The notes under the pieces: generated by a model
Database searches by the model: none
Seen by the model: only the letters and a program-made list of their open reading frames with translations
What the model was told of the DNA's origin: nothing
Shown: in pieces, positions 1-64,000 of the stretch
How the letters are laid out: the number at the start of each line of letters is the position of its first letter
How positions within the stretch are numbered: the stretch's first letter is position 1
Program-made: the position numbers and the translations under genes
Source of the DNA: Candidatus Marinacidobacterales bacterium
Lineage (GTDB): Bacteria > Acidobacteriota > Vicinamibacteria > Marinacidobacterales > DATDRI01
Length of the DNA: 64,000 bases
Assembly (NCBI GenBank): GCA_965197825.1
Contig: CBDANW010000003.1
Coordinates: 2,121,566 to 2,185,565 of the forward strand
Direction: 5' to 3'

Positions 1-113
1 CCACAAATCAGCAGCTTAGACGCCCTTGGAATCCGCGCAGAATCCAGGGTATTTCGCGCCGCAGGGCTGACTTCCGACCCATGGGGCTGGCGGATGAATA
101 AATAGAAGGCACA
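1..113. repeat. Window-truncated copy of MITE-Y (deletion derivative of an IS481-like IS). It ends in the terminal 23-mer cggatgaataaatagaaggcaca.
   Basis: bp 1-105 are near-identical to 36437-36540. The terminal 23-mer recurs at 1855-1877, 20208-20230, 36675-36697 and 46766-46788, and as the reverse complement at 3501-3523 and 8039-8061. Confidence 0.5.
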
Positions 114-115
114 GC

Positions 116-500
116 TGACCCACTGGGCGTTCGAGTATTTTGACCAGACGCGTGGAAAACTTGACAGTACCAGAGTGAGTGATGCTCGTGAGGTCAAAAT
201 ACTCATACGGCTTCCCAATGGTAGAAACGTAGCAACCCGCCAAGCCGTTTACGAAAGCGCACCTTGCGCTCGGACTGAGGTTGTGCTCCGCAAAAAGTCG
301 ATCCAGCGGTACGCGATCTTCCTTTTTGCGGATCACAGGCCGACCGGAGCGGGCGGGTCTTGGCTGGAAACCAATGGGAAACAGGGAAAACCAGGCAATT
401 CGGGGCCATTTTGGGTCTGATCTTGAGTTCGGTTGTATTTTTGGACAGGACGCGGTGCGGACGGGTGGCGTTCACCTGTAGCCCGCCAGGACACATCTGG
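116..500 (-). mobile_element. Decayed IS481-family element. Both terminal regions are juxtaposed and a 3' transposase fragment remains.
   Basis: 120-160 matches the IRL region 11620-11660 and 175-290 matches the IRR region 10464-10560 of the intact copy at 10464-11660. ORF 203..496 ends ...SERKVRFRKRLGGLLRFYHWEAV, matching the C-terminus of the transposase at 10477. Confidence 0.5.
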
Positions 501-520
501 CTGTCAAGTGTAACGCCTTG

Positions 521-1459
521 TTATGCCGTTCCGTCCTTCCGACTCCCAGAGATCGGATGCGCGTACACTAGGCCCCTCGTTTGCGCGGCCTTCACCTTGG
601 TGTCGATCATGTCGCGAAACGAGACATGTCCTTCCAAGACTAGGACGAGGTCTTCGCCGTCGATAAAGATTGTCTTGATAGCCTTTCCTCGAACGACGCT
701 GTCGATGACGTTGCTGCTGAATCCGTGAACTGACACGAAGAGGCCGCGCCCGTACATCTTGCCTTCGATCTTTGCGACGAACTGGTAAACGGGCTCGTTG
801 GCGGCTGAGATATCCTGCCACTTCGCCTCGACCAAGTAATGTTCGCCGTCGTACTTGATCGCGCCGTCTATCTGTTCTCCATAAGTCTTGAATGGCTCAG
901 TCACCTCGAGGGACTCGACTTTTGCCAGTTCTACCAGAATTCTCTCTAGAGCGTAGCCGCGTTGCTGGGGTTTCAGTTCACCCGCGTGCAGCCGCAGGAA
1001 CTCATCGAGCAATTCTCGTAGGTCCTTCTCGGGGCGCTGCCTCTCAACCTGTTGCCCTTCACGACGCGTTCGGTCAGCCTTGATCTTGGCGTCTCTAATC
1101 TCCTGCAATTGGCAAAGATGGGAAATACATCGCTCTGCTGTAGCCCGGTTGAGCTTCTTGAGTGTTTCGAAGTAGTACGGGTCAAATCGGTTCCAGGTGA
1201 CGAGTGAGCGCAACATCGCTCGGAAGGGGCCGAGTCCACTGTCCGTTCGCGAGTCCAGTCGCTCGAATATCACGTCGACCATCGCTACCCTCGACAGGCC
1301 CCGTTCTTTGAAATCCTCGATCTCGCGCAACTCCCTGCTTGTACAGTCGTGGTCTCGAAAAAATCCGAGGATGTCTTTGCGCGGCCAAAAAATCGCGAGG
1401 ACGCAGTCCTTCATGCATCCCTTGATATCTGAGGGGAACGACATTTTCCGAGCTGTCAT
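521..1459 (-). CDS. Mrr-cat (PF04471-like) restriction-endonuclease-fold protein with an uncharacterised coiled-coil N-terminal domain
   Basis: The C-terminal half carries the Mrr motifs: RGYALERILVELAKVE (G..FE), EQIDGAIKYDGEHYLVEAKWQ (D...E.K), GLFVSVHGFSSNV, TIFIDGEDLVLVLEG. ATG start at 1457-1459. The N-terminal 150 aa have no recognisable motif. Confidence 0.6.
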   Translation of the reverse strand: MTARKMSFPSDIKGCMKDCVLAIFWPRKDILGFFRDHDCTSRELREIEDFKERGLSRVAMVDVIFERLDSRTDSGLGPFRAMLRSLVTWNRFDPYYFETLKKLNRATAERCISHLCQLQEIRDAKIKADRTRREGQQVERQRPEKDLRELLDEFLRLHAGELKPQQRGYALERILVELAKVESLEVTEPFKTYGEQIDGAIKYDGEHYLVEAKWQDISAANEPVYQFVAKIEGKMYGRGLFVSVHGFSSNVIDSVVRGKAIKTIFIDGEDLVLVLEGHVSFRDMIDTKVKAAQTRGLVYAHPISGSRKDGTA

Positions 1460-1786
1460 CTGTCTGTTGAACGCATCGAATCGACCAGCATCACGGCTTG
1501 CCGTTCACCTGCGGCACGCCGGGCTGATGCAGGTCTTGAGTTCGTTCGTGTTTTTAGACACGACGGGAGTAGCGGTCGAGTGGGAGGCCGGTTGGACAGT
1601 CGCATTCTAAGCAGGGAGCACTCCTACAACTACAAACTGCGCGCTACATGGTTGACGCCGGAGGTGATCCGAGCGACGGCGCGGCTCGCCCAGGTTAGGA
1701 ACTGGCTGAGTGTGGAAGAGACTCTAGCACTCGTCGCCAAAGCCTAAGCCGCCGGTGACACTGTGATCTTGGTGGAGATCGACCCC

Positions 1787-1877
1787 GTCCTGTGCCAAAA
1801 CTCGGATCTTTCGAAATAGACCATAAATCAGCAGCTTAGCAAGTTCGGTGCGCGCGGATGAATAAATAGAAGGCACA
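1787..1877. repeat. Mini-MITE of about 90 bp: the MITE-A TIR segment fused to the IS-Y terminal 23-mer
   Basis: It starts gtcctgtgccaaaactcgg...cagcagcttag (the MITE-A end) and continues caagttcggtgcgcgcggatgaataaatagaaggcaca (the IS-Y end). This is the same composite as 36398-36697 with the interior deleted. Confidence 0.5.
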
Positions 1878-1883
1878 CCCCCG

Positions 1884-1968
1884 TGGACTTCCTGCGTCGT
1901 CGTTTTCCCATGGACGCCTCCAGACGCATTGTCGCGCCTCGGTTGGTGTCCACAAAACCCGGGCAGGG
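1884..1968. repeat. Solo terminal fragment of the IS3-family element found at 62460-63920
   Basis: About 85 bp near-identical to 63835-63920 (cctgcgtcgtcgtt.tcccatggacgcctcca.gcgcattgtcgcgcctcggttg.tgtccacaaaacccgggcaggg). Confidence 0.5.
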
Positions 1969-1996
1969 CCAGCCTCTGTGAATTTCGAGAACGCCT

Positions 1997-2728
1997 CTAG
2001 GATTCGAGCTTTCGGGCTCCGCTCGTATTTTCGGACACGACGTGGTCGGTGCTATTTGTAGTTGGAGCTTTCTGGGCCTTCTTGTCCGACGCTGTCGAAA
2101 CTAGCTTCTCGAATCGTTCCTCGCGGTCATGCCTCGCCACATACCACTCGTCAATCAAGTTTTCGATGAGTGAAATAAGTAACTGTGCCTCGTTGGATTC
2201 AACGTCAACGATGACGTTGATGTCTTTCTCCATATGCGCACCAATGTTGCCAATACTGCGAACAGCGTCGATTGCATTCCATGTGAGCTCGTCCACTTTC
2301 TCTTTGAGAGCTTTGACCTCATCGACTAAACGATCCTTACTGATACCCCAGAAGTCGCGAATCATGCCTTGGAGACAACGACGCGCAAGCGTCGCTGAGG
2401 CCTTCGGCGAAAGGGCAGCAATCAGACAGGCTTCTCCGTAGTCCTCGCGTATCGCGTCTGGCACATAACTTGGTAGCACCTTCATTTTGGCTGGCGGAAC
2501 GAGCTCCCAACTGTGGCGAACTTTCCCGAATGACTCATCGTCGCTGATTTGGATTTTGAATGAGTACTCGCCACATTTGGGATTCGGACACGAGGTGGCA
2601 GTCCAGCACACCGATTGTATGCCGTACTTGTTGCCGCGCCCGAAGTTAGAGCTGTTGACCGCGAAATTGTTCCCGCTGACCGTTGAGTAGTGGCCGCAGA
2701 AGGGACACTGGTACGGGAAAGTGCTCAT
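1997..2728 (-). CDS. DUF4145-domain protein with an N-terminal four-Cys zinc ribbon
   Basis: Zinc ribbon: CPFCGH...CPNPKCGE. The C-terminal WNAIDAVRSIGNIGAHMEKDINVIVDVESNEAQLLISLIENLIDEWYV matches the DUF4145 signature. ATG at 2726-2728. An in-frame ATG at 2768-2770 and a GTG at 2783-2785 are alternative starts. Confidence 0.6.
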   Translation of the reverse strand: MSTFPYQCPFCGHYSTVSGNNFAVNSSNFGRGNKYGIQSVCWTATSCPNPKCGEYSFKIQISDDESFGKVRHSWELVPPAKMKVLPSYVPDAIREDYGEACLIAALSPKASATLARRCLQGMIRDFWGISKDRLVDEVKALKEKVDELTWNAIDAVRSIGNIGAHMEKDINVIVDVESNEAQLLISLIENLIDEWYVARHDREERFEKLVSTASDKKAQKAPTTNSTDHVVSENTSGARKLES

Positions 2729-2768
2729 CTTCCTTCTTGCATCTTCCTTCTTGCATCTTCCTTCTTGC
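2727..2768. repeat. Three perfect tandem copies of the 14-bp unit atcttccttcttgc, plus a degenerate fourth copy
   Basis: Direct reading of 2727-2776. On the coding (minus) strand each unit reads gcaagaaggaagAT(G), a Shine-Dalgarno-like GAAGGAAG followed by ATG. The repeat abuts the start codon of the DUF4145 gene. Confidence 0.8.
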
Positions 2769-2934
2769 ATCCTCCTTATCGCCACTGTTCTCAGCTTTGA
2801 CGAGCGTGTCAGTTCCGGGATGGTGGGTGCTTCCGCAATTAAGTGTTGGCGGCCAGCCCCTAACCGGTCTGCGTGCTAGAGTTTGAACCAGAATTCCGAA
2901 GACACAGTTCTCTCATCGTCAGGGCCGAGCCAAA

Positions 2935-3370
2935 GTGAAGAATCGCAGATGTCTCAATCTCGCATGTCCGTTGCGGGGCAAAGTCAGTTCCGGAAACATC
3001 GTTCGCCACGGATTCTACCGAACCAGGTCCGGGAAACGCCGTCGATACCGGTGCGGCGAGTGCGGAAAGACGTTCTCCTCGACGAAAGGCACGCCCTACT
3101 ACCGTCTCCAACATCGAAGAGCTACTTTCGATGGGGTCATCGCTCTCAGAGTCGAGGGTGTCAGCATTTCCTCGATTTCCCGGATCAAAGGGATTGCCTG
3201 GAACACCGTCGCCCGCTGGCTCGAGAAGGCAGCCCAAGTGTGTCGTCGATTCAATCACAGAAGGATCGCTGGCTTCGCTGCCGAAGAGCTTCAAGCCGAC
3301 GAGATTCGCACGTTCGCGGGCAACAAGAAGACACCGAGTTGGGTCTTCGTTACAATCGAAGTCTGGTCTC
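2935..3370 (+). pseudogene. IS1-family transposase, N-terminal fragment (InsA-like zinc ribbon/HTH plus the start of InsB)
   Basis: CLNLACPLRGK...RYRCGECGKTF...EGVSISSISRIKGIAWNTVARWLEKAA...ADEIRTFAGNKKTPSWVFVTIEVWSRR. Beyond 3370 the ORF runs into an antisense IS256-like fragment. Confidence 0.5.
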
Positions 3371-3374
3371 GGCG

Positions 3375-3523
3375 GATGTGTCCCGAGGTCCGTGGAAAAA
3401 GAACGGCACCCTCCACTCCGTCATCAGAGTATCATATCAGGCGGCAACCTCCGCGTGTTCGAGAACCTCGCTCAGACGTTGGTAGCCGTCGATGCGTCGT
3501 TGTGCCTTCTATTTATTCATCCG
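3375..3523 (-). pseudogene. 3' fragment of an IS256-family transposase gene (duplicate of 24975-25100), followed by the IS-Y terminal 23-mer
   Basis: 3378-3500 is near-identical to 24972-25100. Minus-strand translation gives ...LRRIDGYQRLSEVLEHAEVAA. 3501-3523 is tgtgccttctatttattcatccg. Confidence 0.45.
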
Positions 3524-3594
3524 CCAGCCCATGGGTCGGAAGTCAGCCCTGCGGCGCGAAATACCCTGGATTCTGCGCGGATTCCAAGGACGTC

Positions 3595-3647
3595 TAAGCT
3601 GCTGATTTGTGGTCTATTTCAAAAGGGCCGAGTTTTGGCACAGGACG
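3595..3647. repeat. Terminal segment of MITE-A (ctaagctgctgatttgtggtctatttcaaaagggccgagttttggcacaggac)
   Basis: The same about 53-bp end segment recurs at 8291-8343, 17741-17795, 18019-18073 and 45900-45952, and in reverse complement at 1787-1839, 12163-12215, 19817-19870 and 23535-23590. Confidence 0.6.
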
Positions 3648-3659
3648 GGGTCAAACAGG

Positions 3660-3943
3660 TGCGCGAGCCGAATCCGCTGTGCCTCGGAGACCAGCCTGAA
3701 GAGGGCCCCATCGCCGTCGAAGCTCCAGGGGCGACCGGCCTCTACCAACTCCAAGCGCGGCTCGTCGTGTCGGGCGAGAAGCTGGCTGCCAACCCGGCCA
3801 TCCAGTGTCTTATAAGTCAGTTCGAGCGCGTCCGCTCCATACCACTGGGCGCTGACAACCGTGATGGGGCCGTCCGGCAGATGCCTCTGACGGTAGTCGT
3901 CGGTTGGAGTTCCTCTAGTTTCACACGGCGCTAGCGGACACAT
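3660..3943 (-). pseudogene. N-terminal stump (about 95 aa) of a large helicase-like protein, truncated by MITE insertion. It resembles the conserved N-terminus of SNF2/RapA-like defence helicases.
   Basis: MCPLAPCETRGTP...SFDGDGALFRLVSEAQRIRLAHLFDP is followed directly by the MITE-A sequence (VLCQNSALLK is translated repeat). The identification is from memory of the ...RLAHLFDP..(LPHQ) N-terminal motif and is uncertain. Confidence 0.3.
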
Positions 3944-3951
3944 ACCCCACC

Positions 3952-4117
3952 GGTGCTTCCGCCATCAAGTGTTGGTGAAATGACGCTAAAACACTACAGT
4001 GCATTAAGGTACAACCAAAATAGAGCTCGTGGCCTTTGCTGCGCGCTAAATGGAGCGTAAGCGCCTCTTTTGCAAAGGGATGCGTACACATCACCAACAG
4101 TGAACAGTGCAAGCACC
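3952..4117. repeat. MITE-B (166 bp) with imperfect TIRs ggtgcttccgccatcaagtgttggtga / tcaccaacagtgaacagtgcaagcacc
   Basis: Near-identical copies at 23759-23924 and 36756-36921. The ends are inverted-repeat related. Confidence 0.6.
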
Positions 4118-4344
4118 GAAAGCAGGTGCTTCGAGCTGCCATCTAGGTCGTTGCAGTTGCGGTGGTGGTGCTGACCGTCTACTCGGTGCAGGTCACGCAG
4201 ACCAAGTCGTTTGCATGATTACCAAGAAAGCTCCGCCGAGTATCGGCAGTGGGGTGCGATGGCGAACCATATACTTGGAGACGATAGCCTGGGAAATGGA
4301 GATGCCCAGCTTTGCAGCTCGCCAGTCTCCGGAAAATCCGGGGC

Positions 4345-4384
4345 GGTTCACTATTTCAAGAGGGCCGAGTTTTGGCACAGGACG
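4345..4384. repeat. Fragment of the MITE-A terminal segment
   Basis: ggttcactatttcaagagggccgagttttggcacaggacg. Confidence 0.4.
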
Positions 4385-4404
4385 CCGTTGTGGCGAACCT
4401 GTTG

Positions 4405-5769
4405 TTACGCCGAAGTGGCCACCTCGGGACGTACTTCCGCCGCACCAAGAATCCCGAACGACTTGTCGATGACTGTCGCCAAGCCGTCGCGTAACGGCGT
4501 CTCTCCGACGCCAGCCGTCAACTCCTTCAGTAGTGCCGCCACCGGCAAACCAATACCGACGATTTCCGCTCCCGCCCCGCCGGACAGCCGACGAATCCGA
4601 AGCCGCGTGCTTCTAGGTTCTTCAGCCGTCGCCGGATACAGCAGCAGGGATGTCGGCACCCCACCCGAGGCTGTCGCCCCGAGGGCGAACGCATAAAGGA
4701 ACGTCTGGTAAATGTCGCCCTGATCGAACCCGCGCTCATCGTACAACTTATACTTTGCGTCGATCGCCACCCGGCAATCCGACTCTCCCCGCCGCTCGAC
4801 GACGACATCCGGGATGATGCTCGTGTAAGGACGCTGGCTCGAGACATTCCACACGACCGACTTGAAAGGGCTCTGAGACGTCACGCGATACCGGGCCGCC
4901 GGCAGGACCTGCTCGACGATTCGGGTAACAAAGCGCTCGAACAACTGGTTCATGTTCAGCAGAAACGAGAACGACTGGGCCTCACCGGGCGCGAACAGAT
5001 CATCGATACCCAGAGCGTCGAACAGCAGCCATACCAACTGGTGGGCCGTCTCGTAGTGCGCGTTCAACCGATTGTAGGTCATGGTTGTCCGCGCGCCCGC
5101 GAGGTTGAGCTGATTGGTGTCGCATATTGGCTCGAGCACGCCCCGAAGCCGCGAGATGCGGCGCTGCAGCCCGACGGAGGTGACCCGCGGAGACGCCACC
5201 TGTAGGGCCGCGGTCAGCAACTGGTTCTCGACGACATCGTGTTCCAACTCGTCGAAGCGGCAGATGATGCGGTCGAGCTGGCCGAATCGTTCGAGTAGCT
5301 GGCGGTCGCCGAGAATCCGGCCACGCGCTATCAGCAGGTCGTCCTCGCGTTCGACATAGCCTGACAGCAGGCCCCGTCGCAGCACCCGCTCGCTGGCCTC
5401 AACGAAGAGCAGGACGACGAGCTCGAACAGGCTATCACCGGAAGCCTCCAAAGTCGCACCGTCACTAAGGCGAATCAGCGCGTCGACCCCCGACGCGTAC
5501 TCGAGTAGCCGCACCAGCCCGAGCTGGTCGCCGGTCACCTTCGGTACGACCCGAATCTCGACGGTCGGCAGGCGCACAACACCCACCCACGACTGGGTCC
5601 GAACGCGCAGCCCCCGACGCAGTTCCTCGATCTGCAGCCGGTTATCGGTCGAGGCCGACCACTTCTCGACAACGGCGCGGTCCTCCTGTGTGAGTGCGAC
5701 GCCGTGGTAGAACTCACTCGTCCACTCAGTCAAGGGCCCAAGGAGCCGCACACCCTCCGGACCAGTCAT
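4405..5769 (-). CDS. mcrC: McrC, the PD-(D/E)xK nuclease subunit of the McrBC modification-dependent restriction system
   Basis: FSFLLNMNQLFERFV and PDVVVERRGESDCRVAIDAKYKLYD...GDIYQTFLYA are the McrC nuclease motifs. The ATG at 5767-5769 overlaps the mcrB stop (ATGA). Confidence 0.85.
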   Translation of the reverse strand: MTGPEGVRLLGPLTEWTSEFYHGVALTQEDRAVVEKWSASTDNRLQIEELRRGLRVRTQSWVGVVRLPTVEIRVVPKVTGDQLGLVRLLEYASGVDALIRLSDGATLEASGDSLFELVVLLFVEASERVLRRGLLSGYVEREDDLLIARGRILGDRQLLERFGQLDRIICRFDELEHDVVENQLLTAALQVASPRVTSVGLQRRISRLRGVLEPICDTNQLNLAGARTTMTYNRLNAHYETAHQLVWLLFDALGIDDLFAPGEAQSFSFLLNMNQLFERFVTRIVEQVLPAARYRVTSQSPFKSVVWNVSSQRPYTSIIPDVVVERRGESDCRVAIDAKYKLYDERGFDQGDIYQTFLYAFALGATASGGVPTSLLLYPATAEEPRSTRLRIRRLSGGAGAEIVGIGLPVAALLKELTAGVGETPLRDGLATVIDKSFGILGAAEVRPEVATSA

Positions 5770-7988
5770 GCCGACGAGACTCCACCTTCACCGAATTCCC
5801 GCGCCAACGCCGCAATCAGTTGCTCGGCGTCGTCAACCTTCTCCGCGTCCAGCGCGCCAGCGTTGGCATCGACCAGCTCACTGCCGATGAACTTCGCCAG
5901 CGTCGCGTACTCGTCGTAGCAGTACTCCTGGAGCAGCGGCAGAATTTCCTCTCGGAACCGGGCCGCGAACTCCTCGACCTCGTCCACCGGCTGACCGTCG
6001 ACCAGCAGATACGAATGACCGACTTGTTTTTCGCGTCCCTCGAATCTGGCGATCCGCTGATTCAGCCCATCGAGGAAGTCATCGAGCGCGAGGTCACCGA
6101 CTACGGCGCCGTGCAGCAGCTCGCTGTCGGGCATGCACTCGAGAAACGCGAAGCGCCGTCGCAGGGCAGCATCAAGTAACTTGATGCTGCGATCAGCGGT
6201 ATTCATCGTACCCAGCAAAAACACGTTGAGCGGCACGCTGAAGGTCTCCTTGCTCTGCGGCAGGGTCACGGTGAGGCCACGCTTGTCTCGCTCGAGCAGC
6301 GTCAGCAGCTCACCCATGATCTTGGCGACATTGCCACGGTTGATCTCGTCTATAAGCAGGAGATACGGACGACCGGGATTCACCTGGGCGGCGCGGCAGA
6401 CCCTTTTGAAGACGCCGTCTTCGAGCGCCAGCGACAACCCGCCAGCTCCGCTAGAGTCAGGACGAAACCCTTCGATGAAATCCTCGTATGTGTAGGACGG
6501 ATGAAACGTCATGCGGGTCAGCTGGCCCACGCTGGCCGTCGTGCCCGAATCACAGGCCTGCTCCAGGATGGCACGCTGTGGATGACGTTCCGCCAGCTGC
6601 ATGAAGAGGTGCTCAGCTTCGGTCTCCGTCAGCGCGAAGAGCGTGCCCTGGTTGTTGAACCGTATCGGCTCACTCTGCGCCATTACCGCGTCTTGCGTCA
6701 GCTCGGCATGGCTCAGTCCTCGGTCGAGTTGCTCAACAGGCTCTAGCCCAATAGTTGGTGAGTTGTCGCCGACGCTCTGGAACTCCCGACTCACCCGTGC
6801 AAGGGCTACGACGCGCTTGTCGGGCGTACTCTGGTACCCGATTACTAGATCACCCCGTTGTACCAGCGGATAGTTTCGTTTGAGGCGACCGTATCTATAG
6901 TCGGCTTTGCCGTCCCGAAAGAGCTGGTCCCAGCTCCACTCCTTCCGGTTGGCCACCGCCCACCAGACCCGCGACGACAGGTGGGAGGTCGAGAGCTCAC
7001 GCTCCGCCTCGCGCAGACGATCAGAATCGCCAAGCACCGCGTCGGCCTTCTCGTGGCCGATCTGTCTCAACAACCACCAGACCGCGAATCGCCTGGCCTT
7101 GTAGGTCTTTCCTGTTCCCGGTGGCCCATACAAAATGAGCTGACCTTTGCGCTCGAGCGCCGTGGCGAGGCGCCCGTACAAAGGATCGACCACCATCGGT
7201 TCGCGCTCCTTGCCGCCCACGATGGTCCTCAGCAGCGTGTCAGGCACTTTGGCGATCGTTGCGGTTGCCCAGCGCTTCTGTGGCACCACACTTTGCTCGT
7301 AGGTCGTATCCCATTTAACCGCCACCGTGTGCCGGTATTCGGAACGCTCATCGGCCCATCGATATCCCGGTTCGACGACCGCTCCCAGGGCAAGCACTCG
7401 GCTGATACCTCGATTGGCTACGACGAGGTCGCCGGGCTCCAGCTCGTTAAGCGTCCACAGCTGGTTGCCCTTCCGTTTCGCCTGGACGGGCCCCTTGTAG
7501 GGGTAAGCCTCCTCGAACCGAATATGGAATAACTCCTTTGATTCAAACTGCGAGAGATCGCCCACTTCATCCCAGCCGACGCAGATGTAGCCCTCCCGCA
7601 AGCAATCCTCCCAGAACCGCGCATCCTTTCCTGGTTCAATCTTCAACACCCGCCTCGTCTCACGAGGATCGCGCCACTTGTATAGCAGTCGCTGCAGCTC
7701 CTCAGTGTTCCAGCCCTCCACCGCACGTTCGCGCCGCAAGGCTGCAAGCACGAACCGATTCAGCGTCACTACCGACGACGCGTTGACCTCCTCCAAGGGG
7801 CGATCCAACGAACGCAGGTAATGTCGCAGGTGGGTGGTCGAGTAGACGGGCAGCACCTCCTTGGGGAAATACACGTGGAGCGACTTCAGTTTCAACGCCG
7901 GTCCGAGTCCTAGCGTCTCGAGCGCGTCGATGCGTTCCCACTCGCCACGCTCTGCTAGCTCGAATGCCTGCAAGAACTCGTTTCGCAA
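5766..7988 (-). CDS. mcrB: McrB-family GTPase (AAA+) with an unusual domain order: an about 105-aa N-terminal region, EVE-like domain 1, Walker A, inserted EVE-like domain 2, then the AAA+ remainder
   Basis: Walker A LILYGPPGTGKTYKARRFA. TFHPSYTYEDFIEGFRP, LLLIDEINRGNVAKIMGELLTLLE and LLGTMNTADRSIKLLDAALRRRFAF match the E. coli McrB motifs. EVE-like 1: FWEDCLREGYICVGW...EPGDLVVANRGISRVLALGAVVEPGY...HTVAVKWD. EVE-like 2, about 210 aa inserted between Walker A and the FHPSYTYEDF block: WWAVANRKEWSWDQL...LVQRGDLVIGYQSTPDKRVVALARVSRE...IGLEPVEQLDRGLSHAELTQD. TTG start at 7986-7988 preceded by gagggagg. Confidence 0.8.
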   Translation of the reverse strand: MRNEFLQAFELAERGEWERIDALETLGLGPALKLKSLHVYFPKEVLPVYSTTHLRHYLRSLDRPLEEVNASSVVTLNRFVLAALRRERAVEGWNTEELQRLLYKWRDPRETRRVLKIEPGKDARFWEDCLREGYICVGWDEVGDLSQFESKELFHIRFEEAYPYKGPVQAKRKGNQLWTLNELEPGDLVVANRGISRVLALGAVVEPGYRWADERSEYRHTVAVKWDTTYEQSVVPQKRWATATIAKVPDTLLRTIVGGKEREPMVVDPLYGRLATALERKGQLILYGPPGTGKTYKARRFAVWWLLRQIGHEKADAVLGDSDRLREAERELSTSHLSSRVWWAVANRKEWSWDQLFRDGKADYRYGRLKRNYPLVQRGDLVIGYQSTPDKRVVALARVSREFQSVGDNSPTIGLEPVEQLDRGLSHAELTQDAVMAQSEPIRFNNQGTLFALTETEAEHLFMQLAERHPQRAILEQACDSGTTASVGQLTRMTFHPSYTYEDFIEGFRPDSSGAGGLSLALEDGVFKRVCRAAQVNPGRPYLLLIDEINRGNVAKIMGELLTLLERDKRGLTVTLPQSKETFSVPLNVFLLGTMNTADRSIKLLDAALRRRFAFLECMPDSELLHGAVVGDLALDDFLDGLNQRIARFEGREKQVGHSYLLVDGQPVDEVEEFAARFREEILPLLQEYCYDEYATLAKFIGSELVDANAGALDAEKVDDAEQLIAALAREFGEGGVSSA

Positions 7989-8038
7989 CCGGTCCCAAGC
8001 CTCCCTCTCATTCGAAAACGCCTTCGGAAAGTACCACC

Positions 8039-8265
8039 TGTGCCTTCTATTTATTCATCCGGGCGCCCCGAACTTGATTAGTCTCCGGTCTGCCAGCACC
8101 ATACCTGCTTGATTTCGTCGTTTGTTCGCGCTCTCATCTCCGCCTTCAAGGCTCATCGCGAGCTGGCTCTCGACAATGTCGCTCTTCGGCAGCAGCTCGC
8201 CGTCCTCTGCCGTCCGGTGAAACGGCCGCGGCTCTCGAAGGTCGACCGCGGGTTGGGTAACTGTA
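8039..8265 (+). pseudogene. Left end of IS-Y (an IS481-like family) plus the N-terminal fragment of its transposase
   Basis: tgtgccttctatttattcatccg sits at 8039-8061. The + strand then translates ...ISSFVRALISAFKAHRELALDNVALRQQLAVLCRPVKRPRLSKVDRG, similar to the N-terminus of the transposase at 41096-41563 (LENVALWQQVTALKKERP). Confidence 0.45.
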
Positions 8266-8290
8266 AAGCCTAGGGGCCCTCGGCCCAGTC

Positions 8291-8575
8291 GCTAAGCTGC
8301 TGATTTATGGTCTATTTCAAAAGGGCCGAGTTTTGGCACAGGACGCGGTTCTCCTCTCGCAGGTAGTCAATCACATCCTGCTGCTGGCGGTTGACCCAGC
8401 CAGAACGAGCAGTAAGAATTGCACATGGTCCGTCATGATGGCTCCAAAGATAACACCTTCGGGCCAGACGATTGTAAAGCCCACCGGCCTTGACCCGGTC
8501 GCAAAACACAGACTCTAAGTTGCTGATTTATGGCCTATTTCAAAAGGGCTGAGTTTTGGCACAGGACGGGATGGA
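8291..8575. repeat. Nested copies of MITE-A: a terminal segment, an inverted internal IS-Y-derived segment, then a second terminal segment
   Basis: 8291-8343 and 8520-8572 are the about 53-bp terminal segment. The interior on the minus strand encodes ...RQQQDVIDYLREENRVL, a transposase N-terminal remnant also seen at 19990-20040. Confidence 0.5.
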
Positions 8576-8577
8576 TG

Positions 8578-8707
8578 TCTTCGCCGCTAGGAAAGTCGAG
8601 GAGCTTCGCAACGAGCTTCTCCCGCAAGGCACATCGGAGGAATCAGCAGCTTAACCGAGCGCGGGGAACCGTACGGAGATTTGACAGGAAAATTAAGACT
8701 TGACCCA
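8578..8707 (+). mobile_element. Solo 3' terminal fragment (about 130 bp) of IS256
   Basis: It encodes the last codons ...FAARKVEELRNELLPQGTSEESAA* followed by the right IR gaaccgtacggagatttgacaggaaaattaagacttgacc, identical to 36140-36268. Confidence 0.7.
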
Positions 8708-8738
8708 GACCGGTTAGGAGCTGGCCGCCAACACTTAA

Positions 8739-9010
8739 TTGCGGAAGCACCCCGAGCGGTTAAATCTGACCATCCGGCAAAGCTCAGCATACCTTTCGAG
8801 ACGAACGCTTTCCCACGCTCGCTCGACGGAGAGGCTCGATGAGCACCTGGAGTTGCTCCGTTGCTATTACAACTTCGTCCGCCCCCACGGAGCTCTGAAG
8901 TTCGGACGTGAGATCCGAACTCCGGCTATGCAGGCCGGTCTGACCATTCGACGGCTCACCTTTCGAGACATCTTCTTGGCGACGACGATTCCTTTGTGGT
9001 CGCGGATCGA
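8739..9010 (+). pseudogene. C-terminal fragment of an IS1-family (InsB-like) transposase
   Basis: ...LELLRCYYNFVRPHGALKFGREIRTPAMQAGLTIRRLTFRDIF, the typical DDE transposase tail (YYNfvRpH). It carries MITE-C TIR fragments at both sides. Confidence 0.35.
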
Positions 9011-9129
9011 GGTTTTCCTGCTCACTGGGGCGCGCAACCCGGTCTCTTCCGCACCTGTACCACTGCCCGCAGCCGCGTAGCAACACTTGATGGCGGAAGC
9101 ACCCCTCAACTTAACAATACGTGTCGGGC

Positions 9130-9471
9130 TTATGCTTCGATACTGAGCCTGCCCTGTCGCTGTGAACGGGGCTCTCGAATGACGATTTCCACATCACGCC
9201 CAAGTGCCGTCAACAGGCGTAGGAGGCGCTCAATGGAATACTTCCGAAAGCTTCCCCGTAGGAGACGCGAAACATCAGGTTGGGACAGTCCAAGCAACTT
9301 CGCCGCCTCTACCTGCTTGAATCCGCGCTGACGAACAATCTTGTCAATACGGGTGACGAGTTCTGCTTTTAACAGGTGAGCCTCGGCGTCAGGACGCCCC
9401 AGGTCCGCGAACACGTTGCCGCTGCCACGTTCGATCTTCTTTTTTCCGTATTCATTTTTTTCTATCTTCAT
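9130..9471 (-). CDS. higA: HigA-like XRE-family HTH antitoxin
   Basis: GNVFADLGRPDAEAHLLKAELVTRIDKIVRQRGFKQVEAAKLLGLSQPDVSRLLRGSFRKYSIERLLRLLTALGRDVEIVIR matches the HigA/XRE antitoxin family. It overlaps the toxin gene by 20 nt. Confidence 0.8.
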   Translation of the reverse strand: MKIEKNEYGKKKIERGSGNVFADLGRPDAEAHLLKAELVTRIDKIVRQRGFKQVEAAKLLGLSQPDVSRLLRGSFRKYSIERLLRLLTALGRDVEIVIREPRSQRQGRLSIEA

Positions 9472-9874
9472 TGGCTTTTTCTGCTTTTATTCTTGTTTTT
9501 GCTGTGTAGTGTTGCTCCGCTGCCTTCAGCCTGTCCTTGACCAGATCGATCTCCTGCTTTGGTGTCGCGATGCCCCGCCTGGCTTTCTTTTGGAAGGCAC
9601 GCAGGACATAAACGGCGGCCTTGAACCGCACCGTGTACACCACCCGGTAGGTATCGCCGTCGTGACGTGAGACGACCTCTAGGACATGGGCCCCCAACCC
9701 CTTGAGCGGTTTGGCGTCGCGGTGTTTGAGTCCGGCCTGGGCCTGATATAGAGCAAAGCCGGCCTGATCCTGCACGACAGCTGGAAACTTCTTCAGGTCT
9801 CCCTTGCTTGAGCCGACCCATTCGACAGGCTTCAGCACCTCTTTGGGCATATCAAAATATAGCGGTTTATCCAT
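9452..9874 (-). CDS. higB: HigB-like (RelE/ParE superfamily, Gp49/PF05973) type II toxin
   Basis: KPVEWVGSSKGDLKKFPAVVQDQAGFALYQAQAGLKHRDAKPLKGLGAHVLEVVSRHDGDTYRVVYTVRFKAAVYVLRAFQKKARRG matches the conserved HigB/Gp49 family sequence. ATG at 9872-9874. The toxin lies upstream of the antitoxin, as in higBA. Confidence 0.8.
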   Translation of the reverse strand: MDKPLYFDMPKEVLKPVEWVGSSKGDLKKFPAVVQDQAGFALYQAQAGLKHRDAKPLKGLGAHVLEVVSRHDGDTYRVVYTVRFKAAVYVLRAFQKKARRGIATPKQEIDLVKDRLKAAEQHYTAKTRIKAEKANEDRKK

Positions 9875-10152
9875 ATTTGCTGCAAGCGTCATTCTGACGC
9901 CAGGTGCGCCAATGCAGCTTGCAACCCGGTAGGGTCGAGGGCTGGCGCGGTACCCCGAAGGCGTGGCCTATCTGTTGCTTTCGCGGTAGGGACCGCCCTT
10001 ACGGGCGGCCCCCCGCACAGATCCCAGCGAGCGCTGCTAACGCACTGGGCTCCTACCTCAGGTCATGACGCGCAGTCGCTGTTCGGGATACGGGTGCAGT
10101 GTTCGATGCTCGACGACTGTCATCAGCCATCCGTGGTCGATGGCATCGAAGA

Positions 10153-10383
10153 GGTGCTTCCGCCATCAAGTGTTGCTACGCCGTGTTTGAATGCTAGTGT
10201 CAGCTGGCTTGCCTGTGTCGGCGAACGCCATTAATTAAGGATGTCGCGTGTCTCTGAACGTCAGGCACCGTGTGGTCAGCCCATCCCGCATCGCTGAAAG
10301 AACTGCGTCTCTCGAAATCAGGCTCAAACTCTAGCACACGAGCGGGTTACGCGGCGGCCACCAACACTTGATTGCGGAAGCAC
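10153..10383. repeat. MITE-C (231 bp) with near-perfect 22-bp TIRs ggtgcttccgccatcaagtgttg / caacacttgattgcggaagcac
   Basis: Full copies at 10153-10383 and 39849-40091. Partial copies at 34538-34727, 39250-39350 and 43895-43990. TIR-only fragments at 8745-8770 and 9083-9105. Confidence 0.65.
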
Positions 10384-10463
10384 TGAAGATTGGACCTGAC
10401 CCCGTCCTGTGCCAAAACTCGGCCCTTTAGAAATAGACCACAAATCAGCAGCTTAGACGCCGT

Positions 10464-11660
10464 GAGGTCAAAATACTCATGCGGCTTCCCGATGGTAGAA
10501 ACGTAGTAACCCGCCAAGCCGTTCACGGGAGCGTACCTTGCGCTCGGACTGAGGTAACTGGTCGCTGGCTGGGAACAGCAGCAGATTCTCCTTGCCTTGA
10601 TGATTCCTCTCGTGGTGATAGTAGACGACGTACTCCCTAAGCGCATGACGGAGCGACTTCTCGCCGAACAGGATGAGCTTCGAGAGACATTCCTCTTTGA
10701 CTGACTTCACCCAGCGCTCCGCGAACGAGTTCAAATCCGGGCTCCGTGCGGGCAGCTTGACGGGCGCGACGCCAACCGCCTCGATGGTCCGGTGGAACGA
10801 CTCGCAAAACTTCGAGTCCCGGTCGTGAATGAGGTATCGGCTCGAGGACAGAAACCCGACATCCGCCATGGTCACGTTGCGAGCCACTTGAGTCATCCAC
10901 TGTTCGTTCGGATGCGGCGTGATGCCGGCAACGTGGACTCGACGGGTAGCCAGGTGTATGAAGAACAGAACGTAGTACGTCACCAACCCGCCCTGAGTCC
11001 ACACTTCCGTGGTGAAAAAATCTGTTGCCGCGAGGACGTCCATGTGCGAGCGGATGAACTCCCTCCACGTCGTGGTCTTCCGACGCTCTGGTGCGAGCGG
11101 AATGCCGTGGCGTTTCAGAATGTTACCGACGGTTTGATCGGCTACTTCATGCCCGAGGTTGGCTAGCGCCCCGGCAATCCGGTCGTAACCCCAGGACTTG
11201 TTCTCCTTGGCGAGACGCACCACCAGCTCTTCGATGTCGGCGTCGATCCGCGGTCGCCCTGGATACTGACGGTTCTTGGAGCCATCGAACTTCTTCGCGA
11301 CAAACCTCCGGTGCCAACCTAGGATCGTGTCGGGGTTCACGATACTCGCGACCTCATCAAGGGCTTGCTTACCCAGACGCTTTCCGAGCTCGGCCAGAGA
11401 CCGCCGTTCGCCATCGGTCAGGCGCAAGCGACCCTGGAGCTGATTTCGAAGAACTCGATTCTCTGCTACAAGATACTCGTTGCGCAGGAGCAACTCCTCA
11501 TCCACGGACCCTGAGATGTAGCTCAGCATGGTCTTCCAGTCCATCGCGACTCCTTCCGCTGAACTCGAATACGTATCCGACCACGATGGCGGATTCAAGC
11601 AGCCTTTGGAAAGGTGCAAACTGCTGAACCGCTGGGCGTTCGAGTATTTTGACCAGACGA
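10464..11660 (-). mobile_element. IS481-family insertion sequence (about 1.2 kb) with imperfect terminal IRs containing ggtcaaaatactc
   Basis: The ends are cgtgaggtcaaaatactcatgcgg (10464-) and ...cgttcgagtattttgaccagacg (-11660). A single DDE transposase gene lies inside. Confidence 0.6.
10477..11544 (-). CDS. IS481-family DDE transposase (HTH plus rve integrase core)
   Basis: LLLRNEYLVAENRVLRNQLQGRLRLTDGERRSLAELGKRLG (N-terminal HTH) and ...HDRDSKFCESFHRTIEAVGVAPVKLPARSPDLNSFAERWVKSVKEECL (rve DDE core). ATG at 11542-11544. Confidence 0.75.
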   Translation of the reverse strand: MDWKTMLSYISGSVDEELLLRNEYLVAENRVLRNQLQGRLRLTDGERRSLAELGKRLGKQALDEVASIVNPDTILGWHRRFVAKKFDGSKNRQYPGRPRIDADIEELVVRLAKENKSWGYDRIAGALANLGHEVADQTVGNILKRHGIPLAPERRKTTTWREFIRSHMDVLAATDFFTTEVWTQGGLVTYYVLFFIHLATRRVHVAGITPHPNEQWMTQVARNVTMADVGFLSSSRYLIHDRDSKFCESFHRTIEAVGVAPVKLPARSPDLNSFAERWVKSVKEECLSKLILFGEKSLRHALREYVVYYHHERNHQGKENLLLFPASDQLPQSERKVRSRERLGGLLRFYHREAA

Positions 11661-12162
11661 GCTAGCGTGAGCGGGCCGCTTGCGCTCCATGTCGAGCAGA
11701 GGCCAAAGGTCCTGGCACCCAATGGATTATCAGCCACAGAATATGGTGTGGCTCTTGGCGTACCCTTATTGGAACCTGCTCTTGGATATGCGGCGCAGCA
11801 CTTTTTCTATGTCCTGTGGGACGATCCGGACCTGCTGCATGATTTTCTGGTGAACGGCATCGAGTCGGCAGGACAATGGAAAATCGTTTCAGGTACCGCG
11901 CTGGCCGATAAATTGGGTTCTCGCTCGATATCTTCGCAGGAAATCGCGTTCCGGTTGGACCTGCTTGAGGTCTTCTGTGAGTTGTGGAAACAGGGAAGGG
12001 GCCGGCCGGTCGATCGCGAAGCTATCGAAAATAGTGGTGCCTTGAGCGAGCGCTATCTAGGTGACGTTGTTGCGATCGCCGATGAATTGTGTGGCGATCC
12101 GGAGATGCTTATCACTGTCCTTGAGACGAAAGAAGATCCACGCCTGGAAGGTTTCCGACGGC
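11661..12162 (+). pseudogene. Internal fragment of an unknown gene, cut by the IS481 end at 5' and by MITE-A at 3'
   Basis: ORF 11649..12215 begins inside the IS terminal repeat and reads through into MITE-A at 12163 (...FRRRPVPKLSPFEIG is translated repeat). GC is about 55%. No recognisable domain. Confidence 0.25.
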
Positions 12163-12350
12163 GTCCTGTGCCAAAACTCAGCCCTTTTGAAATAGGCCAT
12201 AAATCAGCAGCTTAGTGTCTGTGTTTGCGACCGGGCCAAGGGCCGTGGGCTTTACAATCGTCTGGCCCGAGGGTGTTATCTTCAGCTCCATGATGACGTA
12301 CCACGTGCAATTCCTACTGCTCGTTAGTGGATCAAATTTTGGCACAGGAC
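12163..12350. repeat. MITE-A, a full 188-bp copy with TIRs gtcctgtgccaaaa / ttttggcacaggac
   Basis: It starts gtcctgtgccaaaactcagcccttttgaaataggccataaatcagcagcttag and ends gtgcaattcctactgctcgttagtggatcaaattttggcacaggac. Confidence 0.7.
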
Positions 12351-12469
12351 GGGGTGGCCGCTGCCGGCGAACGCTCGCCCGGCACATTCCTTACAATTCA
12401 TTACTATCATGGTGTTCCGGACGACCGATGCGAAACGTTCGGAAACTTGGATTGGGAAGAGCCTAAGAC

Positions 12470-15079
12470 TCAGAACCGAAAGAGCTTGGTGAACTTCACC
12501 GCGAAGGTACGGTTGGCCAAGAAAGGAGTCAAGGAGAGATCGTCGCGTCCTTCGCTGTAGACGACGAAGAGATCGCTTCCCGGTTCGTACTCCCAACGGA
12601 AGCGAACGCTGGAGCTCAAGGAGTCGGAGCTAGAGTTGTACTGGATGAAGCTGCTCAGGAACATCCGCGGGCTGAACGTGTAGTTCACCCGGGCGCTGAC
12701 CAGGCGGGTACTGAAATTCCCTTCCGGCAAGTCCACCCAGTTGAGCGACAGGCGTGGCTCGACGGAGAACTTTGGAGAGATCTCGACGCGGCCGTTGAAG
12801 CTCAGGGCGTCCCGGTCGCCGCTCCAGAAGCTCCCGGTGCGGTAGCTAATCGTCGAGGGCAGCCATCGTTGTGCGCCGAACGTGTACGCGAAGTTAACGT
12901 CCTGAAAGCGGTACTCGCCGACGGGAAGGATCACGCCGTCCGAGATCTTGAACTCATCGGGAAGGAACTCGAAGGTGTCGTTGTACTCCACCCGCGCCCG
13001 GTCGGAGTTCTCGAAGTCGATGCGGAACTGCCCCTGGAGGGTCCGGGTCTCGAGGCGACCTCCGGTGTCGGTGATGCGATCGACGTCAGCCTGCCACACG
13101 AACCGACGAATCGCCTCGATGGAACGCGGGCGGGGACTGAAACGACCCTGAGAGAAGTTGCGCCGAAAGGCTTCTCGCCTGAGAAACCCGAGCTCCGGCT
13201 GGAAGTCCTCGCCTACGTAGAGATGCTCCAGAACGAGCCCGTAGCGGTCTCCGCCGTAATCGAGCTTGCCGGTGTAGCTCGAGTTATCGTCCCCGGTGAT
13301 TCCCTCCCCATCCAATGTGGTTCGGCTCATGGCGTAGTAAGCATTGAGTCGCAGGTTCTGATAAAAGGCGAAGTTCCCGTCGAAGCCGAAGACACCGTTG
13401 GAGCCCGCCCCTTCGTTGAGAGAGGTATTCCGGTAGGTGGCGATCGCGCCGATGTCGCTGCGTCGAAGGAAGTCGCGCCGTACTCTGAATACGGAGAAGT
13501 TAGTAGCGGGGATCAAGTCATTGTTCTCCACCCCGCGGGTTTGGATGTTCAAGGCGCCCATGCGGAATTTGCCGGCGCGGCCTGTGACACGGCCCCCCAC
13601 CCGGATGGGATCCTCACCGTCTTGGGTCAGGCCGATGCGGCGACTGAAGAACAGGATGGGGGTGAGACCACCGCCGAACCACCTGGCCGAGGCTCCTCCA
13701 AACGCGAAAATCGACTGGCCCTCGAGGAAAAACTCTCGTTTCTCGGGGAAGAACAGGCTGAAGCGCGTCAAATTGATTTGTTGCTGATCCTCCTCGACCT
13801 GAGCGAAATCGGTGTTGTACGTGAAGTCTCCGATGAGCCCGCTGGTCAGACCATACTTGACGTCGAAGCCGAAATCGGCGTCGGGGTCGTTCGAAAAGGG
13901 CTCATCGGCCTTCTGATTTGTCGTCAGTGAGGACAGGGCATATGGCTTGAGCTCGAGGTTCCGGTTCGAGCCCGGGACCTCGACCCCGACCAGCGTGGCC
14001 GCATCCGAGAACCGATACACCCCCCACCGGGAATGGGCGACGGCGATCGGTGCGAGAAAGGAGGTCTCGTTCTTCCAGGCTACGACGCGCCGTAGGTTGA
14101 TACTCCAGACCTGTGGGCCGGATTGCTTGAACCGCAGCGATTTGAAGGGAATGGCCATCTCGACCATCCAACCCTGATCGAATAGGGAGGCCTTGGCGTC
14201 CCAAACCGTATTCCAGTCGGTGTTGTTGCTCTGGCCCTCGTCTCCGACCGATTGGTCCCGAAGAGCACCGATGGCATTGACCGCAAAGTAGAAGCCATTG
14301 CGCCGGTCGTAATCCGTGTCCACCACCATCACGATGTGCTCGTTTCGGGTGATGTTGTTATGGTCGCGCCGCATCTCGTTGGCGATCATCCGCTCCGGAT
14401 GGCTGTCCCAGCTCCGGACGCCGACGTAGAAATTCCGATCGTCGAAGAAGATCCACACCTCGGTTTCTTCGCTGGCGGGCTCGCCTTCGTCCGGTTCTTG
14501 CTCGATGAAGCCGCTGACTGACTTGACTCTCGAGTAGGCCGGATCGTCCAGCTTGCCGTCGAGAACGATGGGCTCGGCGAGGCGGGTCGCCCGCAACGTG
14601 ATGCGTCCCTCGGAGTCACGCGTCATCACCTCGGGAGCACGCGGCACCGGAGGGGCAAAGGACGGCAGAGAACCGCCAGAACCGCCAGAACCGGTTGAGA
14701 CTGGCCTGGACGCCTGCGACAGAGCGGTCGTTGTCGACTCATGAGGCAGTGCAGGCGGGTTGGACGCCGTCCTCCCGTTACCGCCGGAAGATGCAGGCGG
14801 CGGTGGCGGGGCTGCTAACGGTGGCGCAAGTCGCGCCGGGGGCGCCACTTGCTGTTGTCCGGACGAGTTCAGCCGCTCGGTGATTTCGAGATCGACGTAG
14901 CTGCGCGGAACGGACTGAAGCTTGCCGTTGAGGGTCGTCATCACGACCAGACCGTCCTTCAACTCGTAACTCTGAACGGTCAGCCGCGTGCCGTCGGCAA
15001 ACGCCACGATCTCGGCAGCGGTGGCGTTCCAGGGGAGGAACAGCACTAGGACTGCGACCACGCCGATCGAGAGTTTCAC
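12470..15079 (-). CDS. DUF5916-family protein with an N-terminal CBM9-like domain and a signal peptide; probable outer-membrane beta-barrel with a C-terminal Phe
   Basis: CBM9-like: EPIVLDGKLDDPAYSRV...EVWIFFDDRNFYVGVRSWDSHPERM...VMVVDTDYDRRNGFYFAVNAIGALRDQ. About 600 aa of beta-rich sequence ends ...FAVKFTKLFRF. GTG start at 15077-15079 gives MKLSIGVVAVLVLFLPWNATAAE as the signal peptide. Confidence 0.6.
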   Translation of the reverse strand: MKLSIGVVAVLVLFLPWNATAAEIVAFADGTRLTVQSYELKDGLVVMTTLNGKLQSVPRSYVDLEITERLNSSGQQQVAPPARLAPPLAAPPPPPASSGGNGRTASNPPALPHESTTTALSQASRPVSTGSGGSGGSLPSFAPPVPRAPEVMTRDSEGRITLRATRLAEPIVLDGKLDDPAYSRVKSVSGFIEQEPDEGEPASEETEVWIFFDDRNFYVGVRSWDSHPERMIANEMRRDHNNITRNEHIVMVVDTDYDRRNGFYFAVNAIGALRDQSVGDEGQSNNTDWNTVWDAKASLFDQGWMVEMAIPFKSLRFKQSGPQVWSINLRRVVAWKNETSFLAPIAVAHSRWGVYRFSDAATLVGVEVPGSNRNLELKPYALSSLTTNQKADEPFSNDPDADFGFDVKYGLTSGLIGDFTYNTDFAQVEEDQQQINLTRFSLFFPEKREFFLEGQSIFAFGGASARWFGGGLTPILFFSRRIGLTQDGEDPIRVGGRVTGRAGKFRMGALNIQTRGVENNDLIPATNFSVFRVRRDFLRRSDIGAIATYRNTSLNEGAGSNGVFGFDGNFAFYQNLRLNAYYAMSRTTLDGEGITGDDNSSYTGKLDYGGDRYGLVLEHLYVGEDFQPELGFLRREAFRRNFSQGRFSPRPRSIEAIRRFVWQADVDRITDTGGRLETRTLQGQFRIDFENSDRARVEYNDTFEFLPDEFKISDGVILPVGEYRFQDVNFAYTFGAQRWLPSTISYRTGSFWSGDRDALSFNGRVEISPKFSVEPRLSLNWVDLPEGNFSTRLVSARVNYTFSPRMFLSSFIQYNSSSDSLSSSVRFRWEYEPGSDLFVVYSEGRDDLSLTPFLANRTFAVKFTKLFRF

Positions 15080-15237
15080 GTTTCCAATTATAGGGTGGCC
15101 GCTGCCGGCGAACGCTCGCCCGGCATATCCCTTACAATTCATTACTATCATGCTTCATGGAACCTCTAATTCTAAGACGGCGCCCGTTCGTCGGTTTGTT
15201 TCACGGTGACCGGAAAAAGGAAGGCCGCCTCAGTCTG

Positions 15238-15485
15238 GAAAGAGCCTAAGACTTAGAACCGGAAGAGCTTGGTGAACTTCACCGCAAAAGTGCGGTTGGC
15301 CAAGAAAGGAGTGGAGTCAAGGACAGATCCTCGCGTCCTTCGCTGTAGACGACGAAGAGATCGCTTCCCGGCTCGTATTCCCAACGAAAGCGAACGCTGG
15401 AGCTCAAGGAGTCGGAGCTAGAGTTGTACTGGATGAAGCTGCTCAGGAACATCCGCGGGCTGAACGTGTAGTAGGCGGACCATCT
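15238..15485 (-). pseudogene. Duplicated 3' end (about 245 bp) of the DUF5916 gene, with indels
   Basis: 15238-15480 is about 93% identical to 12450-12690 and encodes ...SPRMFLSSFIQYNSSSDSLSSSVRFRWEYEPGSDLFVVYSEGREDLSLTP. Confidence 0.6.
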
Positions 15486-16524
15486 GGGACTGCGCACCAA
15501 GCAACGCTTCGCCGCGGATGGAACCCGGACAGGAGGGCTGCCGTTCCGTCGCGGACACCTCCACTGCCTGCTGACCAGTCCTCTCTACGCCGGCCGCATC
15601 CGGCACCAGAGGCGTGTCTACGAGGGCCAGCATCCATCGATCATTGCTCCGGAGCTCTGGGACGCGGTCCAGGCGCAGCTGCAGGCAGGGGCTGCCAAAC
15701 CAAGGAGACGCACGACGAAGGGCCGCGCCGCCCCTTCCCCACTGGCAGGCAAGCTCTTCGACGAGACCGGGGACCGGCTGACGCCGAGCCACACCAAAAA
15801 GAAAAACGGGCAACGGCTCCGCTACTACGTCTCCCGGCGCCTCATCCAGCACAGTGGCCAAAAGGACCTCTCCGGCTGGCGCCTGCCCGCGCCCATGCTG
15901 GAACAGACCGTCGTGCATCTCATCCGACAGCATGTGGATGCCACGACCTTCCCGGCCTCGCTGACCCATATTCCGACGATGCAAGAGCTCGCCTCGGTAC
16001 ATCGCTTTTTAGACGGGCTGTGTTCCGGTAGCAATAATGATAGTGCCTCGGCAGTCCCCCTGCTCCGCCTTATCCGGCGGGTTGATATCAGCCCCGGCTC
16101 TGTGTCTATCCTCCTCGACCGCAATGCGTTCGCTGCTTGCCTGTCTATGGGGCCCGACCGCATTCGCGAGGATGCACTCCGCATCCACGCACCGTTCCGC
16201 TTGCGTCGACGCGGCGTCGAGACCAAGCTCGTTCTGGGCAACCCCACGAAATCCGTCGACCGCACCCTCCTGCGCAATATCGCCAACGCCCTCTTCTGGC
16301 TCGACCGAATCAAAGCAGGCAAAACCTATGAGGAGATTGCCACCGAAGACGCCATCCCAACGGCCCGCGTGCGCAAGGCAATCCGTTATGCCTTCCTGGC
16401 CCCCGACATCGTCCGCGCCATTGTCGAAGGCCGCCAGCCCGTTGGGCTGACCTCGAGCTACCTCCTGCATCATCCGCTTCCCGACGATTGGGAGAAACAG
16501 CGAGTGCTCGTCGCAACGCTGTGA
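15480..16524 (+). pseudogene. Large serine recombinase, C-terminal portion only; the N-terminal catalytic resolvase domain is missing
   Basis: ...GLPFRRGHLHCLLTSPLYAGRIRHQRRVYEGQHPSIIAPELWDAVQAQL is the recombinase-domain end. ...QRLRYYVSRRL is a degenerate zinc-ribbon region. The ORF continues to 16524. It is preceded directly by the duplicated DUF5916 fragment. Confidence 0.5.
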
Positions 16525-17320
16525 GCCTGCCTGCTGCATCTGCCAGCGCCCACTTCGTGAATGGCCTCGGTTAGCAGCAAGCTGCTCTCCGACACTGGCC
16601 TCCACCAATCAGACTCAAACTGGCCCAAATTCCCTGTCATGGTTTCCAGACAAGAGCGGATAGCTCCTTGTACTGCACCGTCTGGCGGAGTCATCTTCGT
16701 CTCCTCCGTAAAGCTCCGCTGGATGAATTCGAGGTTTGACCAATTCGAATTCCGCTATTCGCCTTCTCCTCAGACGCGATCTAGGCGTTAAGCGTCTTCT
16801 CATTGTCTGCGCGATTAAGCGCAAAAATGGACACGATAAGCCCCCAAATCGCCCCAAATTGCCAGTTGATGGCCTGTTTTGCTCTGTTTCTGATCGTTTC
16901 CAGCCAAGAATCGGAAGCTCCACTCGCCCCCACTCGAGCCTGCCGACTGCGATAGCCGGAAAGGTGTTCCCGTCGACGAAACGTCCGCCGATGAGGCGTA
17001 AAGCCTTTTGCGACAATGAGTAACGGCCTTAGCCTCCTCCGGAGGGTTTACGACACGGCCCTCTTTCAGGCGTCAAGGAAGTTGAAATTACCGTATAGAA
17101 AAGCTGATTGAAGCCGATTTGAATTCAGGCTCGAACGACCACCCGTCGATGAGGTGTGCGTGGGCCAGCACGTGACGGCGTCCGTTAAATCACTGTAGAG
17201 GAAGCAGATAGAACGATGTGGGCACCGGGGCTTCTCTGAGTATTCGCTACATTGCCGCACTACCCGCGCGGCGAAAAAGGGGGGGGGGATACTGAAGAAA
17301 CTGAAGAAATACCTTTTGCC

Positions 17321-17644
17321 GAGACCGGATAGCTCCGAACTGCACCATCCGCCACTCAGTCTGGCCAATTGCTGCCCTGCAGAGACGGGGGGGATTTTCC
17401 GCGCGGTTTGCGGGGTTTTGCAGGGGTAGGTGGCACCAGAGACGCGCTAGAAGGGCTGAACGGGCCTCATTTTCGGTTTTCGTCTCTAATCCCGATTTTC
17501 GAGGGACACGTTTGCGCCCCAAATAAGAGGCGGGCGCTAACCGGGCCGTACGGCAGCGAAAAAGAGGCCACCCGAGAGGCCCAGAATCGAGGCCGGAGCT
17601 ACCCGCGGCGTAGCCAGCCTAGCACATTCCGGTCCAGGTGCGGG
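17321..17644. repeat. Repeat D copy 1 (about 322 bp), starting gagaccggatagctccgaactgcaccatccgccac
   Basis: About 88% identical to 46226-46546. The first 35 bp also occur at 36364-36399, 45622-45657 and (degenerate) 16655-16690. Confidence 0.55.
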
Positions 17645-17712
17645 GCGTTGTCGCCTTCGCCGCCGCCGTCGTCCCATTCGACCGCGAACCAGTCTTGATC
17701 GTCCGCACTTAC

Positions 17713-17795
17713 GGCCCTTGGCCCGGTCGCAAACACGGACACTAAGCTGCTGATTTATGGTCTATTTAAAAGGGCCGAGTTTTGGCACAGGACGG
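17713..17795. repeat. MITE-A terminal copy
   Basis: ggcccttggcccggtcgcaaacacggacactaagctgctgatttatggtctatttaaaagggccgagttttggcacaggac. Confidence 0.6.
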
Positions 17796-17994
17796 GGTCG
17801 AAGCCGCCGAGACGCTGCTCTCGGTCGACGCGCTGCTCGACTTCATCGACGCCAATCGCTCCCACGTCTCGCTGGTTGCCATCAGCGTGCGCCACCAAGC
17901 CCAGAGTTACCGGCGCCACGTCCGATAGATTGCCCTCTCGACGAGACCCCTTTCGTCCAGCCTTCGTGTAGTGGATGCTCGTGGGGCCGCGACG

Positions 17995-18073
17995 TTGGTC
18001 CGGTCGCAAACACAGACACTAAGCTGCTGATTTATGGTCTATTTCAAAAGGGCCGAGTTTTGGCACAGGACGG
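17995..18073. repeat. MITE-A terminal copy
   Basis: ggtccggtcgcaaacacagacactaagctgctgatttatggtctatttcaaaagggccgagttttggcacaggac. Confidence 0.6.
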
Positions 18074-18262
18074 GGTGGTTTCCTTGGTGGGGGCAGCTCA
18101 ATAGCGACCGTATTCCCGTGCCGGCTTGATGGTCCTCCCAGTAGTTGAAAAAAGCGCGAGCTCTATCACCGCATCGGGTGGTCGATGACCCACCGAATCT
18201 CGATGCGGCCACGAAAAACTTAGTCGAAGATACTTTAAAATCGCTCGGCGCGCCGTTTTCTC

Positions 18263-19645
18263 TTACAGTTTGATAAACCTCTCTGCCATTCTCTCCACGA
18301 ATGCAGCATTGCATCCATCAAAGCCGAAGAGCCGCAGTATCGGGCAGCTCAATTCCGCGACGATAGTTGAACGAGCGGCTCGTAGTTGCACCACGCTCCA
18401 CTCTCCTTCGGTCGTACGTTTGTCCGCGCTCGCAGCGTGGCCCGGCCGCCAATAGTCTTCAGAGTTAAAATCATTGATCTCCCTGTCCTTGAGACCCATC
18501 CATGTACAACGAAAGCCGACCCGTGTTGCCTTTTCTATTCGTCTTACCAGCGACTTCGCATGGGCAACGAGTTCGGTCGTTTCCCGAACGACTGTTTCAG
18601 GAGACAGCCAAGTGCCGGCCTGCCGACCCAAACGGTCAACGCTACGCTTACGGTCCTCTCTGTAAGCTCGAACCAGCGTCGCACGTCCATCGGGCGCCAC
18701 GCGCCAATAATCTGGCAGGTACTGGTCGAAATCTCCTTCGCCCATAAGGTTGGTCTCAAGGATGTCCGCGCCGGTTCCATCGGGTTGTTCAGGATAGGTT
18801 GCCGGCGCGATGCTTGGCTTACTGAACGGGTAGAACATGCTCCAACCGGTCCACACCGTATCACGGACCTCGTTGTTCACCTCGACTAGGACTCTGATTA
18901 GTGAATCCGTGGGAAGAGGATCATTTCCGTCGGAAGAGATCAGGTAGCTCAATTGATAACGGTCCTCTTCGATCGGCACCGGCCAGTGAAATCCTTTGGC
19001 CTGAGACAACAAATGGAGGAAACGTCTTTCGCCATCGTTGTGCCACTGCTCCAATCGTTTCCACCCAGTCGGTCCTCGTGTTCCTCGTGTCTGCAGAAGG
19101 CTGGTAATATCGCTTAGCAACTGGTCTCCATCGTTGAGCACGCATCGCCTGATCAATAGCCGCCATTCTTCGGCACCGCTGATCGGTGCGCTTTCCGGTC
19201 CTGGCTTGCGAATATAGTATGTTCCACTAACGATACCCTGTGGCTTTCCTCTATCGTCCTGAGGTCCGTCAGCCTTCGCGGCAATTGGCACACCCTTGTG
19301 GCCAGGCACTCTAATAACAGGAAAGTCTTTTCCGTTACTGTGTGTAATAAAAAAAACGTCGCACTGAAAAATCGGTGTCAAGTAACGCTTTATAATTGCC
19401 GCGAATGTATCTCGATTGTATTCCTTGAGTGACGAGGGACGATTCTCCGCGTGCTTTAGATTATCCTGGAATCCAAAAATCAGATAGCCGCCGCCGTGAT
19501 TGGCCAACGCTCCCAAGTGACGTGCAAGCTTGGCTTTCTGAATTTGGTTATCAAGGTCGACCCATGCCTTGAATTCGATTCCCTCATTCTCTCTGGGATT
19601 TTCAATGAGGTCATTGAGGTCGTCGTTCGTTTTTTTGAGTTTCAT
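18263..19645 (-). CDS. AlbA_2 (Schlafen-like, divergent-AAA, PF04326) domain protein with an about 280-aa uncharacterised C-terminal region
   Basis: N-terminal ENEGIEFKAWVDLDNQIQKAKLARHLGALANHGGGYLIFGFQDN matches the AlbA_2 consensus (E.lEfK...la..i.AfaNt.GG.l.iGv.D). ATG at 19643-19645. Local GC is about 52%, below the flanks. MITE-A copies lie on both sides. Confidence 0.6.
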   Translation of the reverse strand: MKLKKTNDDLNDLIENPRENEGIEFKAWVDLDNQIQKAKLARHLGALANHGGGYLIFGFQDNLKHAENRPSSLKEYNRDTFAAIIKRYLTPIFQCDVFFITHSNGKDFPVIRVPGHKGVPIAAKADGPQDDRGKPQGIVSGTYYIRKPGPESAPISGAEEWRLLIRRCVLNDGDQLLSDITSLLQTRGTRGPTGWKRLEQWHNDGERRFLHLLSQAKGFHWPVPIEEDRYQLSYLISSDGNDPLPTDSLIRVLVEVNNEVRDTVWTGWSMFYPFSKPSIAPATYPEQPDGTGADILETNLMGEGDFDQYLPDYWRVAPDGRATLVRAYREDRKRSVDRLGRQAGTWLSPETVVRETTELVAHAKSLVRRIEKATRVGFRCTWMGLKDREINDFNSEDYWRPGHAASADKRTTEGEWSVVQLRAARSTIVAELSCPILRLFGFDGCNAAFVERMAERFIKL

Positions 19646-19816
19646 GCAAAGTTTATTGTGCCACCCTTAATCTCTTGCCAGGTCGGGCTACCGGACCTTC
19701 AGGGTACCATGGAACTGGAAGGGCTCCGTCCAGCCACGCTGGCTTTCGACGGCCGGCGTCTCACCCGCAGCTATGTTCGCCAGGATAGGTCCGGGTGTGA
19801 ACAAAGGTTCGAAATC

Positions 19817-20230
19817 CGTCCTGTGCCAAAACTCAGCCCTTTTGAAAATAGACCATAAGTCATCAACTTAGTGTCTGTGTTTGCGACCGGGCCAAGGGCC
19901 GCAGGCTTTACAATCGTCTGTCCCGAGCGTGTTATCTTCAGGTCCATGATGGCGTACCACGTGCAATTCCTACTGCTCGTTCCGGCCGGGTCAACCGCCA
20001 GCAGCAGGATGTGATTGACTACTTGCGAGAGGAGAACCGTCTGCTCCGAGGCGGGCTTCGGGGCAAGCGTCTCAGGCTCTTTGACGACGGCGCAGGCTTT
20101 CGACGTGAGCGTTCAAATCTGGCGAACGGTACGGCAGCCTAATGACTTCCGTTCGGGACAAAGATATGGACGAGATTTTCTAGACCGACAAATCGGTGAC
20201 CACTTGACGGATGAATAAATAGAAGGCACA
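19817..20230. mobile_element. IS-Y deletion derivative (about 414 bp): the MITE-A end, a transposase N-terminal remnant, then the terminal 23-mer
   Basis: gtcctgtgccaaaa at 19817. Interior ...RQQQDVIDYLREENRLLRGGLRGKRLRLFDDGAGF. cggatgaataaatagaaggcaca at 20208-20230. Confidence 0.5.
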
Positions 20231-20264
20231 GGTCTAGAGAGCACGCTCACGTTGTGAGGAGATT

Positions 20265-21057
20265 GTGAGAAAAGAAAATAATCTCGAAAAACAGGAAGAC
20301 GGACTGAAGTTTCTATGTCTATTGGAAGAATTGGAGACGTCGAGTGAATTGATCAAATCTGGCTTCGGCCATCTCCAAGAGATCGACATGACTAACACGT
20401 TTTACCACTTACCCCATCAGCTAATAGCCAGTGGGTTAGAGCGGTTAATGAAATGCTACATCTCGTTGGTCTACGAGGGTCAACATGGCTCGTACCCAGA
20501 CAGGCAATACATGCTGTCTCTTGGACATAACCTGGAGGATCTCCTCGAACGGATTTGCGCCGATTTTTACGGTGGGAACGCGCGGCCTTTCGTTCAGAAA
20601 GAATTTGACTTCATTACGACAGATCAGTTCCTGCAACAGTGCATTCGGATTCTCTCACTGTTTGGCAAGAAAGGACGCTACTACAATCTTGACGTTGTTA
20701 CTGGTTCCGTTGAAACAGCAATCGATCCGACGGGAGAATGGAGGGAACTTGAGTCGAAAGTTGAGAACGCTACACCTTTTCTGAAAGATTCAGAGGCGCT
20801 TCATCGTGATTATTTTCCGCGAGTCCATTCCCGGTTGATTGCAAAAATGGAGCGGCTCGTCAGAGCTATTGCTATGCAATTTAGCATCGGCGATCACGCT
20901 GATCGAAGCGGAAGACTCAGCCAGATGTCAGTCGTATACAGGCACTTTAGAAACCTTCTCGATGAGCAACTTGGTACCATCGACTATCGTCGTTCCGTGC
21001 GGATTCATGAGCAAGAAAAAGAAAAATGGATCAAGCGATCGGACAAAACAATTATCG
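20265..21057 (+). pseudogene. Low-GC hypothetical gene, 5' part (about 264 codons), interrupted by the IS3 insertion
   Basis: GC is about 45-48%. It reads ...KRSDKTIIGG up to the IS left end at 21058. Removing the IS and one copy of the TSD restores an open frame that continues at 22314. Confidence 0.5.
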
Positions 21058-21103
21058 GTGGGCTTGATCCAGTTTCGTGGACACTTTCTGAAAGGCGGAT
21101 ACG

Positions 21104-21421
21104 ATGTCCACAATGGCAAAGACAACGCAGCCCCGGCGACCCCGCCGGGAGTTTGATGACGAGTTTAAGGCAGGCGCGGTCCGGCTGGTGCTTGATGAGG
21201 GCCAGAGCGTGGGTCGGGTGGCCCGGGAGCTTGACCTCACCGAATCGGCGTTTCGCAACTGGGTCCGTCAGGCCCGGGCCGATCGGACGAAGGGCCGGAC
21301 GGGCTTGACGGGCGTGGAACGCGAGGAGCTTCGGCGGCTCCGCAAAGAGAATCGGCGGTTGCGGGTGGAGCGCGACGTTTTAAAAAAAGCCGCGGCCTTC
21401 TTCGCGAGGGAGAGCGAGTAA
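21104..21421 (+). CDS. IS3-family transposase OrfA (HTH)
   Basis: MSTMAKTTQPRRPRREFDDEFKAGAVRLVLDEGQSVGRVARELDLTESAFRNWVRQA...LRKENRRLRVERDVLKKAAAFFARE. Confidence 0.8.
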   Translation: MSTMAKTTQPRRPRREFDDEFKAGAVRLVLDEGQSVGRVARELDLTESAFRNWVRQARADRTKGRTGLTGVEREELRRLRKENRRLRVERDVLKKAAAFFARESE

Positions 21422-22284
21422 GATTCGCGTTCATCCAGGCGGAGAAGGCCACCGTACCGGTCGCTCACCTGTGTCAGATTCTCAACGTCTCTCGGAGTGG
21501 CTTTTATGCCTGGGCACGTCGGCCGCCGTCGGCCCACGCGCGCCGGGACCGCCAGTTGCGCGTGTTGATTCGTGCCTCCCATGAGGCGAGTCGCCGCACC
21601 TATGGGAGTCCGCGGATTCATCACGACCTGCACGAGCAGGGGTATCGAGTGAGTCGGAAGCGGGTGATTCGGTTGAAACAGGCAGAAGGCCTCATTGCTC
21701 GAGTACGCAAACGCTTCAAGCGCACGACGGTAAGCGGTCATGGCCAGCCCGTCGCGGCCAATGTGCTCGGGCAAGACTTCGTCGCCGATGCGCCGAACCA
21801 ACGGTGGGTCGGGGACACGACCGAGTTCGTGATCGGCAGCGGCGGGAAGCTTTATCTCGCGGCGCTCCTCGACCTCTACTCGCGATTCCTCGTTGGGTGG
21901 GCCGTAAGTGCTATTAACGACCGTCACCTGGTTATCAAGGCGTTGCGGATGGCACTGAAACGTCGCCAACCGGCCGCAGGGCTCTTGCATCACTCCGATC
22001 AGGGCAGTCCGTATGCCAGCAAAGACTACCAACGTCTCCTTGAGACGCATGGCATGACCGGGAGCATGAGCCGACGGGGCAACTGCTACGACAACGCCGT
22101 CATCGAGAGCTGGTTCTCCACAGTCAAGCACGAGCTTGGGGAGCATTTCCTAAGTTGCGGCGAGGCCAAGATGGCCCTCTTCGACTTCATCGAGGTATTC
22201 TACAACCAGAGACGACGACACTCGACCCTCGGCCAGGTCAGTCCGGCCGAGTTTGAACGACGGATGAGGACTTCGCCAGCTTAA
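21389..22284 (+). CDS. IS3-family transposase OrfB (DDE integrase core), reached by a -1 frameshift at ttttaaaaaaag (21378-21390)
   Basis: Frame-0 ORF with ...HSDQGSPYASKDYQRLLETHGMTGSMSRRGNCYDNAVIESWFSTVKHEL...FYNQRRRHSTLGQVSPAEFER (rve). Confidence 0.75.
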
Positions 22285-22313
22285 CTAAACCGTCTACGAA
22301 ACCGGATCAAGCC

Positions 22314-22563
22314 CATCGGAGGTAAATGGCCAACGCGAATTGTCACAAAAGCCGAGTTTGGAGTGGAGTGGCCATTCCGAATTGATAGGGTGATTATTGA
22401 ATGCCGGGATAATACGTTTTGCATTGTAAACATCAACGGCCACGCCTTTGCGCTTAACGGGGCTGCAAGGAGTCGCTTCAAGATACCGTTTCCACACGAC
22501 GCGGGTCTCGCAGTGCTTGGGAGGTCGATCGGTCCATTTATCGATATGGCGTTTGCACTTCAT
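22314..22563 (+). pseudogene. 3' part of the IS3-interrupted low-GC gene (about 82 codons)
   Basis: In frame with 20265..21057 once the IS is removed: ...KWPTRIVTKAEFGVEWPFRIDRVIIECRDNTFCIVNINGHAFALNGAARSRFKIPFPHDAGLAVLGRSIGPFIDMAFALH*. Confidence 0.5.
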
Positions 22564-22643
22564 TGAGGAGCTACCCTCAGAAGGTGTGGAAATAAAGTAA
22601 AGGCGGAGTAACCTTCCGCGTCACGAAACACGGCGTGAAGGTG

Positions 22644-23530
22644 CCTTGGTGCACAACTCCGATAGAGGCCGAGAGCTCGCTTGGCCCCGACTCCCATCAT
22701 CCGATCATCTCGCTATCAGGCATCCCGAGCGCCGTCATGGTGTTGAGAATCTTGCACCCGATCCTTGCCTCAACTCTCTGTGCCGCCAACCCTCTCGCTC
22801 GCATCGCTGAGCCCACGATAGCCTTGTAGCGATGGAACGTTGTCTCGACTTTGCTCCGTTTGCTGTAGCCCGATTCTGTGTGCCACTTTCGTTTGCCGAG
22901 CCGAGCTTGTGCTGCAATGTTGCGATTGCGCTGTCGGCTGCTCGCCGGCCCCGATGTGAGCAGGGCGCCCTTGCGCGGCGGTATCAGCACCCTCGGCGAG
23001 CGATGAGCGCTGTGATTCTCGATTGCCTCATAGACGCCGCCGGCGTCGTATGCGGTGTCAGCTCTGGCCGATGAGATGGGACTGTCGATCTGTCCGACAA
23101 GCGATGCAACCCGCGATGCAACCCGCGATGAATCGCGGGCTCTTTTGCTCGTCAGCTCGCCGGCGACGACTTCGCCACTCTGCTCGTCGACACACAGATG
23201 GAGCTTGCGATAGTCCCTGCTCTTTTGTGCTCTGCGCAGCTGGCCGGCGTGGACAGCGAGACCGCTGCTGTCGATCAAGATGTGCAACGGCGTCTTCTGC
23301 TTGTCTTGGTAGAAGGGGAACCTTACCCAGATTCGGCTTGCGCCTCGAGATCGTGGTGTGATCGGGCACATCATTGTCTAGCTTCATCAGAGCGAACAAC
23401 GACCGCAGCAATCTCTCGCTCTGCCTAGATGACAGATGAAACACCATGCCCAGGGTGACAGCCGTCTCGATGGCGTGGTTCGAGTACTTGCGTTGACGGC
23501 CCGGTTTCCTCCTCCTTGGCCGGGGCGCGT
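22644..23530 (-). pseudogene. IS5-family element copy B: 5'-truncated by a MITE-A insertion and carrying an internal frameshift
   Basis: Two overlapping ORFs (22697..23374 and 23058..23669) together match the transposase at 50835..51800. The right IR ccttggtgcacaactcc is at 22644. The N-terminal part is replaced by MITE-A (23535-23637). Confidence 0.6.
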
Positions 23531-23534
23531 CCCC

Positions 23535-23637
23535 GTCCTGTGCCAAAACTCGGCCCTTTTGAAATAGGCCATAAATCAGCAACTTAGTGTCTGTGTTTGC
23601 GACCGGGCCAAGGGCCGTGGGCTTTACAATCGTCTTG
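23535..23637. repeat. MITE-A segment
   Basis: gtcctgtgccaaaactcggcccttttgaaataggccataaatcagcaacttagtgtctgtgtttgcgaccgggccaagggccgtgggctttacaatcgtct. Confidence 0.6.
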
Positions 23638-23758
23638 GGCGGGCGGGTCGTCACCATGCAGATGACCACCTAGTCGAGAGCGAATATCGAAGCATGTTCC
23701 TGAAGCTGTTTTCCACGCTACGCCGGTCGAGCCCGCCGAAGGGCTACCGTCGCCGGCG

Positions 23759-23924
23759 GGTGCTTCCGCCATTAAGTGTTGGTGAGATGACGCTAAGACC
23801 CTACAGTGCATTAATTTACAGCCAAATTAGCGTTCGTGACCTTCGCTGCGCGCTGAATGGAGCGTAAGCGCCTTTTTTGCAAAGGGATGCGTACACATCA
23901 CCAACAGTAAACGGCGCAAGCACC
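23759..23924. repeat. MITE-B copy
   Basis: ggtgcttccgccattaagtgttggtgagatgacgctaag...tcaccaacagtaaacggcgcaagcacc. Confidence 0.6.
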
Positions 23925-24026
23925 CGCATTACTCAGTGGTCTGGGAAAGCCCCGGGCCGCGGCTCCACCCCTACCCGGGGGCGTCCACTGGGACAACCCC
24001 GGAAGGGGACGAATACAATGCTTCCG

Positions 24027-24686
24027 CTACTTCGGTTGGGGAACGATCCGGATGTAGGGTAGCGGCGACTGCCAACCGGCAGGATACTTCTTCTTGGCCT
24101 CGTCGTCGGACACGGCTGGAACAATGATCACGTCGTTGCCCTGTTTCCAATTGACCGGTGTTGCCACCTTGTGGGTCGCTGTGAGTTGGCAGGAGTCTAG
24201 GAGGCGGAGGATCTCATCGAAGTTGCGGCCCGTGCTCATCGGGTAAGTCAAGGTCGCCTTGATCTTCTTATCGGGACCGATGATAAACACGGACCGGGCC
24301 GTCGCGTTGTCCGCCGCCGTCCTTCCGGTGGAGGTGTCGCCCTCGTCCGCCGGCAGCATGTCGTAGAGCTTGACGACCTTCAGTTCTGGATCCCCGATCA
24401 GCGGATAGTTGATCGCGTGTCCCTGGGATGCCTCGATTTCCTTCGACCACCTCTTGTGGTCGCTGACCCCATCGACGCTGATGCCGAGAACCTTGCAGTT
24501 GCGCTTTTCGAACTCAGGCTTGAGCCCCGCCATATAGCCGAGTTCCGTCGTGCAGACCGGCGTGAAGTCCTTTGGATGCGAGAACAAGATGGCCCAACCT
24601 TCGCCAATCCAATCATGAAAGTTGACCGTCCCTTCTGTCGTTTCTGCGTTAAAGTTCGGCGCTTCGTCATTGATTCTGAGCGTCAT
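24027..24686 (-). CDS. 1-Cys peroxiredoxin (Prx6 subfamily)
   Basis: MTLRINDEAPNFNAETTEGTVNFHDWIGEGWAILFSHPKDFTPVCTTELG...RSVFIIGPDKKIKATLTYPMSTGRNFDEILRLLDSCQLT. ATG at 24684-24686. Confidence 0.85.
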   Translation of the reverse strand: MTLRINDEAPNFNAETTEGTVNFHDWIGEGWAILFSHPKDFTPVCTTELGYMAGLKPEFEKRNCKVLGISVDGVSDHKRWSKEIEASQGHAINYPLIGDPELKVVKLYDMLPADEGDTSTGRTAADNATARSVFIIGPDKKIKATLTYPMSTGRNFDEILRLLDSCQLTATHKVATPVNWKQGNDVIIVPAVSDDEAKKKYPAGWQSPLPYIRIVPQPK

Positions 24687-24974
24687 AATTCCCTCCAGAG
24701 CATGTGAACGACCCGTTAACCGGTTTGAATGTGAAAAATCTAAGGCGATGACCGTTGTTGAAATACTCGATTCAACTCGGCTCCCAAGACAGCTTCCTCC
24801 TGAAGACTCGACAGACCTGGGTAGCCCGGAACTGCCAAGAGAGAGTTCGTCCCCAAGGTGCTTAGTCTCAGATCCCAAACGCTATGAAGTACGGTTGCAC
24901 GCTTAAATGCTACTCAGTTTCAACGGGTCGGACAAGTGCAATCGCGCGTCGGGTGCAGAAGGAGCACACTTTCT

Positions 24975-25256
24975 TAATTATTGGGATGTGTCCCGAGGTC
25001 CGTGGAAAAAGAACGGCGCCCTCCACTCCGTCATCAGAGTATCATATCAGGCGGCAACCTCTGCGTGTTCGAGAACCTCGCTCAGACGTTGGTAGCCGTC
25101 GATGCGTCGTAGTTGAATCTGGCCAGAGGCGATAAGCCCAAACAGCAAAGCGACCGCAGACTCCTCGCTGGAGAACGACGCTTGGGTTTTCGTCCGGCGT
25201 CGAAACTCGCGGTTGAGATTCTCCAGAGCATTGGTCGTTCGAATCGATTTCCACAT
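24975..25256 (-). pseudogene. 3' fragment of an IS256-family transposase gene
   Basis: MWKSIRTTNALENLNREFRRRTKTQASFSSEESAVALLFGLIASGQIQLRRIDGYQRLSEV. The 3' 125 bp are duplicated at 3378-3500. Confidence 0.5.
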
Positions 25257-25543
25257 GGCACGAGGGAATTCGTAGAAGTCAGCAGCTGATTACCGGCCTC
25301 CTCTAGGCTTCGGACGACGGCCGGCGCGAGAGGCGTCCACTTGGCGACGAGCTCGTCATAGGCTTTGCGAGCATCGATCCCGTCCTGTGCCAAAAACACA
25401 AACGAACTCAAGACCAGCTGTTCCAAAAACTTGTAAGCAGGCTCTTCCGCGCACGGGTGCCGCGACCTCGGTCGGCGCGCCCAGCACGAGATCCGGGTCA
25501 GCGGGTAGCGGTCCCTGTTCACAGAAGACGCCGGACGAGATGA

Positions 25544-26779
25544 TTAGTCCTCGTCGAGCCGATTGAAGGCTTTTACCACCTCGCCTATCGCGGTCAGCCA
25601 TTCATGGGAGTGTTCGAGTAGATCGCCGATCTTCGGCTTGCTCCCGTCGACGACCACACGCCATGTCCAATAGTTGCCGTCCTTCTTCACCGTCGCGCCG
25701 CGAACGAGCCGGGCCACGGCCTCCAGGTAATCCACCCCTACTTGCGGATCGCCGCTTTGCTTCGCGTAATCGACCACGTAGTTCGTGTTGAGATCTCCAT
25801 TCGGAAACAACGTGCCGAAGTTAACTTTGCTTCCATCGCTCCGATGCCAGTTCAGGATGTACGAGGCGCGTGACAAGGTGACTTCGAAATCGTCGCCCTG
25901 GGCCTCGTAGCTCTGGAAGAATGCCCGCACGCGCAACGGTAGTGCCGGATCGACCTGTTCGATCTGTTCGTAGAACTCCTTCTCCGTGATCCGCGTCCTG
26001 ACTCTTACACCACCTGACGCTGGCGGCGGGTCTTCCACCACGACCTCCGCGTCGGCCCGTCGCACGACAGCACGCTCGATTTCGACCGTCTTGGCGAGTA
26101 CCCTCGGCTCTACCATGATTCCGCCCGCCGAGCCCTCCGGCATATCGAAGATGGCCAACTCCACGAGCCCGAACGCGATTCGAATGCCGGCGGACTGGTT
26201 GAGATAACCCGCAATTCGTTCAACCCCTTCGCGTATGCCGTCGCCCACCACGATCAGGAGAAAGCGGCCGCTGGTAAGGCTACGCGCGACGTCGTCCACG
26301 AAGGTCGCCTCGTCAATCGTATCGTGCTGCGCCCGCACGATATCGAACAACGCGTTGGTGTTTCCGGAACGTCTTGCAGCCCGGCAAACGGCATCGTTCA
26401 GCTCATCGTACGACCAGCGACTGATCTCCTTCGCATAGTCGAGGATCTGGGAGACAGCACCGCGCCGCGCCTCCGGGTTACGCCACAGCTTGCACTCAAC
26501 GATGGACAATCGACCCTCCTCGCTCATGTAGGCGAGGTCGATCGGGCCGGCCGCGGTTGGCAACTCGCGACAAAGCGGTGTGGCAGGAGCGAACGAGGGA
26601 TCGATTTCTCCGATGGGAAGGATTTCAGGAGTCTCGAACAGAAGCTGTTGCAGCCAGTCCTCGTCATACCCGTTACCGCCGGACCCGATCTCCAGTCGAC
26701 GCCGGTGCAACGGAACCGCGCGGCTTCCCTTAAGTTTTGGGAGGTAGACTGTCTGACCGTATCTGGAACGGTTGGACAT
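25544..26779 (-). CDS. PD-(D/E)xK nuclease-superfamily protein, paralog A (RecB/YhcG/HsdR-N-like core with D...E.K...Q..Y)
   Basis: EDWLQQLLFETPEILPIGEID...GPIDLAYMSEEGRLSIVECKLWRNPEARRGAVSQILDYAKEI (D, ExK, QxxxY). Homologous along its whole length to the protein at 30340..31194. SD aaaggag lies 8 nt before the ATG at 26777-26779. Confidence 0.5.
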   Translation of the reverse strand: MSNRSRYGQTVYLPKLKGSRAVPLHRRRLEIGSGGNGYDEDWLQQLLFETPEILPIGEIDPSFAPATPLCRELPTAAGPIDLAYMSEEGRLSIVECKLWRNPEARRGAVSQILDYAKEISRWSYDELNDAVCRAARRSGNTNALFDIVRAQHDTIDEATFVDDVARSLTSGRFLLIVVGDGIREGVERIAGYLNQSAGIRIAFGLVELAIFDMPEGSAGGIMVEPRVLAKTVEIERAVVRRADAEVVVEDPPPASGGVRVRTRITEKEFYEQIEQVDPALPLRVRAFFQSYEAQGDDFEVTLSRASYILNWHRSDGSKVNFGTLFPNGDLNTNYVVDYAKQSGDPQVGVDYLEAVARLVRGATVKKDGNYWTWRVVVDGSKPKIGDLLEHSHEWLTAIGEVVKAFNRLDED

Positions 26780-26954
26780 GCTCGATTCTCCTTTCTGTAG
26801 CGGCAGTCCCGGTTAGTCCGGCGCAGTCGAGACATTGTAGCCACACTGCGAGGGAAAGTGTGCCAATCTTAGTTGGGAATTGAAACGGCTCCAAACCCCG
26901 TGGTTTGATGGCGTTTGACAAGACAAAATCAAGCCGCGAAGAAAGGAGCCGAGA

Positions 26955-27142
26955 TGGGAAGTCTGCTACGTTCGGTCAAGAAACGCAAGAAGTCGCGTCG
27001 TTTGGGTGAGGTCGAGATGGTGAGGCACGAGGATTACGGGGAACTCGCGCTGGAAGACGCAAGAGCGAACCATTCCACGTTTACAATGACGCCGGATCAC
27101 CTCATCCGTTCGCCGCGAAACGGCCAATCCTGGCAGGTCTAA
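26955..27142 (+). CDS. Small basic hypothetical protein (62 aa), divergently oriented from nuclease paralog A
   Basis: Strong SD (gaaaggagccgag) before the ATG at 26955: MGSLLRSVKKRKKSRRLGEVEMVRHEDYGELALEDAR... No recognisable domain. Confidence 0.3.
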
Positions 27143-27236
27143 ACCGCGGAATCAACGACGGATCGAGTTTTTGCGGAGCACAACCCTTTTTTCCGAGTTC
27201 ATGCTACTCTATCTCCCAAATTGAGGGGGTTGACCC

Positions 27237-27740
27237 ATGAAAATCAACGACGACCACATGTATCACGGAGCTGCATTGCTGCAGATTGCTGAGGATCCAA
27301 GATTCACGGCCATAAACTCAATTGAGGTCTCAGGCCAGAAATCTCGCAGTGCCTACCGAATCAATGACAGCATCGGAATCTTTCTGAAGTACGCATCCAA
27401 GCCTTCAAGAACTTTCAGAGAATACACCTTTACATTTACTGCCGACCACCTGCGAGAACTAGCTGAAGTCGACAACAGTCAGGTGTCGAACACGTTTATC
27501 GCCCTCGTGTGCGTCAAAGACCGCGAAATTGCGTGCCTCACGCTTCCACAGCTCCAAGAGCTGGTCAAGCGCCGCCGAGAGGCCAAAGGCACACATGAAG
27601 ATCAATACCTTGTGTTGGTGACAGCACCGCAAGGGAAGAGCTTGCGGGCCTACGTCAACGCGCCCGGCCGCCGGAAGCACATCCTGGAGAAAGAACTGCT
27701 CATCAAGCGTCGGTCGTTTCCTGATGCGCTCTTCGTTTAG
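27237..27740 (+). CDS. Hypothetical protein (167 aa), lower GC
   Basis: SD gaggggg lies 7 nt before the ATG. MKINDDHMYHGAALLQIAEDPRFTAINSIEV...FIALVCVKDREIACLTLPQLQELVKRRRE. No confident domain assignment. Confidence 0.35.
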   Translation: MKINDDHMYHGAALLQIAEDPRFTAINSIEVSGQKSRSAYRINDSIGIFLKYASKPSRTFREYTFTFTADHLRELAEVDNSQVSNTFIALVCVKDREIACLTLPQLQELVKRRREAKGTHEDQYLVLVTAPQGKSLRAYVNAPGRRKHILEKELLIKRRSFPDALFV

Positions 27741-27800
27741 AATCGCGAAGAGACTGACCTGACCCCACGGTTAGTACCACACGGACTGGTGCCGGTGGTC

Positions 27801-27838
27801 GTCCTGTGCCAAAACTCAGCCCTTTTGAAATGGGACTT
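27801..27838. repeat. MITE-A TIR fragment
   Basis: gtcctgtgccaaaactcagcccttttgaaat. Confidence 0.5.
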
Positions 27839-28039
27839 ATACCGTTAGATTGACAGAAACCGTAAGTCCTGGCGTTCTAATGATCCAGCTCGAACGGGCC
27901 GAATCATCCCCCATCTACATATAGTGGTTCCGCGTTTTAGACCCTGACCACTACATCTTGGGGTTCAACCCTTCCGCCAGAACTCGACCCCGACAGAGTA
28001 ACCCCCTGGGGCCCTGTGGTAGTAGAATAAAGCCAGAAA

Positions 28040-28076
28040 AGAGGAAACGCCCCGGCCAGCAACCGGGGCGTCTAAA
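28040..28076 (-). terminator. Candidate Rho-independent terminator on the minus strand
   Basis: On the minus strand, gacgccccggttgctggccggggcgtttcctcttttctggcttta is a GC stem of 7 bp or more followed by a T-rich tract. Confidence 0.35.
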
Positions 28077-28601
28077 ACCGGCGGTGCCGCATGTACAAGA
28101 ACAGCGCCGCCATAGAGGTTTCTAATGTTAGATCATATCATAGAAGTCTTTGGGAATGAGCTCATTATAAACCTTGAGCCTACTATAAAGTCTATTTGCA
28201 AACCGTATGAGACGATTCTTGATCGTCTGCTGGCTGAGGGTCGGATTTCTGAATCTGAGCGCGAGGAGTTTCGTCAACAATCTCGACCCCCTCAGAAACA
28301 TCCCGCACTACCAACCTGGACAACTCAAAATCGCCGACGGTGATTACAATTGCTAGTTCTTTCATAGCTTTCCATTCCTCTATAGGGGGTAGAATAGCAC
28401 GATGAGCAAGCGACCAGATTACGGAGACGCTACGCCCGAAGACCTAGCCCTGGCGCTGATTCGGCCTAAGAACGCTAGCTGGTACGCGCGCCGGAAGGCA
28501 AGCCGTTGTCCGCAACCAGCTCTCGATACATCAGACGCTTCCCAATCAGACCAGGGCCACGATGACCAGCGGATCAAGTCTAGGTAGCGCAAGCGCTCAT
28601 A

Positions 28602-30000
28602 GGTCAAGTCTTAATTTTCCTGTCAAATCTCCGTACGGTTCCCCGCGCTCGGTTAAGCTGCTGATTCCTCCGACGTGCCTTGCGGGAGAAGCTCGTTGCG
28701 AAGCTCCTCGACTTTCCTAGCGGCGAAGACATCCATCCTCACGCCGCGCCATTTGTTTGCGACGGCCAAGAGCACAGCGAACGAGAGTTTCATCGCGGCC
28801 TCCTCGGTGAAGAAGTGAGGAATGACCTTTGTGCGACGTTTGTGCTCTCCGAACGTGCGCTCAAGTAGATTCGACGTGCGAAGCCTTTTGTGATGCGCCG
28901 CAGGAAGGCGTAGCGCCTGAAGACACGCTTCGAGGGTCTCTTCCATGCACTTCATCGCGCTCGGGAATCGTTGACGGTACCGAGCGATCACCTCCCGACC
29001 CTTCTTCAGCCCTTGCTCGTAGCTGTTCGCATGGAACGACTCAAGGATGGCCGCCTTGAGTTCGTCGCGCACTTCCTTCGGAGCCTTGCCCAGGATGTTC
29101 TCGAGGCGGTGCTTCTGGCAACGTTGCTTGAGGCTTCGAGGGAAGACCTCTGCGATCGCTTTGAGCACTCCAGGATTCCCGTCCGTCACGATGAGCAACG
29201 GCTCCCTCATTCCTCGGGCCACCATCTCCTGCAAAAACCCCTTCCAGTTCTCGTAGGATTCTCGGTTGCCGACACCGATATGAAGAAGAACTCGCGTCCC
29301 ATCAGCGCGATAGCCGGTCGCAACGAGGATGGGCTCTTTCCTCTCCGCTCCTTGGTGGTAGCGCAGGTACGTGCCGTCGAGCTCGAGATACAACAGCTTC
29401 TCGTTCGAGAGATCCCGTTTTCGAAACGCCTCGAAATCCTCCGACAGACACCGTGTGACCCGGCTCACCACCGACTTCGAGACACCCGTGCCGCTCAGCA
29501 CGTCCGCGAACGTCGCCTCAATGTCACGCGTCGACATCCCGTGGACGTACATCCGCGCGATCAGTTCATCGAGTTTCTCGGTCCGGCTCACGTAGGCGTC
29601 GAGAATCTTTGACTGAAACACCTTCTCTGTTTCTCGTACCCGCGGCACTTGCACCGTTACCGCTCCCTCGCCCGTGAGGACCCGATGCGACTCATACCCG
29701 TTGCGTCGTCCCTTCTCCTTCGTCGTTGCCGGAGCGTTCTCATAGTAGTTTCGACCCAACGCCTCCGTCACCTCGCGCTCCAACGCATATTGAAGCATCA
29801 TCTGAGCTCCCGACCGGACGATCTCCGAGAGATTCATCTCCCCAAATACCAGTTGTTCCTCGAACTGCTTGAGTAATCGCTGACTCGGTAGTACCTTTCC
29901 CATGATGTATGGTTCTCCTTTTCTGTCCCCATGACGGGGACGGGTTTGAGCTTGGGAACCATACATCGTTTTTCTTTGACAGGAATCTTAAGACATCACC
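28602..30000 (-). mobile_element. IS256-family element, copy 1 (about 1.4 kb) with IRs ggtcaagtcttaattttcctgtcaaa / tttgacaggaatcttaagacatcacc
   Basis: 99% or more identical to copies 2 and 3. The flanks gctcata / gctgata are not a clean TSD. Confidence 0.85.
28653..29903 (-). CDS. IS256-family (Mutator-type) transposase
   Basis: MGKVLPSQRLLKQFEEQLVFGEMNLSEI...LYLELDGTYLRYHQG...VATGYRADGTRVLLHIGVGNRESYENWKGFLQEMVARG...TSNLLERTFGEHKRRTKVIPHFFTEE. ATG at 29901-29903. Confidence 0.85.
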   Translation of the reverse strand: MGKVLPSQRLLKQFEEQLVFGEMNLSEIVRSGAQMMLQYALEREVTEALGRNYYENAPATTKEKGRRNGYESHRVLTGEGAVTVQVPRVRETEKVFQSKILDAYVSRTEKLDELIARMYVHGMSTRDIEATFADVLSGTGVSKSVVSRVTRCLSEDFEAFRKRDLSNEKLLYLELDGTYLRYHQGAERKEPILVATGYRADGTRVLLHIGVGNRESYENWKGFLQEMVARGMREPLLIVTDGNPGVLKAIAEVFPRSLKQRCQKHRLENILGKAPKEVRDELKAAILESFHANSYEQGLKKGREVIARYRQRFPSAMKCMEETLEACLQALRLPAAHHKRLRTSNLLERTFGEHKRRTKVIPHFFTEEAAMKLSFAVLLAVANKWRGVRMDVFAARKVEELRNELLPQGTSEESAA

Positions 30001-30270
30001 GGCTGATATCGACCCGCCGGATGAGACGGAGCAGGGGGGCTGCCGAGGCACCATCATTATTACTGCCGGAACACAGCCCGTCTAAAAAGCGACGCACCGA
30101 GGCGAGCTCTTGCATCGTTGGAGCGTGGGTCAGCGAGGCCGGGAAGGTCGGGGCATCCACATGCTGTCGGATGAGATGCACGACGGTCTGTTCCAGCATC
30201 GGGGCGGGCAGCCGCCAGCCGGAGAGGTCCTTTTGGCCACTGTGCTGGATGAGGCGCCGGGAGACGTAGT
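30001..30270 (-). pseudogene. Second copy of the serine-recombinase C-terminal region, truncated by IS256 copy 1
   Basis: ...LRLRYYVSRRLIQHSGQKDLSGWRLPAPMLEQTVVHLIRQHVDAPTFPASLTHAPTMQELASVRRFLDGLCSGSNNDGASAAPLLRLIRRVDIS. About 95% identical to 15815-16085 in inverted orientation. Confidence 0.5.
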
Positions 30271-30339
30271 AGCGGAGCCGTAGGCCGCGCCTACGGAGCA
30301 CCGCGCCAGCCCTCGACCCTACCGGGCGCCAGGGGCGTG

Positions 30340-31194
30340 CTATTGCATCCACCAGTCTTTGTTCAGCTCCGCGATTTGCACGAACATCTCCGCTTTGTCC
30401 TCAAGCATATCGGATGCTATTTGGAAGTGAACGCGTTGCCTTCTCTCGGTGTATTGAAAGCCTTTGTCGCTGAGTAATTCTAGAATCTCCTCGCGCTTGC
30501 CCCCGTAATGAAAATGGACGAGCACATTGTTTCCGCTTCGGTTCTCGAGCAGCAACTGGTTGTAGCCGCTTGAAGTGATCACAACAGAGAACTTGTTGAA
30601 TCCTAGCTTTGGATTTGAATAAACCGTCTGCGTAAGGCTCAATAGATACCTTGCACTGGCCAATGTTTTTTGAGATTTCTTTACCCAATAAGCCTCATCG
30701 TAGATCTCACCATCTCCTGACGAGGCGTTGTCGTCTGGCTCCTCGTACACATCTATGATTTTGGTGAAATGAAGGCTTTTGCCGTGCGGGCTTTCCACGA
30801 CGTTGACCTGAATGGCGATCAACGGCACCGCACCGCTGAGAATTTGAATGACGTTGAAGAATCGCTTTGTAATACGCTCTGCAACCAAGACTGCATAGTG
30901 TTGTCGTTGCGGCCATTTTCGCTTCATGAGGTCCCAATACTCGATGGTTCTCACGATGTGGTCTGGATCAGTTTCTCCGAGCATCGTTTCGACTTCGTAC
31001 ATCGAATCATCGACGGGGTTCTTGAGCAGAATATCGAGTCGCCCACCAGAGCTTACGGCGCGCTCCTTCGTCACGCCTTCAAGTTCGCCGAGCCCAAGAC
31101 AAGAAGGGCTCTCCCATATTTGGGCTTGCAGCCAAGCCTCATCGAGCCCAACGGAATGAAGCGTCACGGTTTTCGAAAAGGGTATCGCGTCCAT
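30340..31194 (-). CDS. PD-(D/E)xK nuclease-superfamily protein, paralog B, in a low-GC (about 48%) gene immediately downstream of the ParB::MTase gene
   Basis: MDAIPFSKTVTLHSVGLDEAWLQAQIWESPSCLGLGELEG...GGRLDILLKNPVDDSMYEVETMLGETDPDHIVRTIEYWD aligns with paralog A (EDWLQ...GPIDLAYM...SIVECKLW...QILDYA). ATG at 31192-31194. An upstream in-frame GTG at 31314 would leave only a 15-bp gap to the MTase stop. Confidence 0.5.
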   Translation of the reverse strand: MDAIPFSKTVTLHSVGLDEAWLQAQIWESPSCLGLGELEGVTKERAVSSGGRLDILLKNPVDDSMYEVETMLGETDPDHIVRTIEYWDLMKRKWPQRQHYAVLVAERITKRFFNVIQILSGAVPLIAIQVNVVESPHGKSLHFTKIIDVYEEPDDNASSGDGEIYDEAYWVKKSQKTLASARYLLSLTQTVYSNPKLGFNKFSVVITSSGYNQLLLENRSGNNVLVHFHYGGKREEILELLSDKGFQYTERRQRVHFQIASDMLEDKAEMFVQIAELNKDWWMQ

Positions 31195-31329
31195 GTTTTT
31201 TCCTAGTGCTTGCACGGGAGTTTTTCTAGTTTCGCAAGGCTGTTTATACGCGCTCTCGGGTTTCAACTGTTCATTCCCACTTCCAGGCATTACGCGGCCA
31301 TCCGTCTGGTCCACAGATGGCTGGTCGCG

Positions 31330-32727
31330 CTAGGCCTTGTTGGGCTTCGCGTCATAGATCGGCGCGAGCTTCGCTTTCCCGACTTGCTGGCGATACTCAC
31401 TTCGGAGAGCACCGATCCTCTGCCACTCGCCGCTTGCGTCGCGGCAGTACCAGTAGTCCCACCCGTTCCCCGATTTGCTGGTCACGGCAGAGAAGGCCTT
31501 GCTCGGGCTGTCGTGGCACTCGTTGTTTACCTCCAGTGCCTCGCCGGGCTCGGTGTGATTTAGAAGCGGCGCTTCGAAAAGAGCTACTGGCTTTTGCGTC
31601 GAATGCCCCGTGGGCGCGTTCGCCGAAGTCGCGTCCCCACCGAACGGGTTATTGTTCGGAACCGACCACACTGTGGTCTGTGTGCGGTCACCCTTCCATC
31701 GGGACGTACGACCTGTGCGCACGGCATACCAACAGACCTCATGCCGCCAATGGTAATCCGCACGGCTGAAAACAAAGTGCTGCTTGCACCAAATAATTTG
31801 GGACCGGATTTCAAGCCCGGCCGTGCGCAACGCGGTAGCGACCACCCCACCGTGAAGGCTCGCGTGCCAGCAATAAGCAACATCACCGGGGAACAGCTGG
31901 AACGCCGCCGTCCAGTCGACCCGGTCATCATTGGCCACGGGACCCACTGCATGCTTCTTGCCGCCATCGACCCCGGCGCGCCATTTCGGATCGTATTGAA
32001 CTCCGTACGGGGGATCCGTGGCCATGAGGCAGGGCTTCCGGTCGCCGAGAAGGGCCTGGACGTCAGCGGAGTCGGTGCTGTCGCCGCAGCGTAGGTGATG
32101 CGCGCCGAGTTGGAACTGGTCGCCGCGCACGATGGAGGTCGGCCGGGACTCGACAGTGGCATCGGGATCGGTGCGGCCTTCGGTGATCGGCCCGGGTCCC
32201 ACGGCGGCGCGCCATTCCGGCGCCGTCCACTCCCGCTTTATGCTCGGGTCTTGTTCGGCATAATCGAGCAACCTCGCATTCCAGCCGCTCAGCTCGCTTG
32301 CGCGATTGTCGTCGATGATGACCCGCGTCTTTTGCGGCGGGCTAAGATTTGCCCGCTGCACGAACACCGGCCGTGTGCCGTCGACACTCACCACGATGGC
32401 GTCTCGATAGCCGGCCTGTACCGCAGCCTCCCGCATTCCGTTGCCCGCCAGGATCACGCGCTCTTCGTCAATGACGCCCGAGCGCGCAGCCCCCACGCGA
32501 TCGAGGGACGCCGCAATGAAATCAATCCCGCGGGTCATATGCGTTCTCGGGTTGTCCTCTAGCGGCGTCAGCTTCGTGAGCGGGACGACCGACACCTCGA
32601 CCAGCGAGGGCGTCTCCGCATTTTTCGGATCGCGTCTGGAAGCAGCGTTGTCGGCGGGTACGGTTTTCGGCACAGCGGCACGCGGGCGCTTGGCCTTGGT
32701 GCGACGGCGTGAACTGGATTTCGTCAT
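31330..32727 (-). CDS. ParB-like nuclease domain fused to an N6-adenine/N4-cytosine DNA methyltransferase (DPPY type)
   Basis: ParB/Srx motif DRVGAARSGVIDEERVILAGNGMREAA. MTase motif IV CLMATDPPYG. Motif I-like WSVPNNNPFGGDATSANAPTGHSTQKPVALFEAPL. Basic N-terminal tail. Confidence 0.7.
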   Translation of the reverse strand: MTKSSSRRRTKAKRPRAAVPKTVPADNAASRRDPKNAETPSLVEVSVVPLTKLTPLEDNPRTHMTRGIDFIAASLDRVGAARSGVIDEERVILAGNGMREAAVQAGYRDAIVVSVDGTRPVFVQRANLSPPQKTRVIIDDNRASELSGWNARLLDYAEQDPSIKREWTAPEWRAAVGPGPITEGRTDPDATVESRPTSIVRGDQFQLGAHHLRCGDSTDSADVQALLGDRKPCLMATDPPYGVQYDPKWRAGVDGGKKHAVGPVANDDRVDWTAAFQLFPGDVAYCWHASLHGGVVATALRTAGLEIRSQIIWCKQHFVFSRADYHWRHEVCWYAVRTGRTSRWKGDRTQTTVWSVPNNNPFGGDATSANAPTGHSTQKPVALFEAPLLNHTEPGEALEVNNECHDSPSKAFSAVTSKSGNGWDYWYCRDASGEWQRIGALRSEYRQQVGKAKLAPIYDAKPNKA

Positions 32728-32834
32728 GTCTCCGGTTCTCGTTGTTCATGAACAAGATAGCGCGTTCGAAACAGATGTTCAACGGTTATGATATAATTCA
32801 ACGTTATGACATTTAGGGGGGACATTCATACGCC

Positions 32835-33494
32835 ATGACCGTTAAGAGAAAACGCTCGAGCCGCAAAAAGGTGCCGGCATCCGTTGCGACGAGGCGCCGA
32901 AGCCACATCCATGCACGCCGTCTGGCAAAACTCGTGGAGTTTGCCCAGACGGAATTGACGGCTGAGTCAGCCGACCGGTGGTCGAGAGAACTGCCGGAAA
33001 TAAGGTTAAGCGGTATTCGTCGCGTGCATCCACGCGGGCCAACCGATGGTGAGCTCACACCCGTAGCCCTGCTTGCCCTGCAACACGAGGTCCTGGACAA
33101 GCTGGATCACCTCGTCTCGTTTCCGGATGCCCCTCTGGTGCAGATAGAGATCCGAGCACATCAAGTGATGTTGTTAAAGTACGAGGGACAGCTCGAACGA
33201 AGCATCTTGGCCAAGTGGCCCGACTCGTTCTGGATCGCGGTGGTCGAGATCCTGGAGGACAGTGGGCACCGGCTCGCCCGGTGTCTCCGGCCAGCGTGTC
33301 AACGTCTAATCGTAAAGACGCGGCGTCAGCGGTACTGCTCCTCGAGCTGTTCCCAGATGGTGCGGTCGCACCGCTGGTACGAAGCCCATCGGCCTGAAGC
33401 CCAGCGCCGACGGCGGGAGGCTTACGCTAAGGAGGTCAAGGCGAAGTATCCGGGGGCGAAGATCAAAACCACACGCCCGCGGGACCCGCGATGA
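32835..33494 (+). CDS. Hypothetical protein with a C-terminal CGNR-like zinc finger; possible regulator, divergent from the ParB::MTase gene
   Basis: ...ARCLRPACQRLIVKTRRQRYCSSSCSQMVRSHRWYEAHR resembles zf-CGNR (C..C...RYCS..C). Basic N-terminus. Confidence 0.3.
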   Translation: MTVKRKRSSRKKVPASVATRRRSHIHARRLAKLVEFAQTELTAESADRWSRELPEIRLSGIRRVHPRGPTDGELTPVALLALQHEVLDKLDHLVSFPDAPLVQIEIRAHQVMLLKYEGQLERSILAKWPDSFWIAVVEILEDSGHRLARCLRPACQRLIVKTRRQRYCSSSCSQMVRSHRWYEAHRPEAQRRRREAYAKEVKAKYPGAKIKTTRPRDPR

Positions 33495-33539
33495 TGGGGT
33501 TCATTCGTCGGAACGAGGTCGGCTCCGTTACCCTTCATC

Positions 33540-34500
33540 ATCAATAATGCGGGGATGTCCCGACCGCTGTTGAATTTGGTCGGGTAGCGGCGGCACCTGT
33601 GAATACTCTTAGGCAGCAAACTCATCGCTGTCAAGAGATTTCTGTTTGCTTCTAAGCGCGTGAACGAGAGCGCCCATATGGCGATAGCCTTTGATACGCC
33701 GGAACTTTTTCTGCGCGGTGACGACGCCAAGAGCGGTCCATCGGCGAACCATGGAAGGACTCTACCAACGCTTGACGTTTCTCGATACTCTGCGAATGGT
33801 TCCGTTGAGATTCTCAATGGCGTTCGTCGTGGCAAGAGACTGGCGAAGTAAGGCGGGCAGCGCGAGCTTCACGACCGTGAGTGTCTCTTCCATCCCTTCA
33901 CGAAGGCTTCCGGCAGCTTCGTCGTAGCCGTTTCGCTCGAGCCACGACACCAATGCCTGAAGTCGCTTGCGCGCCTTGTCGGCACTCTTGCACTTGTAGG
34001 TTTCCTTCATCGTCTGGAGCACGTAGGCGTGACGAGACTTGGGAAGGTACGAGCGAAGATTCCGGAGTTTATGGATCTGGCACCTTTGGATGACCGCGAG
34101 GTCCCCCCAAAACGTCGACGAGTGCCTTGCGGATGCCTTTGCCTCCGTCCACTACGCAGAGAATCGACTCATCGACGCGCAAGCCTCGCTCGATAAGGTC
34201 CTGCAACATCGCGGTGCACACCCGAGAGTTCTCCGTCGAGCCCAGCCATATACCCAGGGGCACCTTCGTTCCATCTATTGTGATACCGAGAGTTACGACG
34301 ACGGTCTGTCCGGCCACCTCAAGGCCATCCAGCATCAGTGCCGCAAGCTCGAACTCCTCTAGCCGCCGAGACAGGTTCTGCACCTACTGCTCAGAGAGGA
34401 CGCCGAGGAGATCGCGGGGCTCAAGGGCAAGCACGAGAAGGAGCGAACTCATAACCACTGGGGGAGCACGAACGGAGAGCTGAGCTTCGGTAGCACGCCG
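33540..34500 (-). pseudogene. Degraded IS256-like transposase (a second family), split into several frames
   Basis: ORFs 33762..34022 (...LATTNAIENLNGTIRRVSRNVKRW) and 34069..34383 (...VVVTLGITIDGTKVPLGIWLGSTENS...CVVDGGKGIRKAL) are Mutator-type transposase segments. The 3' 450 bp is repeated at 62020-62447. Confidence 0.5.
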
Positions 34501-34537
34501 ATCCAACCCTGGACGTTCTTGGTCGTCGCGGTAGAAG

Positions 34538-34727
34538 TATTTGAATGCTAGTGTTAGTTGGTCCGGGTGTGTCGGCGAACGCTATCGCCACTAATAAGGA
34601 TGTCGGCGTGCACATGAAGATGCCCCTGAACGTCAGGAACCGCGTGGTCAGCCCAACCGGCATCGCCGAAAGAACGGCGTCTCTCGAAATCAGGCTCAAA
34701 CTCCAGCTCGCAAGCGGGTTACGCGGC
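34538..34727. repeat. MITE-C partial copy lacking both TIRs
   Basis: gtatttgaatgctagtgttagttggtccgg...gaaatcaggctcaaactccagctcgcaagcgggttacgcggcggcc. Confidence 0.5.
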
Positions 34728-34741
34728 GGCCGCATGGGCGA

Positions 34742-34850
34742 GCGCGTGATCTTAATTCCCTGTTCTTCCAGAGCGATTCCCTGTTCGCCTATTTCAAATT
34801 CCCTGTTCGGTCATCTCAAATTCCCTGTTATTTCGGAACAGGGAATTGCC
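34742..34850. repeat. Iteron-like array: four direct copies of aattccctgtt at 20-24-bp spacing, then one inverted copy (aacagggaatt)
   Basis: ttaattccctgttcttcc / gcgattccctgttcgcc / caaattccctgttcgg / caaattccctgttattt / cggaacagggaattgcc. Two more ccctgtt copies lie at 36325-36345, on the far side of IS256 copy 2. Confidence 0.6.
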
Positions 34851-34868
34851 ATCTAACCATTTGAGATA

Positions 34869-36268
34869 GGTGATGTCTTAAGATTCCTGTCAAAGAAAAA
34901 CGATGTATGGTTCCCCAAGCTCAAACCCGTCCCCGTCATGGGGACAGAAAAGGAGAACCATACATCATGGGAAAGGTACTACCGAGTCAGCGATTGCTCA
35001 AGCAGTTCGAGGAACAACTGGTATTTGGGGAGATGAATCTCTCGGAGATCGTCCGGTCGGGAGCTCAGATGATGCTTCAATATGCGTTGGAGCGCGAGGT
35101 GACGGAGGCGTTGGGTCGAAACTACTATGAGAACGCTCCGGCAACGACGAAGGAGAAGGGACGACGCAACGGGTATGAGTCGCATCGGGTCCTCACGGGC
35201 GAGGGAGCGGTAACGGTGCAAGTGCCGCGGGTACGAGAAACAGAGAAGGTGTTTCAGTCAAAGATTCTCGACGCCTACGTGAGCCGGACCGAGAAACTCG
35301 ATGAACTGATCGCGCGGATGTACGTCCACGGGATGTCGACGCGTGACATTGAGGCGACGTTCGCGGACGTGCTGAGCGGCACGGGTGTCTCGAAGTCGGT
35401 GGTGAGCCGGGTCACACGGTGTCTGTCGGAGGATTTCGAGGCGTTTCGAAAACGGGATCTCTCGAACGAGAAGCTGTTGTATCTCGAGCTCGACGGCACG
35501 TACCTGCGCTACCACCAAGGAGCGGAGAGGAAAGAGCCCATCCTCGTTGCGACCGGCTATCGCGCTGATGGGACGCGAGTTCTTCTTCATATCGGTGTCG
35601 GCAACCGAGAATCCTACGAGAACTGGAAGGGGTTTTTGCAGGAGATGGTGGCCCGAGGAATGAGGGAGCCGTTGCTCATCGTGACGGACGGGAATCCTGG
35701 AGTGCTCAAAGCGATCGCAGAGGTCTTCCCTCGAAGCCTCAAGCAACGTTGCCAGAAGCACCGCCTCGAGAACATCCTGGGCAAGGCTCCGAAGGAAGTG
35801 CGCGACAAACTCAAGGCGGCCATCCTTGAGTCGTTCCATGCGAACAGCTACGAGCAAGGGCTGAAGAAGGGTCGGGAGGTGATCGCTCGGTACCGTCAAC
35901 GATTCCCGAGCGCGATGAAGTGCATGGAAGAGACCTTCGAAGCGTGTCTTCAGGCGCTACTCCTTCCTGCGGCGCATCACAAAAGGCTTCGCACGTCGAA
36001 TCTACTTGAGCGCACGTTCGGAGAGCACAAACGTCGCACAAAGGTCATTCCTCACTTCTTCACCGAGGAGGCCGCGATGAAACTCTCGTTCGCTGTGCTC
36101 TTGGCCGTCGCAAACAAATGGCGCGGCGTGAGGATGGATGTCTTCGCCGCTAGGAAAGTCGAGGAGCTTCGCAACGAGCTTCTCCCGCAAGGCACGTCGG
36201 AGGAATCAGCAGCTTAACCGAGCGCGGGGAACCGTACGGAGATTTGACAGGAAAATTAAGACTTGACC
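34869..36268 (+). mobile_element. IS256-family element, copy 2, flanked by an 8-bp TSD ttgagata
   Basis: The TSD is at 34861-34868 and 36269-36276. It is inserted inside the ccctgtt repeat array. Confidence 0.85.
34967..36217 (+). CDS. IS256-family transposase
   Basis: SD aaaaggagaacc before the ATG at 34967. The protein is identical to copy 1 except for a few residues. Confidence 0.85.
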   Translation: MGKVLPSQRLLKQFEEQLVFGEMNLSEIVRSGAQMMLQYALEREVTEALGRNYYENAPATTKEKGRRNGYESHRVLTGEGAVTVQVPRVRETEKVFQSKILDAYVSRTEKLDELIARMYVHGMSTRDIEATFADVLSGTGVSKSVVSRVTRCLSEDFEAFRKRDLSNEKLLYLELDGTYLRYHQGAERKEPILVATGYRADGTRVLLHIGVGNRESYENWKGFLQEMVARGMREPLLIVTDGNPGVLKAIAEVFPRSLKQRCQKHRLENILGKAPKEVRDKLKAAILESFHANSYEQGLKKGREVIARYRQRFPSAMKCMEETFEACLQALLLPAAHHKRLRTSNLLERTFGEHKRRTKVIPHFFTEEAAMKLSFAVLLAVANKWRGVRMDVFAARKVEELRNELLPQGTSEESAA

Positions 36269-36397
36269 TTGAGATACAGATGGTTACCACGTCAAAAACG
36301 CTCCGATCAGCCTCAATAATGGCCCAAATTCCCTGTTTTTCCCTGTTCTTGATGGTTTCCAGCCGAGACCGGATAGCTCCAACCTGCACCATCCGCC

Positions 36398-36697
36398 ACC
36401 CCGTCCTGTGCCAAAACTCGGCCCTTTTGAAATAGACCACAAATTAGCAGCTTAGACGCCCTTGGAATCCGCGCAGAATCGAGGGTATTTCGCGCCGCAG
36501 GGCTGGCTTCCGACCCCTGGGCTGCGGGTGGCGAGCGACAGGCCCACCGGGGGTGCGCACGGCTGGCTCAAATCGGCTGCGGGGCAAGCTACGGGCAGAT
36601 GAGAGCGCGAACAAACGACGAAATCATGCAACCATGGTGCCGGCAGACCGGAGACTAATCAAGTTCGGTGCGCGCGGATGAATGAATAGAAGGCACA
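36398..36697. repeat. MITE-Y, a full copy of about 300 bp: the MITE-A end at left, the IS-Y transposase 5' remnant, then the IS-Y terminal 23-mer at right
   Basis: It starts gtcctgtgccaaaactcggcccttttgaaatagaccacaaattagcagcttag. The interior contains the reverse complement of 8062-8120. It ends cggatgaatgaatagaaggcaca. Confidence 0.55.
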
Positions 36698-36755
36698 GCG
36701 GAATTCGAATTGACCAAACCTCGAAATCATCCAGCACTCTATTTGCGCCAACTTC

Positions 36756-36921
36756 GGTGCTTCCGCCATCAAGTGTTGGTGAGATGACGCTAAGGCTATA
36801 TGGTGCATTAAATTACAGCCCAAATAGCGCTCGTGACCTTCGCTGCACGCTAAATGGAGCGTAAGCGCCTCTTTTGCAAAGGGATGCGCACACATCACCA
36901 ACAGTAAATGGCGCAAGCACC
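36756..36921. repeat. MITE-B copy
   Basis: ggtgcttccgccatcaagtgttggtgagatgacgctaagg...tcaccaacagtaaatggcgcaagcacc. Confidence 0.6.
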
Positions 36922-37043
36922 GCCGGTGATTTCGCCGTCGTCGGCGAAGGAAGGCGTGGCGGCAAGCAGGGCTACGAGAACAAGGGAAGTGCGCAAGTTT
37001 TTCAATTGGGACATCCGGTCTCCTCTAAGATGGTCTCTTCTTC

Positions 37044-37886
37044 CTAGTACACTTCGGGAACAAAAGTCTGTTCGGTGATCGGCGGCCGAACGTAACCGAC
37101 GTTCTCCTGGCGATCCGGCAATTTGATCTTGGGGTCCTTGAGCTCATTGTAGGGAATCTGATCTAGCAAGTGAGCGATTACATTGAGTCGGGCCCGCTTC
37201 TTGTCGTCCGCACGCACGACGAACCAGGGCGCTTGCTTGATGTCGGTGTATTTGAACATCTCGTCCTTGGCCATCGAGTACTCGACCCATTTCCCGCGCG
37301 ATTTCAAGTCCATCTCGCTGATCTTCCAGCGGCGCATGGGGTCCTTGATGCGCTGTTTGAACCGACGCTCCTGTTCTTCATCGCTCACCGAGAACCAGTA
37401 CTTGATGACCTGAACGCCGGAACGAACCAGCATGCGCTCGAACTCCGGTGCGGAACGGAGGAACTCTTGATACTCCTCCTCGGTACAGAACCCCATCACC
37501 CGCTCGACGCCCGCCCGGTTGTACCAGCTTCGATCGAAGAGAACCATCTCTCCCGCGGTCGGGAGGTGAGCGACGTAGCGTTGGAAGTACCATTGCGTTT
37601 TCTCTCGCTCGGTGGGCGTCCCGAGCGCCACCACCCGGCAGATGCGCGGATTGAGACTTTGCGTAATGCGTCGGATGGAGCCACCCTTGCCCGCCGCATC
37701 TCGGCCCTCGAAGATCACGACGACCTTGAGGCCCTTGTCCTTGATCCACTTCTGAAGCTTGACCAGCTCTACTTGGAAACCGGCGAGGACCTTCTCATAG
37801 ATTTTGTTCTTGATCTTCTTGCGATTCGGTTGGCTGATGTCCGGGTTGTCGAGACTTACCTTGTTTTCTACTCTGTTCTTTGCCAT
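37044..37886 (-). CDS. ppk2: Polyphosphate kinase 2 family protein (PPK2)
   Basis: VVIFEGRDAAGKGGSIRRITQSLNPR...QRYVAHLPTAGEMVLFDRSWYNRAGVERVMGF... matches the PPK2 Walker A and lid motifs. ATG at 37884-37886. Confidence 0.85.
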   Translation of the reverse strand: MAKNRVENKVSLDNPDISQPNRKKIKNKIYEKVLAGFQVELVKLQKWIKDKGLKVVVIFEGRDAAGKGGSIRRITQSLNPRICRVVALGTPTEREKTQWYFQRYVAHLPTAGEMVLFDRSWYNRAGVERVMGFCTEEEYQEFLRSAPEFERMLVRSGVQVIKYWFSVSDEEQERRFKQRIKDPMRRWKISEMDLKSRGKWVEYSMAKDEMFKYTDIKQAPWFVVRADDKKRARLNVIAHLLDQIPYNELKDPKIKLPDRQENVGYVRPPITEQTFVPEVY

Positions 37887-37895
37887 GGCGATCAC

Positions 37896-38411
37896 TTAGT
37901 TGGAGTTGTTGTTTCCGCGTACGCACCACACCGAGCCCTTCATGGTGCTGGCGGTGGAGAACGGAAAGCCGTTGCAACCGTCATATGTACCGCACTGCAT
38001 CACGATCTCCCTGACGCTCGATTCGTGGGGGGTCAGGAATCGGCTGCTCGACCAAAACCCACCGCCACCCCGAAAGTTTTGTCCCTTGTCGGACTTGAAC
38101 GGGTGGCCGGCTGGTAGCCGAGGTTCTCGACCGGTCCGCCCACCAACCTCCAAAAGGCTGGTGAACTCCTCCGCGGTAGGAAGACGCCATCCCATACGCT
38201 TTCCAGATTGGGCTTGCCAGCAATACTGCAACGCACCCTGCCAATTAAGACCATCGTGACTCCCACCGATGTAGCGCTGCCATACCAACCCGGTCTCTCG
38301 GTCGAGTACTCCACTACCGTTGAAGACCAGTTCGAAACGCTTGGTCCCGGGGAGCCGTTGATTCCACGAGTAGAGCGGGAAGACCTTGGTGTCGTTCGGA
38401 TTGGGCTCCAC
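37896..38411 (-). CDS. DUF1566 (Lcl C-terminal-like) domain protein, 10 bp upstream of ppk2
   Basis: DRETGLVWQRYIGGSHDGLNWQGALQYCWQAQSGKRMGWRLPTAEEFTSLLEVGG matches DUF1566. GTG start at 38409-38411. Confidence 0.55.
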   Translation of the reverse strand: MEPNPNDTKVFPLYSWNQRLPGTKRFELVFNGSGVLDRETGLVWQRYIGGSHDGLNWQGALQYCWQAQSGKRMGWRLPTAEEFTSLLEVGGRTGREPRLPAGHPFKSDKGQNFRGGGGFWSSSRFLTPHESSVREIVMQCGTYDGCNGFPFSTASTMKGSVWCVRGNNNSN

Positions 38412-38543
38412 CGCGGTAAGATCTTCTTGACCGATTTGGCTCGTGGCTGCTGCGTTTCCGCGCGTGCGCCCAGGTGGGTCGCCATCACGACCAATAGTCC
38501 CACGAATACACTTGCCCCACTTTGGTTTTCATCGTTAACCTCC

Positions 38544-38957
38544 TCAGTGGGCGTGACCTCTCTCAGCGGGATGCTCATGCGTGATGTTCCATTTCACATC
38601 CTTGGCCGTAAAGCCATCCACCATTCCGTTGCCATTGTGCCAACCGAGACCGCATCCGGGGCAGACCTCTTTCTTGGCCTCGACGTTCGGGTAGCAGGCA
38701 CATTGTCCTTCATGGAGAGCGCACCAATTGCAGCTCGGAAAGGTGCAACAGCTGTATTTGCCGGCGTTGGCCAGCTCGGACTTGGTGTCGTCGAGCACCG
38801 CATTGATTTTCTCCATTTGCTCAGCAGGTGATAGCTTGACGGGTTCCTCTTTCATGGGAGGCTCCGCCGGCTCAGCTTGCTGCGCCTGCTGCGCGGGTTG
38901 GCACGAAACGAGTCCGAACAGAAGGGCAATTGCCCCCAACACATGGAATGTCTTCAT
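38544..38957 (-). CDS. Cys-rich lipoprotein of the PCYCGC-motif family with a His-rich C-terminus; putative metal-binding
   Basis: Lipoprotein signal MKTFHVLGAIALLFGLVSC. Cys cluster CCTFPSCNWCALHEGQCACYPN...CPGCGLGWHNG. C-terminus HEHPAERGHAH. Confidence 0.5.
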   Translation of the reverse strand: MKTFHVLGAIALLFGLVSCQPAQQAQQAEPAEPPMKEEPVKLSPAEQMEKINAVLDDTKSELANAGKYSCCTFPSCNWCALHEGQCACYPNVEAKKEVCPGCGLGWHNGNGMVDGFTAKDVKWNITHEHPAERGHAH

Positions 38958-38982
38958 CACTGGCCCTGCTCCTTTCTTGGTA

Positions 38983-39235
38983 TCACTTCGGGAAATTCAT
39001 TCGAGCTAGCATGTCCTGGAATCTCGGATCGCCGCGGATCGGATCGTACTGCGGTTCTACCTGAAGGTACACCAGGCCTCGCGTTCGTTCTTTGTAGCCT
39101 TGTTCTAGGAACTCGAACGCCCGTTCTTTATCTCCCAGGCGACAGTAGATCATCGCGATGCTCGTCGGTTGCGCACCACCGCGCGGGGCGGCTTTCAATG
39201 AATCGGCCCACGCTCTCAGCGCCCCCGTCCTGTGC
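38983..39235 (-). pseudogene. C-terminal fragment of a TPR-repeat protein, truncated at 5' by MITE insertion
   Basis: ...SIAMIYCRLGDKERAFEFLEQGYKERTRGLVYLQVEPQYDPIRGDPRFQDMLARMNFPK. Upstream of it the ORF translates MITE sequence. Confidence 0.45.
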
Positions 39236-39838
39236 CAAAACTTGGCCCAGCCGGCATCGACGAAAGAACTGCGTCTATCGAAATCAGGCAAAACTCTAGC
39301 ACGCGAACAGGTTACGCAGCGGCCGCCAACACTTGACTGCGGAAGCACCCATCGGGGGATCGGTTGCGTGTCCTTCATCATTATTATAGTCGGCACCCTG
39401 AGCATCAGCGGGGGAACCGTCTGGCGCAGCGGGCTTCTGGTCAGGCTCCATCGTTGTCCTCCGCCGTGATTCGGCCACGGCCGCTCCGCGATAGGCGGGG
39501 TGGACACGGACTCTATGCCGTCCTGTGCCAAAACTCGGCCCTCTTGAAATAGCCGATAAATCAGCAGCTTAGCGTCTGTGTTTTGCGACGGTGCCAAGGG
39601 CTGTGGGCTTTACAATCGTCTGGCCCGAGGGTGTTATCTTCGGATCCATCATGACGTACCATGTGCAAATCCTACTGTTGGTCAGGCAGCCGTTGTTCGA
39701 TCGGGCAGCCCTGCTGCTCACACAGACCTCATGGGTGCTTCCGCCATTAAGTGTTGGTAAAATGGCGCTAAGACTTTACGGTGCATTAAATTACAGCCAT
39801 GGTCTTTCAAAAGGGCCAAGTTTTGGCACAGGACGGGG
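39236..39838. repeat. MITE pile-up: a composite (A-TIR, MITE-C right half, repeat E, A-TIR) at 39236-39535, followed by a 318-bp MITE-A/B composite at 39521-39838
   Basis: Repeat E (39352-39480) recurs at 43991-44145. 39521-39838 is the reverse complement of 45658-45952. Together with MITE-C at 39849-40091 this gives about 860 bp of contiguous MITEs. Confidence 0.55.
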
Positions 39839-39848
39839 GACGAGATCG

Positions 39849-40091
39849 GGTGCTTCCGCCATCAAGTGTTGCTACGCCGTGTTTGAATGCTAGTGTCAGC
39901 TGGCCTGCCTGTATCGGCGAACGCCATTAATAAGGATGACGGCGTGCACACGAAGGTGTCCCTGAACGTCAGGCACCGTGTGGTCAGCCCAGCCCGCATC
40001 GCCGAAAGAACTGCGTCTCTCGAAATCAGGCTCAAACTCTAGCACACGAGCGGGTTACGCGGCAGCCACCAACACTTGATGACGGAAGCAC
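39849..40091. repeat. MITE-C full copy
   Basis: ggtgcttccgccatcaagtgttgctacgccgtgtttgaatgctagtgtcagctgg...caccaacacttgatgacggaagcacc. Confidence 0.65.
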
Positions 40092-40148
40092 CACCTACAT
40101 CATGAACGCGTCGTTCTTGTGCTCTTCTTCGGCAACTCCGTCTCTTTC

Positions 40149-40508
40149 TCATGCAGTCATTTCTATGAGAGTAGCGGTTTTCGAGCCGCGTGTAAGAGCA
40201 ACGTAGAGGTCGTAGTAGCCGCCCCAGTTCCTCTGCCAGTCCGGTCCGCGCAGGACTACCGCATGATCGTATTCGAGCTCCTTGACGAGCAACGTGCTGC
40301 CTATAGCACGGTAAACATGGCTGCGGTTGTGAAACCGTCTTCGGGCGATCTCCTCAGCGTACAGGCTGTCCATCATCATTATTAATCCGGGACTGGACTC
40401 TAGGGCCCGGACCGCCCTCGAGCACATGCTGGAGAGCGTGGTCAGCGCGCGAGGGAAGGTGCTGAGGACGAACTTCTCGGCGACCAGCCGAGTAACGCGA
40501 GCGACCAA
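40149..40508 (-). pseudogene. C-terminal fragment of a superfamily-1 helicase (AAA_12/UvrD-C-like)
   Basis: ...SLYAEEIARRRFHNRSHVYRAIGSTLLVKELEYDHAVVLRGPDW...YDLYVALTRGSKTATLIE matches the SF1 helicase C-terminal motifs V-VI. Confidence 0.4.
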
Positions 40509-40514
40509 GCTGAC

Positions 40515-41563
40515 TCAGGCTGCCTCTCGCCACTCGTATCGATGGTGCAGTCCACCGACTCGCGGCAGTGCGACTACTTTCGCCGTAGGAGACGGTCGGT
40601 GCGTGACCGTTCTCAAGCTCGGTGTGTCCTTGTTCAGCCCCAAGTGGCAACGGTCCTCGTGATAGTAGCTGATGTAAGCTCGCACGAGCCGGATGAGATG
40701 ACGTGCGCCGAGAACCACGACGTGCTCAAGGAGCTCGCGACGGCAGCTGCCGACCCACCGCTCCGCAGTTCCGTTTTGCCATGGGCTGCGAAACGAAGTG
40801 CGAACGGGTTTTGTGCCCGTTGCATTGATGAACTCGATGACCGCAGCGCTAAAGATGAAGTCGCGATCGAAGATGAGATATTTCGGAGCGGTGTCGTAGG
40901 GAAACGCCTCACGCAGTTGCTGAATAACCCAAGCAGACGTCGGGTGGAAGGTGGCGTTGAAGTGAACGATGTGCCGACGGCCGTGCTCGATGACGAAGAA
41001 GCCGTACAGCAGCCGGAGCGACGCGGTGGGCACGGTGAACAGATCCATGGCGGCGATATCGTCTTTATGGTTGCGCAAGAAAGCCATCCATCGCTTCAGC
41101 TGGTCGGGCTCCGCGGGACGCCGCGCAGGTATCGCGACACCGTGCTCTCGGAGATGATGAAACCAAGCTTGGTGAGCTCAGCATGGATGCGTGGCGCCCC
41201 CCAGCCGTCTTGCGCCATCGTGCGGACGAGGCGGCGAATCTCGGCATCAATCCGAGGCCGACCGGGATGGCGGCGCTGCGAGATCTTTGCCCAGTACCGT
41301 CGGAATCGGTCGCGATGCCAACGGGCCACGGTGTCCGCGTGGACGATGAGCAGGCGGCTCGCCCACACGGGCCACGAACCTCGAAGGGCAACCCAGAAAG
41401 CCCGTTCCGTGTCGTCGAGCGGTGGGCGTGGGCGCTCTTTCTTCAGCGCCGTCACTTGCTGCCACAAAGCAACGTTCTCCAACACCAGGTCGGCGCGGTG
41501 CCGACACATCACCCGAATGGCACGGACGCCAAGTGAGACGAGGAAGACAACAACGTCGAGCAT
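40515..41563 (-). pseudogene. IS481-like DDE transposase split into two ORFs (HTH at 41096..41563, rve core at 40515..41087); frameshifted or a programmed shift
   Basis: N-terminal ...LENVALWQQVTALKKERPRPPLDDTERAFWVAL...GRPRIDAEIRRLVRTMAQDGWGAPRIHAELTKLG. Core ...YLIFDRDFIFSAAVIEFINATGTKPVRTSFRSPWQNGTAERWVGSCRRE. Confidence 0.55.
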
Positions 41564-41679
41564 AGCGGCGGAGTTTCGCCGTCTTCGGCCCAGAATTCAA
41601 GCGGAGCGTAAGTCCTTGATTTCGTGGGCGAAGCAGTTTTGACGATGCACAGGACGGATCCGGCTGTGAAGCTGAGGAA

Positions 41680-43845
41680 CTAGCCAGGAGCTGGCTTGTC
41701 CCGCTTCTTCGTGGGCTCGAACCTTAAAGGGACGCGGCCAGTCCGAGCAGTGGTTTTCGGTTTTGTGGGTTGCCTGTTCTGGGGTCTTGCTCGTCGTTCG
41801 TGTAGCCGTCGGAGCACCAAGTAGAAGTCTTCCTGCATCCGGACCGACTTGTTGCCGGGGGTGCGTTGGTAGCGATTGTCAAGCGTCTGATCGAGGATGC
41901 GGACCTTGGTATTGTCCTCCCACTGAAGGTCTAGAAACGACTGCAGCTCGTTCTGAAGTGAGGTGTCGTAGATGGGGACACCCACCTCAACTCGCCCGTC
42001 CAAGTTTCGTGGCATCCAGTCCGCCGATGAAATGAAATACTTGGGTGCTCCGCCGTTACAGAAAACCATGATACGGGAGTGCTCGAGGTATTTGTCTACG
42101 ATACCCATTGCCTTGATCCCATCGGCTCGTTCCACCTCATCGGGTAGCATCGAGAACATTCCTCTTACGTTCAGTCTCAGTTTCACCCCCGCATCGCACG
42201 CGTCGTAAAGAAGGCCGATGAGCTCGGGGTCGGTAAGATTGTTGAGCTTCAAATCGATGAACGCTTGGCGACCTCGGCTGGCATTCTTGGCCTCATTTCG
42301 AATCAGCTTCGCCAACCGCGGGCGCACGTTGAAAGGAGAGACGATCAAATGCTTATAGGCATCAACCGGGTACTTGCTTTCGAAGAAATCGAAAATCGTA
42401 CGAACCTCCCGCGTCAACCGGCTGTCAGCAGTCAGTAAGGCATGGTCGCTGTAGATTTTCGTCGTGTCATCGTTGAAGTTTCCCGTTCCGACAACCGCAC
42501 AGTAGAGCGTTTGGCGCTTCACTCTGCGCTCAATCAAGCATAGTTTCGAGTGGACCTTGAGCTCAGGGACGCCATGGATGACGCGAACGCCCTCGTCTTC
42601 GAGCCGGTTTGCTAGCTCGATGTTGGTCATTTCGTCGAAACGGGCCCTCAGCTCGATGACCGCCGTGACATCCTTGCGGTTTTGCACCGCGTTGATGAGG
42701 GCGTTAACCACCGCAGAGTCTCTCGCGATCCGATAGAGGGTCGTCTTTATCGAGGTCACATACGGGTCGATGGCAGCTTCTCTGAGAAGCGCGACCACAG
42801 ACTCGAAAGACTGATAGGGAAAGTGGAGAAGCACGTCTCGTTTGGCTACCGTAGTAAGGAAACTCCCCTGCGAACTCAAATGTCGGTTCGCGAGTGCAGA
42901 GCGAGGTTCGTCCCGTAACGAGCTCGACCCAACACGTGGGAACTTCATAAAGTCTTTGAAGTTGTGATACTTCGCGCCCGGAATCAAAGTATCCTGCCTC
43001 GTCAAGCGGAGCTTGCTGGTCAGAAATTTCAGCAGCGGTGGCGATATGTCGGCATCATAGACGAAACGGACCGGAGCGCCCTGCGTTCTTTGTTTCAAGC
43101 TCTTGGTGACTTTGCGGATGTAGCTCTCCGAGAGATCGCTTTCGATGTCGAGCTCCGCGTCTCGAGAGACTTTGATTGTGAATGCCTCCAACCGGTCGAC
43201 GTTCAGGAGAGAAAAGATGTCGCCCAAACAGAACCGGATGACATCATCGACCAAAATGATGAAGTAATCGCCGTTCGGAGACGGCAACTGCAAGAACCTT
43301 TCTGGACCGCTCTGGGGCACTTCGATGAGCGCATATTTGGCCTTGACCACGCGAGCTCTCTCGGGAAACAAGATCGCCAAATAGATCGATTCGTCACGAA
43401 GCGTCGGGAACTTGTCCCGAGGGTGGAGCATGATGGGCATCAATTTGGAGCGTAGGTGGGTCTGGAAGTAGTCTCTGATGAACTCCCCTTGTTCGCTAGT
43501 CAATTGCTCGTTGTTGACAATAAAGATCCTCTCTTTGGCCAACTCCTTCAGAACCTGGTTATACGTCGCGTCGAAATCTCGATGCAGGGCCAGCGACGTC
43601 TCTTGGATCTCCTTCAGTACCTTCTTTGGGTCGTATCCCAAGATCCGTCTGGCTTTCTTCCTTAGCTGCGCGATACGTCTCAGAGTGGCCACCCGGACAC
43701 GGAAGAACTCGTCAAGATTGGAGGAATAAATTCCCAAGAACTTGATGCGCTCCAGTATGGGAACCTTAGGGTCGGCGGCTTCTTGGAGGACCCGGGCATT
43801 GAAAGAGAGCCAACTCAGCTCCTTGGCCCGAAGATTCGTCTTCAT
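41680..43845 (-). CDS. ppk: Polyphosphate kinase 1 (PPK1)
   Basis: MKTNLRAKELSWLSFNARVLQEAADPKVPILERIKFLGIYSSNLDEFFRVRVA matches the conserved PPK1 N-terminus. Length about 721 aa. ATG at 43843-43845. The upstream 45 bp is MITE sequence. Confidence 0.85.
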   Translation of the reverse strand: MKTNLRAKELSWLSFNARVLQEAADPKVPILERIKFLGIYSSNLDEFFRVRVATLRRIAQLRKKARRILGYDPKKVLKEIQETSLALHRDFDATYNQVLKELAKERIFIVNNEQLTSEQGEFIRDYFQTHLRSKLMPIMLHPRDKFPTLRDESIYLAILFPERARVVKAKYALIEVPQSGPERFLQLPSPNGDYFIILVDDVIRFCLGDIFSLLNVDRLEAFTIKVSRDAELDIESDLSESYIRKVTKSLKQRTQGAPVRFVYDADISPPLLKFLTSKLRLTRQDTLIPGAKYHNFKDFMKFPRVGSSSLRDEPRSALANRHLSSQGSFLTTVAKRDVLLHFPYQSFESVVALLREAAIDPYVTSIKTTLYRIARDSAVVNALINAVQNRKDVTAVIELRARFDEMTNIELANRLEDEGVRVIHGVPELKVHSKLCLIERRVKRQTLYCAVVGTGNFNDDTTKIYSDHALLTADSRLTREVRTIFDFFESKYPVDAYKHLIVSPFNVRPRLAKLIRNEAKNASRGRQAFIDLKLNNLTDPELIGLLYDACDAGVKLRLNVRGMFSMLPDEVERADGIKAMGIVDKYLEHSRIMVFCNGGAPKYFISSADWMPRNLDGRVEVGVPIYDTSLQNELQSFLDLQWEDNTKVRILDQTLDNRYQRTPGNKSVRMQEDFYLVLRRLHERRARPQNRQPTKPKTTARTGRVPLRFEPTKKRDKPAPG

Positions 43846-43877
43846 AAGAGAAAAGACCCTTTCAATGGCGAAAAGCC

Positions 43878-44160
43878 CGTCCTGTGCCAAAACTCGGCCC
43901 AGCCGGCATCGACGAAAGAACTGCGCCTCTCGAAATCAGGCTAAGACTCTAGCACGCGAACAGGTTACGCGGCGGCCGCCAACACTTGACTGCGGAAGCA
44001 CCCATCGGTGCATCGGTTGCGTGTCCTTCATCATCATTATTATCGGCACCCTGAGCATCAGCGGGGGAACCGTCCGGCGCAGCGGGCTTCTGGTCAGGCG
44101 CCATCGTTGTCCTCCGCCGTGATTCGGCCACGGGTGCTCCGCGATAGGCGGGGCGGACAC
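43878..44160. repeat. Composite MITE (A-TIR, MITE-C right half, repeat E) without the distal end
   Basis: Near-identical to 39236-39500. Confidence 0.5.
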
Positions 44161-44165
44161 GAACT

Positions 44166-44789
44166 CTATGCAGTCGGACGCGGATGCCCCGCCGCCAATA
44201 GCGCCTTCTGAACTCTCCGCAGAACATCGGGTGCTTTCAGCATTTCGCTACTAAAGTGAGGATCGGAGGGGAGCACCAAGTCGCATACACGTCCATTTTT
44301 ATCCAGTTTGTAGAATATGACAGTGGCTCGTCTATCGGGAGCCTTTCCTTCGTGAGCTGCTCCTTTTGCTTGTGGCCCCCACCTCTCGGGGAACCGCCGC
44401 GCGAGCAGCCACATCGAAGCCTCGCAGTTCGGCGGGCGAAACTTCGACACGATCGTAGCGTACTTGACCTTCCCGTCTTTCAACTGGCCGTTTAGAATTT
44501 CGCCGCCCTTGTATTTCACCGTCTGCTGGATAATCTTGCTCTCCTCGAGGGCGCTCCGATCGATGTTCTCGAGGTGAACCAATTCGAAGTGTACCAGGGC
44601 CTTCCGGACGGACTCGTAAAACTCATGAAATAGGCCGCTCTCTACCTTCCCACGTGCGAGCCACCTGCAAAGTGTCTCTGGGGTTATGCCAGCGGACTGC
44701 GTTGCATCCTTATAGCTCATCCCTGCTCGAACGCACCTGAGGATCTTCTCTTGGCGCTCGGGGGTGAGTTTAGTTTTCCGTCCAGCCAT
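44166..44789 (-). CDS. Phage terminase small-subunit-like protein (HTH), copy 1
   Basis: MAGRKTKLTPERQEKILRCVRAGMSYKDATQSAGITPETLCRWLARG (N-terminal HTH) and ...ASMWLLARRFPERWGP, the typical TerS C-terminal motif. ATG at 44787-44789. Confidence 0.45.
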   Translation of the reverse strand: MAGRKTKLTPERQEKILRCVRAGMSYKDATQSAGITPETLCRWLARGKVESGLFHEFYESVRKALVHFELVHLENIDRSALEESKIIQQTVKYKGGEILNGQLKDGKVKYATIVSKFRPPNCEASMWLLARRFPERWGPQAKGAAHEGKAPDRRATVIFYKLDKNGRVCDLVLPSDPHFSSEMLKAPDVLRRVQKALLAAGHPRPTA

Positions 44790-44915
44790 GTTTGGGGGAA
44801 TCTTAAAATTCACGGAATTGTCCGCGCTTGGCCTCTTTCCTGGCAATTGCGCAGTCTTATTCTCCCCCATTCGGCGCATACGTCCATTATCCGGTATCAG
44901 GTAAATGAGGGTGGG

Positions 44916-45380
44916 TTATCTATCGCGAGCCTCTCCTTCGTGAGCTTCTCCTCTTGCTCGTGGCCCCCACCTATCGGGGAACCGCCGCGCGAGCAGCCAC
45001 GCCGACCTCTTCCAGTTCCGCGGGCGAGACTCCGTCACGGTCGTAGCGTACTTGACCTTCCCGTCTTTCAACTGGCCGTTTAGGATTTCGCCGACCTCGT
45101 ATCTCTCCGTCTGCCGGGTGATCTTGCTCTCCTCGAGGGCGCTCCGCTCGATGTTCCCGAAGTGAACCCATTCGAAGTGTGCCAGGGCCTCCTGGACGGA
45201 CTCGTAAAATTCATGAAATAGGCCGCTCTCCGCCTTCTCCCCACGTGCGATCCACCTACAAAGCGTCTCTAGGGCTATGCCAGCGGACTCCGCTGCCGCC
45301 TTATAGGTCATCCCTGCTCGAACGCACTTGAGGATCTTCTCTTGGCGCTCGGGGGTGAGTTTGGTTTTCCGCCCAGCCAT
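44916..45380 (-). CDS. Phage terminase small-subunit-like protein, copy 2 (tandem paralog, about 75% identical)
   Basis: MAGRKTKLTPERQEKILKCVRAGMTYKAAAESAGIALETLCRWIARG...SAWLLARRFPDRWGP. ATG at 45378-45380. Confidence 0.45.
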   Translation of the reverse strand: MAGRKTKLTPERQEKILKCVRAGMTYKAAAESAGIALETLCRWIARGEKAESGLFHEFYESVQEALAHFEWVHFGNIERSALEESKITRQTERYEVGEILNGQLKDGKVKYATTVTESRPRNWKRSAWLLARRFPDRWGPRARGEAHEGEARDR

Positions 45381-45657
45381 GTTTCGGGAAATTTTACCAT
45401 AGGTTCCGTTCTTGATAAAATTGACGAGATAGGCTGCTCTTGGCCTGCTCCCCACGCGCGAAACAGGCGTAGAACGTGGCCTTATTGACGCCTGCGACGT
45501 CTGCGACCTACCCCCGGCATCCTTAGCCAGAACGCACTCCCGGATGGTTTTTGGCGCTCGGGGGGTCACTTTGTGTCCATTATTCTCTGTGAACTCCCTG
45601 TTTTTCACGGTTGCCAGCCGAGACCGGATAGCTCCAAACTGCACTATCCGCCATCCC

Positions 45658-45952
45658 GTCCTGTGCCAAAACTCGGCCCTTTTGAAAGACCATGGCTGTA
45701 ATTTAATGCACTGTAAAGTCTTAGTGTCATTTTGCCAACACTTAATGGTGGAAGCACCCATGAGGTCTGTGTGAGCGGCAGGGCTGCCTGACCAACAGTA
45801 GGAATTGCACATGGTACGTCATGATGGATCCGAAGATAACACCCTCGGGCCAGACGATTGTAAAGGCCACGGCCCTTGGCACCATCGCAAAACACAGACG
45901 CTAAGCTGCTGATTTATCGGCTATTTCAAGAGGGCCGAGTTTTGGCACAGGA
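45658..45952. repeat. MITE-A/B composite (295 bp), inverted relative to 39521-39838
   Basis: gtcctgtgccaaaactcggcccttttgaaagaccatggctgtaatttaatgcactg...gagggccgagttttggcacaggac. Confidence 0.6.
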
Positions 45953-45959
45953 CGGGATG

Positions 45960-46200
45960 ATCCTCGCATCACAGCAAGGGCCCTCCGAATAAAGAGCGGG
46001 TGAGAATCGGTTATAGCCGATAAAATGGATCGGTTATATAGTTGCGGCCGATTCGGTGGGTGCCTGAGCGAAAAGTGCCCGGATTTCGAGGCGATTTCGC
46101 AGATTATAACTGAAAAAAAGCCTCTAAAATATAACCGCTTTGGTATAACCGATATAACCTAGCGACCTAAGGCCACTTTTTCGGATTTCGAGCCTCTCAA
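45960..46200. other. AT-rich (about 45% GC) region with five or more copies of the tataacc/ggttata motif (iteron-like)
   Basis: atcggttatagccgat, atcggttatatagttg, gattataactg, aaatataaccgc, ggtataaccgatataacctagc all fall within about 170 bp. Confidence 0.5.
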
Positions 46201-46225
46201 TGCCCTGTTTGTATGGAATCCAGTG

Positions 46226-46546
46226 GAGACCGGATAGCTCCGAACTGCACCATCCGCCACCCAGTCTGGCCAATTGTGGCACTGCAGAGACGGGTGAGAT
46301 TTCCGCGCGGTTGGCGGGGTTTTGCAGGGGTAGGTGTCACCAGAGACGCGCTAGAAGGGCTGAAGAGGCCTCATTTTCGGTTTTGGTCTCTAATCTCGAT
46401 TTTCGAGTGCCACGTTTGCGCCAAAGGGGGGGAGCGGGTCGCTGACAGGGCCGTGCAGCGTCGGAAAAGAGGCCGCCCGAGGGGTCCAGAATCAAGGCCA
46501 GGGCTACCACGGCGTAGCCGGCTAGCACGTTCTGGTCCAGGTGCGG
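46226..46546. repeat. Repeat D copy 2
   Basis: About 88% identical to 17321-17644. Confidence 0.55.
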
Positions 46547-46915
46547 CCTGGATCCAGGTCTCCGCCCGGGAGCGTGGCATCCCGTTGCTGGACGGTGTTT
46601 TCCCTGCGCGTGCGGGGAACCCGAATCGCCGACATCGCCTCCGACACGCCCCAGATCTGGGGCTCGCCATGGGTCGATGACGATCGAAACGGCCCGGCGC
46701 GCCAGTCTTGAGTTCGTTTGTGTTTTTGGACAGGACGCGGAAGCACCAATCAAGTTTGGTGCGCGCGGGTGAATAAATAGAAGGCACACCTACGCCCAAG
46801 ACAAAAGTCGGAAACACGCTTACGTCAACATTCGGAACGGCAATGCTTGAGAGCATCCCGTTCATCGTCGCCGCGGCCAGAAATCTAAGCGTGGTCGATT
46901 TCGCCAGTTTTGCCA

Positions 46916-47088
46916 GTCACTCCAAGGCAGCACTCGTCCGGTACGTAATGTCGTAGTTGATGATGAAGTCCAGTTCCTCTTCTGTGAAGCCGAAGTGGCG
47001 CGCGAGGACCAAGTCGATTTCATCAACGATAGGCTTGCACTCAGCATATTTAAACGTCTCTATCTTAAGGTTTCCCTTACACATCCTG
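46916..47088 (-). pseudogene. C-terminal end of the PglX/MmeI-like N6-adenine methyltransferase gene, separated from the body by IS256 copy 3
   Basis: Minus-strand translation gives ...KGNLKIETFKYAECKPIVDEIDLVLARHFGFTEEELDFIINYDITYRTSAALE*, the typical MTase C-terminal tail (LYGLTEEEI-like). Confidence 0.5.
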
Positions 47089-48489
47089 GGTCAAGTCTTA
47101 ATTTTCCTGTCAAATCTCCGTACGGTTCCCCGCGCTCGGTTAAGCTGCTGATTCCTCCGACGTGCCTTGCGGGAGAAGCTCGTTGCGAAGCTCCTCGACT
47201 TTCCTGGCGGCGAAGACATCCATCCTCACGCCGCGCCATTTGTTTGCGACGGCCAAGAGCACAGCGAACGAGAGTTTCATCGCGGCCTCCTCGGTGAAGA
47301 AGTGAGGAATGACCTTTGTGCGACGTTTGTGCTCTCCGAACGTGCGCTCAAGTAGATTCGACGTGCGAAGCCTTTTGTGATGCGCCGCAGGAAGGCGTAG
47401 CGCCTGAAGACACGCTTCGAGGGTCTCTTCCATGCACTTCATCGCGCTCGGGAATCGTTGACGGTACCGAGCGATCACCTCCCGACCCTTCTTCAGCCCT
47501 TGCTCGTAGCTGTTCGCATGGAACGACTCAAGGATGGCCGCCTTGAGTTCGTCGCGCACTTCCTTCGGAGCCTTGCCCAGGATGTTCTCGAGGCGGTGCT
47601 TCTGGCAACGTTGCTTGAGGCTTCGAGGGAAGACCTCTGCGATCGCTTTGAGCACTCCAGGATTCCCGTCCGTCACGATGAGCAACGGCTCCCTCATTCC
47701 TCGGGCCACTATCTCCTGCAAGAACCCCTTCCAGTTCTCGTAGGATTCTCGGTTGCCGACACCGATATGAAGAAGAACTCGCGTCCCATCAGCGCGATAG
47801 CCGGTCGCAACGAGGATGGGCTCTTTCCTCTCCGCTCCTTGGTGGTAGCGCAGGTACGTGCCGTCGAGCTCGAGATACAACAGCTTCTCGTTCGAGAGAT
47901 CCCGTTTTCGAAACGCCTCGAAATCCTCCGACAGACACCGTGTGACCCGGCTCACCACCGACTTCGAGACACCCGTGCCGCTCAGCACGTCCGCGAACGT
48001 CGCCTCAATGTCACGCGTCGACATCCCGTGGACGTACATCCGCGCGATCAGTTCATCGAGTTTCTCGGTCCGGCTCACGTAGGCGTCGAGAATCTTTGAC
48101 TGAAACACCTTCTCTGTTTCTCGTACCCGCGGCACTTGCACCGTCACCGCTCCCTCGCCCGTGAGGACCCGATGCGACTCATACCCGTTGCGTCGTCCCT
48201 TCTCCTTCGTCGTTGCCGGAGCGTTCTCATAGTAGTTTCGACCCAACGCCTCCGTCACCTCGCGCTCCAACGCATATTGAAGCATCATCTGAGCTCCCGA
48301 CCGGACGATCTCCGAGAGATTCATCTCCCCAAATACCAGTTGTTCCTCGAACTGCTTGAGCAATCGCTGACTCGGTAGTACCTTTCCCATGATGTATGGT
48401 TCTCCTTTTCTGTCCCCATGACGGGGACGGGTTTGAGCTTGGGGAACCATACATCGTTTTTCTTTGACAGGAATCTTAAGACATCACCC
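47089..48489 (-). mobile_element. IS256-family element, copy 3, flanked by a 9-bp TSD cacatcctg
   Basis: The TSD is at 47080-47088 and 48490-48498. It is inserted within the MTase coding sequence. Confidence 0.85.
47140..48390 (-). CDS. IS256-family transposase
   Basis: Identical to the other copies except for a few substitutions (for example EIVARG in place of EMVARG). Confidence 0.85.
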   Translation of the reverse strand: MGKVLPSQRLLKQFEEQLVFGEMNLSEIVRSGAQMMLQYALEREVTEALGRNYYENAPATTKEKGRRNGYESHRVLTGEGAVTVQVPRVRETEKVFQSKILDAYVSRTEKLDELIARMYVHGMSTRDIEATFADVLSGTGVSKSVVSRVTRCLSEDFEAFRKRDLSNEKLLYLELDGTYLRYHQGAERKEPILVATGYRADGTRVLLHIGVGNRESYENWKGFLQEIVARGMREPLLIVTDGNPGVLKAIAEVFPRSLKQRCQKHRLENILGKAPKEVRDELKAAILESFHANSYEQGLKKGREVIARYRQRFPSAMKCMEETLEACLQALRLPAAHHKRLRTSNLLERTFGEHKRRTKVIPHFFTEEAAMKLSFAVLLAVANKWRGVRMDVFAARKVEELRNELLPQGTSEESAA

Positions 48490-50770
48490 ACATCCTGTGC
48501 GAGGTCCCCTTGAGTTCACGCAGATAGCGCTCCCCTAGAGCGACGAAGGCTTGCCGAAGTTCTGGATGGACACGCTCGGGATTTAACGGAAACGCCAGTA
48601 GGTCTCGGCGGTTCAAATTCCGACAATCGGAGAGCACATTCCAGAACCAGAAGAATGTTGACGAACTCAACAGCGCCACAACTGCGCTCACCGACTCCGC
48701 TGATGCGAAGCCAAGCTCCTTCAGTTCTGACGGAGGAACACGACGGCCAGTTATAACGTCGATGATCTCTGGAACGAAATCCAGAAAAGCAAGAAAATAG
48801 CCGAACTTACGAGTGTAGTAAACGCGGTAGCGCGTCGCGACAGTAAGCGCATTGGCCAATCTCTCTCGTTCCACAGTTGCTGTCAGACGGCTGAACGCTT
48901 GAACCTCTAGGCGGCTTCCTAGCTTTTCAAGTGCTGCAGGGAACACCGAGAAGTTTGAGTGTCCTGGTGCGTACTCTATCCGCGACTGAAACACGTTTTG
49001 AAATGCCGCTCGCCGCCATCGAAGGTACTGCGTCGTAAATATTGTCGCGTCCTTCGGCGTGAAGCGTCGCGCCACAAGGATGGTGAGGCGTTTCTGGGCT
49101 CCATCAAACAATTGGGACGGGCGGTTCGCATAGCATGAAACCCACGCTGAGTCGACCGAGTTCAACACAAACTTTTGCAGTGGCGCAAACCCGTCAGTGC
49201 CGAATATCGATATCGGGAGGATCAAACCCAACCGACCCCTTGCACGGAGAAGGGCCAGGGACCGTTCCGTACAAAATGAGTACAAGTCGCCACATTGTTC
49301 ACTTCGAAAACCACTTACTTCGTAGGTCTTCTTGATGTCTTTGTACTCCACATACGGCGGATTCCCAATGATCACGTCGAACCCACCCTCATGCACGATT
49401 CTGTAGAACTCCACGAACCAATGGAATGGCTGATGTGACTTAAAGCCACTTGGCATAGACGGCCTTCTTCAAGGACTTGACGCCATAATTGCCCGCCAGA
49501 TAGTGGTTGAGTTCGTTGTCCAGATCAGCCAGGCGCTCGCGCACGACCTCCTTATTCTCCACCGGTACGGACCCGTCGCCTTCGACTTGACGATCTCGGA
49601 AGGCATCGAACTCCTCCTGTAGCTCCGCAGCCTTCAGGGAGATCTCCTCCATCGTGTTTTCAAAATCGAGCTTGCTCGTCGCCGCCCGCCTCACCTCGTC
49701 ATAACTGGCATAGCCGACGAGTGTGTTGCCGACACGGATGTTGAAGTCGATGTCCGGCAACGGCTCGATGCCAAGGTTGTCGTACGAGCCGTCGGGGTCC
49801 ACCTGGGCGGCGAGTTTGAGGAAGAGCCGGAGCTTACAGATCTCAACCGCCTCCTCCATGATGTCTACGCCGAAGAGATTGTTAAGAATGATGCTCTTGT
49901 AAACGAAGTACCGGCGGTTGGGATGCGCGGCAACCCTCTCCAGGATTCTGCGAAAGTCGGTAAACTTCTCTCGCCGACCCTTTTCGCCGGAACGCTCAGC
50001 GTCTTCGACGAACGCCTCCATGCGGTCGAGACAGGCTTCGTACAGCGGGTCGAGAATATTAACTGCAGCAAACAAAAATGCTCCCGATCCACACGTCGGA
50101 TCGAGAACGGTGATCTTCTCGATAGCGTTCCACAAGGCGCGCAGGAGTTCCGGACCTTCGCAATTCTCGATCACATCCTGCGCGAACTGTCGGATGTCGA
50201 GGTTTAGAGTGATCGGCTCATTGATTTCTCAGACTTCCCCGTCCGCAAGCTTAGTCTTGATTTCCTCGTAACGCTTTCGGCGCGCAACCACTTCGCGCCA
50301 AGTCTCAGTCGGTAAGCCAAACTCTGAAGTTGCCAGCTTGTTCCAACCCTTACGTAATTCCAGGGTCTCCACGGGTCCGTCGCCGACCAACTCGTGCAGA
50401 GTCGGCGTATCAAGCCCCATGGCGATCTCCTCTTGAAGCGGTAACCCTGCCCCATGTCGTATTGCTGGATAGATGTAGCGGTCGGGGTCGTTTCTCAGCA
50501 GATCCCACACCGTTGGGCCCTTCGGATTCTCGAACGCGACCTTGCATGTGGATCGGGCATCGTCGAAGAGGAACGGAAGAACCGTGGTCTTGCTGTTGTA
50601 CTCGGTGATGTCCTCCTTCGTGTAATACGCCCCCATTTGCTTTTGGTTGATGTACTTCTCGAAGATGTATCCCAGAACGTCTGGGTTGATTTCGTTGTCG
50701 GCCCGGAGAGGCCGCTCGTCCAAGTGCCACTGGTACTGATCAAAATAGTCAAAGATGCGCTCGAAAGCTG
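48490..50770 (-). pseudogene. PglX/MmeI/Eco57I-like N6-adenine DNA methyltransferase body. It is 5'-truncated by IS5, 3'-interrupted by IS256, and split into three frames.
   Basis: 50229..50770: ...NPDVLGYIFEKYINQKQMGAYYTKEDI (GxYYTP motif). 49440..50174: ITVLDPTCGSGAFLFAAV (motif I) and NNLFGVDIMEEAVEICKLRLFL. 48476..49456: FDVIIGNPPYVEYKD (NPPY). Confidence 0.6.
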
Positions 50771-51853
50771 CCTTGGTGCACAACTCGCGATCTCGGTCCA
50801 CAATTGTCCTGTACTCGCGGATACGAGGTTCCCCATGAGCATTTTCAAACGCACTCAGCGGAAGTATGTGAAGAAGGCCTATCGCGTGAGGAATTGGCGT
50901 GAATATGAGGCGGGTCTACGCAACCGCGGGAGGCTGACCGTCTGGGTCTCGCTCACCGCCGGCAAGCTTGTGAACTGGGACGCGCCCCGGCCAAGGAGGA
51001 GGAAACCGGGCCGTCAACGCAAGTACTCGAACCACGCCATCGATACGGCTGTTACCCTGGGCATGGTGTTTCATCTGTCATCTAGGCAGAGCGAGGGATT
51101 GCTGCGGTCGTTGTTCGCTCTGATGAAGCTAGACAATGATGTGCCCGATCACACCACGATCTCGAGGCGCAAGGCGAATCTGGGTAAGGTCCCCTTCTAC
51201 CAAGTCAAGCAGAAGACGCCGTTGCACATCTTGATCGACAGCAGCGGTCTCGCTGTCCACGCCGGCCAGCTGCGCAGAGCACAAAAGAGCAGGGACTATC
51301 GCAAGCTCCATCTGTGTGTCGACGAGCAGAGTGGCGAAGTCGTCGCCGGCGAGCTGACGAGCAAAAGAGCCCGCGATTCATCGCGGGTTGCATCGCTTGT
51401 CGGACAGATCGACAGTCCCATCTCATCGGCCAGAGCTGACACCGCATACGACGCCGGCGGCGTCTATGAGGCAATCGAGAATCACAGCGCTCATCGCTCG
51501 CCGAGGGTGCTGATACCGCCGCGCAAGGGCGCCCTGCTCGCATCGGGGCCGGCGAGCAACCGACAGCGCAATCGCAACATTGCAGCACAAGCTCGGCTCG
51601 GCAAACGAAAGTGGCACACAGAATCGGGCTACAGCAAACGGAGCAAAGTCGAGACAACGTTCCATCGCTACAAGGCTATCGTGGGCTCAGCGATGCGAGC
51701 GAGAGGGTTGGCGGCACAGAGAGTTGAGGCAAGGATCGGGTGCAAGATTCTCAACACCATGACGGCGCTCGGGATGCCTGATAGCGAGATGACCGGATGA
51801 TGGGAGTCGGGGCCAAGCGAGCTCTCGGCCTCTATCGGAGTTGTGCACCAAGG
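50771..51853 (+). mobile_element. IS5-family element (1083 bp) with 16-bp perfect terminal IRs ccttggtgcacaactc
   Basis: The left IR is at 50771-50786. The right end ...gagttgtgcaccaagg is at 51838-51853. The same IR is found at the decayed copy at 22644. Confidence 0.75.
50835..51800 (+). CDS. IS5-family DDE transposase
   Basis: MSIFKRTQRKYVKKAYRVRNWREYEAGLRNRGRLTVW...KVETTFHRYKAIVGSAMRARGLAAQRVEARIGCKILNTM. ATG at 50835. Confidence 0.8.
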   Translation: MSIFKRTQRKYVKKAYRVRNWREYEAGLRNRGRLTVWVSLTAGKLVNWDAPRPRRRKPGRQRKYSNHAIDTAVTLGMVFHLSSRQSEGLLRSLFALMKLDNDVPDHTTISRRKANLGKVPFYQVKQKTPLHILIDSSGLAVHAGQLRRAQKSRDYRKLHLCVDEQSGEVVAGELTSKRARDSSRVASLVGQIDSPISSARADTAYDAGGVYEAIENHSAHRSPRVLIPPRKGALLASGPASNRQRNRNIAAQARLGKRKWHTESGYSKRSKVETTFHRYKAIVGSAMRARGLAAQRVEARIGCKILNTMTALGMPDSEMTG

Positions 51854-52353
51854 CAGCGTCGAAGCGGAAGGCTCTGACTGGCCGTGGTGCCAAAGGTAAG
51901 ACCGCCGTCGTCGCAATGAAGGATCGGGCGAGCAATCACGTCCGGGCCAAGGTGATTGAGAATGCCGACAAGCCTACACTCCAGGGCTTCGTGCTGGACA
52001 ATGCCGCACCGGACGCGAAGGTCTACGCCGATGACGCAGTAGCCTACTACGGGCTACCGCGAAACCTCGAAACCGTGCGGCACTCGGCTGGCGAGTACGT
52101 CCGCGAGCAAGCTCATATCAACGGCGTCGAGTCCTTCTGGGCTACGCTCAAACGGGCGCACAAGGGCGTTTTCCACAAGCTCAGCCCAAAGCATCTGGAC
52201 CGCTACGTCACCGAGTTTGCCGGAAAGCACAACGTCAGGGACGAGGACACTCTGGCTCAGATGGTTGTCGTGGCGGCTGGTCTTGTGGGGAAGCGGCTGA
52301 TGTATCGGGATCTGGTTGCGGACAACGGGCTGCCTTCCGGCGCCCGTTCCTAG
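51854..52353 (+). pseudogene. 3' portion of an IS1595-family (ISXO2-like) transposase, 5'-truncated by the IS5 element
   Basis: ...GKTAVVAMKDRASNHVRAKVIENADKPTLQGFVLDNAAPDAKVYADDAVAYYGL...HSAGEYVREQAHINGVESFWATLKRAHKGVFHKLSPKHLDRYVTEFAGKHN. Confidence 0.55.
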
Positions 52354-52383
52354 GTCGCATCAGAGCGCGGGCAACATCCTCTG

Positions 52384-53450
52384 TCAAACGTATAATTCCC
52401 AAAAAAAGGCGGGCATGACGAAACGCAGCGCCCTGCCCGAAGGGAAATTCAGAATGTACGCAAAGGGAATGAGGTGCCCCAGATAGGCTACCGGAAGGAA
52501 GCGAAAGCGCGTGGGGAGGCTGAGCAGAAGGCCGACGAGCCCGCCCGCAATCACCAGCACACCGAGCATGGGGAAATGGCGGAGCCCGTTCCAGAACGAC
52601 CGAACGGGTAGGACCGTGAGGCCGCGCAGCTGTCCGGCGAGCAACTCGCCCATGCCATGAAACTCCAGAACGTATCGGAAGACGTTCACCTGGCTGGCGG
52701 ACTCACCGGGGTCCTCGGCTCGCAGCCAGAACTCGGTGTGAAAGCTGATGGCGTAGAACGGGTCGCCGTGCGCTCGATAGCAGCTCACAAGGTAGGGACC
52801 GACCAAGACGGTCATCGTGAGTAAAGCGATGCCACAGGCCTTCCAGCCGCCGTCCTTGCGGGTGTCCCATCCCCCGAGTAACGCCGGTCGCCTCCAACGA
52901 ACTCTCAGATGAGCTGCCCCTGGCGCTGATGGAAAAGAATCGAAAATGCGTGGCGCCCCTCCTCCAAGGATGTCTCGATACTGGCCAACCCGGAGGCGCG
53001 CGTGAGTCTCCTCCCACCGATGCGGAGGCCGCATCGATCATCGCACTCCAGATCGAAGCGATAGCGACCAGACTTGGAAGCCACCAGCGAGCCCCGTAGC
53101 TCGATTCGCACGTCGTGTCGGCGTCCGACGAGCCGGTTGAGGTCTCGGCGGGCTTACGATAGAAAGCGTCCCCACTCGGCTTCTCGCCCGAACCGGGTCA
53201 CTCACCCGTGGACAGTCGAGAGGCGTTGAGCTCGAGAGAAGGAGTCGGCTCGAGGACGCCCGCCCGCCAGACGGCAAGCGGCCAATACAGCAAACCCAGA
53301 CCAAGTGCGAGACCCAGAAAGACAAGCACATGGGGCCGACGCGACGAGACCGGCGCGAGAAAAAAGACCAGCACGCACGGGCCGAGCAACCACAGCAGTC
53401 CCATCGAAGGGAAGGACAGCGGCCCGAGACGAGCGCCCTGCTCGCCGAGG
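52384..53450 (-). pseudogene. Polytopic membrane protein (GT-C/PMT-like?) with apparent frameshifts
   Basis: 52384..53034 has TM segments (...MLGVLVIAGGLVGLLLSL...). The overlapping ORF 53198..53404 in another frame encodes LLWLLGPCVLVFFLAPVS...VLVFLGLALGLGLLYWPLAVW. There is no single intact frame. Confidence 0.3.
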
Positions 53451-53651
53451 AGTCGGATTCCCGCACAGTGGCGAGAGCAAACAAGAAAACGAGGCCGCGT
53501 CTACTTCGAGGAAAAACGGAAGGCAGTCCGATCAAACACCCGCATCTTGTCACAGACGCAACACGGATTCAAAACTAGGCGCGTCCTGCGCCCCGCTGTT
53601 CCCCATCGATACCTTGCGGCGAGGCCTCGCTCCTTCTATCATGCCGCCTGG

Positions 53652-54155
53652 ATGTCTTCTTGCGCTTCCATCCTGTTCGCCCTGGTGGCCTCGATTTCCG
53701 GGGCTTTCGGTACTGGCGGTACCGGCGGTACGGCCCGGCCCGATGCACGGAGTCTCATCGAGAAAGTCATCGAAAAACAGGAGCTCCGTCAAGAGCAGCA
53801 ACGGGAGTACTCGTATCCGGAAACGGTCACCACCGAGCACTCACGCAAGGACGGAACCATCCACAAGGTCGAAAGCAAGACGTTTCGAGTGACCCCTTCC
53901 CCGGAAGGAGAGTACCGCCGACTGGTCGCCGAGAACGGGCGCCCGCTCACACCCAAGAAAGAAAAGAAGGAAGAGGAAGAGTTCCAAAAGTATCTCGAGA
54001 AACAGATGAAGCTGTCCGACGCCGAGCGGCAGCGTGGCACCAACGAGAAGCTGGCCAGCCTGGTCAGCCGGTTTCAAACCCGCCTGCGCGAAGCTCTCGA
54101 GGTGTACGAGTTCACGCCGCTTCCCGACGAGAAATTAAATCAACCACCGGCTTAA
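53652..54155 (+). CDS. Secreted hypothetical protein (signal peptide; Lys/Glu-rich)
   Basis: MSSCASILFALVASISGAFG...EGEYRRLVAENGRPLTPKKEKKEEEEFQKYLEKQMKLSDAERQRG. The stop TAA lies inside the palindrome ccggcttaagccgg. Confidence 0.4.
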   Translation: MSSCASILFALVASISGAFGTGGTGGTARPDARSLIEKVIEKQELRQEQQREYSYPETVTTEHSRKDGTIHKVESKTFRVTPSPEGEYRRLVAENGRPLTPKKEKKEEEEFQKYLEKQMKLSDAERQRGTNEKLASLVSRFQTRLREALEVYEFTPLPDEKLNQPPA

Positions 54156-54159
54156 GCCG

Positions 54160-54330
54160 GTGGATTGCGCGGGCGCGTCGACTGGAAGTCGACTTCATGC
54201 GCCCGCTTCATTCTCAACCCCCCGACTTCAGTCGGGGGAGTCTCGTCCCCTTCGGGGACTTCGACAATCTTTTCTTCGCCTAAAGGCGAGGGGTTTCCAC
54301 CATCCCCGAAGGGGACACTAAACGGCAGAC
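54160..54330. other. Cluster of five or six short GC-rich stem-loops (terminator plus REP-like or structured RNA), lying in frame between two ORFs
   Basis: ccggcttaagccgg; gcgggcgcgtcgactggaagtcgacttcatgcgcccgc; cccccgacttcagtcggggg; gtccccttcggggac (UUCG loop); cgcctaaaggcg; tccccgaaggggac. Confidence 0.5.
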
Positions 54331-54339
54331 ATCTCAGGC

Positions 54340-54722
54340 GGTTTCAGTTCTCGCCGCGCAACAACTACCAGCCCGACTCCCGCGGAGCGAAGACCCTCAA
54401 CCGTCTCGAAGGCACGGTCTGGATCGATCCCAAGCAATCTCAAATCGCCCGGCTGCACATCGTGTTCCGCGAAGACATGAAGTTCTTCTTTGGTCTATTC
54501 GGCAGAGTATCCAAAGGCTCAGAAGCGACAGCCGAACAGTGGCAGGACGAGAACGGTCTCTGGCTCCTCGACAACATCACCGTATCTCTCGACGCACGAT
54601 TCTACTTCCTCAAGAAGTACCGCAGACGGATCGTCTACTCCTATACGGACTATGAAAAATATTCCGTCGAGACCGACGAGGACGACTTTCGACAGCTCGG
54701 CTCCGGTGATGGTTCGCGGTAG
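54340..54722 (+). CDS. Hypothetical periplasmic protein (beta-rich). It may be the continuation of 53652..54155 if the hairpin segment is an insertion.
   Basis: Same reading frame as the upstream ORF. ...NRLEGTVWIDPKQSQIARLHIVFREDMKFFFGLFGRVSKGSEATAEQWQDENGLWLLDNITVSLDARFYFLKKYRRRIVYSYTDYEKYS. Confidence 0.35.
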
Positions 54723-54728
54723 GTCTCT

Positions 54729-56294
54729 TCAACGTTCATAGAGCACGCGCCTCCGGGCGGGGCGACCCACCGCAACCAGAAACATCACACTCTTCCCCTC
54801 GGCGTGAGGCGAGAAGAATCGCGTCACATCGTCGTCGAAGAAGGTCAGCCCCGATGCGCCGAGACCGAGCGCATAGGCGGCAAGGTAGATTTTCCCACCA
54901 ACGATGCCGCCCTCGAGCTGGGCCGCGCGGTATCCGCGGTTTCCAAAGCGCTCCAGAACAGGATCCAAAGAGCACATGACGTATATGTTCACGCTTGCGT
55001 CCGCGGCAAGATCCTGTCCCAGATCGAGGTGCCCGGCTTCCCGACGAAAGTCGCCTTCCTGAAGTTGCTCGAGCGCGTTGCCCAGCCGATGATGAAAGTA
55101 CGCGCCGGAAGGAAGGCCGTCGACGGCGTTGACGACAAGATACAGATCGTTGATGTAGGAACCGAAGGGCCCGAGATAGTCGGCCGGTATCCCGCGCGTC
55201 GCACGATCCAGTATCGTCGATAGCTGCGCGTCGGTGATGCCCTCTCGCGCGAATCGACGTGAGGATCCCCGCCTCACGATCACCCCTTCCAGAGGATCTT
55301 GCGGGAGATCCGCCGCCGCCAGGCCTTTCAGCGGGAAGATAGGTCTGGTAGAATTGCCAGGGTCGGCGCGATCCGATTTCGGAGCGGACCCTCGCCACTG
55401 ACGTGCTTCCTCGACACTCTGAAGTGCGGAGGCATTGTGTACTTGCCGAATTTCGGGATAGTCGACCTCGGAAGCAGAAAGCGGCACCGTCTGGTAACCG
55501 AGAGCTGTCATCCCGCTAGGCGCGCCGGGCGCCTGAGGAGGCCGCTCTGCGTCTCGACCCAAGGCGACCAGAGCGAGGGTCACTTCTCGATCGGGATCCA
55601 AATCCAGCAGCCTGTTGACCGGAGCATCTTCGAATCCTAGGACCACCTGCACCGGCAATTCCAGTGCCGCGGCCTCGGCCAAAAGGTTCGCCATCAACGT
55701 CCCACTATCCCAGAAACAATGGCGATAAGCGCGCTGCTGATATTTCCACGCGTTGCGCCAAAACGTGCTGGTAAAAAGGATGACCGCCGGCGCGGATTCC
55801 ATCGCGGGCTCGTCCCCGCTCGCTGACACCAAGCTGGCTCGCCAGTCGCCTTCCCTCAGCTTTCTCAAACCAAAGTCCGACGGACCGAAGTGGTAGACGC
55901 TCGCTTCGAGACCCGCAACGGAACGGCAAGCAAGATATAGCTCCACATGGTAGAGCGCTCCCGTGCAGGCGGCTGCGCGAAACAAGATCTGACCGCCTGC
56001 AAGATTTTTCACTTTGGTGATACCGGCCGAGTAGTAGAGAATTCGGGCGAGATCTTCGATATCGGGGATCTTCTCTCCTTGCGTTGCGTCTCCTCCCGCG
56101 GCGATGGCGTTTAGAGCGGGCACCGGCGAGAGCTCCCTCTCTTTCGGCAGAGGCAGCGGCTCCAAATCACGATACAGCTTGAAAGGCAGCGGTTGATTGG
56201 GCCAATCGAGAAAGTGCGGTGTGGTACGGATGCTATGAACGGAGTGTTTCGTGTCCTCGTGATAGCGCTTAGCCGCGTCCGCGGGGTCGCTCAT
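54729..56294 (-). CDS. SagB-type dehydrogenase / double nitroreductase-fold protein
   Basis: MSDPADAAKRYHEDTKHS...LPFKLYRDLEPLPLP is the SagB-type N-terminal motif, followed by two nitroreductase-like halves. ATG at 56292-56294. Confidence 0.6.
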   Translation of the reverse strand: MSDPADAAKRYHEDTKHSVHSIRTTPHFLDWPNQPLPFKLYRDLEPLPLPKERELSPVPALNAIAAGGDATQGEKIPDIEDLARILYYSAGITKVKNLAGGQILFRAAACTGALYHVELYLACRSVAGLEASVYHFGPSDFGLRKLREGDWRASLVSASGDEPAMESAPAVILFTSTFWRNAWKYQQRAYRHCFWDSGTLMANLLAEAAALELPVQVVLGFEDAPVNRLLDLDPDREVTLALVALGRDAERPPQAPGAPSGMTALGYQTVPLSASEVDYPEIRQVHNASALQSVEEARQWRGSAPKSDRADPGNSTRPIFPLKGLAAADLPQDPLEGVIVRRGSSRRFAREGITDAQLSTILDRATRGIPADYLGPFGSYINDLYLVVNAVDGLPSGAYFHHRLGNALEQLQEGDFRREAGHLDLGQDLAADASVNIYVMCSLDPVLERFGNRGYRAAQLEGGIVGGKIYLAAYALGLGASGLTFFDDDVTRFFSPHAEGKSVMFLVAVGRPARRRVLYER

Positions 56295-56334
56295 GCGTGC
56301 GATGATAGCATGGCTGTGAGATAATACCGCGCTC

Positions 56335-57096
56335 ATGAGCGCGTTCCCGGAGATCCGAGTCGTCGGAATCACCGGTCTTCCCGAAGTGACTCCCGGCAGC
56401 GATCTGATCGGCTTGATCCTGGAAGGCGTAGACCGCCAAGATCTCCGCCTCCGTGATCGAGACATCCTGGTGATCACGCAAAAGGTCGTCTCGAAATCGG
56501 AAGGTCGCCTCGTCCGATTGTCCGAAGTCAAACCTTCGTCGTTGGCCGAAGCCTTTGCCGAGGATGGAAATCGGGATCCTCGTTCCGTCGAGGTCGTCCT
56601 GGGCGAGGCCCGTCGTATCGTCAAGATGGATCGCGGCATTCTCATTACCGAAACCGCTCAAGGAATGGTTTGCGCCCACGCCGGCGTCGACGCGTCCAAC
56701 GTTCCCGATCTGGACGAGGTGGCTCTTCTTCCCGCCGATCCCGATCGCTCGGCGGCCGCTTTGCGATCTTCGATTCGCGAGCGAATCGGCGCGGACGTTG
56801 CGATCATCATCTCCGACACGTTCGGACGGCCCTGGCGTGAAGGACTCGTAAACGTCGCCATCGGAGTCGACGGACTATCACCCCTCGTGGACTATCGAGG
56901 CCAGAAGGACCCTCAAGGCCGTCCCCTCCTCGCCACGGTGATCGCAGTAGCCGACGAGCTGGCATCCGCGGCAGAGTTGGTCATGGGGAAGCTGGATCGA
57001 ATCCCCGCGGCGTTGATTCGCGGCTATGTGTATGAACCCGGTGACGGCAAGGGTGTGGATCTGGTCAGACCGGCCGACAAAGACCTCTTTCGATGA
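56335..57096 (+). CDS. cofE: Coenzyme F420-0:L-glutamate ligase (CofE/FbiB N-domain)
   Basis: DRDILVITQKVVSKSEGRLVRL...HAGVDASNV...ISDTFGRPWREGLVNVAIGV matches the conserved CofE motifs. Confidence 0.8.
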   Translation: MSAFPEIRVVGITGLPEVTPGSDLIGLILEGVDRQDLRLRDRDILVITQKVVSKSEGRLVRLSEVKPSSLAEAFAEDGNRDPRSVEVVLGEARRIVKMDRGILITETAQGMVCAHAGVDASNVPDLDEVALLPADPDRSAAALRSSIRERIGADVAIIISDTFGRPWREGLVNVAIGVDGLSPLVDYRGQKDPQGRPLLATVIAVADELASAAELVMGKLDRIPAALIRGYVYEPGDGKGVDLVRPADKDLFR

Positions 57097-57116
57097 GATG
57101 AAATAGAGGAGCTGCT

Positions 57117-57758
57117 TTGAAGATCGCGATACTCGGTGGGACAGGCAAAGAGGGGCAGGGGCTGGCGCTTCGTTGGGCCAAAGGCGGTGCCGAGGTTCTG
57201 ATCGGCTCGAGGGAGCGTAGCAAAGCGGAGCGCATCGCTTCGGAGCTCGGAGAACGCCTCGGACAACCGTCTGTCCAGGCGTGTCGGGGATTCGACAACC
57301 GCGAAGCCGCCGGTAACGCCGCAATCGTCGTATCCACACTGCCCCACCAGGGTCATCGGGAGATTCTCGAGAACATCCGACAAGAGCTTCAGGACAAGCT
57401 TCTTATGGTGGCCACGGTCATTTGGCCCCCCGGTTCCATGGACCGGCCATCGGCAGCCGAGGAGGCGCAAACCGTCTTGGGCGATGGCGTCCGTGTCGTG
57501 GCCGCGTTTCAAACCGTTTCCGCCCTGGCACTCCAAGCCATCGACGAAGAGATGGAAGAAGACGTTCTCGTTTGCGGGGACGATGCGGCAGCTTGCCAGG
57601 AAGCCATCGACTGCATGCGTCAGGGCGGCCTGCGAGGCATCAGGTCGGGTCCGCTGAAACACGCTCGCATCGTCGAAGCCATCACTGCCCTGATGCTTAA
57701 GATCAACAAGGGCTACGGTGTGAAGTCCGCCGGGATCCATGTCACCGGTCTGGACTAA
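57117..57758 (+). CDS. npdG: NADPH-dependent F420 reductase (NpdG family)
   Basis: MKIAILGGTGKEGQGLALRWAKGGAEVLIGSRERSKAE... (Rossmann F420_oxidored fold), 213 aa. Confidence 0.75.
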   Translation: MKIAILGGTGKEGQGLALRWAKGGAEVLIGSRERSKAERIASELGERLGQPSVQACRGFDNREAAGNAAIVVSTLPHQGHREILENIRQELQDKLLMVATVIWPPGSMDRPSAAEEAQTVLGDGVRVVAAFQTVSALALQAIDEEMEEDVLVCGDDAAACQEAIDCMRQGGLRGIRSGPLKHARIVEAITALMLKINKGYGVKSAGIHVTGLD

Positions 57759-57782
57759 CAACCCTCCAAAACGGTGAACTCT

Positions 57783-58713
57783 TGGAGCCGAACTTCGAGC
57801 CAGACTTCGCGTTAATCCGGGAAGTGCGGCCAACGCGTCGAAACCAGAGCGCGCCGCACCCCTCTCGATCCTTCGCCCGAGCTGTCCGCAATGTCGGGAC
57901 GCGAAGTTTTCGTGAAGTGTGAGAACCTCCAACGCACTGGATCTTTCAAGATCCGAGGCGCGACGGCGAAGATGACCTTGCTCAGCAAGGACGAGATGCG
58001 CCGCGGTGTCGTCGCGGCTTCCGCGGGCAATCACGGGCAGGGTGTTGCCTGGATCGCACGCGAGATGGGAATCGAAGCCACCGTCTACGTGCTCTCGGTC
58101 ATCCCGAGCACGAAACGGGAAGCGATCGAGCGTTTCGGCGCCAAGGTCATTGTCGGTCGGCACGAAGCCTACGATGCCGCGGAGGCGAAGGCTCTGGAGG
58201 CTTGCGAGAGAGAAGGCAAGGCCTGGATCTCTCCGTACGATGCCCCCCCTGGTCATGGCCGGGGCGGGTACGACCGGATGCGAAATCTTCGAGGAGCTCG
58301 ATGACCTCGACGCGTTGCTGATCCCAGTTGGTGGAGGAGGGCTCGCAGTAGGCGTGTCCATCGCGGCCAGAGCCATGTCGCCTTCGACGCGGATCGTGGG
58401 GGTCAACACGTCTGCCTCCCCGGCCTTCCACCTGTCCCGCCTAGACGGAAAGGCTCGGCTCACACTCGAGTCGAAACCAACCTTAGCGGAAGGGCTGGAA
58501 GGTGGGATCTCGCAGAGGGTTTTCGAGCTCGCGGACAAGTATATCGATGACGTGATTGTCGCCATCGAGGGTTCTGCGGCCGTGGTCGTGGCGGCTCTAC
58601 TGGACGGTCTCGTCGACCCGAAACTGAGACGTGTGGGACTGCTGTTCACCGGTGGGAACATCGACTACGCCCGGCTGAGAAAGATTATCCAAACACAGAG
58701 CTTGACGTCCTGA
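57783..58713 (+). pseudogene. Threonine/serine dehydratase-like PLP enzyme with two or more frameshifts (near 57840 and at the C7 run about 58245)
   Basis: ...TPLDPSPELSAMSGREVFVKCENLQRTGSFKIRGA (PLP-Lys motif). The C-terminal part continues in another frame: ...LIPVGGGGLAVGVSIAAR...GLLFTGGNIDY. The N-terminal ...ALIREVRP lies in a third frame. Confidence 0.55.
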
Positions 58714-58725
58714 ACGCGACGACGT

Positions 58726-59166
58726 TCAGGAGACGTGCGGACCGGGCCGGTAGGCAGGCTCCTCGACGTTTCGCATATCGTCGGGCTGGAGCGGGTTCTG
58801 GCGCGCGCCGTACCCAAGCAGGTCGACGGCGAGGGTCATCATCACCACTCGCTGGATGAGCTTTTTCTCCGCTTGATCCTGACCCACGAAAACCAAGCCC
58901 AAGCCGGCGGGGATCACCTTGTGGTGTCCCTGGATTTCGGCACTGCGACGGGCTACCACCGCTTGGAGCGGCTGCGTCTTGGGATCGCCGGGGATGTCGA
59001 GCTCGAGATGAACCTTTTCGCCCTTCTCCAACGCCAGATCCGTGGCCACGAAGGCGCCGGCATTGTTTAAATCGACCAGCTGGCCTTCTGATAGTTTTCC
59101 CGAGGCGAGAATGTGAACCTTGATCTCCCCTTCAGTTCGTACCCGAGGCTGTCGTCGACGATCCAT
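58726..59166 (-). CDS. PilZ-domain protein (c-di-GMP receptor family)
   Basis: MDRRRQPRVRTEGEIKVHI...LVDLNNAGAFVATD has the RxxxR and DxSxGG-like PilZ motifs. SD ggagaggag before the ATG at 59164-59166. Confidence 0.6.
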   Translation of the reverse strand: MDRRRQPRVRTEGEIKVHILASGKLSEGQLVDLNNAGAFVATDLALEKGEKVHLELDIPGDPKTQPLQAVVARRSAEIQGHHKVIPAGLGLVFVGQDQAEKKLIQRVVMMTLAVDLLGYGARQNPLQPDDMRNVEEPAYRPGPHVS

Positions 59167-59674
59167 GGGAATCTCCTCTCCCCCTGACCTTGCTCTCTTC
59201 TCTCTTGTGCAAAACTCGTTCCGTCGCGAACCAGTGGGCCAACCTCCCAAGTGACTGATAAGACTACGGTTAACATTTTGACCGGTGGCGCACGCTGTGG
59301 GATCTACACCGCAGTCCGAGTGAAAAACACACAGGGGCCGGGGGCTTCGAAACCGCGAGGAGCCCGGATGGGGAGGCTCAGAAAGGAAAGAGCGAGTCAG
59401 TACGGGGATGTCCTAGGTTGGCAGTGCAGTAGCATGCGGGCGGGGGCTGACATCCCAGTGCCTACCCATGCGGACATAGACGTCTCGAACGGGGGGGCGG
59501 GAGAAGAGCGGGAGTTGTTCCGGGCGCGTCACCAACGCCGTGCCGCTCCAAGCAGCGCTCGAAACGAGCCGTTCTGGACAGGAGTGCATCAAGGTCGGCT
59601 CCCACCTGCTGTTCCTCGAAGAAGTTGTCGAGCGTGACATGAGCAACCTGCTGCGTTTCGCGTTTCATCGTGTG

Positions 59675-59995
59675 CTAGTGCACCTGCTTCTTTCCCCAGC
59701 CGACGTTGGAGTATGCGTCCTGAAAGATGCGCATGTTCTCCTGTAGCGCGGCCATCAGAGCGGGTATGAGCTGAACGGGAACCACGACCTTGACTCTGAC
59801 CGGGGCTTGGACGACCTGCGTCGAGCCGTCTTGTGCTTTTTTGACCTCGCGCTCGGAGATCGGAATCATCTCGCAGAACGTCAGCGTGAAGTCGAACGGC
59901 GTGTGGGCAATCGCACAGAAATTCGCATAGACCCGCTCGGTCGCCTCGACCTCACTGGGAACGACGGTAAAGTTGATCGACTTTTTTTGCTCCAT
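59675..59995 (-). CDS. DUF3467-domain protein
   Basis: VYANFCAIAHTPFDFTLTFCEMIP matches the DUF3467 core. Confidence 0.5.
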   Translation of the reverse strand: MEQKKSINFTVVPSEVEATERVYANFCAIAHTPFDFTLTFCEMIPISEREVKKAQDGSTQVVQAPVRVKVVVPVQLIPALMAALQENMRIFQDAYSNVGWGKKQVH

Positions 59996-60063
59996 GACTC
60001 GGTCCTCTCTTCCCTTTCAGGGCTTTCAGGATTGTCAGTACTGACAGGGTTGAGCCTCGGGCG

Positions 60064-60666
60064 TCAGTACTTCCGCATGAGGCCAATGACCACACCCTGG
60101 ATCTTCACGTCTTCTTCTTTGGCCAAGATGGGTTTCATAGTCGGGTGAGCGGGCTGCAGCCGGATCTGTCCTTTTTCCCGGTAGTACTTCTTCAAGGTGG
60201 CGTTCTCCCCTTGAAGGAGCGCGACGACCATCTCTCCGTTACGCGCTGAGGCCCGGTTCTCCACGATGACGTAGTCGCCGTCGCGCACCTGGTCCTCGAC
60301 CATCGACTCCCCCTTGACCCGGAGGACGCAGACGTCTCGACGCCCAATCATGTCTTCTGGTACGGCTACCACCTCGTTGGTACGGATGGCCTCGATCGGC
60401 TGTCCGGCGGAGATCAGGCCGATGAGGGGCACGTCCCGAGCTTCCGGTCTCGATTCCGTGGGAACGACCTCGATGGCCCGGGCGCGGTTCCAGTGACGAT
60501 GGATGAGTCCCTTCTCCTCTAGGTGGACGAGGTGCTTGTGAATCGTGGATATGGAGTTGAGCTTGAAGTGCTGGCTGATTTCAACGAGGCTCGGAGCATA
60601 GCCGTTTTTTCGAATGGACTCGCCGATATAGTCCAAGATCTGTTTCTGGCGTTTCGTAAGGATCAT
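60064..60666 (-). CDS. lexA: LexA repressor
   Basis: MILTKRQKQILDYIGESIRKNGYAPSLVEISQHF (wHTH) and ...LRVKGESMVEDQVRDGDYVIVE...VALLQGENATLKKYY...IQGVVIGLMRKY (S24 peptidase Ser/Lys dyad). ATG at 60664-60666. Confidence 0.85.
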   Translation of the reverse strand: MILTKRQKQILDYIGESIRKNGYAPSLVEISQHFKLNSISTIHKHLVHLEEKGLIHRHWNRARAIEVVPTESRPEARDVPLIGLISAGQPIEAIRTNEVVAVPEDMIGRRDVCVLRVKGESMVEDQVRDGDYVIVENRASARNGEMVVALLQGENATLKKYYREKGQIRLQPAHPTMKPILAKEEDVKIQGVVIGLMRKY

Positions 60667-60786
60667 GGCAATGCCTCCCGCTTGATCCATATTTAACGAA
60701 AGAAAAGAGAAATAGCAAGGGAAATTTAGAGAAATTTTCCATGCTATAAATAGACTGATCGAGAAAGGCAACGGAAGGAGGCGCGA

Positions 60787-61149
60787 ATGGCCAAGGATCT
60801 AGCGAAAATGGAGTGCGTGCCCTGCAAAGGAGGCGTCCCTCCCCTGAAGGGGAGCGAACTAGCAGAGTTGGAGCAAAGACTGGAAGGCTCCTGGCGGACC
60901 GTCGACCAGCACCATCTGGAAAAAGAGTTTACTTTCAAGGACTTCCGCGAGGCGCTCGCGTTTACAAACGAGGTCGGCGAGCTGGCGGAATCCCAGGGGC
61001 ACCACCCCGATATCTATCTGGCCTGGGGAAGGGTGAAGCTCACCATTTGGACGCACAAGATCGATGGTTTAACCGAGAGTGATTTCGTCCTGGCGGCGAA
61101 GGTGGATGCGCTACCGGGTGTGGGGGGTGTCAGGACTCGACCACGGTGA
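60787..61149 (+). CDS. phhB: Pterin-4a-carbinolamine dehydratase (PCD/DCoH)
   Basis: ...FTFKDFREALAFTNEVGELAESQGHHPDIYLAWGRVKLTIWTHKIDGLTESDFVLAAKVDAL. Confidence 0.8.
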   Translation: MAKDLAKMECVPCKGGVPPLKGSELAELEQRLEGSWRTVDQHHLEKEFTFKDFREALAFTNEVGELAESQGHHPDIYLAWGRVKLTIWTHKIDGLTESDFVLAAKVDALPGVGGVRTRPR

Positions 61150-61921
61150 GGAGAACGCTTTGCATCAACCGGAGCCGAGCGTTCTCGATGGCGATCGAGG
61201 CGTGCTGAGCGAAAATGGTGGCCATGCGCATGTGGTAGTCCGTGAATTGCAGCTCGGGATCGTCCGTCACGATCCCGACGTTGAGAACGCCTAGGAGACT
61301 ATCGCGTAGCTGAAGCAGAACGGAGAGCGAAAACCGTACAGACTCATCGTGTGCGGTGAGGCTCACGAAACGGCCGTCGTCTGCCGCGGGGCCGTTCAAC
61401 AACACGGACTCTCGGTTTGCGGCCACCCAACCTGCTACGCCATCTCCCAACCGTTGCTTCGTTAGGGCCACGATATCCTCGCCGATGCCCTCAGCGGCGA
61501 CCATCACGAGGTGCTCTTCCTCTTCGTCCACCAGCATCAAGGAACCTCGGTTTCCCCCGACCAGCTCCAACCCCGCGGTGAGGACCGCCGCAAAGGTCCT
61601 TTCCGGCACGGCGCCCGCGTTGACCGCGCTGATCGCGCGATACAACCCGGAGAGCTCCTTGAGGCGGGTTTCCAGATCGGCCGACTTGTCCTGCTCTTGC
61701 GAAAGCTCTCGCCTGAGGTCCATCTGTCGCCGTCTGAGCCGCCGTTCCTTACTCACTGCGTAGAGACAGGCGGAGAGGGAAACGATGACCAGCAAGGGAA
61801 TAGTGCCGCCCTGACCCTGCTGGAATGAGAGGAAGCCGATCACCGCCAGGAGCACGAGCAGAAGCCAGAGAACGAAGTGAAAGATCTCGGTCCTCTGCTT
61901 GTCGAGCCGCTTGACGTCCAT
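61130..61921 (-). CDS. Membrane-anchored GAF-domain protein (2 TM, a coiled-coil linker, then GAF)
   Basis: TM segments FHFVLWLLLVLLAVIGFLSF and LLVIVSLSACLYAV. GAF-like ...GGNRGSLMLVDEEEEHLVMVAAEGIG...VAGWVAANRESVLLNG. ATG at 61919-61921. Confidence 0.5.
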   Translation of the reverse strand: MDVKRLDKQRTEIFHFVLWLLLVLLAVIGFLSFQQGQGGTIPLLVIVSLSACLYAVSKERRLRRRQMDLRRELSQEQDKSADLETRLKELSGLYRAISAVNAGAVPERTFAAVLTAGLELVGGNRGSLMLVDEEEEHLVMVAAEGIGEDIVALTKQRLGDGVAGWVAANRESVLLNGPAADDGRFVSLTAHDESVRFSLSVLLQLRDSLLGVLNVGIVTDDPELQFTDYHMRMATIFAQHASIAIENARLRLMQSVLLTVVES

Positions 61922-62019
61922 ACACGAGCCCCCTGGCAGCGTTTTCCTATGTGCTATTCGGTTTTATGGCTTGCCTTTAGGGTACAAGATCCGGGGGTTT
62001 CCCACAACTGCAGCTCCGG

Positions 62020-62447
62020 GGGGGGGGATGTCCCGGCCGCTGTTGAATTTGGTCGGGTAGCGGCGGCACCTGTGAATACTCTTAGGCAGCAAACTCATCG
62101 CTGTCAAGAGATTTCTGTTTGCTTCTAAGCGCGTGAACGAGAGCGCCCATATGGCGATAGCCTTTGATACGCCGGAACTTTTTCTGCGCGGTGACGACGC
62201 CAAGAGCGGTCCATCGGCGAACCATGGAAGGACTCTTCCAACGCTTGACGTTTCTCGATACTCTGCGAATGGTTCCGTTGAGATTCTCAATGGCGTTCGT
62301 CGTGGCAAGAGACTGGCGAAGTAAGGCGGGCAGCGCGAGCTTCACGACCGTGAGTGTCTCTTCCATCCCTTCACGAAGGCTTCCGGCAGCTTCGTCGTAG
62401 CCGTTTCGCTCGAGCCACGACACCAATGCCTGAAGTCGCTTGCGCGC
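62020..62447 (-). pseudogene. Second copy of the IS256-like (second-family) transposase 3' fragment
   Basis: Near-identical to 33540-33990. ...RLQALVSWLERNGYDEAAGSLREGMEETLTVVKLALPALLRQSLATTNAIENLNGTIRRVSRNVKRW. Confidence 0.5.
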
Positions 62448-62459
62448 CTCCGTCAACAA

Positions 62460-63920
62460 CGAGCGACCCCCGGGCAGACTACTTCTCGCATCCCGTCATG
62501 TCACGCACCGTTGCCGAAAGGACACCTCAAGCTCCCGTGCCGTTTTCAGCTTTGCCCACCCGAGGAAGGGCATCACTGCCAGCGAAACCGCGGTCAAGAC
62601 GATTCCGACCGTGCTCTCTTGGGCGGGCTCGCCGAATCCGAGAAGGCGGCGTCCTGCTCTGACCTTGCCCAGGAAAAGTGGACAGGTTGATTGTCTCGCA
62701 TGAGCCGTTTTGAGGTCATGAATCCGTTCGAACACCATTGGGCTGTTGTAATCGAGTGACGAGTGGAGTCGATACGGATTGTAGAACCCCTCGATGTAGC
62801 TCGCGACCGCGTCTTTGGCCATACGTCGTGTTGGCCAACTACACCGGTGGAGGAGCTCGGGCTTGAGCGTGCCTAAGAAGCTCTCGGTCACGGCGTTGTC
62901 CCAGCAATCACCCTTGCGGCTCATCGAGCACACGATGCCGTACTCATCGAGCACGGCCTGGTAGGTCGCAGCCGCGTATTGAGTACCACGGTCTGAATGA
63001 TGCACCAAGCCACTTTCCGGCAGGCGGCGCCCCAAGGCCATGTGAAGCGCCTCGAGAGCAAGCTCCGCGCGCAGGTGGGGCTGCATCGCCCAGCCTACGA
63101 CACGACGCGAGAACAGATCGAGGATGACCGCCAAGTAGAGCCAGCCTTCCCAAGTCCGGATGTAGGTTATGTCCGTCACCCAGAACTGGTTCGGTCGTTC
63201 GGCTTCGAAGTTCCGGCCGAGCACGTTGGGTGCGATGGGGCGATCGTGCTTGCTGTCGGTCGTGCGGCGAAAACGCTTGCTGGGCAGACCCTGCAGGCCC
63301 ATCTCACGCATCAGCCGTGCCACTCGCTGCTTGCCTACCTCGACGTTCTCCCCGTCAAGCTGGCGACGTACACGCTCCCTGCCGTAGGTACCACGGCTAT
63401 GGGCGTGGATCGCTTGGATGCGCAGCTTCAGCTTCCCATCCTCACACTGTCGCTTGCTGGGCGCGCGCTTCATCTGAGCGTAGTAGCCGCTGGTCGATAC
63501 CCTCAGAACTCGGCACATCACCCGCACCGGGTAGTTGGCCCGCTCCGCGTGAATGAATTTGAATCTCATTCGCTTTCCTTCGCGAAGAAGGCCGCCGCCT
63601 TTTTTAATATTTCTCGCTCTTGCTCCAACGTACGCACTCGACGCCGTAGCGAACGGAGCTCATCACGTTCCGCCGTCGTCAGAGCCTCGCGTGGACCTTC
63701 ACCGTGATCAACTTTGTATTGTTTCACCCAGTTTCGAAGGGCCGATTCCGTCAGGTCCAGTTCCTTAGCGACCTGACCGATGCTGCGCTCGCCCTCCCTG
63801 AACAGCCGGACCGCTTCCTTCTTGAACTCCCCCGTGAACTTCCTGCGTCGTCGTTCTCCCATGGACGCCTCCAGGCGCATTGTCGCGCCTCGGTTGATGT
63901 CCACAAAACCCGGGCAGGGT
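62460..63920 (-). mobile_element. IS3-family element number 2, a different member from the one at 21058; the ends are approximate
   Basis: orfA 63566..63904 (MDINRGATMRLEASMGERRRRKFTGEFKKEAVRLFREGERSIGQVAKELDLTESALRNWVKQY). orfB 62496..63600 (rve: ...HSDRGTQYAAATYQAVLDEYGIVCSMSRKGDCWDNAVTESF...FYNPYRLHSSLDYNSPMVFE). An A6G slippery site on the minus strand at 63597-63606. The right terminus is shared with the fragment at 1884-1968. Confidence 0.7.
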
Positions 63921-64000
63921 CACTCCAACGAAAATGAAGATGGACAGGGCGATCAGCAACGCTCCGGCAACTAGTGAAGCGCGGCGCTCGAGTTGCTCCG

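Follow-up and report, generated by a model that had tools for sequence, protein, structure and literature searches.

The two genes treated here have their closest described relatives in separate kinds of systems. PD-T7-4 of E. coli reportedly came from the screen of Vassallo et al. 2022. RAZR, the ring-activated zinc-finger RNase of the same family, is a single-gene abortive-infection system whose mechanism appeared in Nature in 2026 and which defends on its own from a plasmid in E. coli (PMC13017515). Activation of the oligomer by ring-shaped phage proteins, cleavage of single-stranded RNA and abortion of the infection are known for E. coli and K. variicola RAZR only, and the zinc-ribbon domain is the most variable part of the protein (PMC13017515). 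On the nuclease side, Mrr of E. coli and other solitary Mrr_cat nucleases lack a cognate methyltransferase and carry at the C-terminus an Mrr_cat domain in which the D-ExK core is intact, Mrr itself having a winged-helix N-domain (Mrr_N). MspJI, AspBHI and the PADLOC candidate PDC-S02 combine in a single gene a C-terminal nuclease with an N-terminal specificity domain, a beta-rich reader of the SRA-like or PUA/EVE-like kind. AbiE, finally, is a type IV toxin-antitoxin or abortive-infection system made up of AbiEi and AbiEii.

We analysed a stretch of 64,000 nucleotides from a Candidatus Marinacidobacterales bacterium (the window), in which a sequence-only reading had proposed that a zinc-ribbon/DUF4145 protein (gene 1) and an Mrr-like nuclease (gene 2) form one two-gene defence module. 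Comparative analysis indicates that the two are very probably independent single-gene immunity genes, gene 1 a member of the RAZR family and gene 2 a solitary nuclease, which became neighbours through MITE/IS-mediated rearrangement in a defence island.

Two adjacent genes in a defence island

Both genes are real and lie on the same strand, the minus strand, as had been read from the sequence, and the independent gene calls on contig L080 agree on them. The underlying ORFs span 521..1459 (312 aa) and 1997..2785 (262 aa from a GTG, with the ATG at 2728 giving 243 aa as an alternative); family alignments place the start of gene 2 at M6 (307 aa) and that of gene 1 at the ATG 2728 (Table 1). This latter start falls in a tandem repeat of which each 14-nt unit holds an ATG and a Shine-Dalgarno-like run.

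Table 1. Positions of the features discussed (coordinates of the window).
Feature	Position	Strand	Evidence
Gene 1, RAZR / PD-T7-4-family gene, 243 aa	1997..2728	-	ORF, Pfam, PADLOC, PDB 9y9c, alignment A2, phrog_1305
HEPN catalytic motif R157-SIGNIGA-H165 (R-x7-H) of gene 1	2234..2260	-	sequence read; R157 and H165 invariant in 25 family members
14-nt tandem repeat ATGCAAGAAGGAAG (3.7 copies) directly upstream of the RAZR-like start codon, which it includes	2726..2777	-	Tandem Repeats Finder score 97, 97% matches
Gene 2, stand-alone Mrr_cat (PD-(D/E)xK) nuclease gene of 307 aa (312 aa if read from the upstream in-frame ATG at 1459)	521..1444	-	ORF, Pfam, homologues, AF2, Foldseek, pN/pS
Family-specific helical N-terminal region of gene 2, residues 6-160: predicted bundle of ~90 residues followed by two helices, one of 36 residues and a short one into the nuclease	980..1444	-	predicted structure
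Nuclease catalytic core D198-GAIKYDGEHYLV-E211-A-K213 (numbered on the 312-aa form; D193/E206/K208 on the 307-aa form)	821..868	-	sequence read
1355-bp segment (gene 2 and flanks), 98.8% identical to contig L081, where the neighbours differ; largest shared unit	447..1801	-	blastn
MITE-like repeat and IS-end fragment in the spacer between genes 1 and 2	1781..1877	.	repeat families D5, D7, D9, I4-I16
IS terminal sequence; inverted copy at 3501-3612, the pair bracketing both genes	1..113	.	inverted repeats I1, I14
McrC and EVE-domain McrB-like AAA_5 GTPase	4405-5769 and 5766-7988 (together 4405..7988)	-	Pfam McrBC E 4e-46, AAA_5, EVE; L080 gene calls

The genes had been described as separated only by a 100-bp mini-MITE and a solo IS3 end. 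A repeat is indeed present at about 1781-1877, abutting a copy of an IS terminal sequence (1847-1877 matches 83-113). The gap between the genes measures 537 bp (1460-1996). The 34-nt core of this repeat occurs 15 times in the window against an expectation of 0, and an rve_3 transposase fragment lies just past window position 1, in the continuation on L080, which would agree with an IS end of the IS3 family. A consensus promoter scan of the spacer, using a consensus that may not be the host's promoter type, found no sigma-70-like promoter, and the terminator-like sites were all weak. The 62 bp upstream of gene 2 are kept in other genomic contexts, which suggests that this gene may have a promoter of its own. 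A 55-aa ORF on the plus strand of the spacer (1580-1747), predicted as a gene on both L080 and L081, is not part of the segment that contigs L082-L084 conserve and is probably spurious.

The surroundings are, as previously noted, those of an IS- and MITE-riddled defence island, and the adjoining McrC/McrB-like pair is an independent Type IV restriction system. No methyltransferase occurs in the window within ~28 kb of the two genes, again in line with the first reading, the nearest MTase-like ORFs being at 31330-32727 and 48476-49456.

Gene 1 and the RAZR/PD-T7-4 family

In the protein of gene 1 a linker connects a Cys4 zinc ribbon at the N-terminus with a DUF4145 domain, i.e. a HEPN RNase domain, at the C-terminus. 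Both domains had been spotted from the letters, and both were borne out: Pfam DUF4145 (PF13643) covers residues 100-170 (E 2.9e-10, 40.5 bits against a cut-off of 23.1 bits), and the cysteines are conserved among 25 relatives (alignment A2), C47 and C52 (CPNPKC, 47-52) being invariant and C8 and C11 (CPFC, 8-11) at least 90% conserved. The protein matches the PADLOC model PDLC04109 PD-T7-4 (E 7.1e-16, residues 6-215 on profile positions 14-201 of 211), chain OA of the RAZR cryo-EM structure PDB 9y9c (E 2.6e-6 as a single sequence, 3.9e-9 with the family profile) and phrog_1305 (E 1e-35). In the alignment with 9y9c chain OA, R157 and H165 fall on R146 and H154 of E. coli RAZR, replacement of which by alanine abolishes defence (PMC13017515).

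Given the PD-T7-4 match, the match to 9y9c with the arginine and histidine aligned, the conserved cysteines and the invariant R-x7-H motif, gene 1 is by homology a member of the RAZR/PD-T7-4 family, and the label "uncharacterised" that had been attached to the whole locus does not apply to it. Like RAZR of E. coli, it has a conserved linker that joins a Cys4 zinc ribbon to a DUF4145/HEPN domain in a protein of similar size, is a single gene without a conserved partner and has prophage homologues too. Unlike it, the protein is 243 aa long with a low-complexity C-terminal tail (RAZR has 219 aa), and the relationship is a distant one, in that HMMER aligns only the linker and HEPN part, at about 25–30% identity, while the zinc ribbon is divergent; the first CxxC sits at the same place as in 9y9c, that stretch not being significant by itself. 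The subfamily to which gene 1 belongs is very large (more than 7,800 matches) and environmental, and has no recurrent neighbour, any one neighbour family being found in at most five of 80 loci.

By analogy with RAZR, the gene 1 product would idle as an oligomer until the variable zinc ribbon engages a phage protein that forms a ring, e.g. a portal. Assembly round the phage ring would position the HEPN dimers so that R157 and H165 form an active RNase, which would then cut single-stranded RNA, stop translation and abort the infection.

Gene 2 and its neighbourhoods

The Mrr-type nuclease motifs RGYALE, D198...E211-A-K213 and FIDGEDL are present in the 312-aa protein, most of them invariant in the family, and Pfam Mrr_cat (PF04471) covers residues 169-272 (E 3.1e-7, 30.9 bits against a cut-off of 21 bits). 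The core D, E and K do not vary among 24 family members and reach at least 90% conservation in a set of 46 that takes in relatives of 28–43% identity. We collected 736 homologues, mostly of ~305 aa and starting at M6. The family is patchily distributed and horizontally transferred in bacteria and archaea, with identities of 47–74% from Proteobacteria to methanogenic and methanotrophic archaea, and had no homologue in 50,697 phage records. Against close copies the pN/pS of gene 2 is 0.17–0.30, and the gene is intact and under purifying selection. PGAP labels its homologues in other genomes "restriction endonuclease"; no PADLOC defence model gave a significant match, that to mREase_IV being weak (E 1.6e-4) and limited to the nuclease half.

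An AF2 model built on the 46-sequence alignment (including the 28–43%-identical relatives) reached a mean pLDDT of 93. A first model from 24 close homologues was dropped, its nuclease half falling below pLDDT 50 from residue 253 and its Foldseek matches being meaningless. With the retained model Foldseek returned nuclease domains only, those of Nt.BspD6I, MspJI, AspBHI, FokI, Avs4 and Cap4, with that of Cdn1 also among the fold matches. The N-terminal half is predicted to be all-helical (pLDDT >90) with one 36-residue helix. It has no match in Pfam, NCBIfam or PHROG, residues 1-165 staying blank in the first two even at E up to 1, and none in the PDB by sequence or fold, the gene 2 profile giving against PDB sequences nothing beyond a coiled-coil artefact (E 0.065). 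Because this region lacks such matches and is predicted to be all-helical, it is not a winged-helix Mrr_N domain, and here the earlier description of an unusual, unannotated N-domain stands. A search with the N-domain gave 114 matches among 1.84 billion 50%-cluster representatives; the near-full-length ones were proteins of ~300-314 aa that begin with the domain, Mrr_cat being present in eight of the ten tested. Within the gene 2 family, pairs of sequences share on average 64% identity in the N-domain and 75% in the nuclease domain.

Gene 2 thus resembles Mrr and the solitary Mrr_cat nucleases in its C-terminal half, its intact core and its lack of a cognate methyltransferase, and differs from Mrr in having a private helical domain in place of Mrr_N. 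With MspJI, AspBHI and PDC-S02 it shares the two-domain architecture in a single gene, the nuclease domains of the first two being among its best fold matches and PDC-S02 matching its nuclease half weakly; the difference lies in their beta-rich readers, and the N-half of PDC-S02 matches the N-domain of the McrB-like protein of the window, not that of gene 2.

Copies of gene 2 with 92–99.6% nucleotide identity occur on four other contigs in three other neighbourhoods, namely beside PIN_12 and DUF499 genes, on two contigs beside genes for an AAA ATPase and an S8 peptidase, and beside a BREX locus. The DUF4145 gene is missing from all four contigs. By blastn their homology to the window spans 447-1801 (L081), 510-1521 (L082 and L083) and 181-1463 (L084), so that only ~510-1463 is common to all four and the shared DNA stops at or near gene 2. 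The homology with L081 breaks at 1801, inside the MITE-like repeat of the spacer.

Co-occurrence of the two families across genomes had been named in advance as the check on the proposed module, and they were never found together in the 159 loci sampled. Around the Mrr-like family, 79 genome loci were searched to a distance of 10 kb and yielded no DUF4145-family gene, the window itself being recovered as positive control (E 2e-112). Conversely, the Mrr-like family did not turn up near the DUF4145 family in any of 80 metagenome loci, again with a working positive control; metagenome loci are often short, with at least 2 kb on both sides in 28 of the 80 RAZR-like ones. Since the families do not co-occur, close copies of gene 2 lie elsewhere, neither family has recurrent neighbours and a repeat-bearing spacer separates the genes, they very probably do not constitute a module. 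A single two-gene system, e.g. of sensor and effector, draws on their same-strand adjacency here, on L080 and apparently in a third assembly of the same population, and on the fusions and operons in which DUF4145 HEPN domains have been recorded together with restriction-type nucleases and McrBC (PMC3710099), but we give it almost no credence, as RAZR works alone and the assemblies showing the adjacency are ~99.95% identical and so not independent observations. Functional cross-talk in this one population could exist beyond the reach of comparative genomics. McrBC, suggested as the partner of DUF4145 HEPN genes in a 2013 HEPN survey (PMC3710099), was considered too and set aside: relatives of the McrB and McrC of the window were found in none of the 80 RAZR-like and none of the 79 Mrr-like loci by single-sequence phmmer, which could miss divergent McrBC.

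Among 87 immediate neighbours of gene 2 homologues in 50 genomes, no neighbour recurs (at most four per PADLOC family) and neither does a DNA methyltransferase. Defence genes (Qat, BREX, MADS, Gabija, OLD, EcoRV, McrBC) are often found next to the family, and about half of the immediate neighbours are housekeeping genes; distant relatives have vapBC and ccdAB beside them in regions for plasmid maintenance. The one repeated arrangement is found in 29 of the 79 genome loci, in which AbiEi-like and AbiEii/AbiGii genes immediately precede the homologue and the junctions either overlap or measure ~16 bp. As these 29 form one tight subclade (79–100% identity), the link is essentially that of one lineage, spread by ICEs and plasmids, in which the family appears to have been recruited as the third gene of an AbiE-type operon. 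AbiE genes are missing in close relatives of the subclade (L029, L030) and in all other clades, as well as upstream of gene 2 in the window, where the MITE and then the RAZR-like gene are found instead. Nothing specific on an Mrr_cat/AbiE system was found in the literature.

Possible roles of gene 2

Gene 2 would encode a solitary Mg2+-dependent PD-(D/E)xK DNA endonuclease with the core E172...D198...E211-x-K213, in which target recognition and/or dimerisation would most likely fall to the private, well-conserved helical N-domain and the long helix. A role in defence is likely, and both genes of the window look defence-related, as first supposed. Within this frame we favour, though at somewhat less than an even chance, a Type IV-like enzyme that would cut a modified or otherwise non-self feature of DNA, because there is no cognate DNA methyltransferase and the N-domain has changed slowly, both between phyla and in archaea. 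Speaking against this are the N-domain itself, which resembles no known modified-base reader (SRA, EVE or winged helix), and the use of matching nuclease domains by the triggered effectors Avs4 and Cap4.

Those same effectors, together with Cdn1, make a real possibility, if an unlikely one, of an abortive-infection effector, in which the N-domain would hold the nuclease off and sense a cue, oligomerisation through the long helix then unleashing indiscriminate DNA cleavage. The missing methyltransferase and recognisable DNA-reader domain would fit such a protein, as would a predicted helix suited to dimerisation and the translational coupling to the AbiEi/AbiEii toxin-antitoxin pair in one subclade. 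Phage-protein sensors typically diverge fast, the RAZR zinc ribbon being an example, whereas the gene 2 N-domain is strongly conserved across phyla and archaea, and no trigger- or ligand-binding fold was detected in it.

That gene 2 lies outside immunity altogether, e.g. as a nuclease of DNA repair or recombination or as a gene that maintains a mobile element, seems distinctly unlikely. The housekeeping neighbours, the plasmid maintenance settings of distant relatives and the want of a significant defence-database match would agree with it, but the patchy, horizontally transferred distribution, the varied contexts of close copies, the frequent position beside known defence systems and the absence from phage records all tell against it. 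Very unlikely, finally, is that the copy in the window is the orphaned remnant of an AbiEi-AbiEii-nuclease system, of little function alone, for the 29 AbiE-linked loci that prompt the idea are confined to their subclade and the gene here is intact, under purifying selection and equipped with a conserved upstream region of its own.

Taken as a whole the locus is unremarkable, apart from one orphan family of modest interest. A false two-gene system can be struck from the list of candidates, and the locus offers a clean case of MITE/IS recombination in a defence island producing an operon-like adjacency. The RAZR family gains a distant environmental member together with a very large subfamily, useful for mapping the diversity of zinc ribbons to phage triggers. 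Flagged as well is a widespread and strongly conserved orphan nuclease family, encoded by a single 0.9-kb gene, for which current defence databases have no model. We tentatively propose this ~305-aa Mrr_cat family as a possible, so far uncharacterised immunity nuclease that acts alone and whose private helical N-domain would represent a specificity or sensor module of a new type.

The gene pair and its repeat-rich setting

The two minus-strand genes considered here encode a zinc-ribbon/DUF4145 protein (gene 1, upstream) and an Mrr_cat nuclease (gene 2, downstream). Both were confirmed, and the domains and motifs assigned by the sequence-only reading were borne out. DUF4145 covers residues 100–170 of the gene 1 protein (Pfam, E 3e-10), whose zinc-ribbon cysteines (C8, C11, C47, C52) are kept in the family, while Mrr_cat covers residues 169–272 of the gene 2 protein (Pfam, E 3e-7), in which the nuclease motifs RGYALE, D198...E211-A-K213 and FIDGEDL are present and conserved. 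Gene 2 starts at M6 of its longest ORF, as judged from an alignment with 23 homologues and from a gene call made independently on L080, a nearly identical metagenome contig. Where a mini-MITE and an IS end had been read between the genes, a repeat is indeed seen, joined to a fragment of IS terminal sequence, in a spacer that measures 537 bp. As had also been claimed, no methyltransferase partner lies nearby (none within ~28 kb of the pair in the window). In the adjoining McrBC system, the McrB-like subunit combines its EVE domain with an N-terminal domain (residues 114–235) matching the N-terminal half of the PADLOC candidate PDC-S02. The 55-aa ORF divergent from gene 2 falls outside the segment conserved in L082–L084 (contigs with close copies of gene 2) and is probably spurious.

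A MITE-like repeat with a 34-nt core, CTATTTCAAAAGGGCCGAGTTTTGGCACAGGACG, is present in 15 copies across the 64 kb of the window, where chance would give 0, and the copies mark breakpoints between defence-gene cassettes. Two copies of an IS terminal sequence in opposite orientation, which reach ~148 nt once contig L080 is used, flank gene 1, gene 2 and a zinc-finger transposase-like ORF. This IS-bracketed layout (1–3612) resembles a composite element and may be one, or may be a coincidence given the repeat density.

Coordinates of features in the window and in the loci compared with it
Sequence	Feature	Position	Strand	Remarks
Window	IS terminal sequence, near-perfect inverted copies	1–113 and 3501–3612		85 nt at 99% within the window
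Window	Gene 2, longest ORF	521–1459	minus	312 aa
Window	Gene 2 from M6	521–1444	minus	307 aa
Window	55-aa ORF	1580–1747	plus	gene call on L080, L081
Window	Repeat in gene 1/gene 2 spacer	~1781–1877
Window	MITE-like repeat core, example copies	1786–1819, 3614–3647, 8312–8345, 18039–18072, 45921–45954
Window	Tandem repeat of 14 nt, ATGCAAGAAGGAAG	2726–2777	minus	3.7 copies; directly 5' of gene 1 start codon, which it includes
Window	Gene 1	ATG at 2728	minus	243 aa; start set by homologues, ORF itself reaches GTG at 2785
Window	Zinc-finger transposase-like ORF	2935–3597
Window	McrBC system	4405–7988	minus	EVE-domain McrB-like gene and McrC
Window	Segment shared with L081	447–1801		98.8%; gene 2 beside PIN_12 and DUF499 genes
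Window	Segment shared with L082, L083	510–1521		92%; gene 2 beside AAA ATPase and S8 peptidase
Window	Segment shared with L084	181–1463		99.6%; gene 2 beside transposases and BREX (PglZ, BrxL)
L082	AAA ATPase and S8 peptidase pair, gene 2 directly downstream	2196–5796
L083	Same as L082	1744–5344		L082 and L083 both from sister populations
L008	AbiEi-like, AbiEii/AbiGii, nuclease trio	~2416–5297
L165	AbiEi-like, AbiEii/AbiGii, nuclease trio	5002–7918		Delftia plasmid NZ_CP065697; then QatABCD
L167	Distant gene 2 relative	4869–5747		K. pneumoniae plasmid NZ_CP026185

Co-occurrence of the two families

The sequence-only reading had proposed that gene 1 and gene 2 form a two-gene defence module. 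We gathered 79 loci of the gene 2 family from one-genome-per-species collections, with flanks of up to 10 kb per side (3 kb or more on each side in 60), and searched them with an HMM of the DUF4145 family that, as a positive control, finds gene 1 of the window at E 2e-112. The DUF4145 family was found near gene 2 in none of the 79, even at E up to 10, nor was the gene 2 family found near the DUF4145 family in any of 80 metagenome loci (530 kb of flanks), where the gene 1 family showed no conserved neighbour.

Members of the 90%-identity cluster of the gene 2 protein lie on several contigs from related populations. What L081–L084 have in common with the window is gene 2 alone, in neighbourhoods that differ, and the homology of L081 stops inside the MITE lying between the two genes; recombination or insertion at repeats is therefore the likeliest origin of the adjacency. 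Other assemblies holding both genes together are ~99.95% identical to the window and thus do not represent independent observations. With co-occurrence at 0/79 and 0/80 loci and other neighbours beside close copies of gene 2, these comparisons do not support the proposed module.

Gene 1, a distant RAZR relative

The PADLOC model PD-T7-4 matches the gene 1 protein over nearly its entire length (E 7e-16). A Nature paper of 2026 (PMC13017515) gave PD-T7-4 the new name RAZR (ring-activated zinc-finger RNase). It describes one protein whose N-terminal Cys4 zinc ribbon determines phage specificity and is the most variable part, and whose C-terminal DUF4145 is a divergent HEPN RNase; R146 and H154 are essential. 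RAZR forms higher-order oligomers. It surrounds phage proteins that form rings (Gp77 of SECphi27, or the portals of T7-like phages) as a 24-mer, and once so assembled it cuts ssRNA and blocks translation, resulting in abortive infection (PMC13017515). The gene 1 protein has the same composition of Cys4 zinc ribbon and DUF4145/HEPN. It matches PDB 9y9c chain OA (E 2.6e-6; family profile, E 3.9e-9) in an alignment spanning the linker and HEPN part that sets R157-x7-H165, both invariant in the gene 1 family, on the catalytic R and H. Judged from its sequence, gene 1 thus adds a distant member to a family that is known and whose mechanism is solved, and its RNase activity, oligomerisation and triggers would follow by analogy. 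The family is very large (>7,800 matches) and also matches the prophage protein family phrog_1305.

Each unit of the tandem repeat 5' of gene 1 holds an ATG preceded by a Shine-Dalgarno-like run. The first, at 2770 and preceded by AAGGAGG, would add 14 residues and is in frame with gene 1, since three units make 42 nt; one unit gained or lost would put it out of frame, so the repeat could be a slipped-strand translational switch.

Gene 2, a solitary nuclease with its own N-domain

Gene 2 encodes an intact PD-(D/E)xK nuclease. It is solitary, lacks a methyltransferase, shows horizontal transfer and purifying selection, and is frequently found in defence islands. At E up to 1e-3 its family has 736 matches, nearly all 295–315 aa and aligning end to end, with catalytic D, E and K conserved. 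Relatives at 47–74% identity to the window protein span Proteobacteria, Planctomycetota, Acidobacteriota, Verrucomicrobiota, a Binatia MAG, Cyanobacteria, Firmicutes, one spirochaete and, among archaea, Methanoperedenaceae, Methanosarcinales and Methanobacterium; conjugative plasmids carry members too, and none turned up in 50,697 phage records. Differences among close copies are mostly synonymous (pN/pS 0.17–0.30). A distant relative at L167 (26% identity over residues 43–296), annotated 'restriction endonuclease', is of a type found in >1,100 Klebsiella plasmid records, beside the maintenance genes vapBC and ccdAB.

The N-domain was correctly read as unlike that usual in Mrr: the N-terminal 160 residues have no match in Pfam, NCBIfam or PHROGs. 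A second AlphaFold model, with divergent relatives included (mean pLDDT 93), shows a helical bundle (5–94), a 36-residue helix (100–135) and further helices (142–153 and 159–176), the last running into the alpha/beta nuclease core. A Foldseek search of the PDB retrieved nuclease domains only (Nt.BspD6I, MspJI, AspBHI, FokI, HindIII, Avs4, Cap4, Cdn1) and no fold match to the N-domain. An exhaustive HMMER search with this domain as the sole query matched 114 clusters out of 1.84 billion representatives; it is private to the architecture with Mrr_cat, because near-full-length matches carry it N-terminally in proteins of ~300–314 aa (one 382 aa) and Mrr_cat is present in 8/10 divergent matches tested. 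Mean pairwise identity is 64% in the N-domain and 75% in the nuclease domain, and the former is not a hypervariable sensor.

A homologue of gene 2 directly follows two AbiE-type genes, in an apparent operon, in 29 of the 79 loci. The first of the two is AbiEi-like, with a weak match to AbiEi_2/HTH, and the second carries the annotation AbiEii/AbiGii nucleotidyltransferase; the junctions overlap (stops/starts) or are ~16 bp apart. KAP NTPase or QatABCD often comes next. These 29 loci constitute one subclade (79–100% identity), and AbiE is absent from its closest relatives (L029, L030) and from all other clades among the 79; the trio is possibly an undescribed three-gene AbiE variant. Among 87 immediately adjacent ORFs in the remaining 50 loci no family recurs (at most 4 matches to any one PADLOC family), defence genes (MADS, Gabija, OLD, AriA, EcoRV, ResIII, STALD) being mixed with housekeeping genes, and gene 2 is therefore normally solitary. 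The AAA ATPase (weak nSTAND3 match) and 863-aa S8 peptidase upstream of gene 2 in L082 and L083 are another candidate defence pair.

Gene 2 falls within the Mrr_cat/PD-(D/E)xK superfamily but differs from canonical Mrr in having no Mrr_N, and it has no significant match among PADLOC models (mREase_IV, E 1.6e-4, nuclease half only; PDC-S02, E 3e-3). Self-DNA would be spared either if the enzyme needs a feature of non-self DNA, as a Type IV-like nuclease, or if it stays inactive until infection. That the N-domain evolves slowly even between hosts very far apart inclines us, tentatively, towards the Type IV-like reading, a weak preference since the domain resembles no known modified-base reader; a trigger-gated nuclease, off until infection, is somewhat less likely. 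This orphan nuclease family, together with its AbiE-linked lineage, represents a modest lead.

Follow-up and report, generated by a model that had tools for sequence, protein, structure and literature searches.

In both sequence and fold, the closest described relative of the 411-aa protein discussed here (p411) is NucS/EndoMS (PF01939, NucS_C; PDB entries 2vld and 5gke), a PD-(D/E)xK nuclease that carries an N-terminal DNA-binding/dimerisation domain and is encoded by a lineage-wide repair gene. A homologous nuclease domain is also present in PDC-S11, a single-gene phage-defence candidate of PADLOC. For a second, smaller protein encoded nearby (p167), the structures to be considered are Hjc, the DREN domain (DUF4365) of SPARDA, D212 of SSV and RecU, which share with it a comparable size and the alpha-beta-beta-beta-alpha-beta order, but no detectable sequence similarity.

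The two genes are located in the window (the whole 64,000-nucleotide stretch of DNA analysed), which would be a variable, IS-rich part of an acidobacterial (Candidatus Marinacidobacterales-like) chromosome. An earlier note had described them, together with an ORF for a 62-aa Lys/Arg-rich protein (p62) lying between them, as a mini-island of three genes. All three ORFs are indeed present, and the features of the region are the following.

24984-25256, minus strand: remains of the 3' part of an IS256-family element (C-terminal fragment of the transposase and IS end), downstream of p411
25515-26853, no strand: block of DNA homology (about 96%) with Candidatus Marinacidobacterales relatives (blastn, window against loci L001-L012)
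25544-26779, minus strand: p411, intact gene for a 411-aa, two-domain, solitary nuclease-like protein
25547-25996, minus strand: C-terminal alpha/beta domain of p411 (about 150 aa, residues 262-411)
26084-26674, minus strand: N-terminal PD-(D/E)xK (NucS-like) domain of p411 (residues about 36-232)
26537-26539 (D81), 26495-26497 (E95), 26489-26491 (K97), 26447-26449 (Q111) and 26435-26437 (Y115), minus strand: catalytic codons of p411
26854-27055, plus strand: second IS256-family element, truncated to its left end and the first 34 codons
26954-27142, plus strand: p62, chimeric pseudo-ORF in which codons 1-34 encode a transposase N-terminus and the tail derives from a repeat
27055-27188, no strand: dispersed-repeat fragment supplying the 3' part of p62
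27171-27754, no strand: block of DNA homology (93%, blastn) with locus L084, covering only p167
27237-27740, plus strand: p167, intact gene for a 167-aa protein of a separate 166-aa family, solitary and with a putative restriction-endonuclease-like fold
27800-27834, no strand: fragment of the window's abundant MITE of about 105 bp, matching the first 35 bp or so of at least 15 window copies

An SD-like sequence is found 5' of each ORF (AAGGAG for p411 and for p62, GAGGGGG for p167). The lower GC content ascribed to the trio is correct for p167 (0.524) and for the transposase stub in p62 (0.561), but not for p411, whose value of 0.600 is above the mean of the window (0.577). A promoter and terminator scan and an Rfam search over the region gave nothing informative.

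The motifs that had suggested a nuclease of the RecB/YhcG/HsdR-N type, i.e. GPIDLAY (D81), VECKLW (E95 and K97) and QILDYA (Q111 and Y115), were all recovered in p411, and the nuclease assignment was borne out, the core being of the NucS/YhcG/HsdR-N type and its catalytic residues intact in a proper alignment. Among 30 diverse homologs, down to 43% identity, no substitution is seen at D81, E95 or K97, and Q111, D114 and Y115 hardly vary. The profile of the N-terminal domain aligned its D, ExK and Q..Y positions with those of Pyrococcus abyssi NucS (2vld), and ranked NucS first in a search against PDB (E 0.26); the full-length protein and its profile gave nothing significant against PDB sequences, and the HMM matches (NucS_C and PRK04247) were weak. 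The best PDB matches found by Foldseek for the AlphaFold model (AF2, pLDDT 81 overall) were NucS/EndoMS (5gke_A with a probability of 1.00, 2vld_A with one of 0.98), Exo5 and SfsA. Considering the complete metal-binding and catalytic set of its NucS-like domain, p411 would be a Mg2+-dependent DNA endonuclease. The gene has the same length and no frameshift in eight close copies, and its dN/dS values (0.2-0.37) indicate that it is under purifying selection.

The residues following the motifs, reported earlier as about 270 aa of unknown function, can instead be divided into the remainder of the nuclease domain, which ends near residue 232, a linker that is disordered and modelled with low confidence (residues 234-261) and the C-terminal alpha/beta domain, whose pLDDT is 90-97. 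Neither sequence nor fold searches gave a noteworthy match for the latter. Its conserved positions are mainly hydrophobic or glycine, with no conserved polar cluster, and the C-terminal domain may target or gate the nuclease rather than take part in catalysis.

The similarity of p411 to NucS/EndoMS is that of the same PD-(D/E)xK sub-type, with alignment of the lead-in helix, the R-E strand, and the G-x-D, E-x-K and Q-x-x-x-Y motifs. However, the nuclease domain of p411 is N-terminal and contains a three-helix insertion, the N-terminal domain of NucS is missing, and an unrelated domain of about 150 aa is present at the C-terminus instead. The scores of p411 fall short of the family cut-offs (14.9 versus 24 bits for PF01939, and 19.6 versus 216 bits for NF003270), and its distribution is sporadic and mobile, unlike that of NucS. 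As for PDC-S11, p411 matches one of its eight models (PDLC04916, E 2.6e-9, 34.6 bits) over positions 47-164 of 358, that is, a third of the model, whereas true members score between 1e-40 and 1e-162 (6e-162 for one genuine member). The same model is matched by 29 of 30 members of the p411 family (best E 2.6e-11). The C-terminal halves of PDC-S11 and p411 are unrelated, and both are single-gene candidates.

A true PDC-S11 gene is located immediately upstream of the p411 homolog of one locus (L031).

The family of p411 is large, comprising more than 2,800 homolog clusters from many phyla (> 12), and no Pfam model exists for it among these clusters. Genomic contexts of the p411 and p167 families were examined in 80 plus about 15 loci. 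In agreement with the earlier note, p411 is solitary, with neither a cognate methyltransferase nor a conserved partner in 80 genomes; ParB-MTases occur alongside the homologs only in a prophage-borne subset. Nor are the homologs consistently found in repair operons: the contexts are a mixture of housekeeping genes, IS elements and prophages, with no synteny. The immediate neighbours are mostly housekeeping genes, and at most about 9 of 123 match any PADLOC model. One homolog is appended directly to xseB-ispA-dxs. Islands of prophage-like or integrase/IS type harbour some of the copies. Seven loci show a prophage-like context, with ParB-MTase, TerL and serine recombinase genes, prophage-like elements with the gene occur in Alphaproteobacteria, and three viral contigs carry homologs. 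In close relatives, p411 is part of a multi-copy 2.5-kb cassette, with at least two copies per genome. Two candidate conserved neighbours were discarded, namely Sortilin/BNR proteins, which reflect only the synteny of the Vicinamibacteria lineage, and an Exo_endo_phos gene, which is confined to the closest relatives.

In the window itself, p411 has no second copy, so that the label of paralog A given to it earlier has to be dropped. The 324-aa ORF at 30340-31314 matches only in the 28-residue lead-in helix (hhalign probability 27%), the weak tblastn matches at 33663-33818 and 62136-62291 are within IS-related repeats, and p167 is unrelated to p411.

The p167 family is smaller (199 homologs, about 200 clusters) and has a match to phrog_28860 (6.7e-11); the dN/dS value of 0.43 points to purifying selection here as well. 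The AF2 model of p167 (pLDDT 89.7) retrieved the DREN domain of SPARDA, Hjc, D212 and RecU; for DREN and Hjc the Foldseek probability was 0.97, but the E values (2e-3 to 1e-2) were weak and the TM scores only 0.3-0.5. Conserved residues are N43-D44, K51, E19 and E62; Phe49 occupies the canonical position of the (D/E)xK acid, and E19 and E62 could substitute for the missing acid. Unlike its structural counterparts, p167 is solitary, being neither fused to an Argonaute partner nor located within a recombination module. In L084, the p167 block is flanked on one side by a type I R-M system and on the other by Dcm, HATPase_c_3 and Vsr genes. The contexts of the homologs include type I R-M with Dcm and Vsr, AbiJ, TIR with HicAB, AAA_13 with DUF4145, BrxR, GAAD and DO-GTPase2, and prophage ends. 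The association with defence islands is weak for the p411 family and much clearer for the p167 family. Because its homologs occupy defence islands and prophage ends, p167 is, on this genomic evidence, a better defence candidate than p411.

A different conclusion was reached for p62, which had been proposed as a genuine small basic protein and as a possible immunity or regulatory partner of the nuclease. Its ATG sits within a 75-aa ORF starting with TTG, and only one full-length match was found, in the same genome. All the remaining matches either cover residues 1-34 and then diverge, or cover the last 22 residues alone. The full-length relatives of the N-terminus are PF00872 transposases of 418-440 aa, which match the window at 26954-27055. 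It should be noted that the identity of this prefix was settled only by an exhaustive HMMER search, followed by Pfam analysis of the full-length matches: Pfam gave no match on the short p62-like proteins, BLASTP gave no significant similarity of the prefix to the IS256 transposase of the window, and tblastn against plasmids found no match.

Compared with a complete IS256/Mutator element (PF00872), codons 1-34 of p62 and the preceding 100 bp correspond to the element start, and this IS end recurs in loci L104-L107. The identity to these loci is 98% over 202 bp (26854-27055) and begins exactly at 26854, where the flanking sequences are unrelated. The transposase is cut off after codon 34, without the DDE domain, and its subgroup is not that of the window's three intact IS256 copies. 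For this stub, the window contains no second copy of the IS-end sequence and no intact DDE transposase with both ends. The tail of p62 comes from the repeat at 27055-27188, which matches scattered positions in L001, L002, L005, L009, L010 and L084. p62 is what is left of the 5' end of an IS256-family transposase gene, dead and joined to a repeat. Its SD sequence and Lys/Arg-rich start belong to the transposase, and it cannot act as an immunity or regulatory protein for p411.

The remaining mobile debris described by the earlier note was also recognized. The IS256-family (Transposase_mut) remnant is present at 25047-25256, as an ORF matching positions 328-371 of PF00872; the segment 24984-25113 recurs in the window at 3374-3503, while 25399-25515 is common to L003 only, and the reading frame suggests that the remnant probably extends to about 25514. 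The MITE fragment is present at 27800-27834.

The idea that p411, p62 and p167 form one island or system did not withstand comparison with related loci. When p62 and p167 were used as tblastn queries against 82-86 loci with homologs of p411 or p167, none of 86 loci combined the 411-aa gene with either of its neighbours, whichever gene was taken as the starting point. The DNA common to close relatives consists solely of 25515-26853, i.e. the p411 gene with 29 bp downstream and 74 bp upstream, and 27171-27754, with p167; the end points of the former block are identical in seven loci (blastn against L001-L012). As the three genes do not co-occur in any related locus, and as the shared DNA breaks off between them, they do not constitute a module. 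The region is rather likely to be a junction of unrelated pieces assembled by IS256-family elements and MITEs. Within this stretch scrambled by IS elements, p411 and p167 are most likely solitary accessory genes of nuclease type, mobile and independent of each other.

Since p411 travels alone, in cassettes, in prophage-like elements and as single insertions beside housekeeping genes, its behaviour is that of a mobile accessory gene, and the most plausible product would be a nuclease for defence or exclusion that acts as a single gene and is a distant relative of PDC-S11. A defence role is plausible for p411 and p167 alike, and it is possible, if somewhat doubtful, that at least one of them is a genuine defence gene. 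If so, p411 could be a widespread NucS-like nuclease whose C-terminal domain senses infection or foreign DNA, and p167 could be a minimal 166-aa restriction-fold effector acting alone in defence islands and prophage ends.

Alternatively, p411 may be a cellular repair or recombination nuclease, acting like NucS/EndoMS on mismatches or branched DNA, but with a different accessory domain and no part in defence. The relationship to NucS, the purifying selection on the gene and the many homologs flanked by housekeeping genes (e.g. dxs, rlmH/rsfS and RmuC) are consistent with such a role. It appears unlikely, however, considering that the family is patchy over more than 12 phyla without synteny, that relatives have two or more copies per genome, that homologs are carried by prophage-like elements and viral contigs, and that p411 is devoid of the N-terminal domain of NucS and scores far below the family cut-offs.

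The same mobility could mean that p411 is a selfish gene serving the spread or maintenance of its carrier, either as a phage nuclease for recombination or degradation of host DNA, or as a passenger spread by IS elements. The gene is found in discrete blocks of 1.3-2.5 kb, in varied contexts and repeatedly abutting IS256-family elements; some homologs are in prophages next to terminase and recombinase genes; and the best viral fold match is Gp54 of Bacillus phage G (E 5e-8). Nevertheless, no terminal repeats or target duplications were detected around the p411 block, most homologs lie outside recognizable mobile elements, and p411 has no PHROG match. Moreover, IS elements and MITEs are so abundant in these genomes, to the point of saturation, that adjacency to them is expected by chance. 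We therefore regard a selfish function as quite unlikely.

The earlier note had suggested a Type IV-like or abortive-infection effector for p411. Modification-dependent (Type IV) restriction by p411, p167 or both would agree with two solitary, in the case of p167 putative, nuclease folds without a methyltransferase partner (none is conserved for p411 in 80 loci) and with the position of p167 homologs among R-M genes in L084. This is improbable, as searches with Pfam, NCBIfam and PADLOC revealed no Mrr_cat, SRA, EVE/YTH, McrB or other reader domain in p411 or p167, and the C-terminal domain of p411 has no fold match. Finally, a single defence or toxin-immunity module of p411, p62 and p167, in which p62 would confer immunity to the nuclease or regulate it, is hardly credible: the genes are adjacent and divergent, each has a good SD sequence, and further defence-like genes are present in the region (SLFN_AlbA_2, 18263-19645; ParB-MTase-RAMA, 31330-32727), but this reading is effectively refuted by the lack of co-occurrence in 86 loci, by the interruption of homology between the genes, and by the nature of p62 as a transposase stub and repeat.

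A three-component system of nuclease, small basic protein and unknown protein does not exist, and knowing this prevents a false family from spreading. In addition, the case of p62 is a caution for genome scans, in that short ORFs with an excellent SD sequence and a basic N-terminus can be transposase stubs in genomes saturated with IS elements and MITEs. What remains are two conserved, unannotated families of solitary proteins with a nuclease fold (a putative one in p167) and without a Pfam model, that of p411 being large and present in many phyla, and that of p167 having a clear signature of defence islands and prophage ends. They may represent a modest addition to the single-gene defence nucleases or, if p411 is cellular, to the NucS-like repair enzymes.

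The three open reading frames that an earlier note had grouped as one mini-island were recovered in the window, each preceded by an SD-like sequence, together with the IS256-like remnant and the MITE fragment described at their flanks:

25047-25256: Transposase_mut fragment (PF00872 positions 328-371, Pfam scan)
25544-26779, minus strand: p411, ORF of 411 aa
26954-27142, plus strand: p62, ORF of 62 aa, its ATG lying within a 75-aa TTG ORF
27237-27740, plus strand: p167, ORF of 167 aa
27800-27834: MITE piece of 35 bp, from the abundant ~105-bp MITE of the window

The low GC content ascribed to the trio holds for p62 (0.561) and p167 (0.524) but not for p411 (0.600, the window mean being 0.577). 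The earlier observation is borne out in part: the nuclease call on p411 is right; the reading of the trio as an island or system, and the role given to the small protein, are both wrong.

As for the unity of the trio, tblastn revealed no p62 or p167 homologs near p411 in the 82 p411-bearing loci (L001-L082), and no p411 or p62 homologs beside the p167 homologs of the four loci L083-L086. Moreover, the homology blocks stop between the genes. Nucleotide homology with close relatives around p411 spans exactly 25515-26853, with identical end points in seven loci; past 26853, on the upstream side of p411, the relatives carry a sequence of their own (...AGTTCGTGTG), and the window diverges into GAAAGTGTGCC.... 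In the nearest p167 locus (L084), homology (93%) is limited to 27171-27754.

The small basic protein p62, proposed as a regulatory or immunity partner, is instead the start of a transposase joined to a repeat. The only full-length match was the identical ORF of the same contig. About 25 other clusters (47-120 aa) match residues 1-34 (MGSLLRSVKKRKKSRRLGEVEMVRHEDYGELAL-) and then part from the window, the longer ones running on ...AKVEMIRSLVPLGLMHVHELLDDEVKALAGERYSRK...GRRHGSNPGTVGLGGQRV, and two unrelated ORFs match p62 in the last 22 residues only. Exhaustive searching with HMMER, starting from one long p62 variant, retrieved 708 relatives, some of 418-460 aa; all five relatives scanned belong to the Mutator/IS256 transposases (PF00872, E 1e-17 to 1e-30), and the three tried by tblastn on the window all match 26954-27055 (one of them 26954-27037). 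Four metagenome contigs (L104-L107) match the 202 bp at 26854-27054 with 98% identity, starting at the same base; in these contigs (~1-1900), the left IS end lies beside a Bub/Bil-type ubiquitin-like operon (Multi_ubiq, ThiF/DUF6791, BubE), a flank unrelated to that of the window. Because the similarity starts there, next to unrelated DNA, position 26854 is the outer boundary of an IS256-family element that was inserted 74 bp upstream of p411; past codon 34, this element is truncated by a dispersed repeat (27055-27188). The SD, the start codon and the Lys/Arg-rich N-terminus of p62 belong to the transposase, and the ORF is accidental. In L106, too, an IS of this type adjoins the upstream boundary of p411, there in another orientation, and L001/L002 have an intact IS256 whose end is 29 bp away from the boundary.

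The nuclease core proposed for p411 withstood proper alignment, in which the catalytic residues are retained. The p411 family comprises at least 2,819 clusters at E<=1e-3 (8,000 candidates examined), none of which carries a precomputed Pfam domain, the few named ones being called "hypothetical protein". Across 30 aligned members, the most distant at 43% identity, D81, E95, K97 and a G179-D-G-I182 motif are invariant, and Q111, D114 and Y115 nearly so. Similarity to the NucS nuclease domain is sub-threshold only (14.9 bits in Pfam, 19.6 bits in NCBIfam); in a PDB profile search with residues 36-125, Pyrococcus abyssi NucS (2vld) ranks first, with an E of only 0.26, and D81, E95-x-K97 and Q111...Y115 align onto the NucS G-x-D, E-x-K and Q...Y. 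The alignment-based AlphaFold2 model (mean pLDDT 81, with blocks of the C-terminal domain at 90-97) has two domains, namely residues ~36-232, with an alpha-beta-beta-beta-alpha-beta core and a three-helix insertion, and an alpha/beta domain of residues 262-411, connected by a disordered linker (234-261). Its best Foldseek PDB matches are EndoMS/NucS (5gke, 2vld; probability 0.98-1.00), Exo5 and SfsA, all PD-(D/E)xK enzymes; in BFVD, Gp54 of Bacillus phage G, itself uncharacterised, ranks first (E 5e-8), ahead of Restriction, Mrr, MmcB and Cas4-type proteins. p411 carries a complete NucS-type active site, and it would act as a Mg2+-dependent DNA endonuclease. For the C-terminal domain, the 30-member alignment, Foldseek and the PDB profile search gave no sequence or fold match and no conserved polar cluster; it would serve in target recognition or autoinhibition. 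The gene is under selection (dN/dS 0.2-0.37 relative to the window copy, with all eight close copies intact).

Among the PADLOC models, p411 matches only the phage-defence candidate PDC-S11 (PDLC04916; E 2.6e-9; p411 70-203 against model positions 47-164 of 358), a match recovered in 29 of the 30 family members. A true PDC-S11 gene is present in L031 (4783-5928, plus strand), directly upstream of a p411 homolog at 6001-7131, so that two distantly related nucleases stand there in tandem. Because the match of p411 is partial, whereas the true PDC-S11 protein reaches E 6e-162 and matches all eight PDC-S11 models, p411 is a distant relative through its nuclease domain, not a member. In the literature found, PDC-S11 is listed only as a PADLOC candidate.

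A pattern scan (one genome per species) confirmed at least 522 p411 relatives, spanning Acidobacteriota, Chloroflexota, Proteobacteria, Bacteroidota, Spirochaetota, Planctomycetota, Verrucomicrobiota, Nitrospirota, Deinococcota and others; the closest among the matches listed are Ca. Marinacidobacterales MAGs (94-96%). One homolog (38% identity) lies on a 2.3-kb contig binned as Heimdallarchaeota (L029), the cause being either transfer between domains or an artefact of binning. Clustering of all ORFs of L001-L082 revealed no neighbour family common to the p411 loci save lineage-restricted sets; in Vicinamibacteria the gene adjoins Sortilin/BNR proteins, and this adjacency is lineage synteny.

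A cellular, NucS-like repair role is a less likely alternative; it would agree with the fold, and the 123 immediate neighbours match 84 Pfam families, mostly housekeeping (including Na+/H+ antiporter, AnmK, CcmB, BipA, RF, GMP synthase and pseudouridine synthase). The earlier note had held that a consistent location in repair operons would speak against its reading; the contexts of the 82 loci are mixed, and p411 is not consistently in such operons. In L100 (5063-8218), an xseB-ispA-dxs operon is followed, 10 bp behind dxs, by a homolog, and a SacI-type R-M pair and an IS1595 element come 1.5 kb downstream; another copy is located between a sulfatase gene and rlmH/rsfS, and a third in an island of integrase, IS256, NERD-helicase and IS21. 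A phage or mobile-element function, likewise less likely, would suit the seven loci of Alphaproteobacteria and a Planctomycetota MAG (L026, L047, L067, L071, L073, L075, L081) in which the homolog sits in a prophage-like element alongside ParB-N6/N4 methylase, large terminase, DUF5681, DUF3489 and large serine recombinase, as well as the homologs on three IMG/VR contigs, one near a terminase; the mostly housekeeping neighbours argue the other way. Type IV restriction is a further, unlikely alternative. Nor is p411 a classic defence-island gene, at most ~9 of the 123 immediate neighbours matching PADLOC models at 1e-10.

In related Ca. Marinacidobacterales genomes (L001, L002, L004-L006, L009, L010), p411 forms part of a cassette of 2.5 kb (~5829-8402 in L004 coordinates) that also holds an Exo_endo_phos (EEP) gene and is found at least twice per genome with differing flanks (L004/L009, 98% over 2,470 bp; L001/L002). 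The EEP gene is missing from the window, where the break is at 25515, and from L003. p411 thus stands alone and moves horizontally; acting as a single accessory gene, it would most plausibly serve in defence or exclusion.

The p167 family consists of 199 clusters, nearly all of 165-167 aa, with 29 invariant positions and a dN/dS of 0.43, from Acidobacteria, Burkholderia, Mitsuaria, Planctomycetes and others. It gave no match in Pfam, NCBIfam or PADLOC, and matches phrog_28860, of unassigned function (6.7e-11). The model (pLDDT 89.7, pTM 0.85) resembles the SPARDA DREN nuclease domain, archaeal Hjc, SSV D212 and RecU, weakly (E 2e-3 to 1e-1; probability up to 0.97, TM 0.3-0.5). Residues E19, D44, K51 and E62 are conserved, but the position of the acid in the canonical (D/E)xK is taken by Phe49, and catalytic competence is therefore uncertain. 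Strikingly, p167 homologs occur in defence-like contexts: flanked by a type I R-M system and a Dcm/HATPase_c_3/Vsr cluster (L084); beside AbiJ, or SLFN_AlbA_2 with an AAA_15/21 ATPase; beside a TIR protein and HicAB; and within AAA_13 - DUF4145 - BrxR - Metallophos/GAAD - DO-GTPase2. Others lie beside IS elements, and four IMG/VR prophage contigs carry homologs, behind tail genes at the end of the contig (L087, L088) or near an endolysin gene (L089). No conserved partner gene was found in the loci inspected, and p167 may be an independent one-gene component of defence islands, with a restriction-like fold. A 447-aa SLFN_AlbA_2 protein adjoins the homolog in L094, and the window encodes a 460-aa SLFN_AlbA_2 (Schlafen/AlbA_2) protein at 18263-19645 (minus strand).

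The window also contains a gene for a 465-aa ParB_N + DNA-methyltransferase-like + RAMA protein (31330-32727, minus strand; phrog_498, 2e-69), 26% identical to the prophage ParB-MTases beside alphaproteobacterial p411 homologs. It is followed after 16 bp by a nuclease-like 324-aa ORF of low GC (0.50; pair 30340-32727, minus strand) that has no family match and shows the common NucS/HsdR-N-type lead-in helix; the two may form an R-M-like or defence module.

The region is variable and scrambled by IS and MITE sequences. Three intact IS256 copies are 99.6% identical (28596-30000, 34869-36273, 47089-48488) and a DDE_Tnp_1 IS is duplicated (97.5%; 22642-23536 and 50974-51855); these near-identical copies indicate recent transposition bursts. 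Two families of MITE-like repeats, often translated by gene callers into spurious ORF tails, occur in the window and related genomes, one of ~105 bp (23531-23635 and at least 15 other sites) and one of ~166 bp (3952-4117, 23759-23924, 36756-36921). Because of this scrambling, unrelated accessory genes have come to stand side by side. Two uncharacterised solitary nuclease-fold families are left as modest leads.
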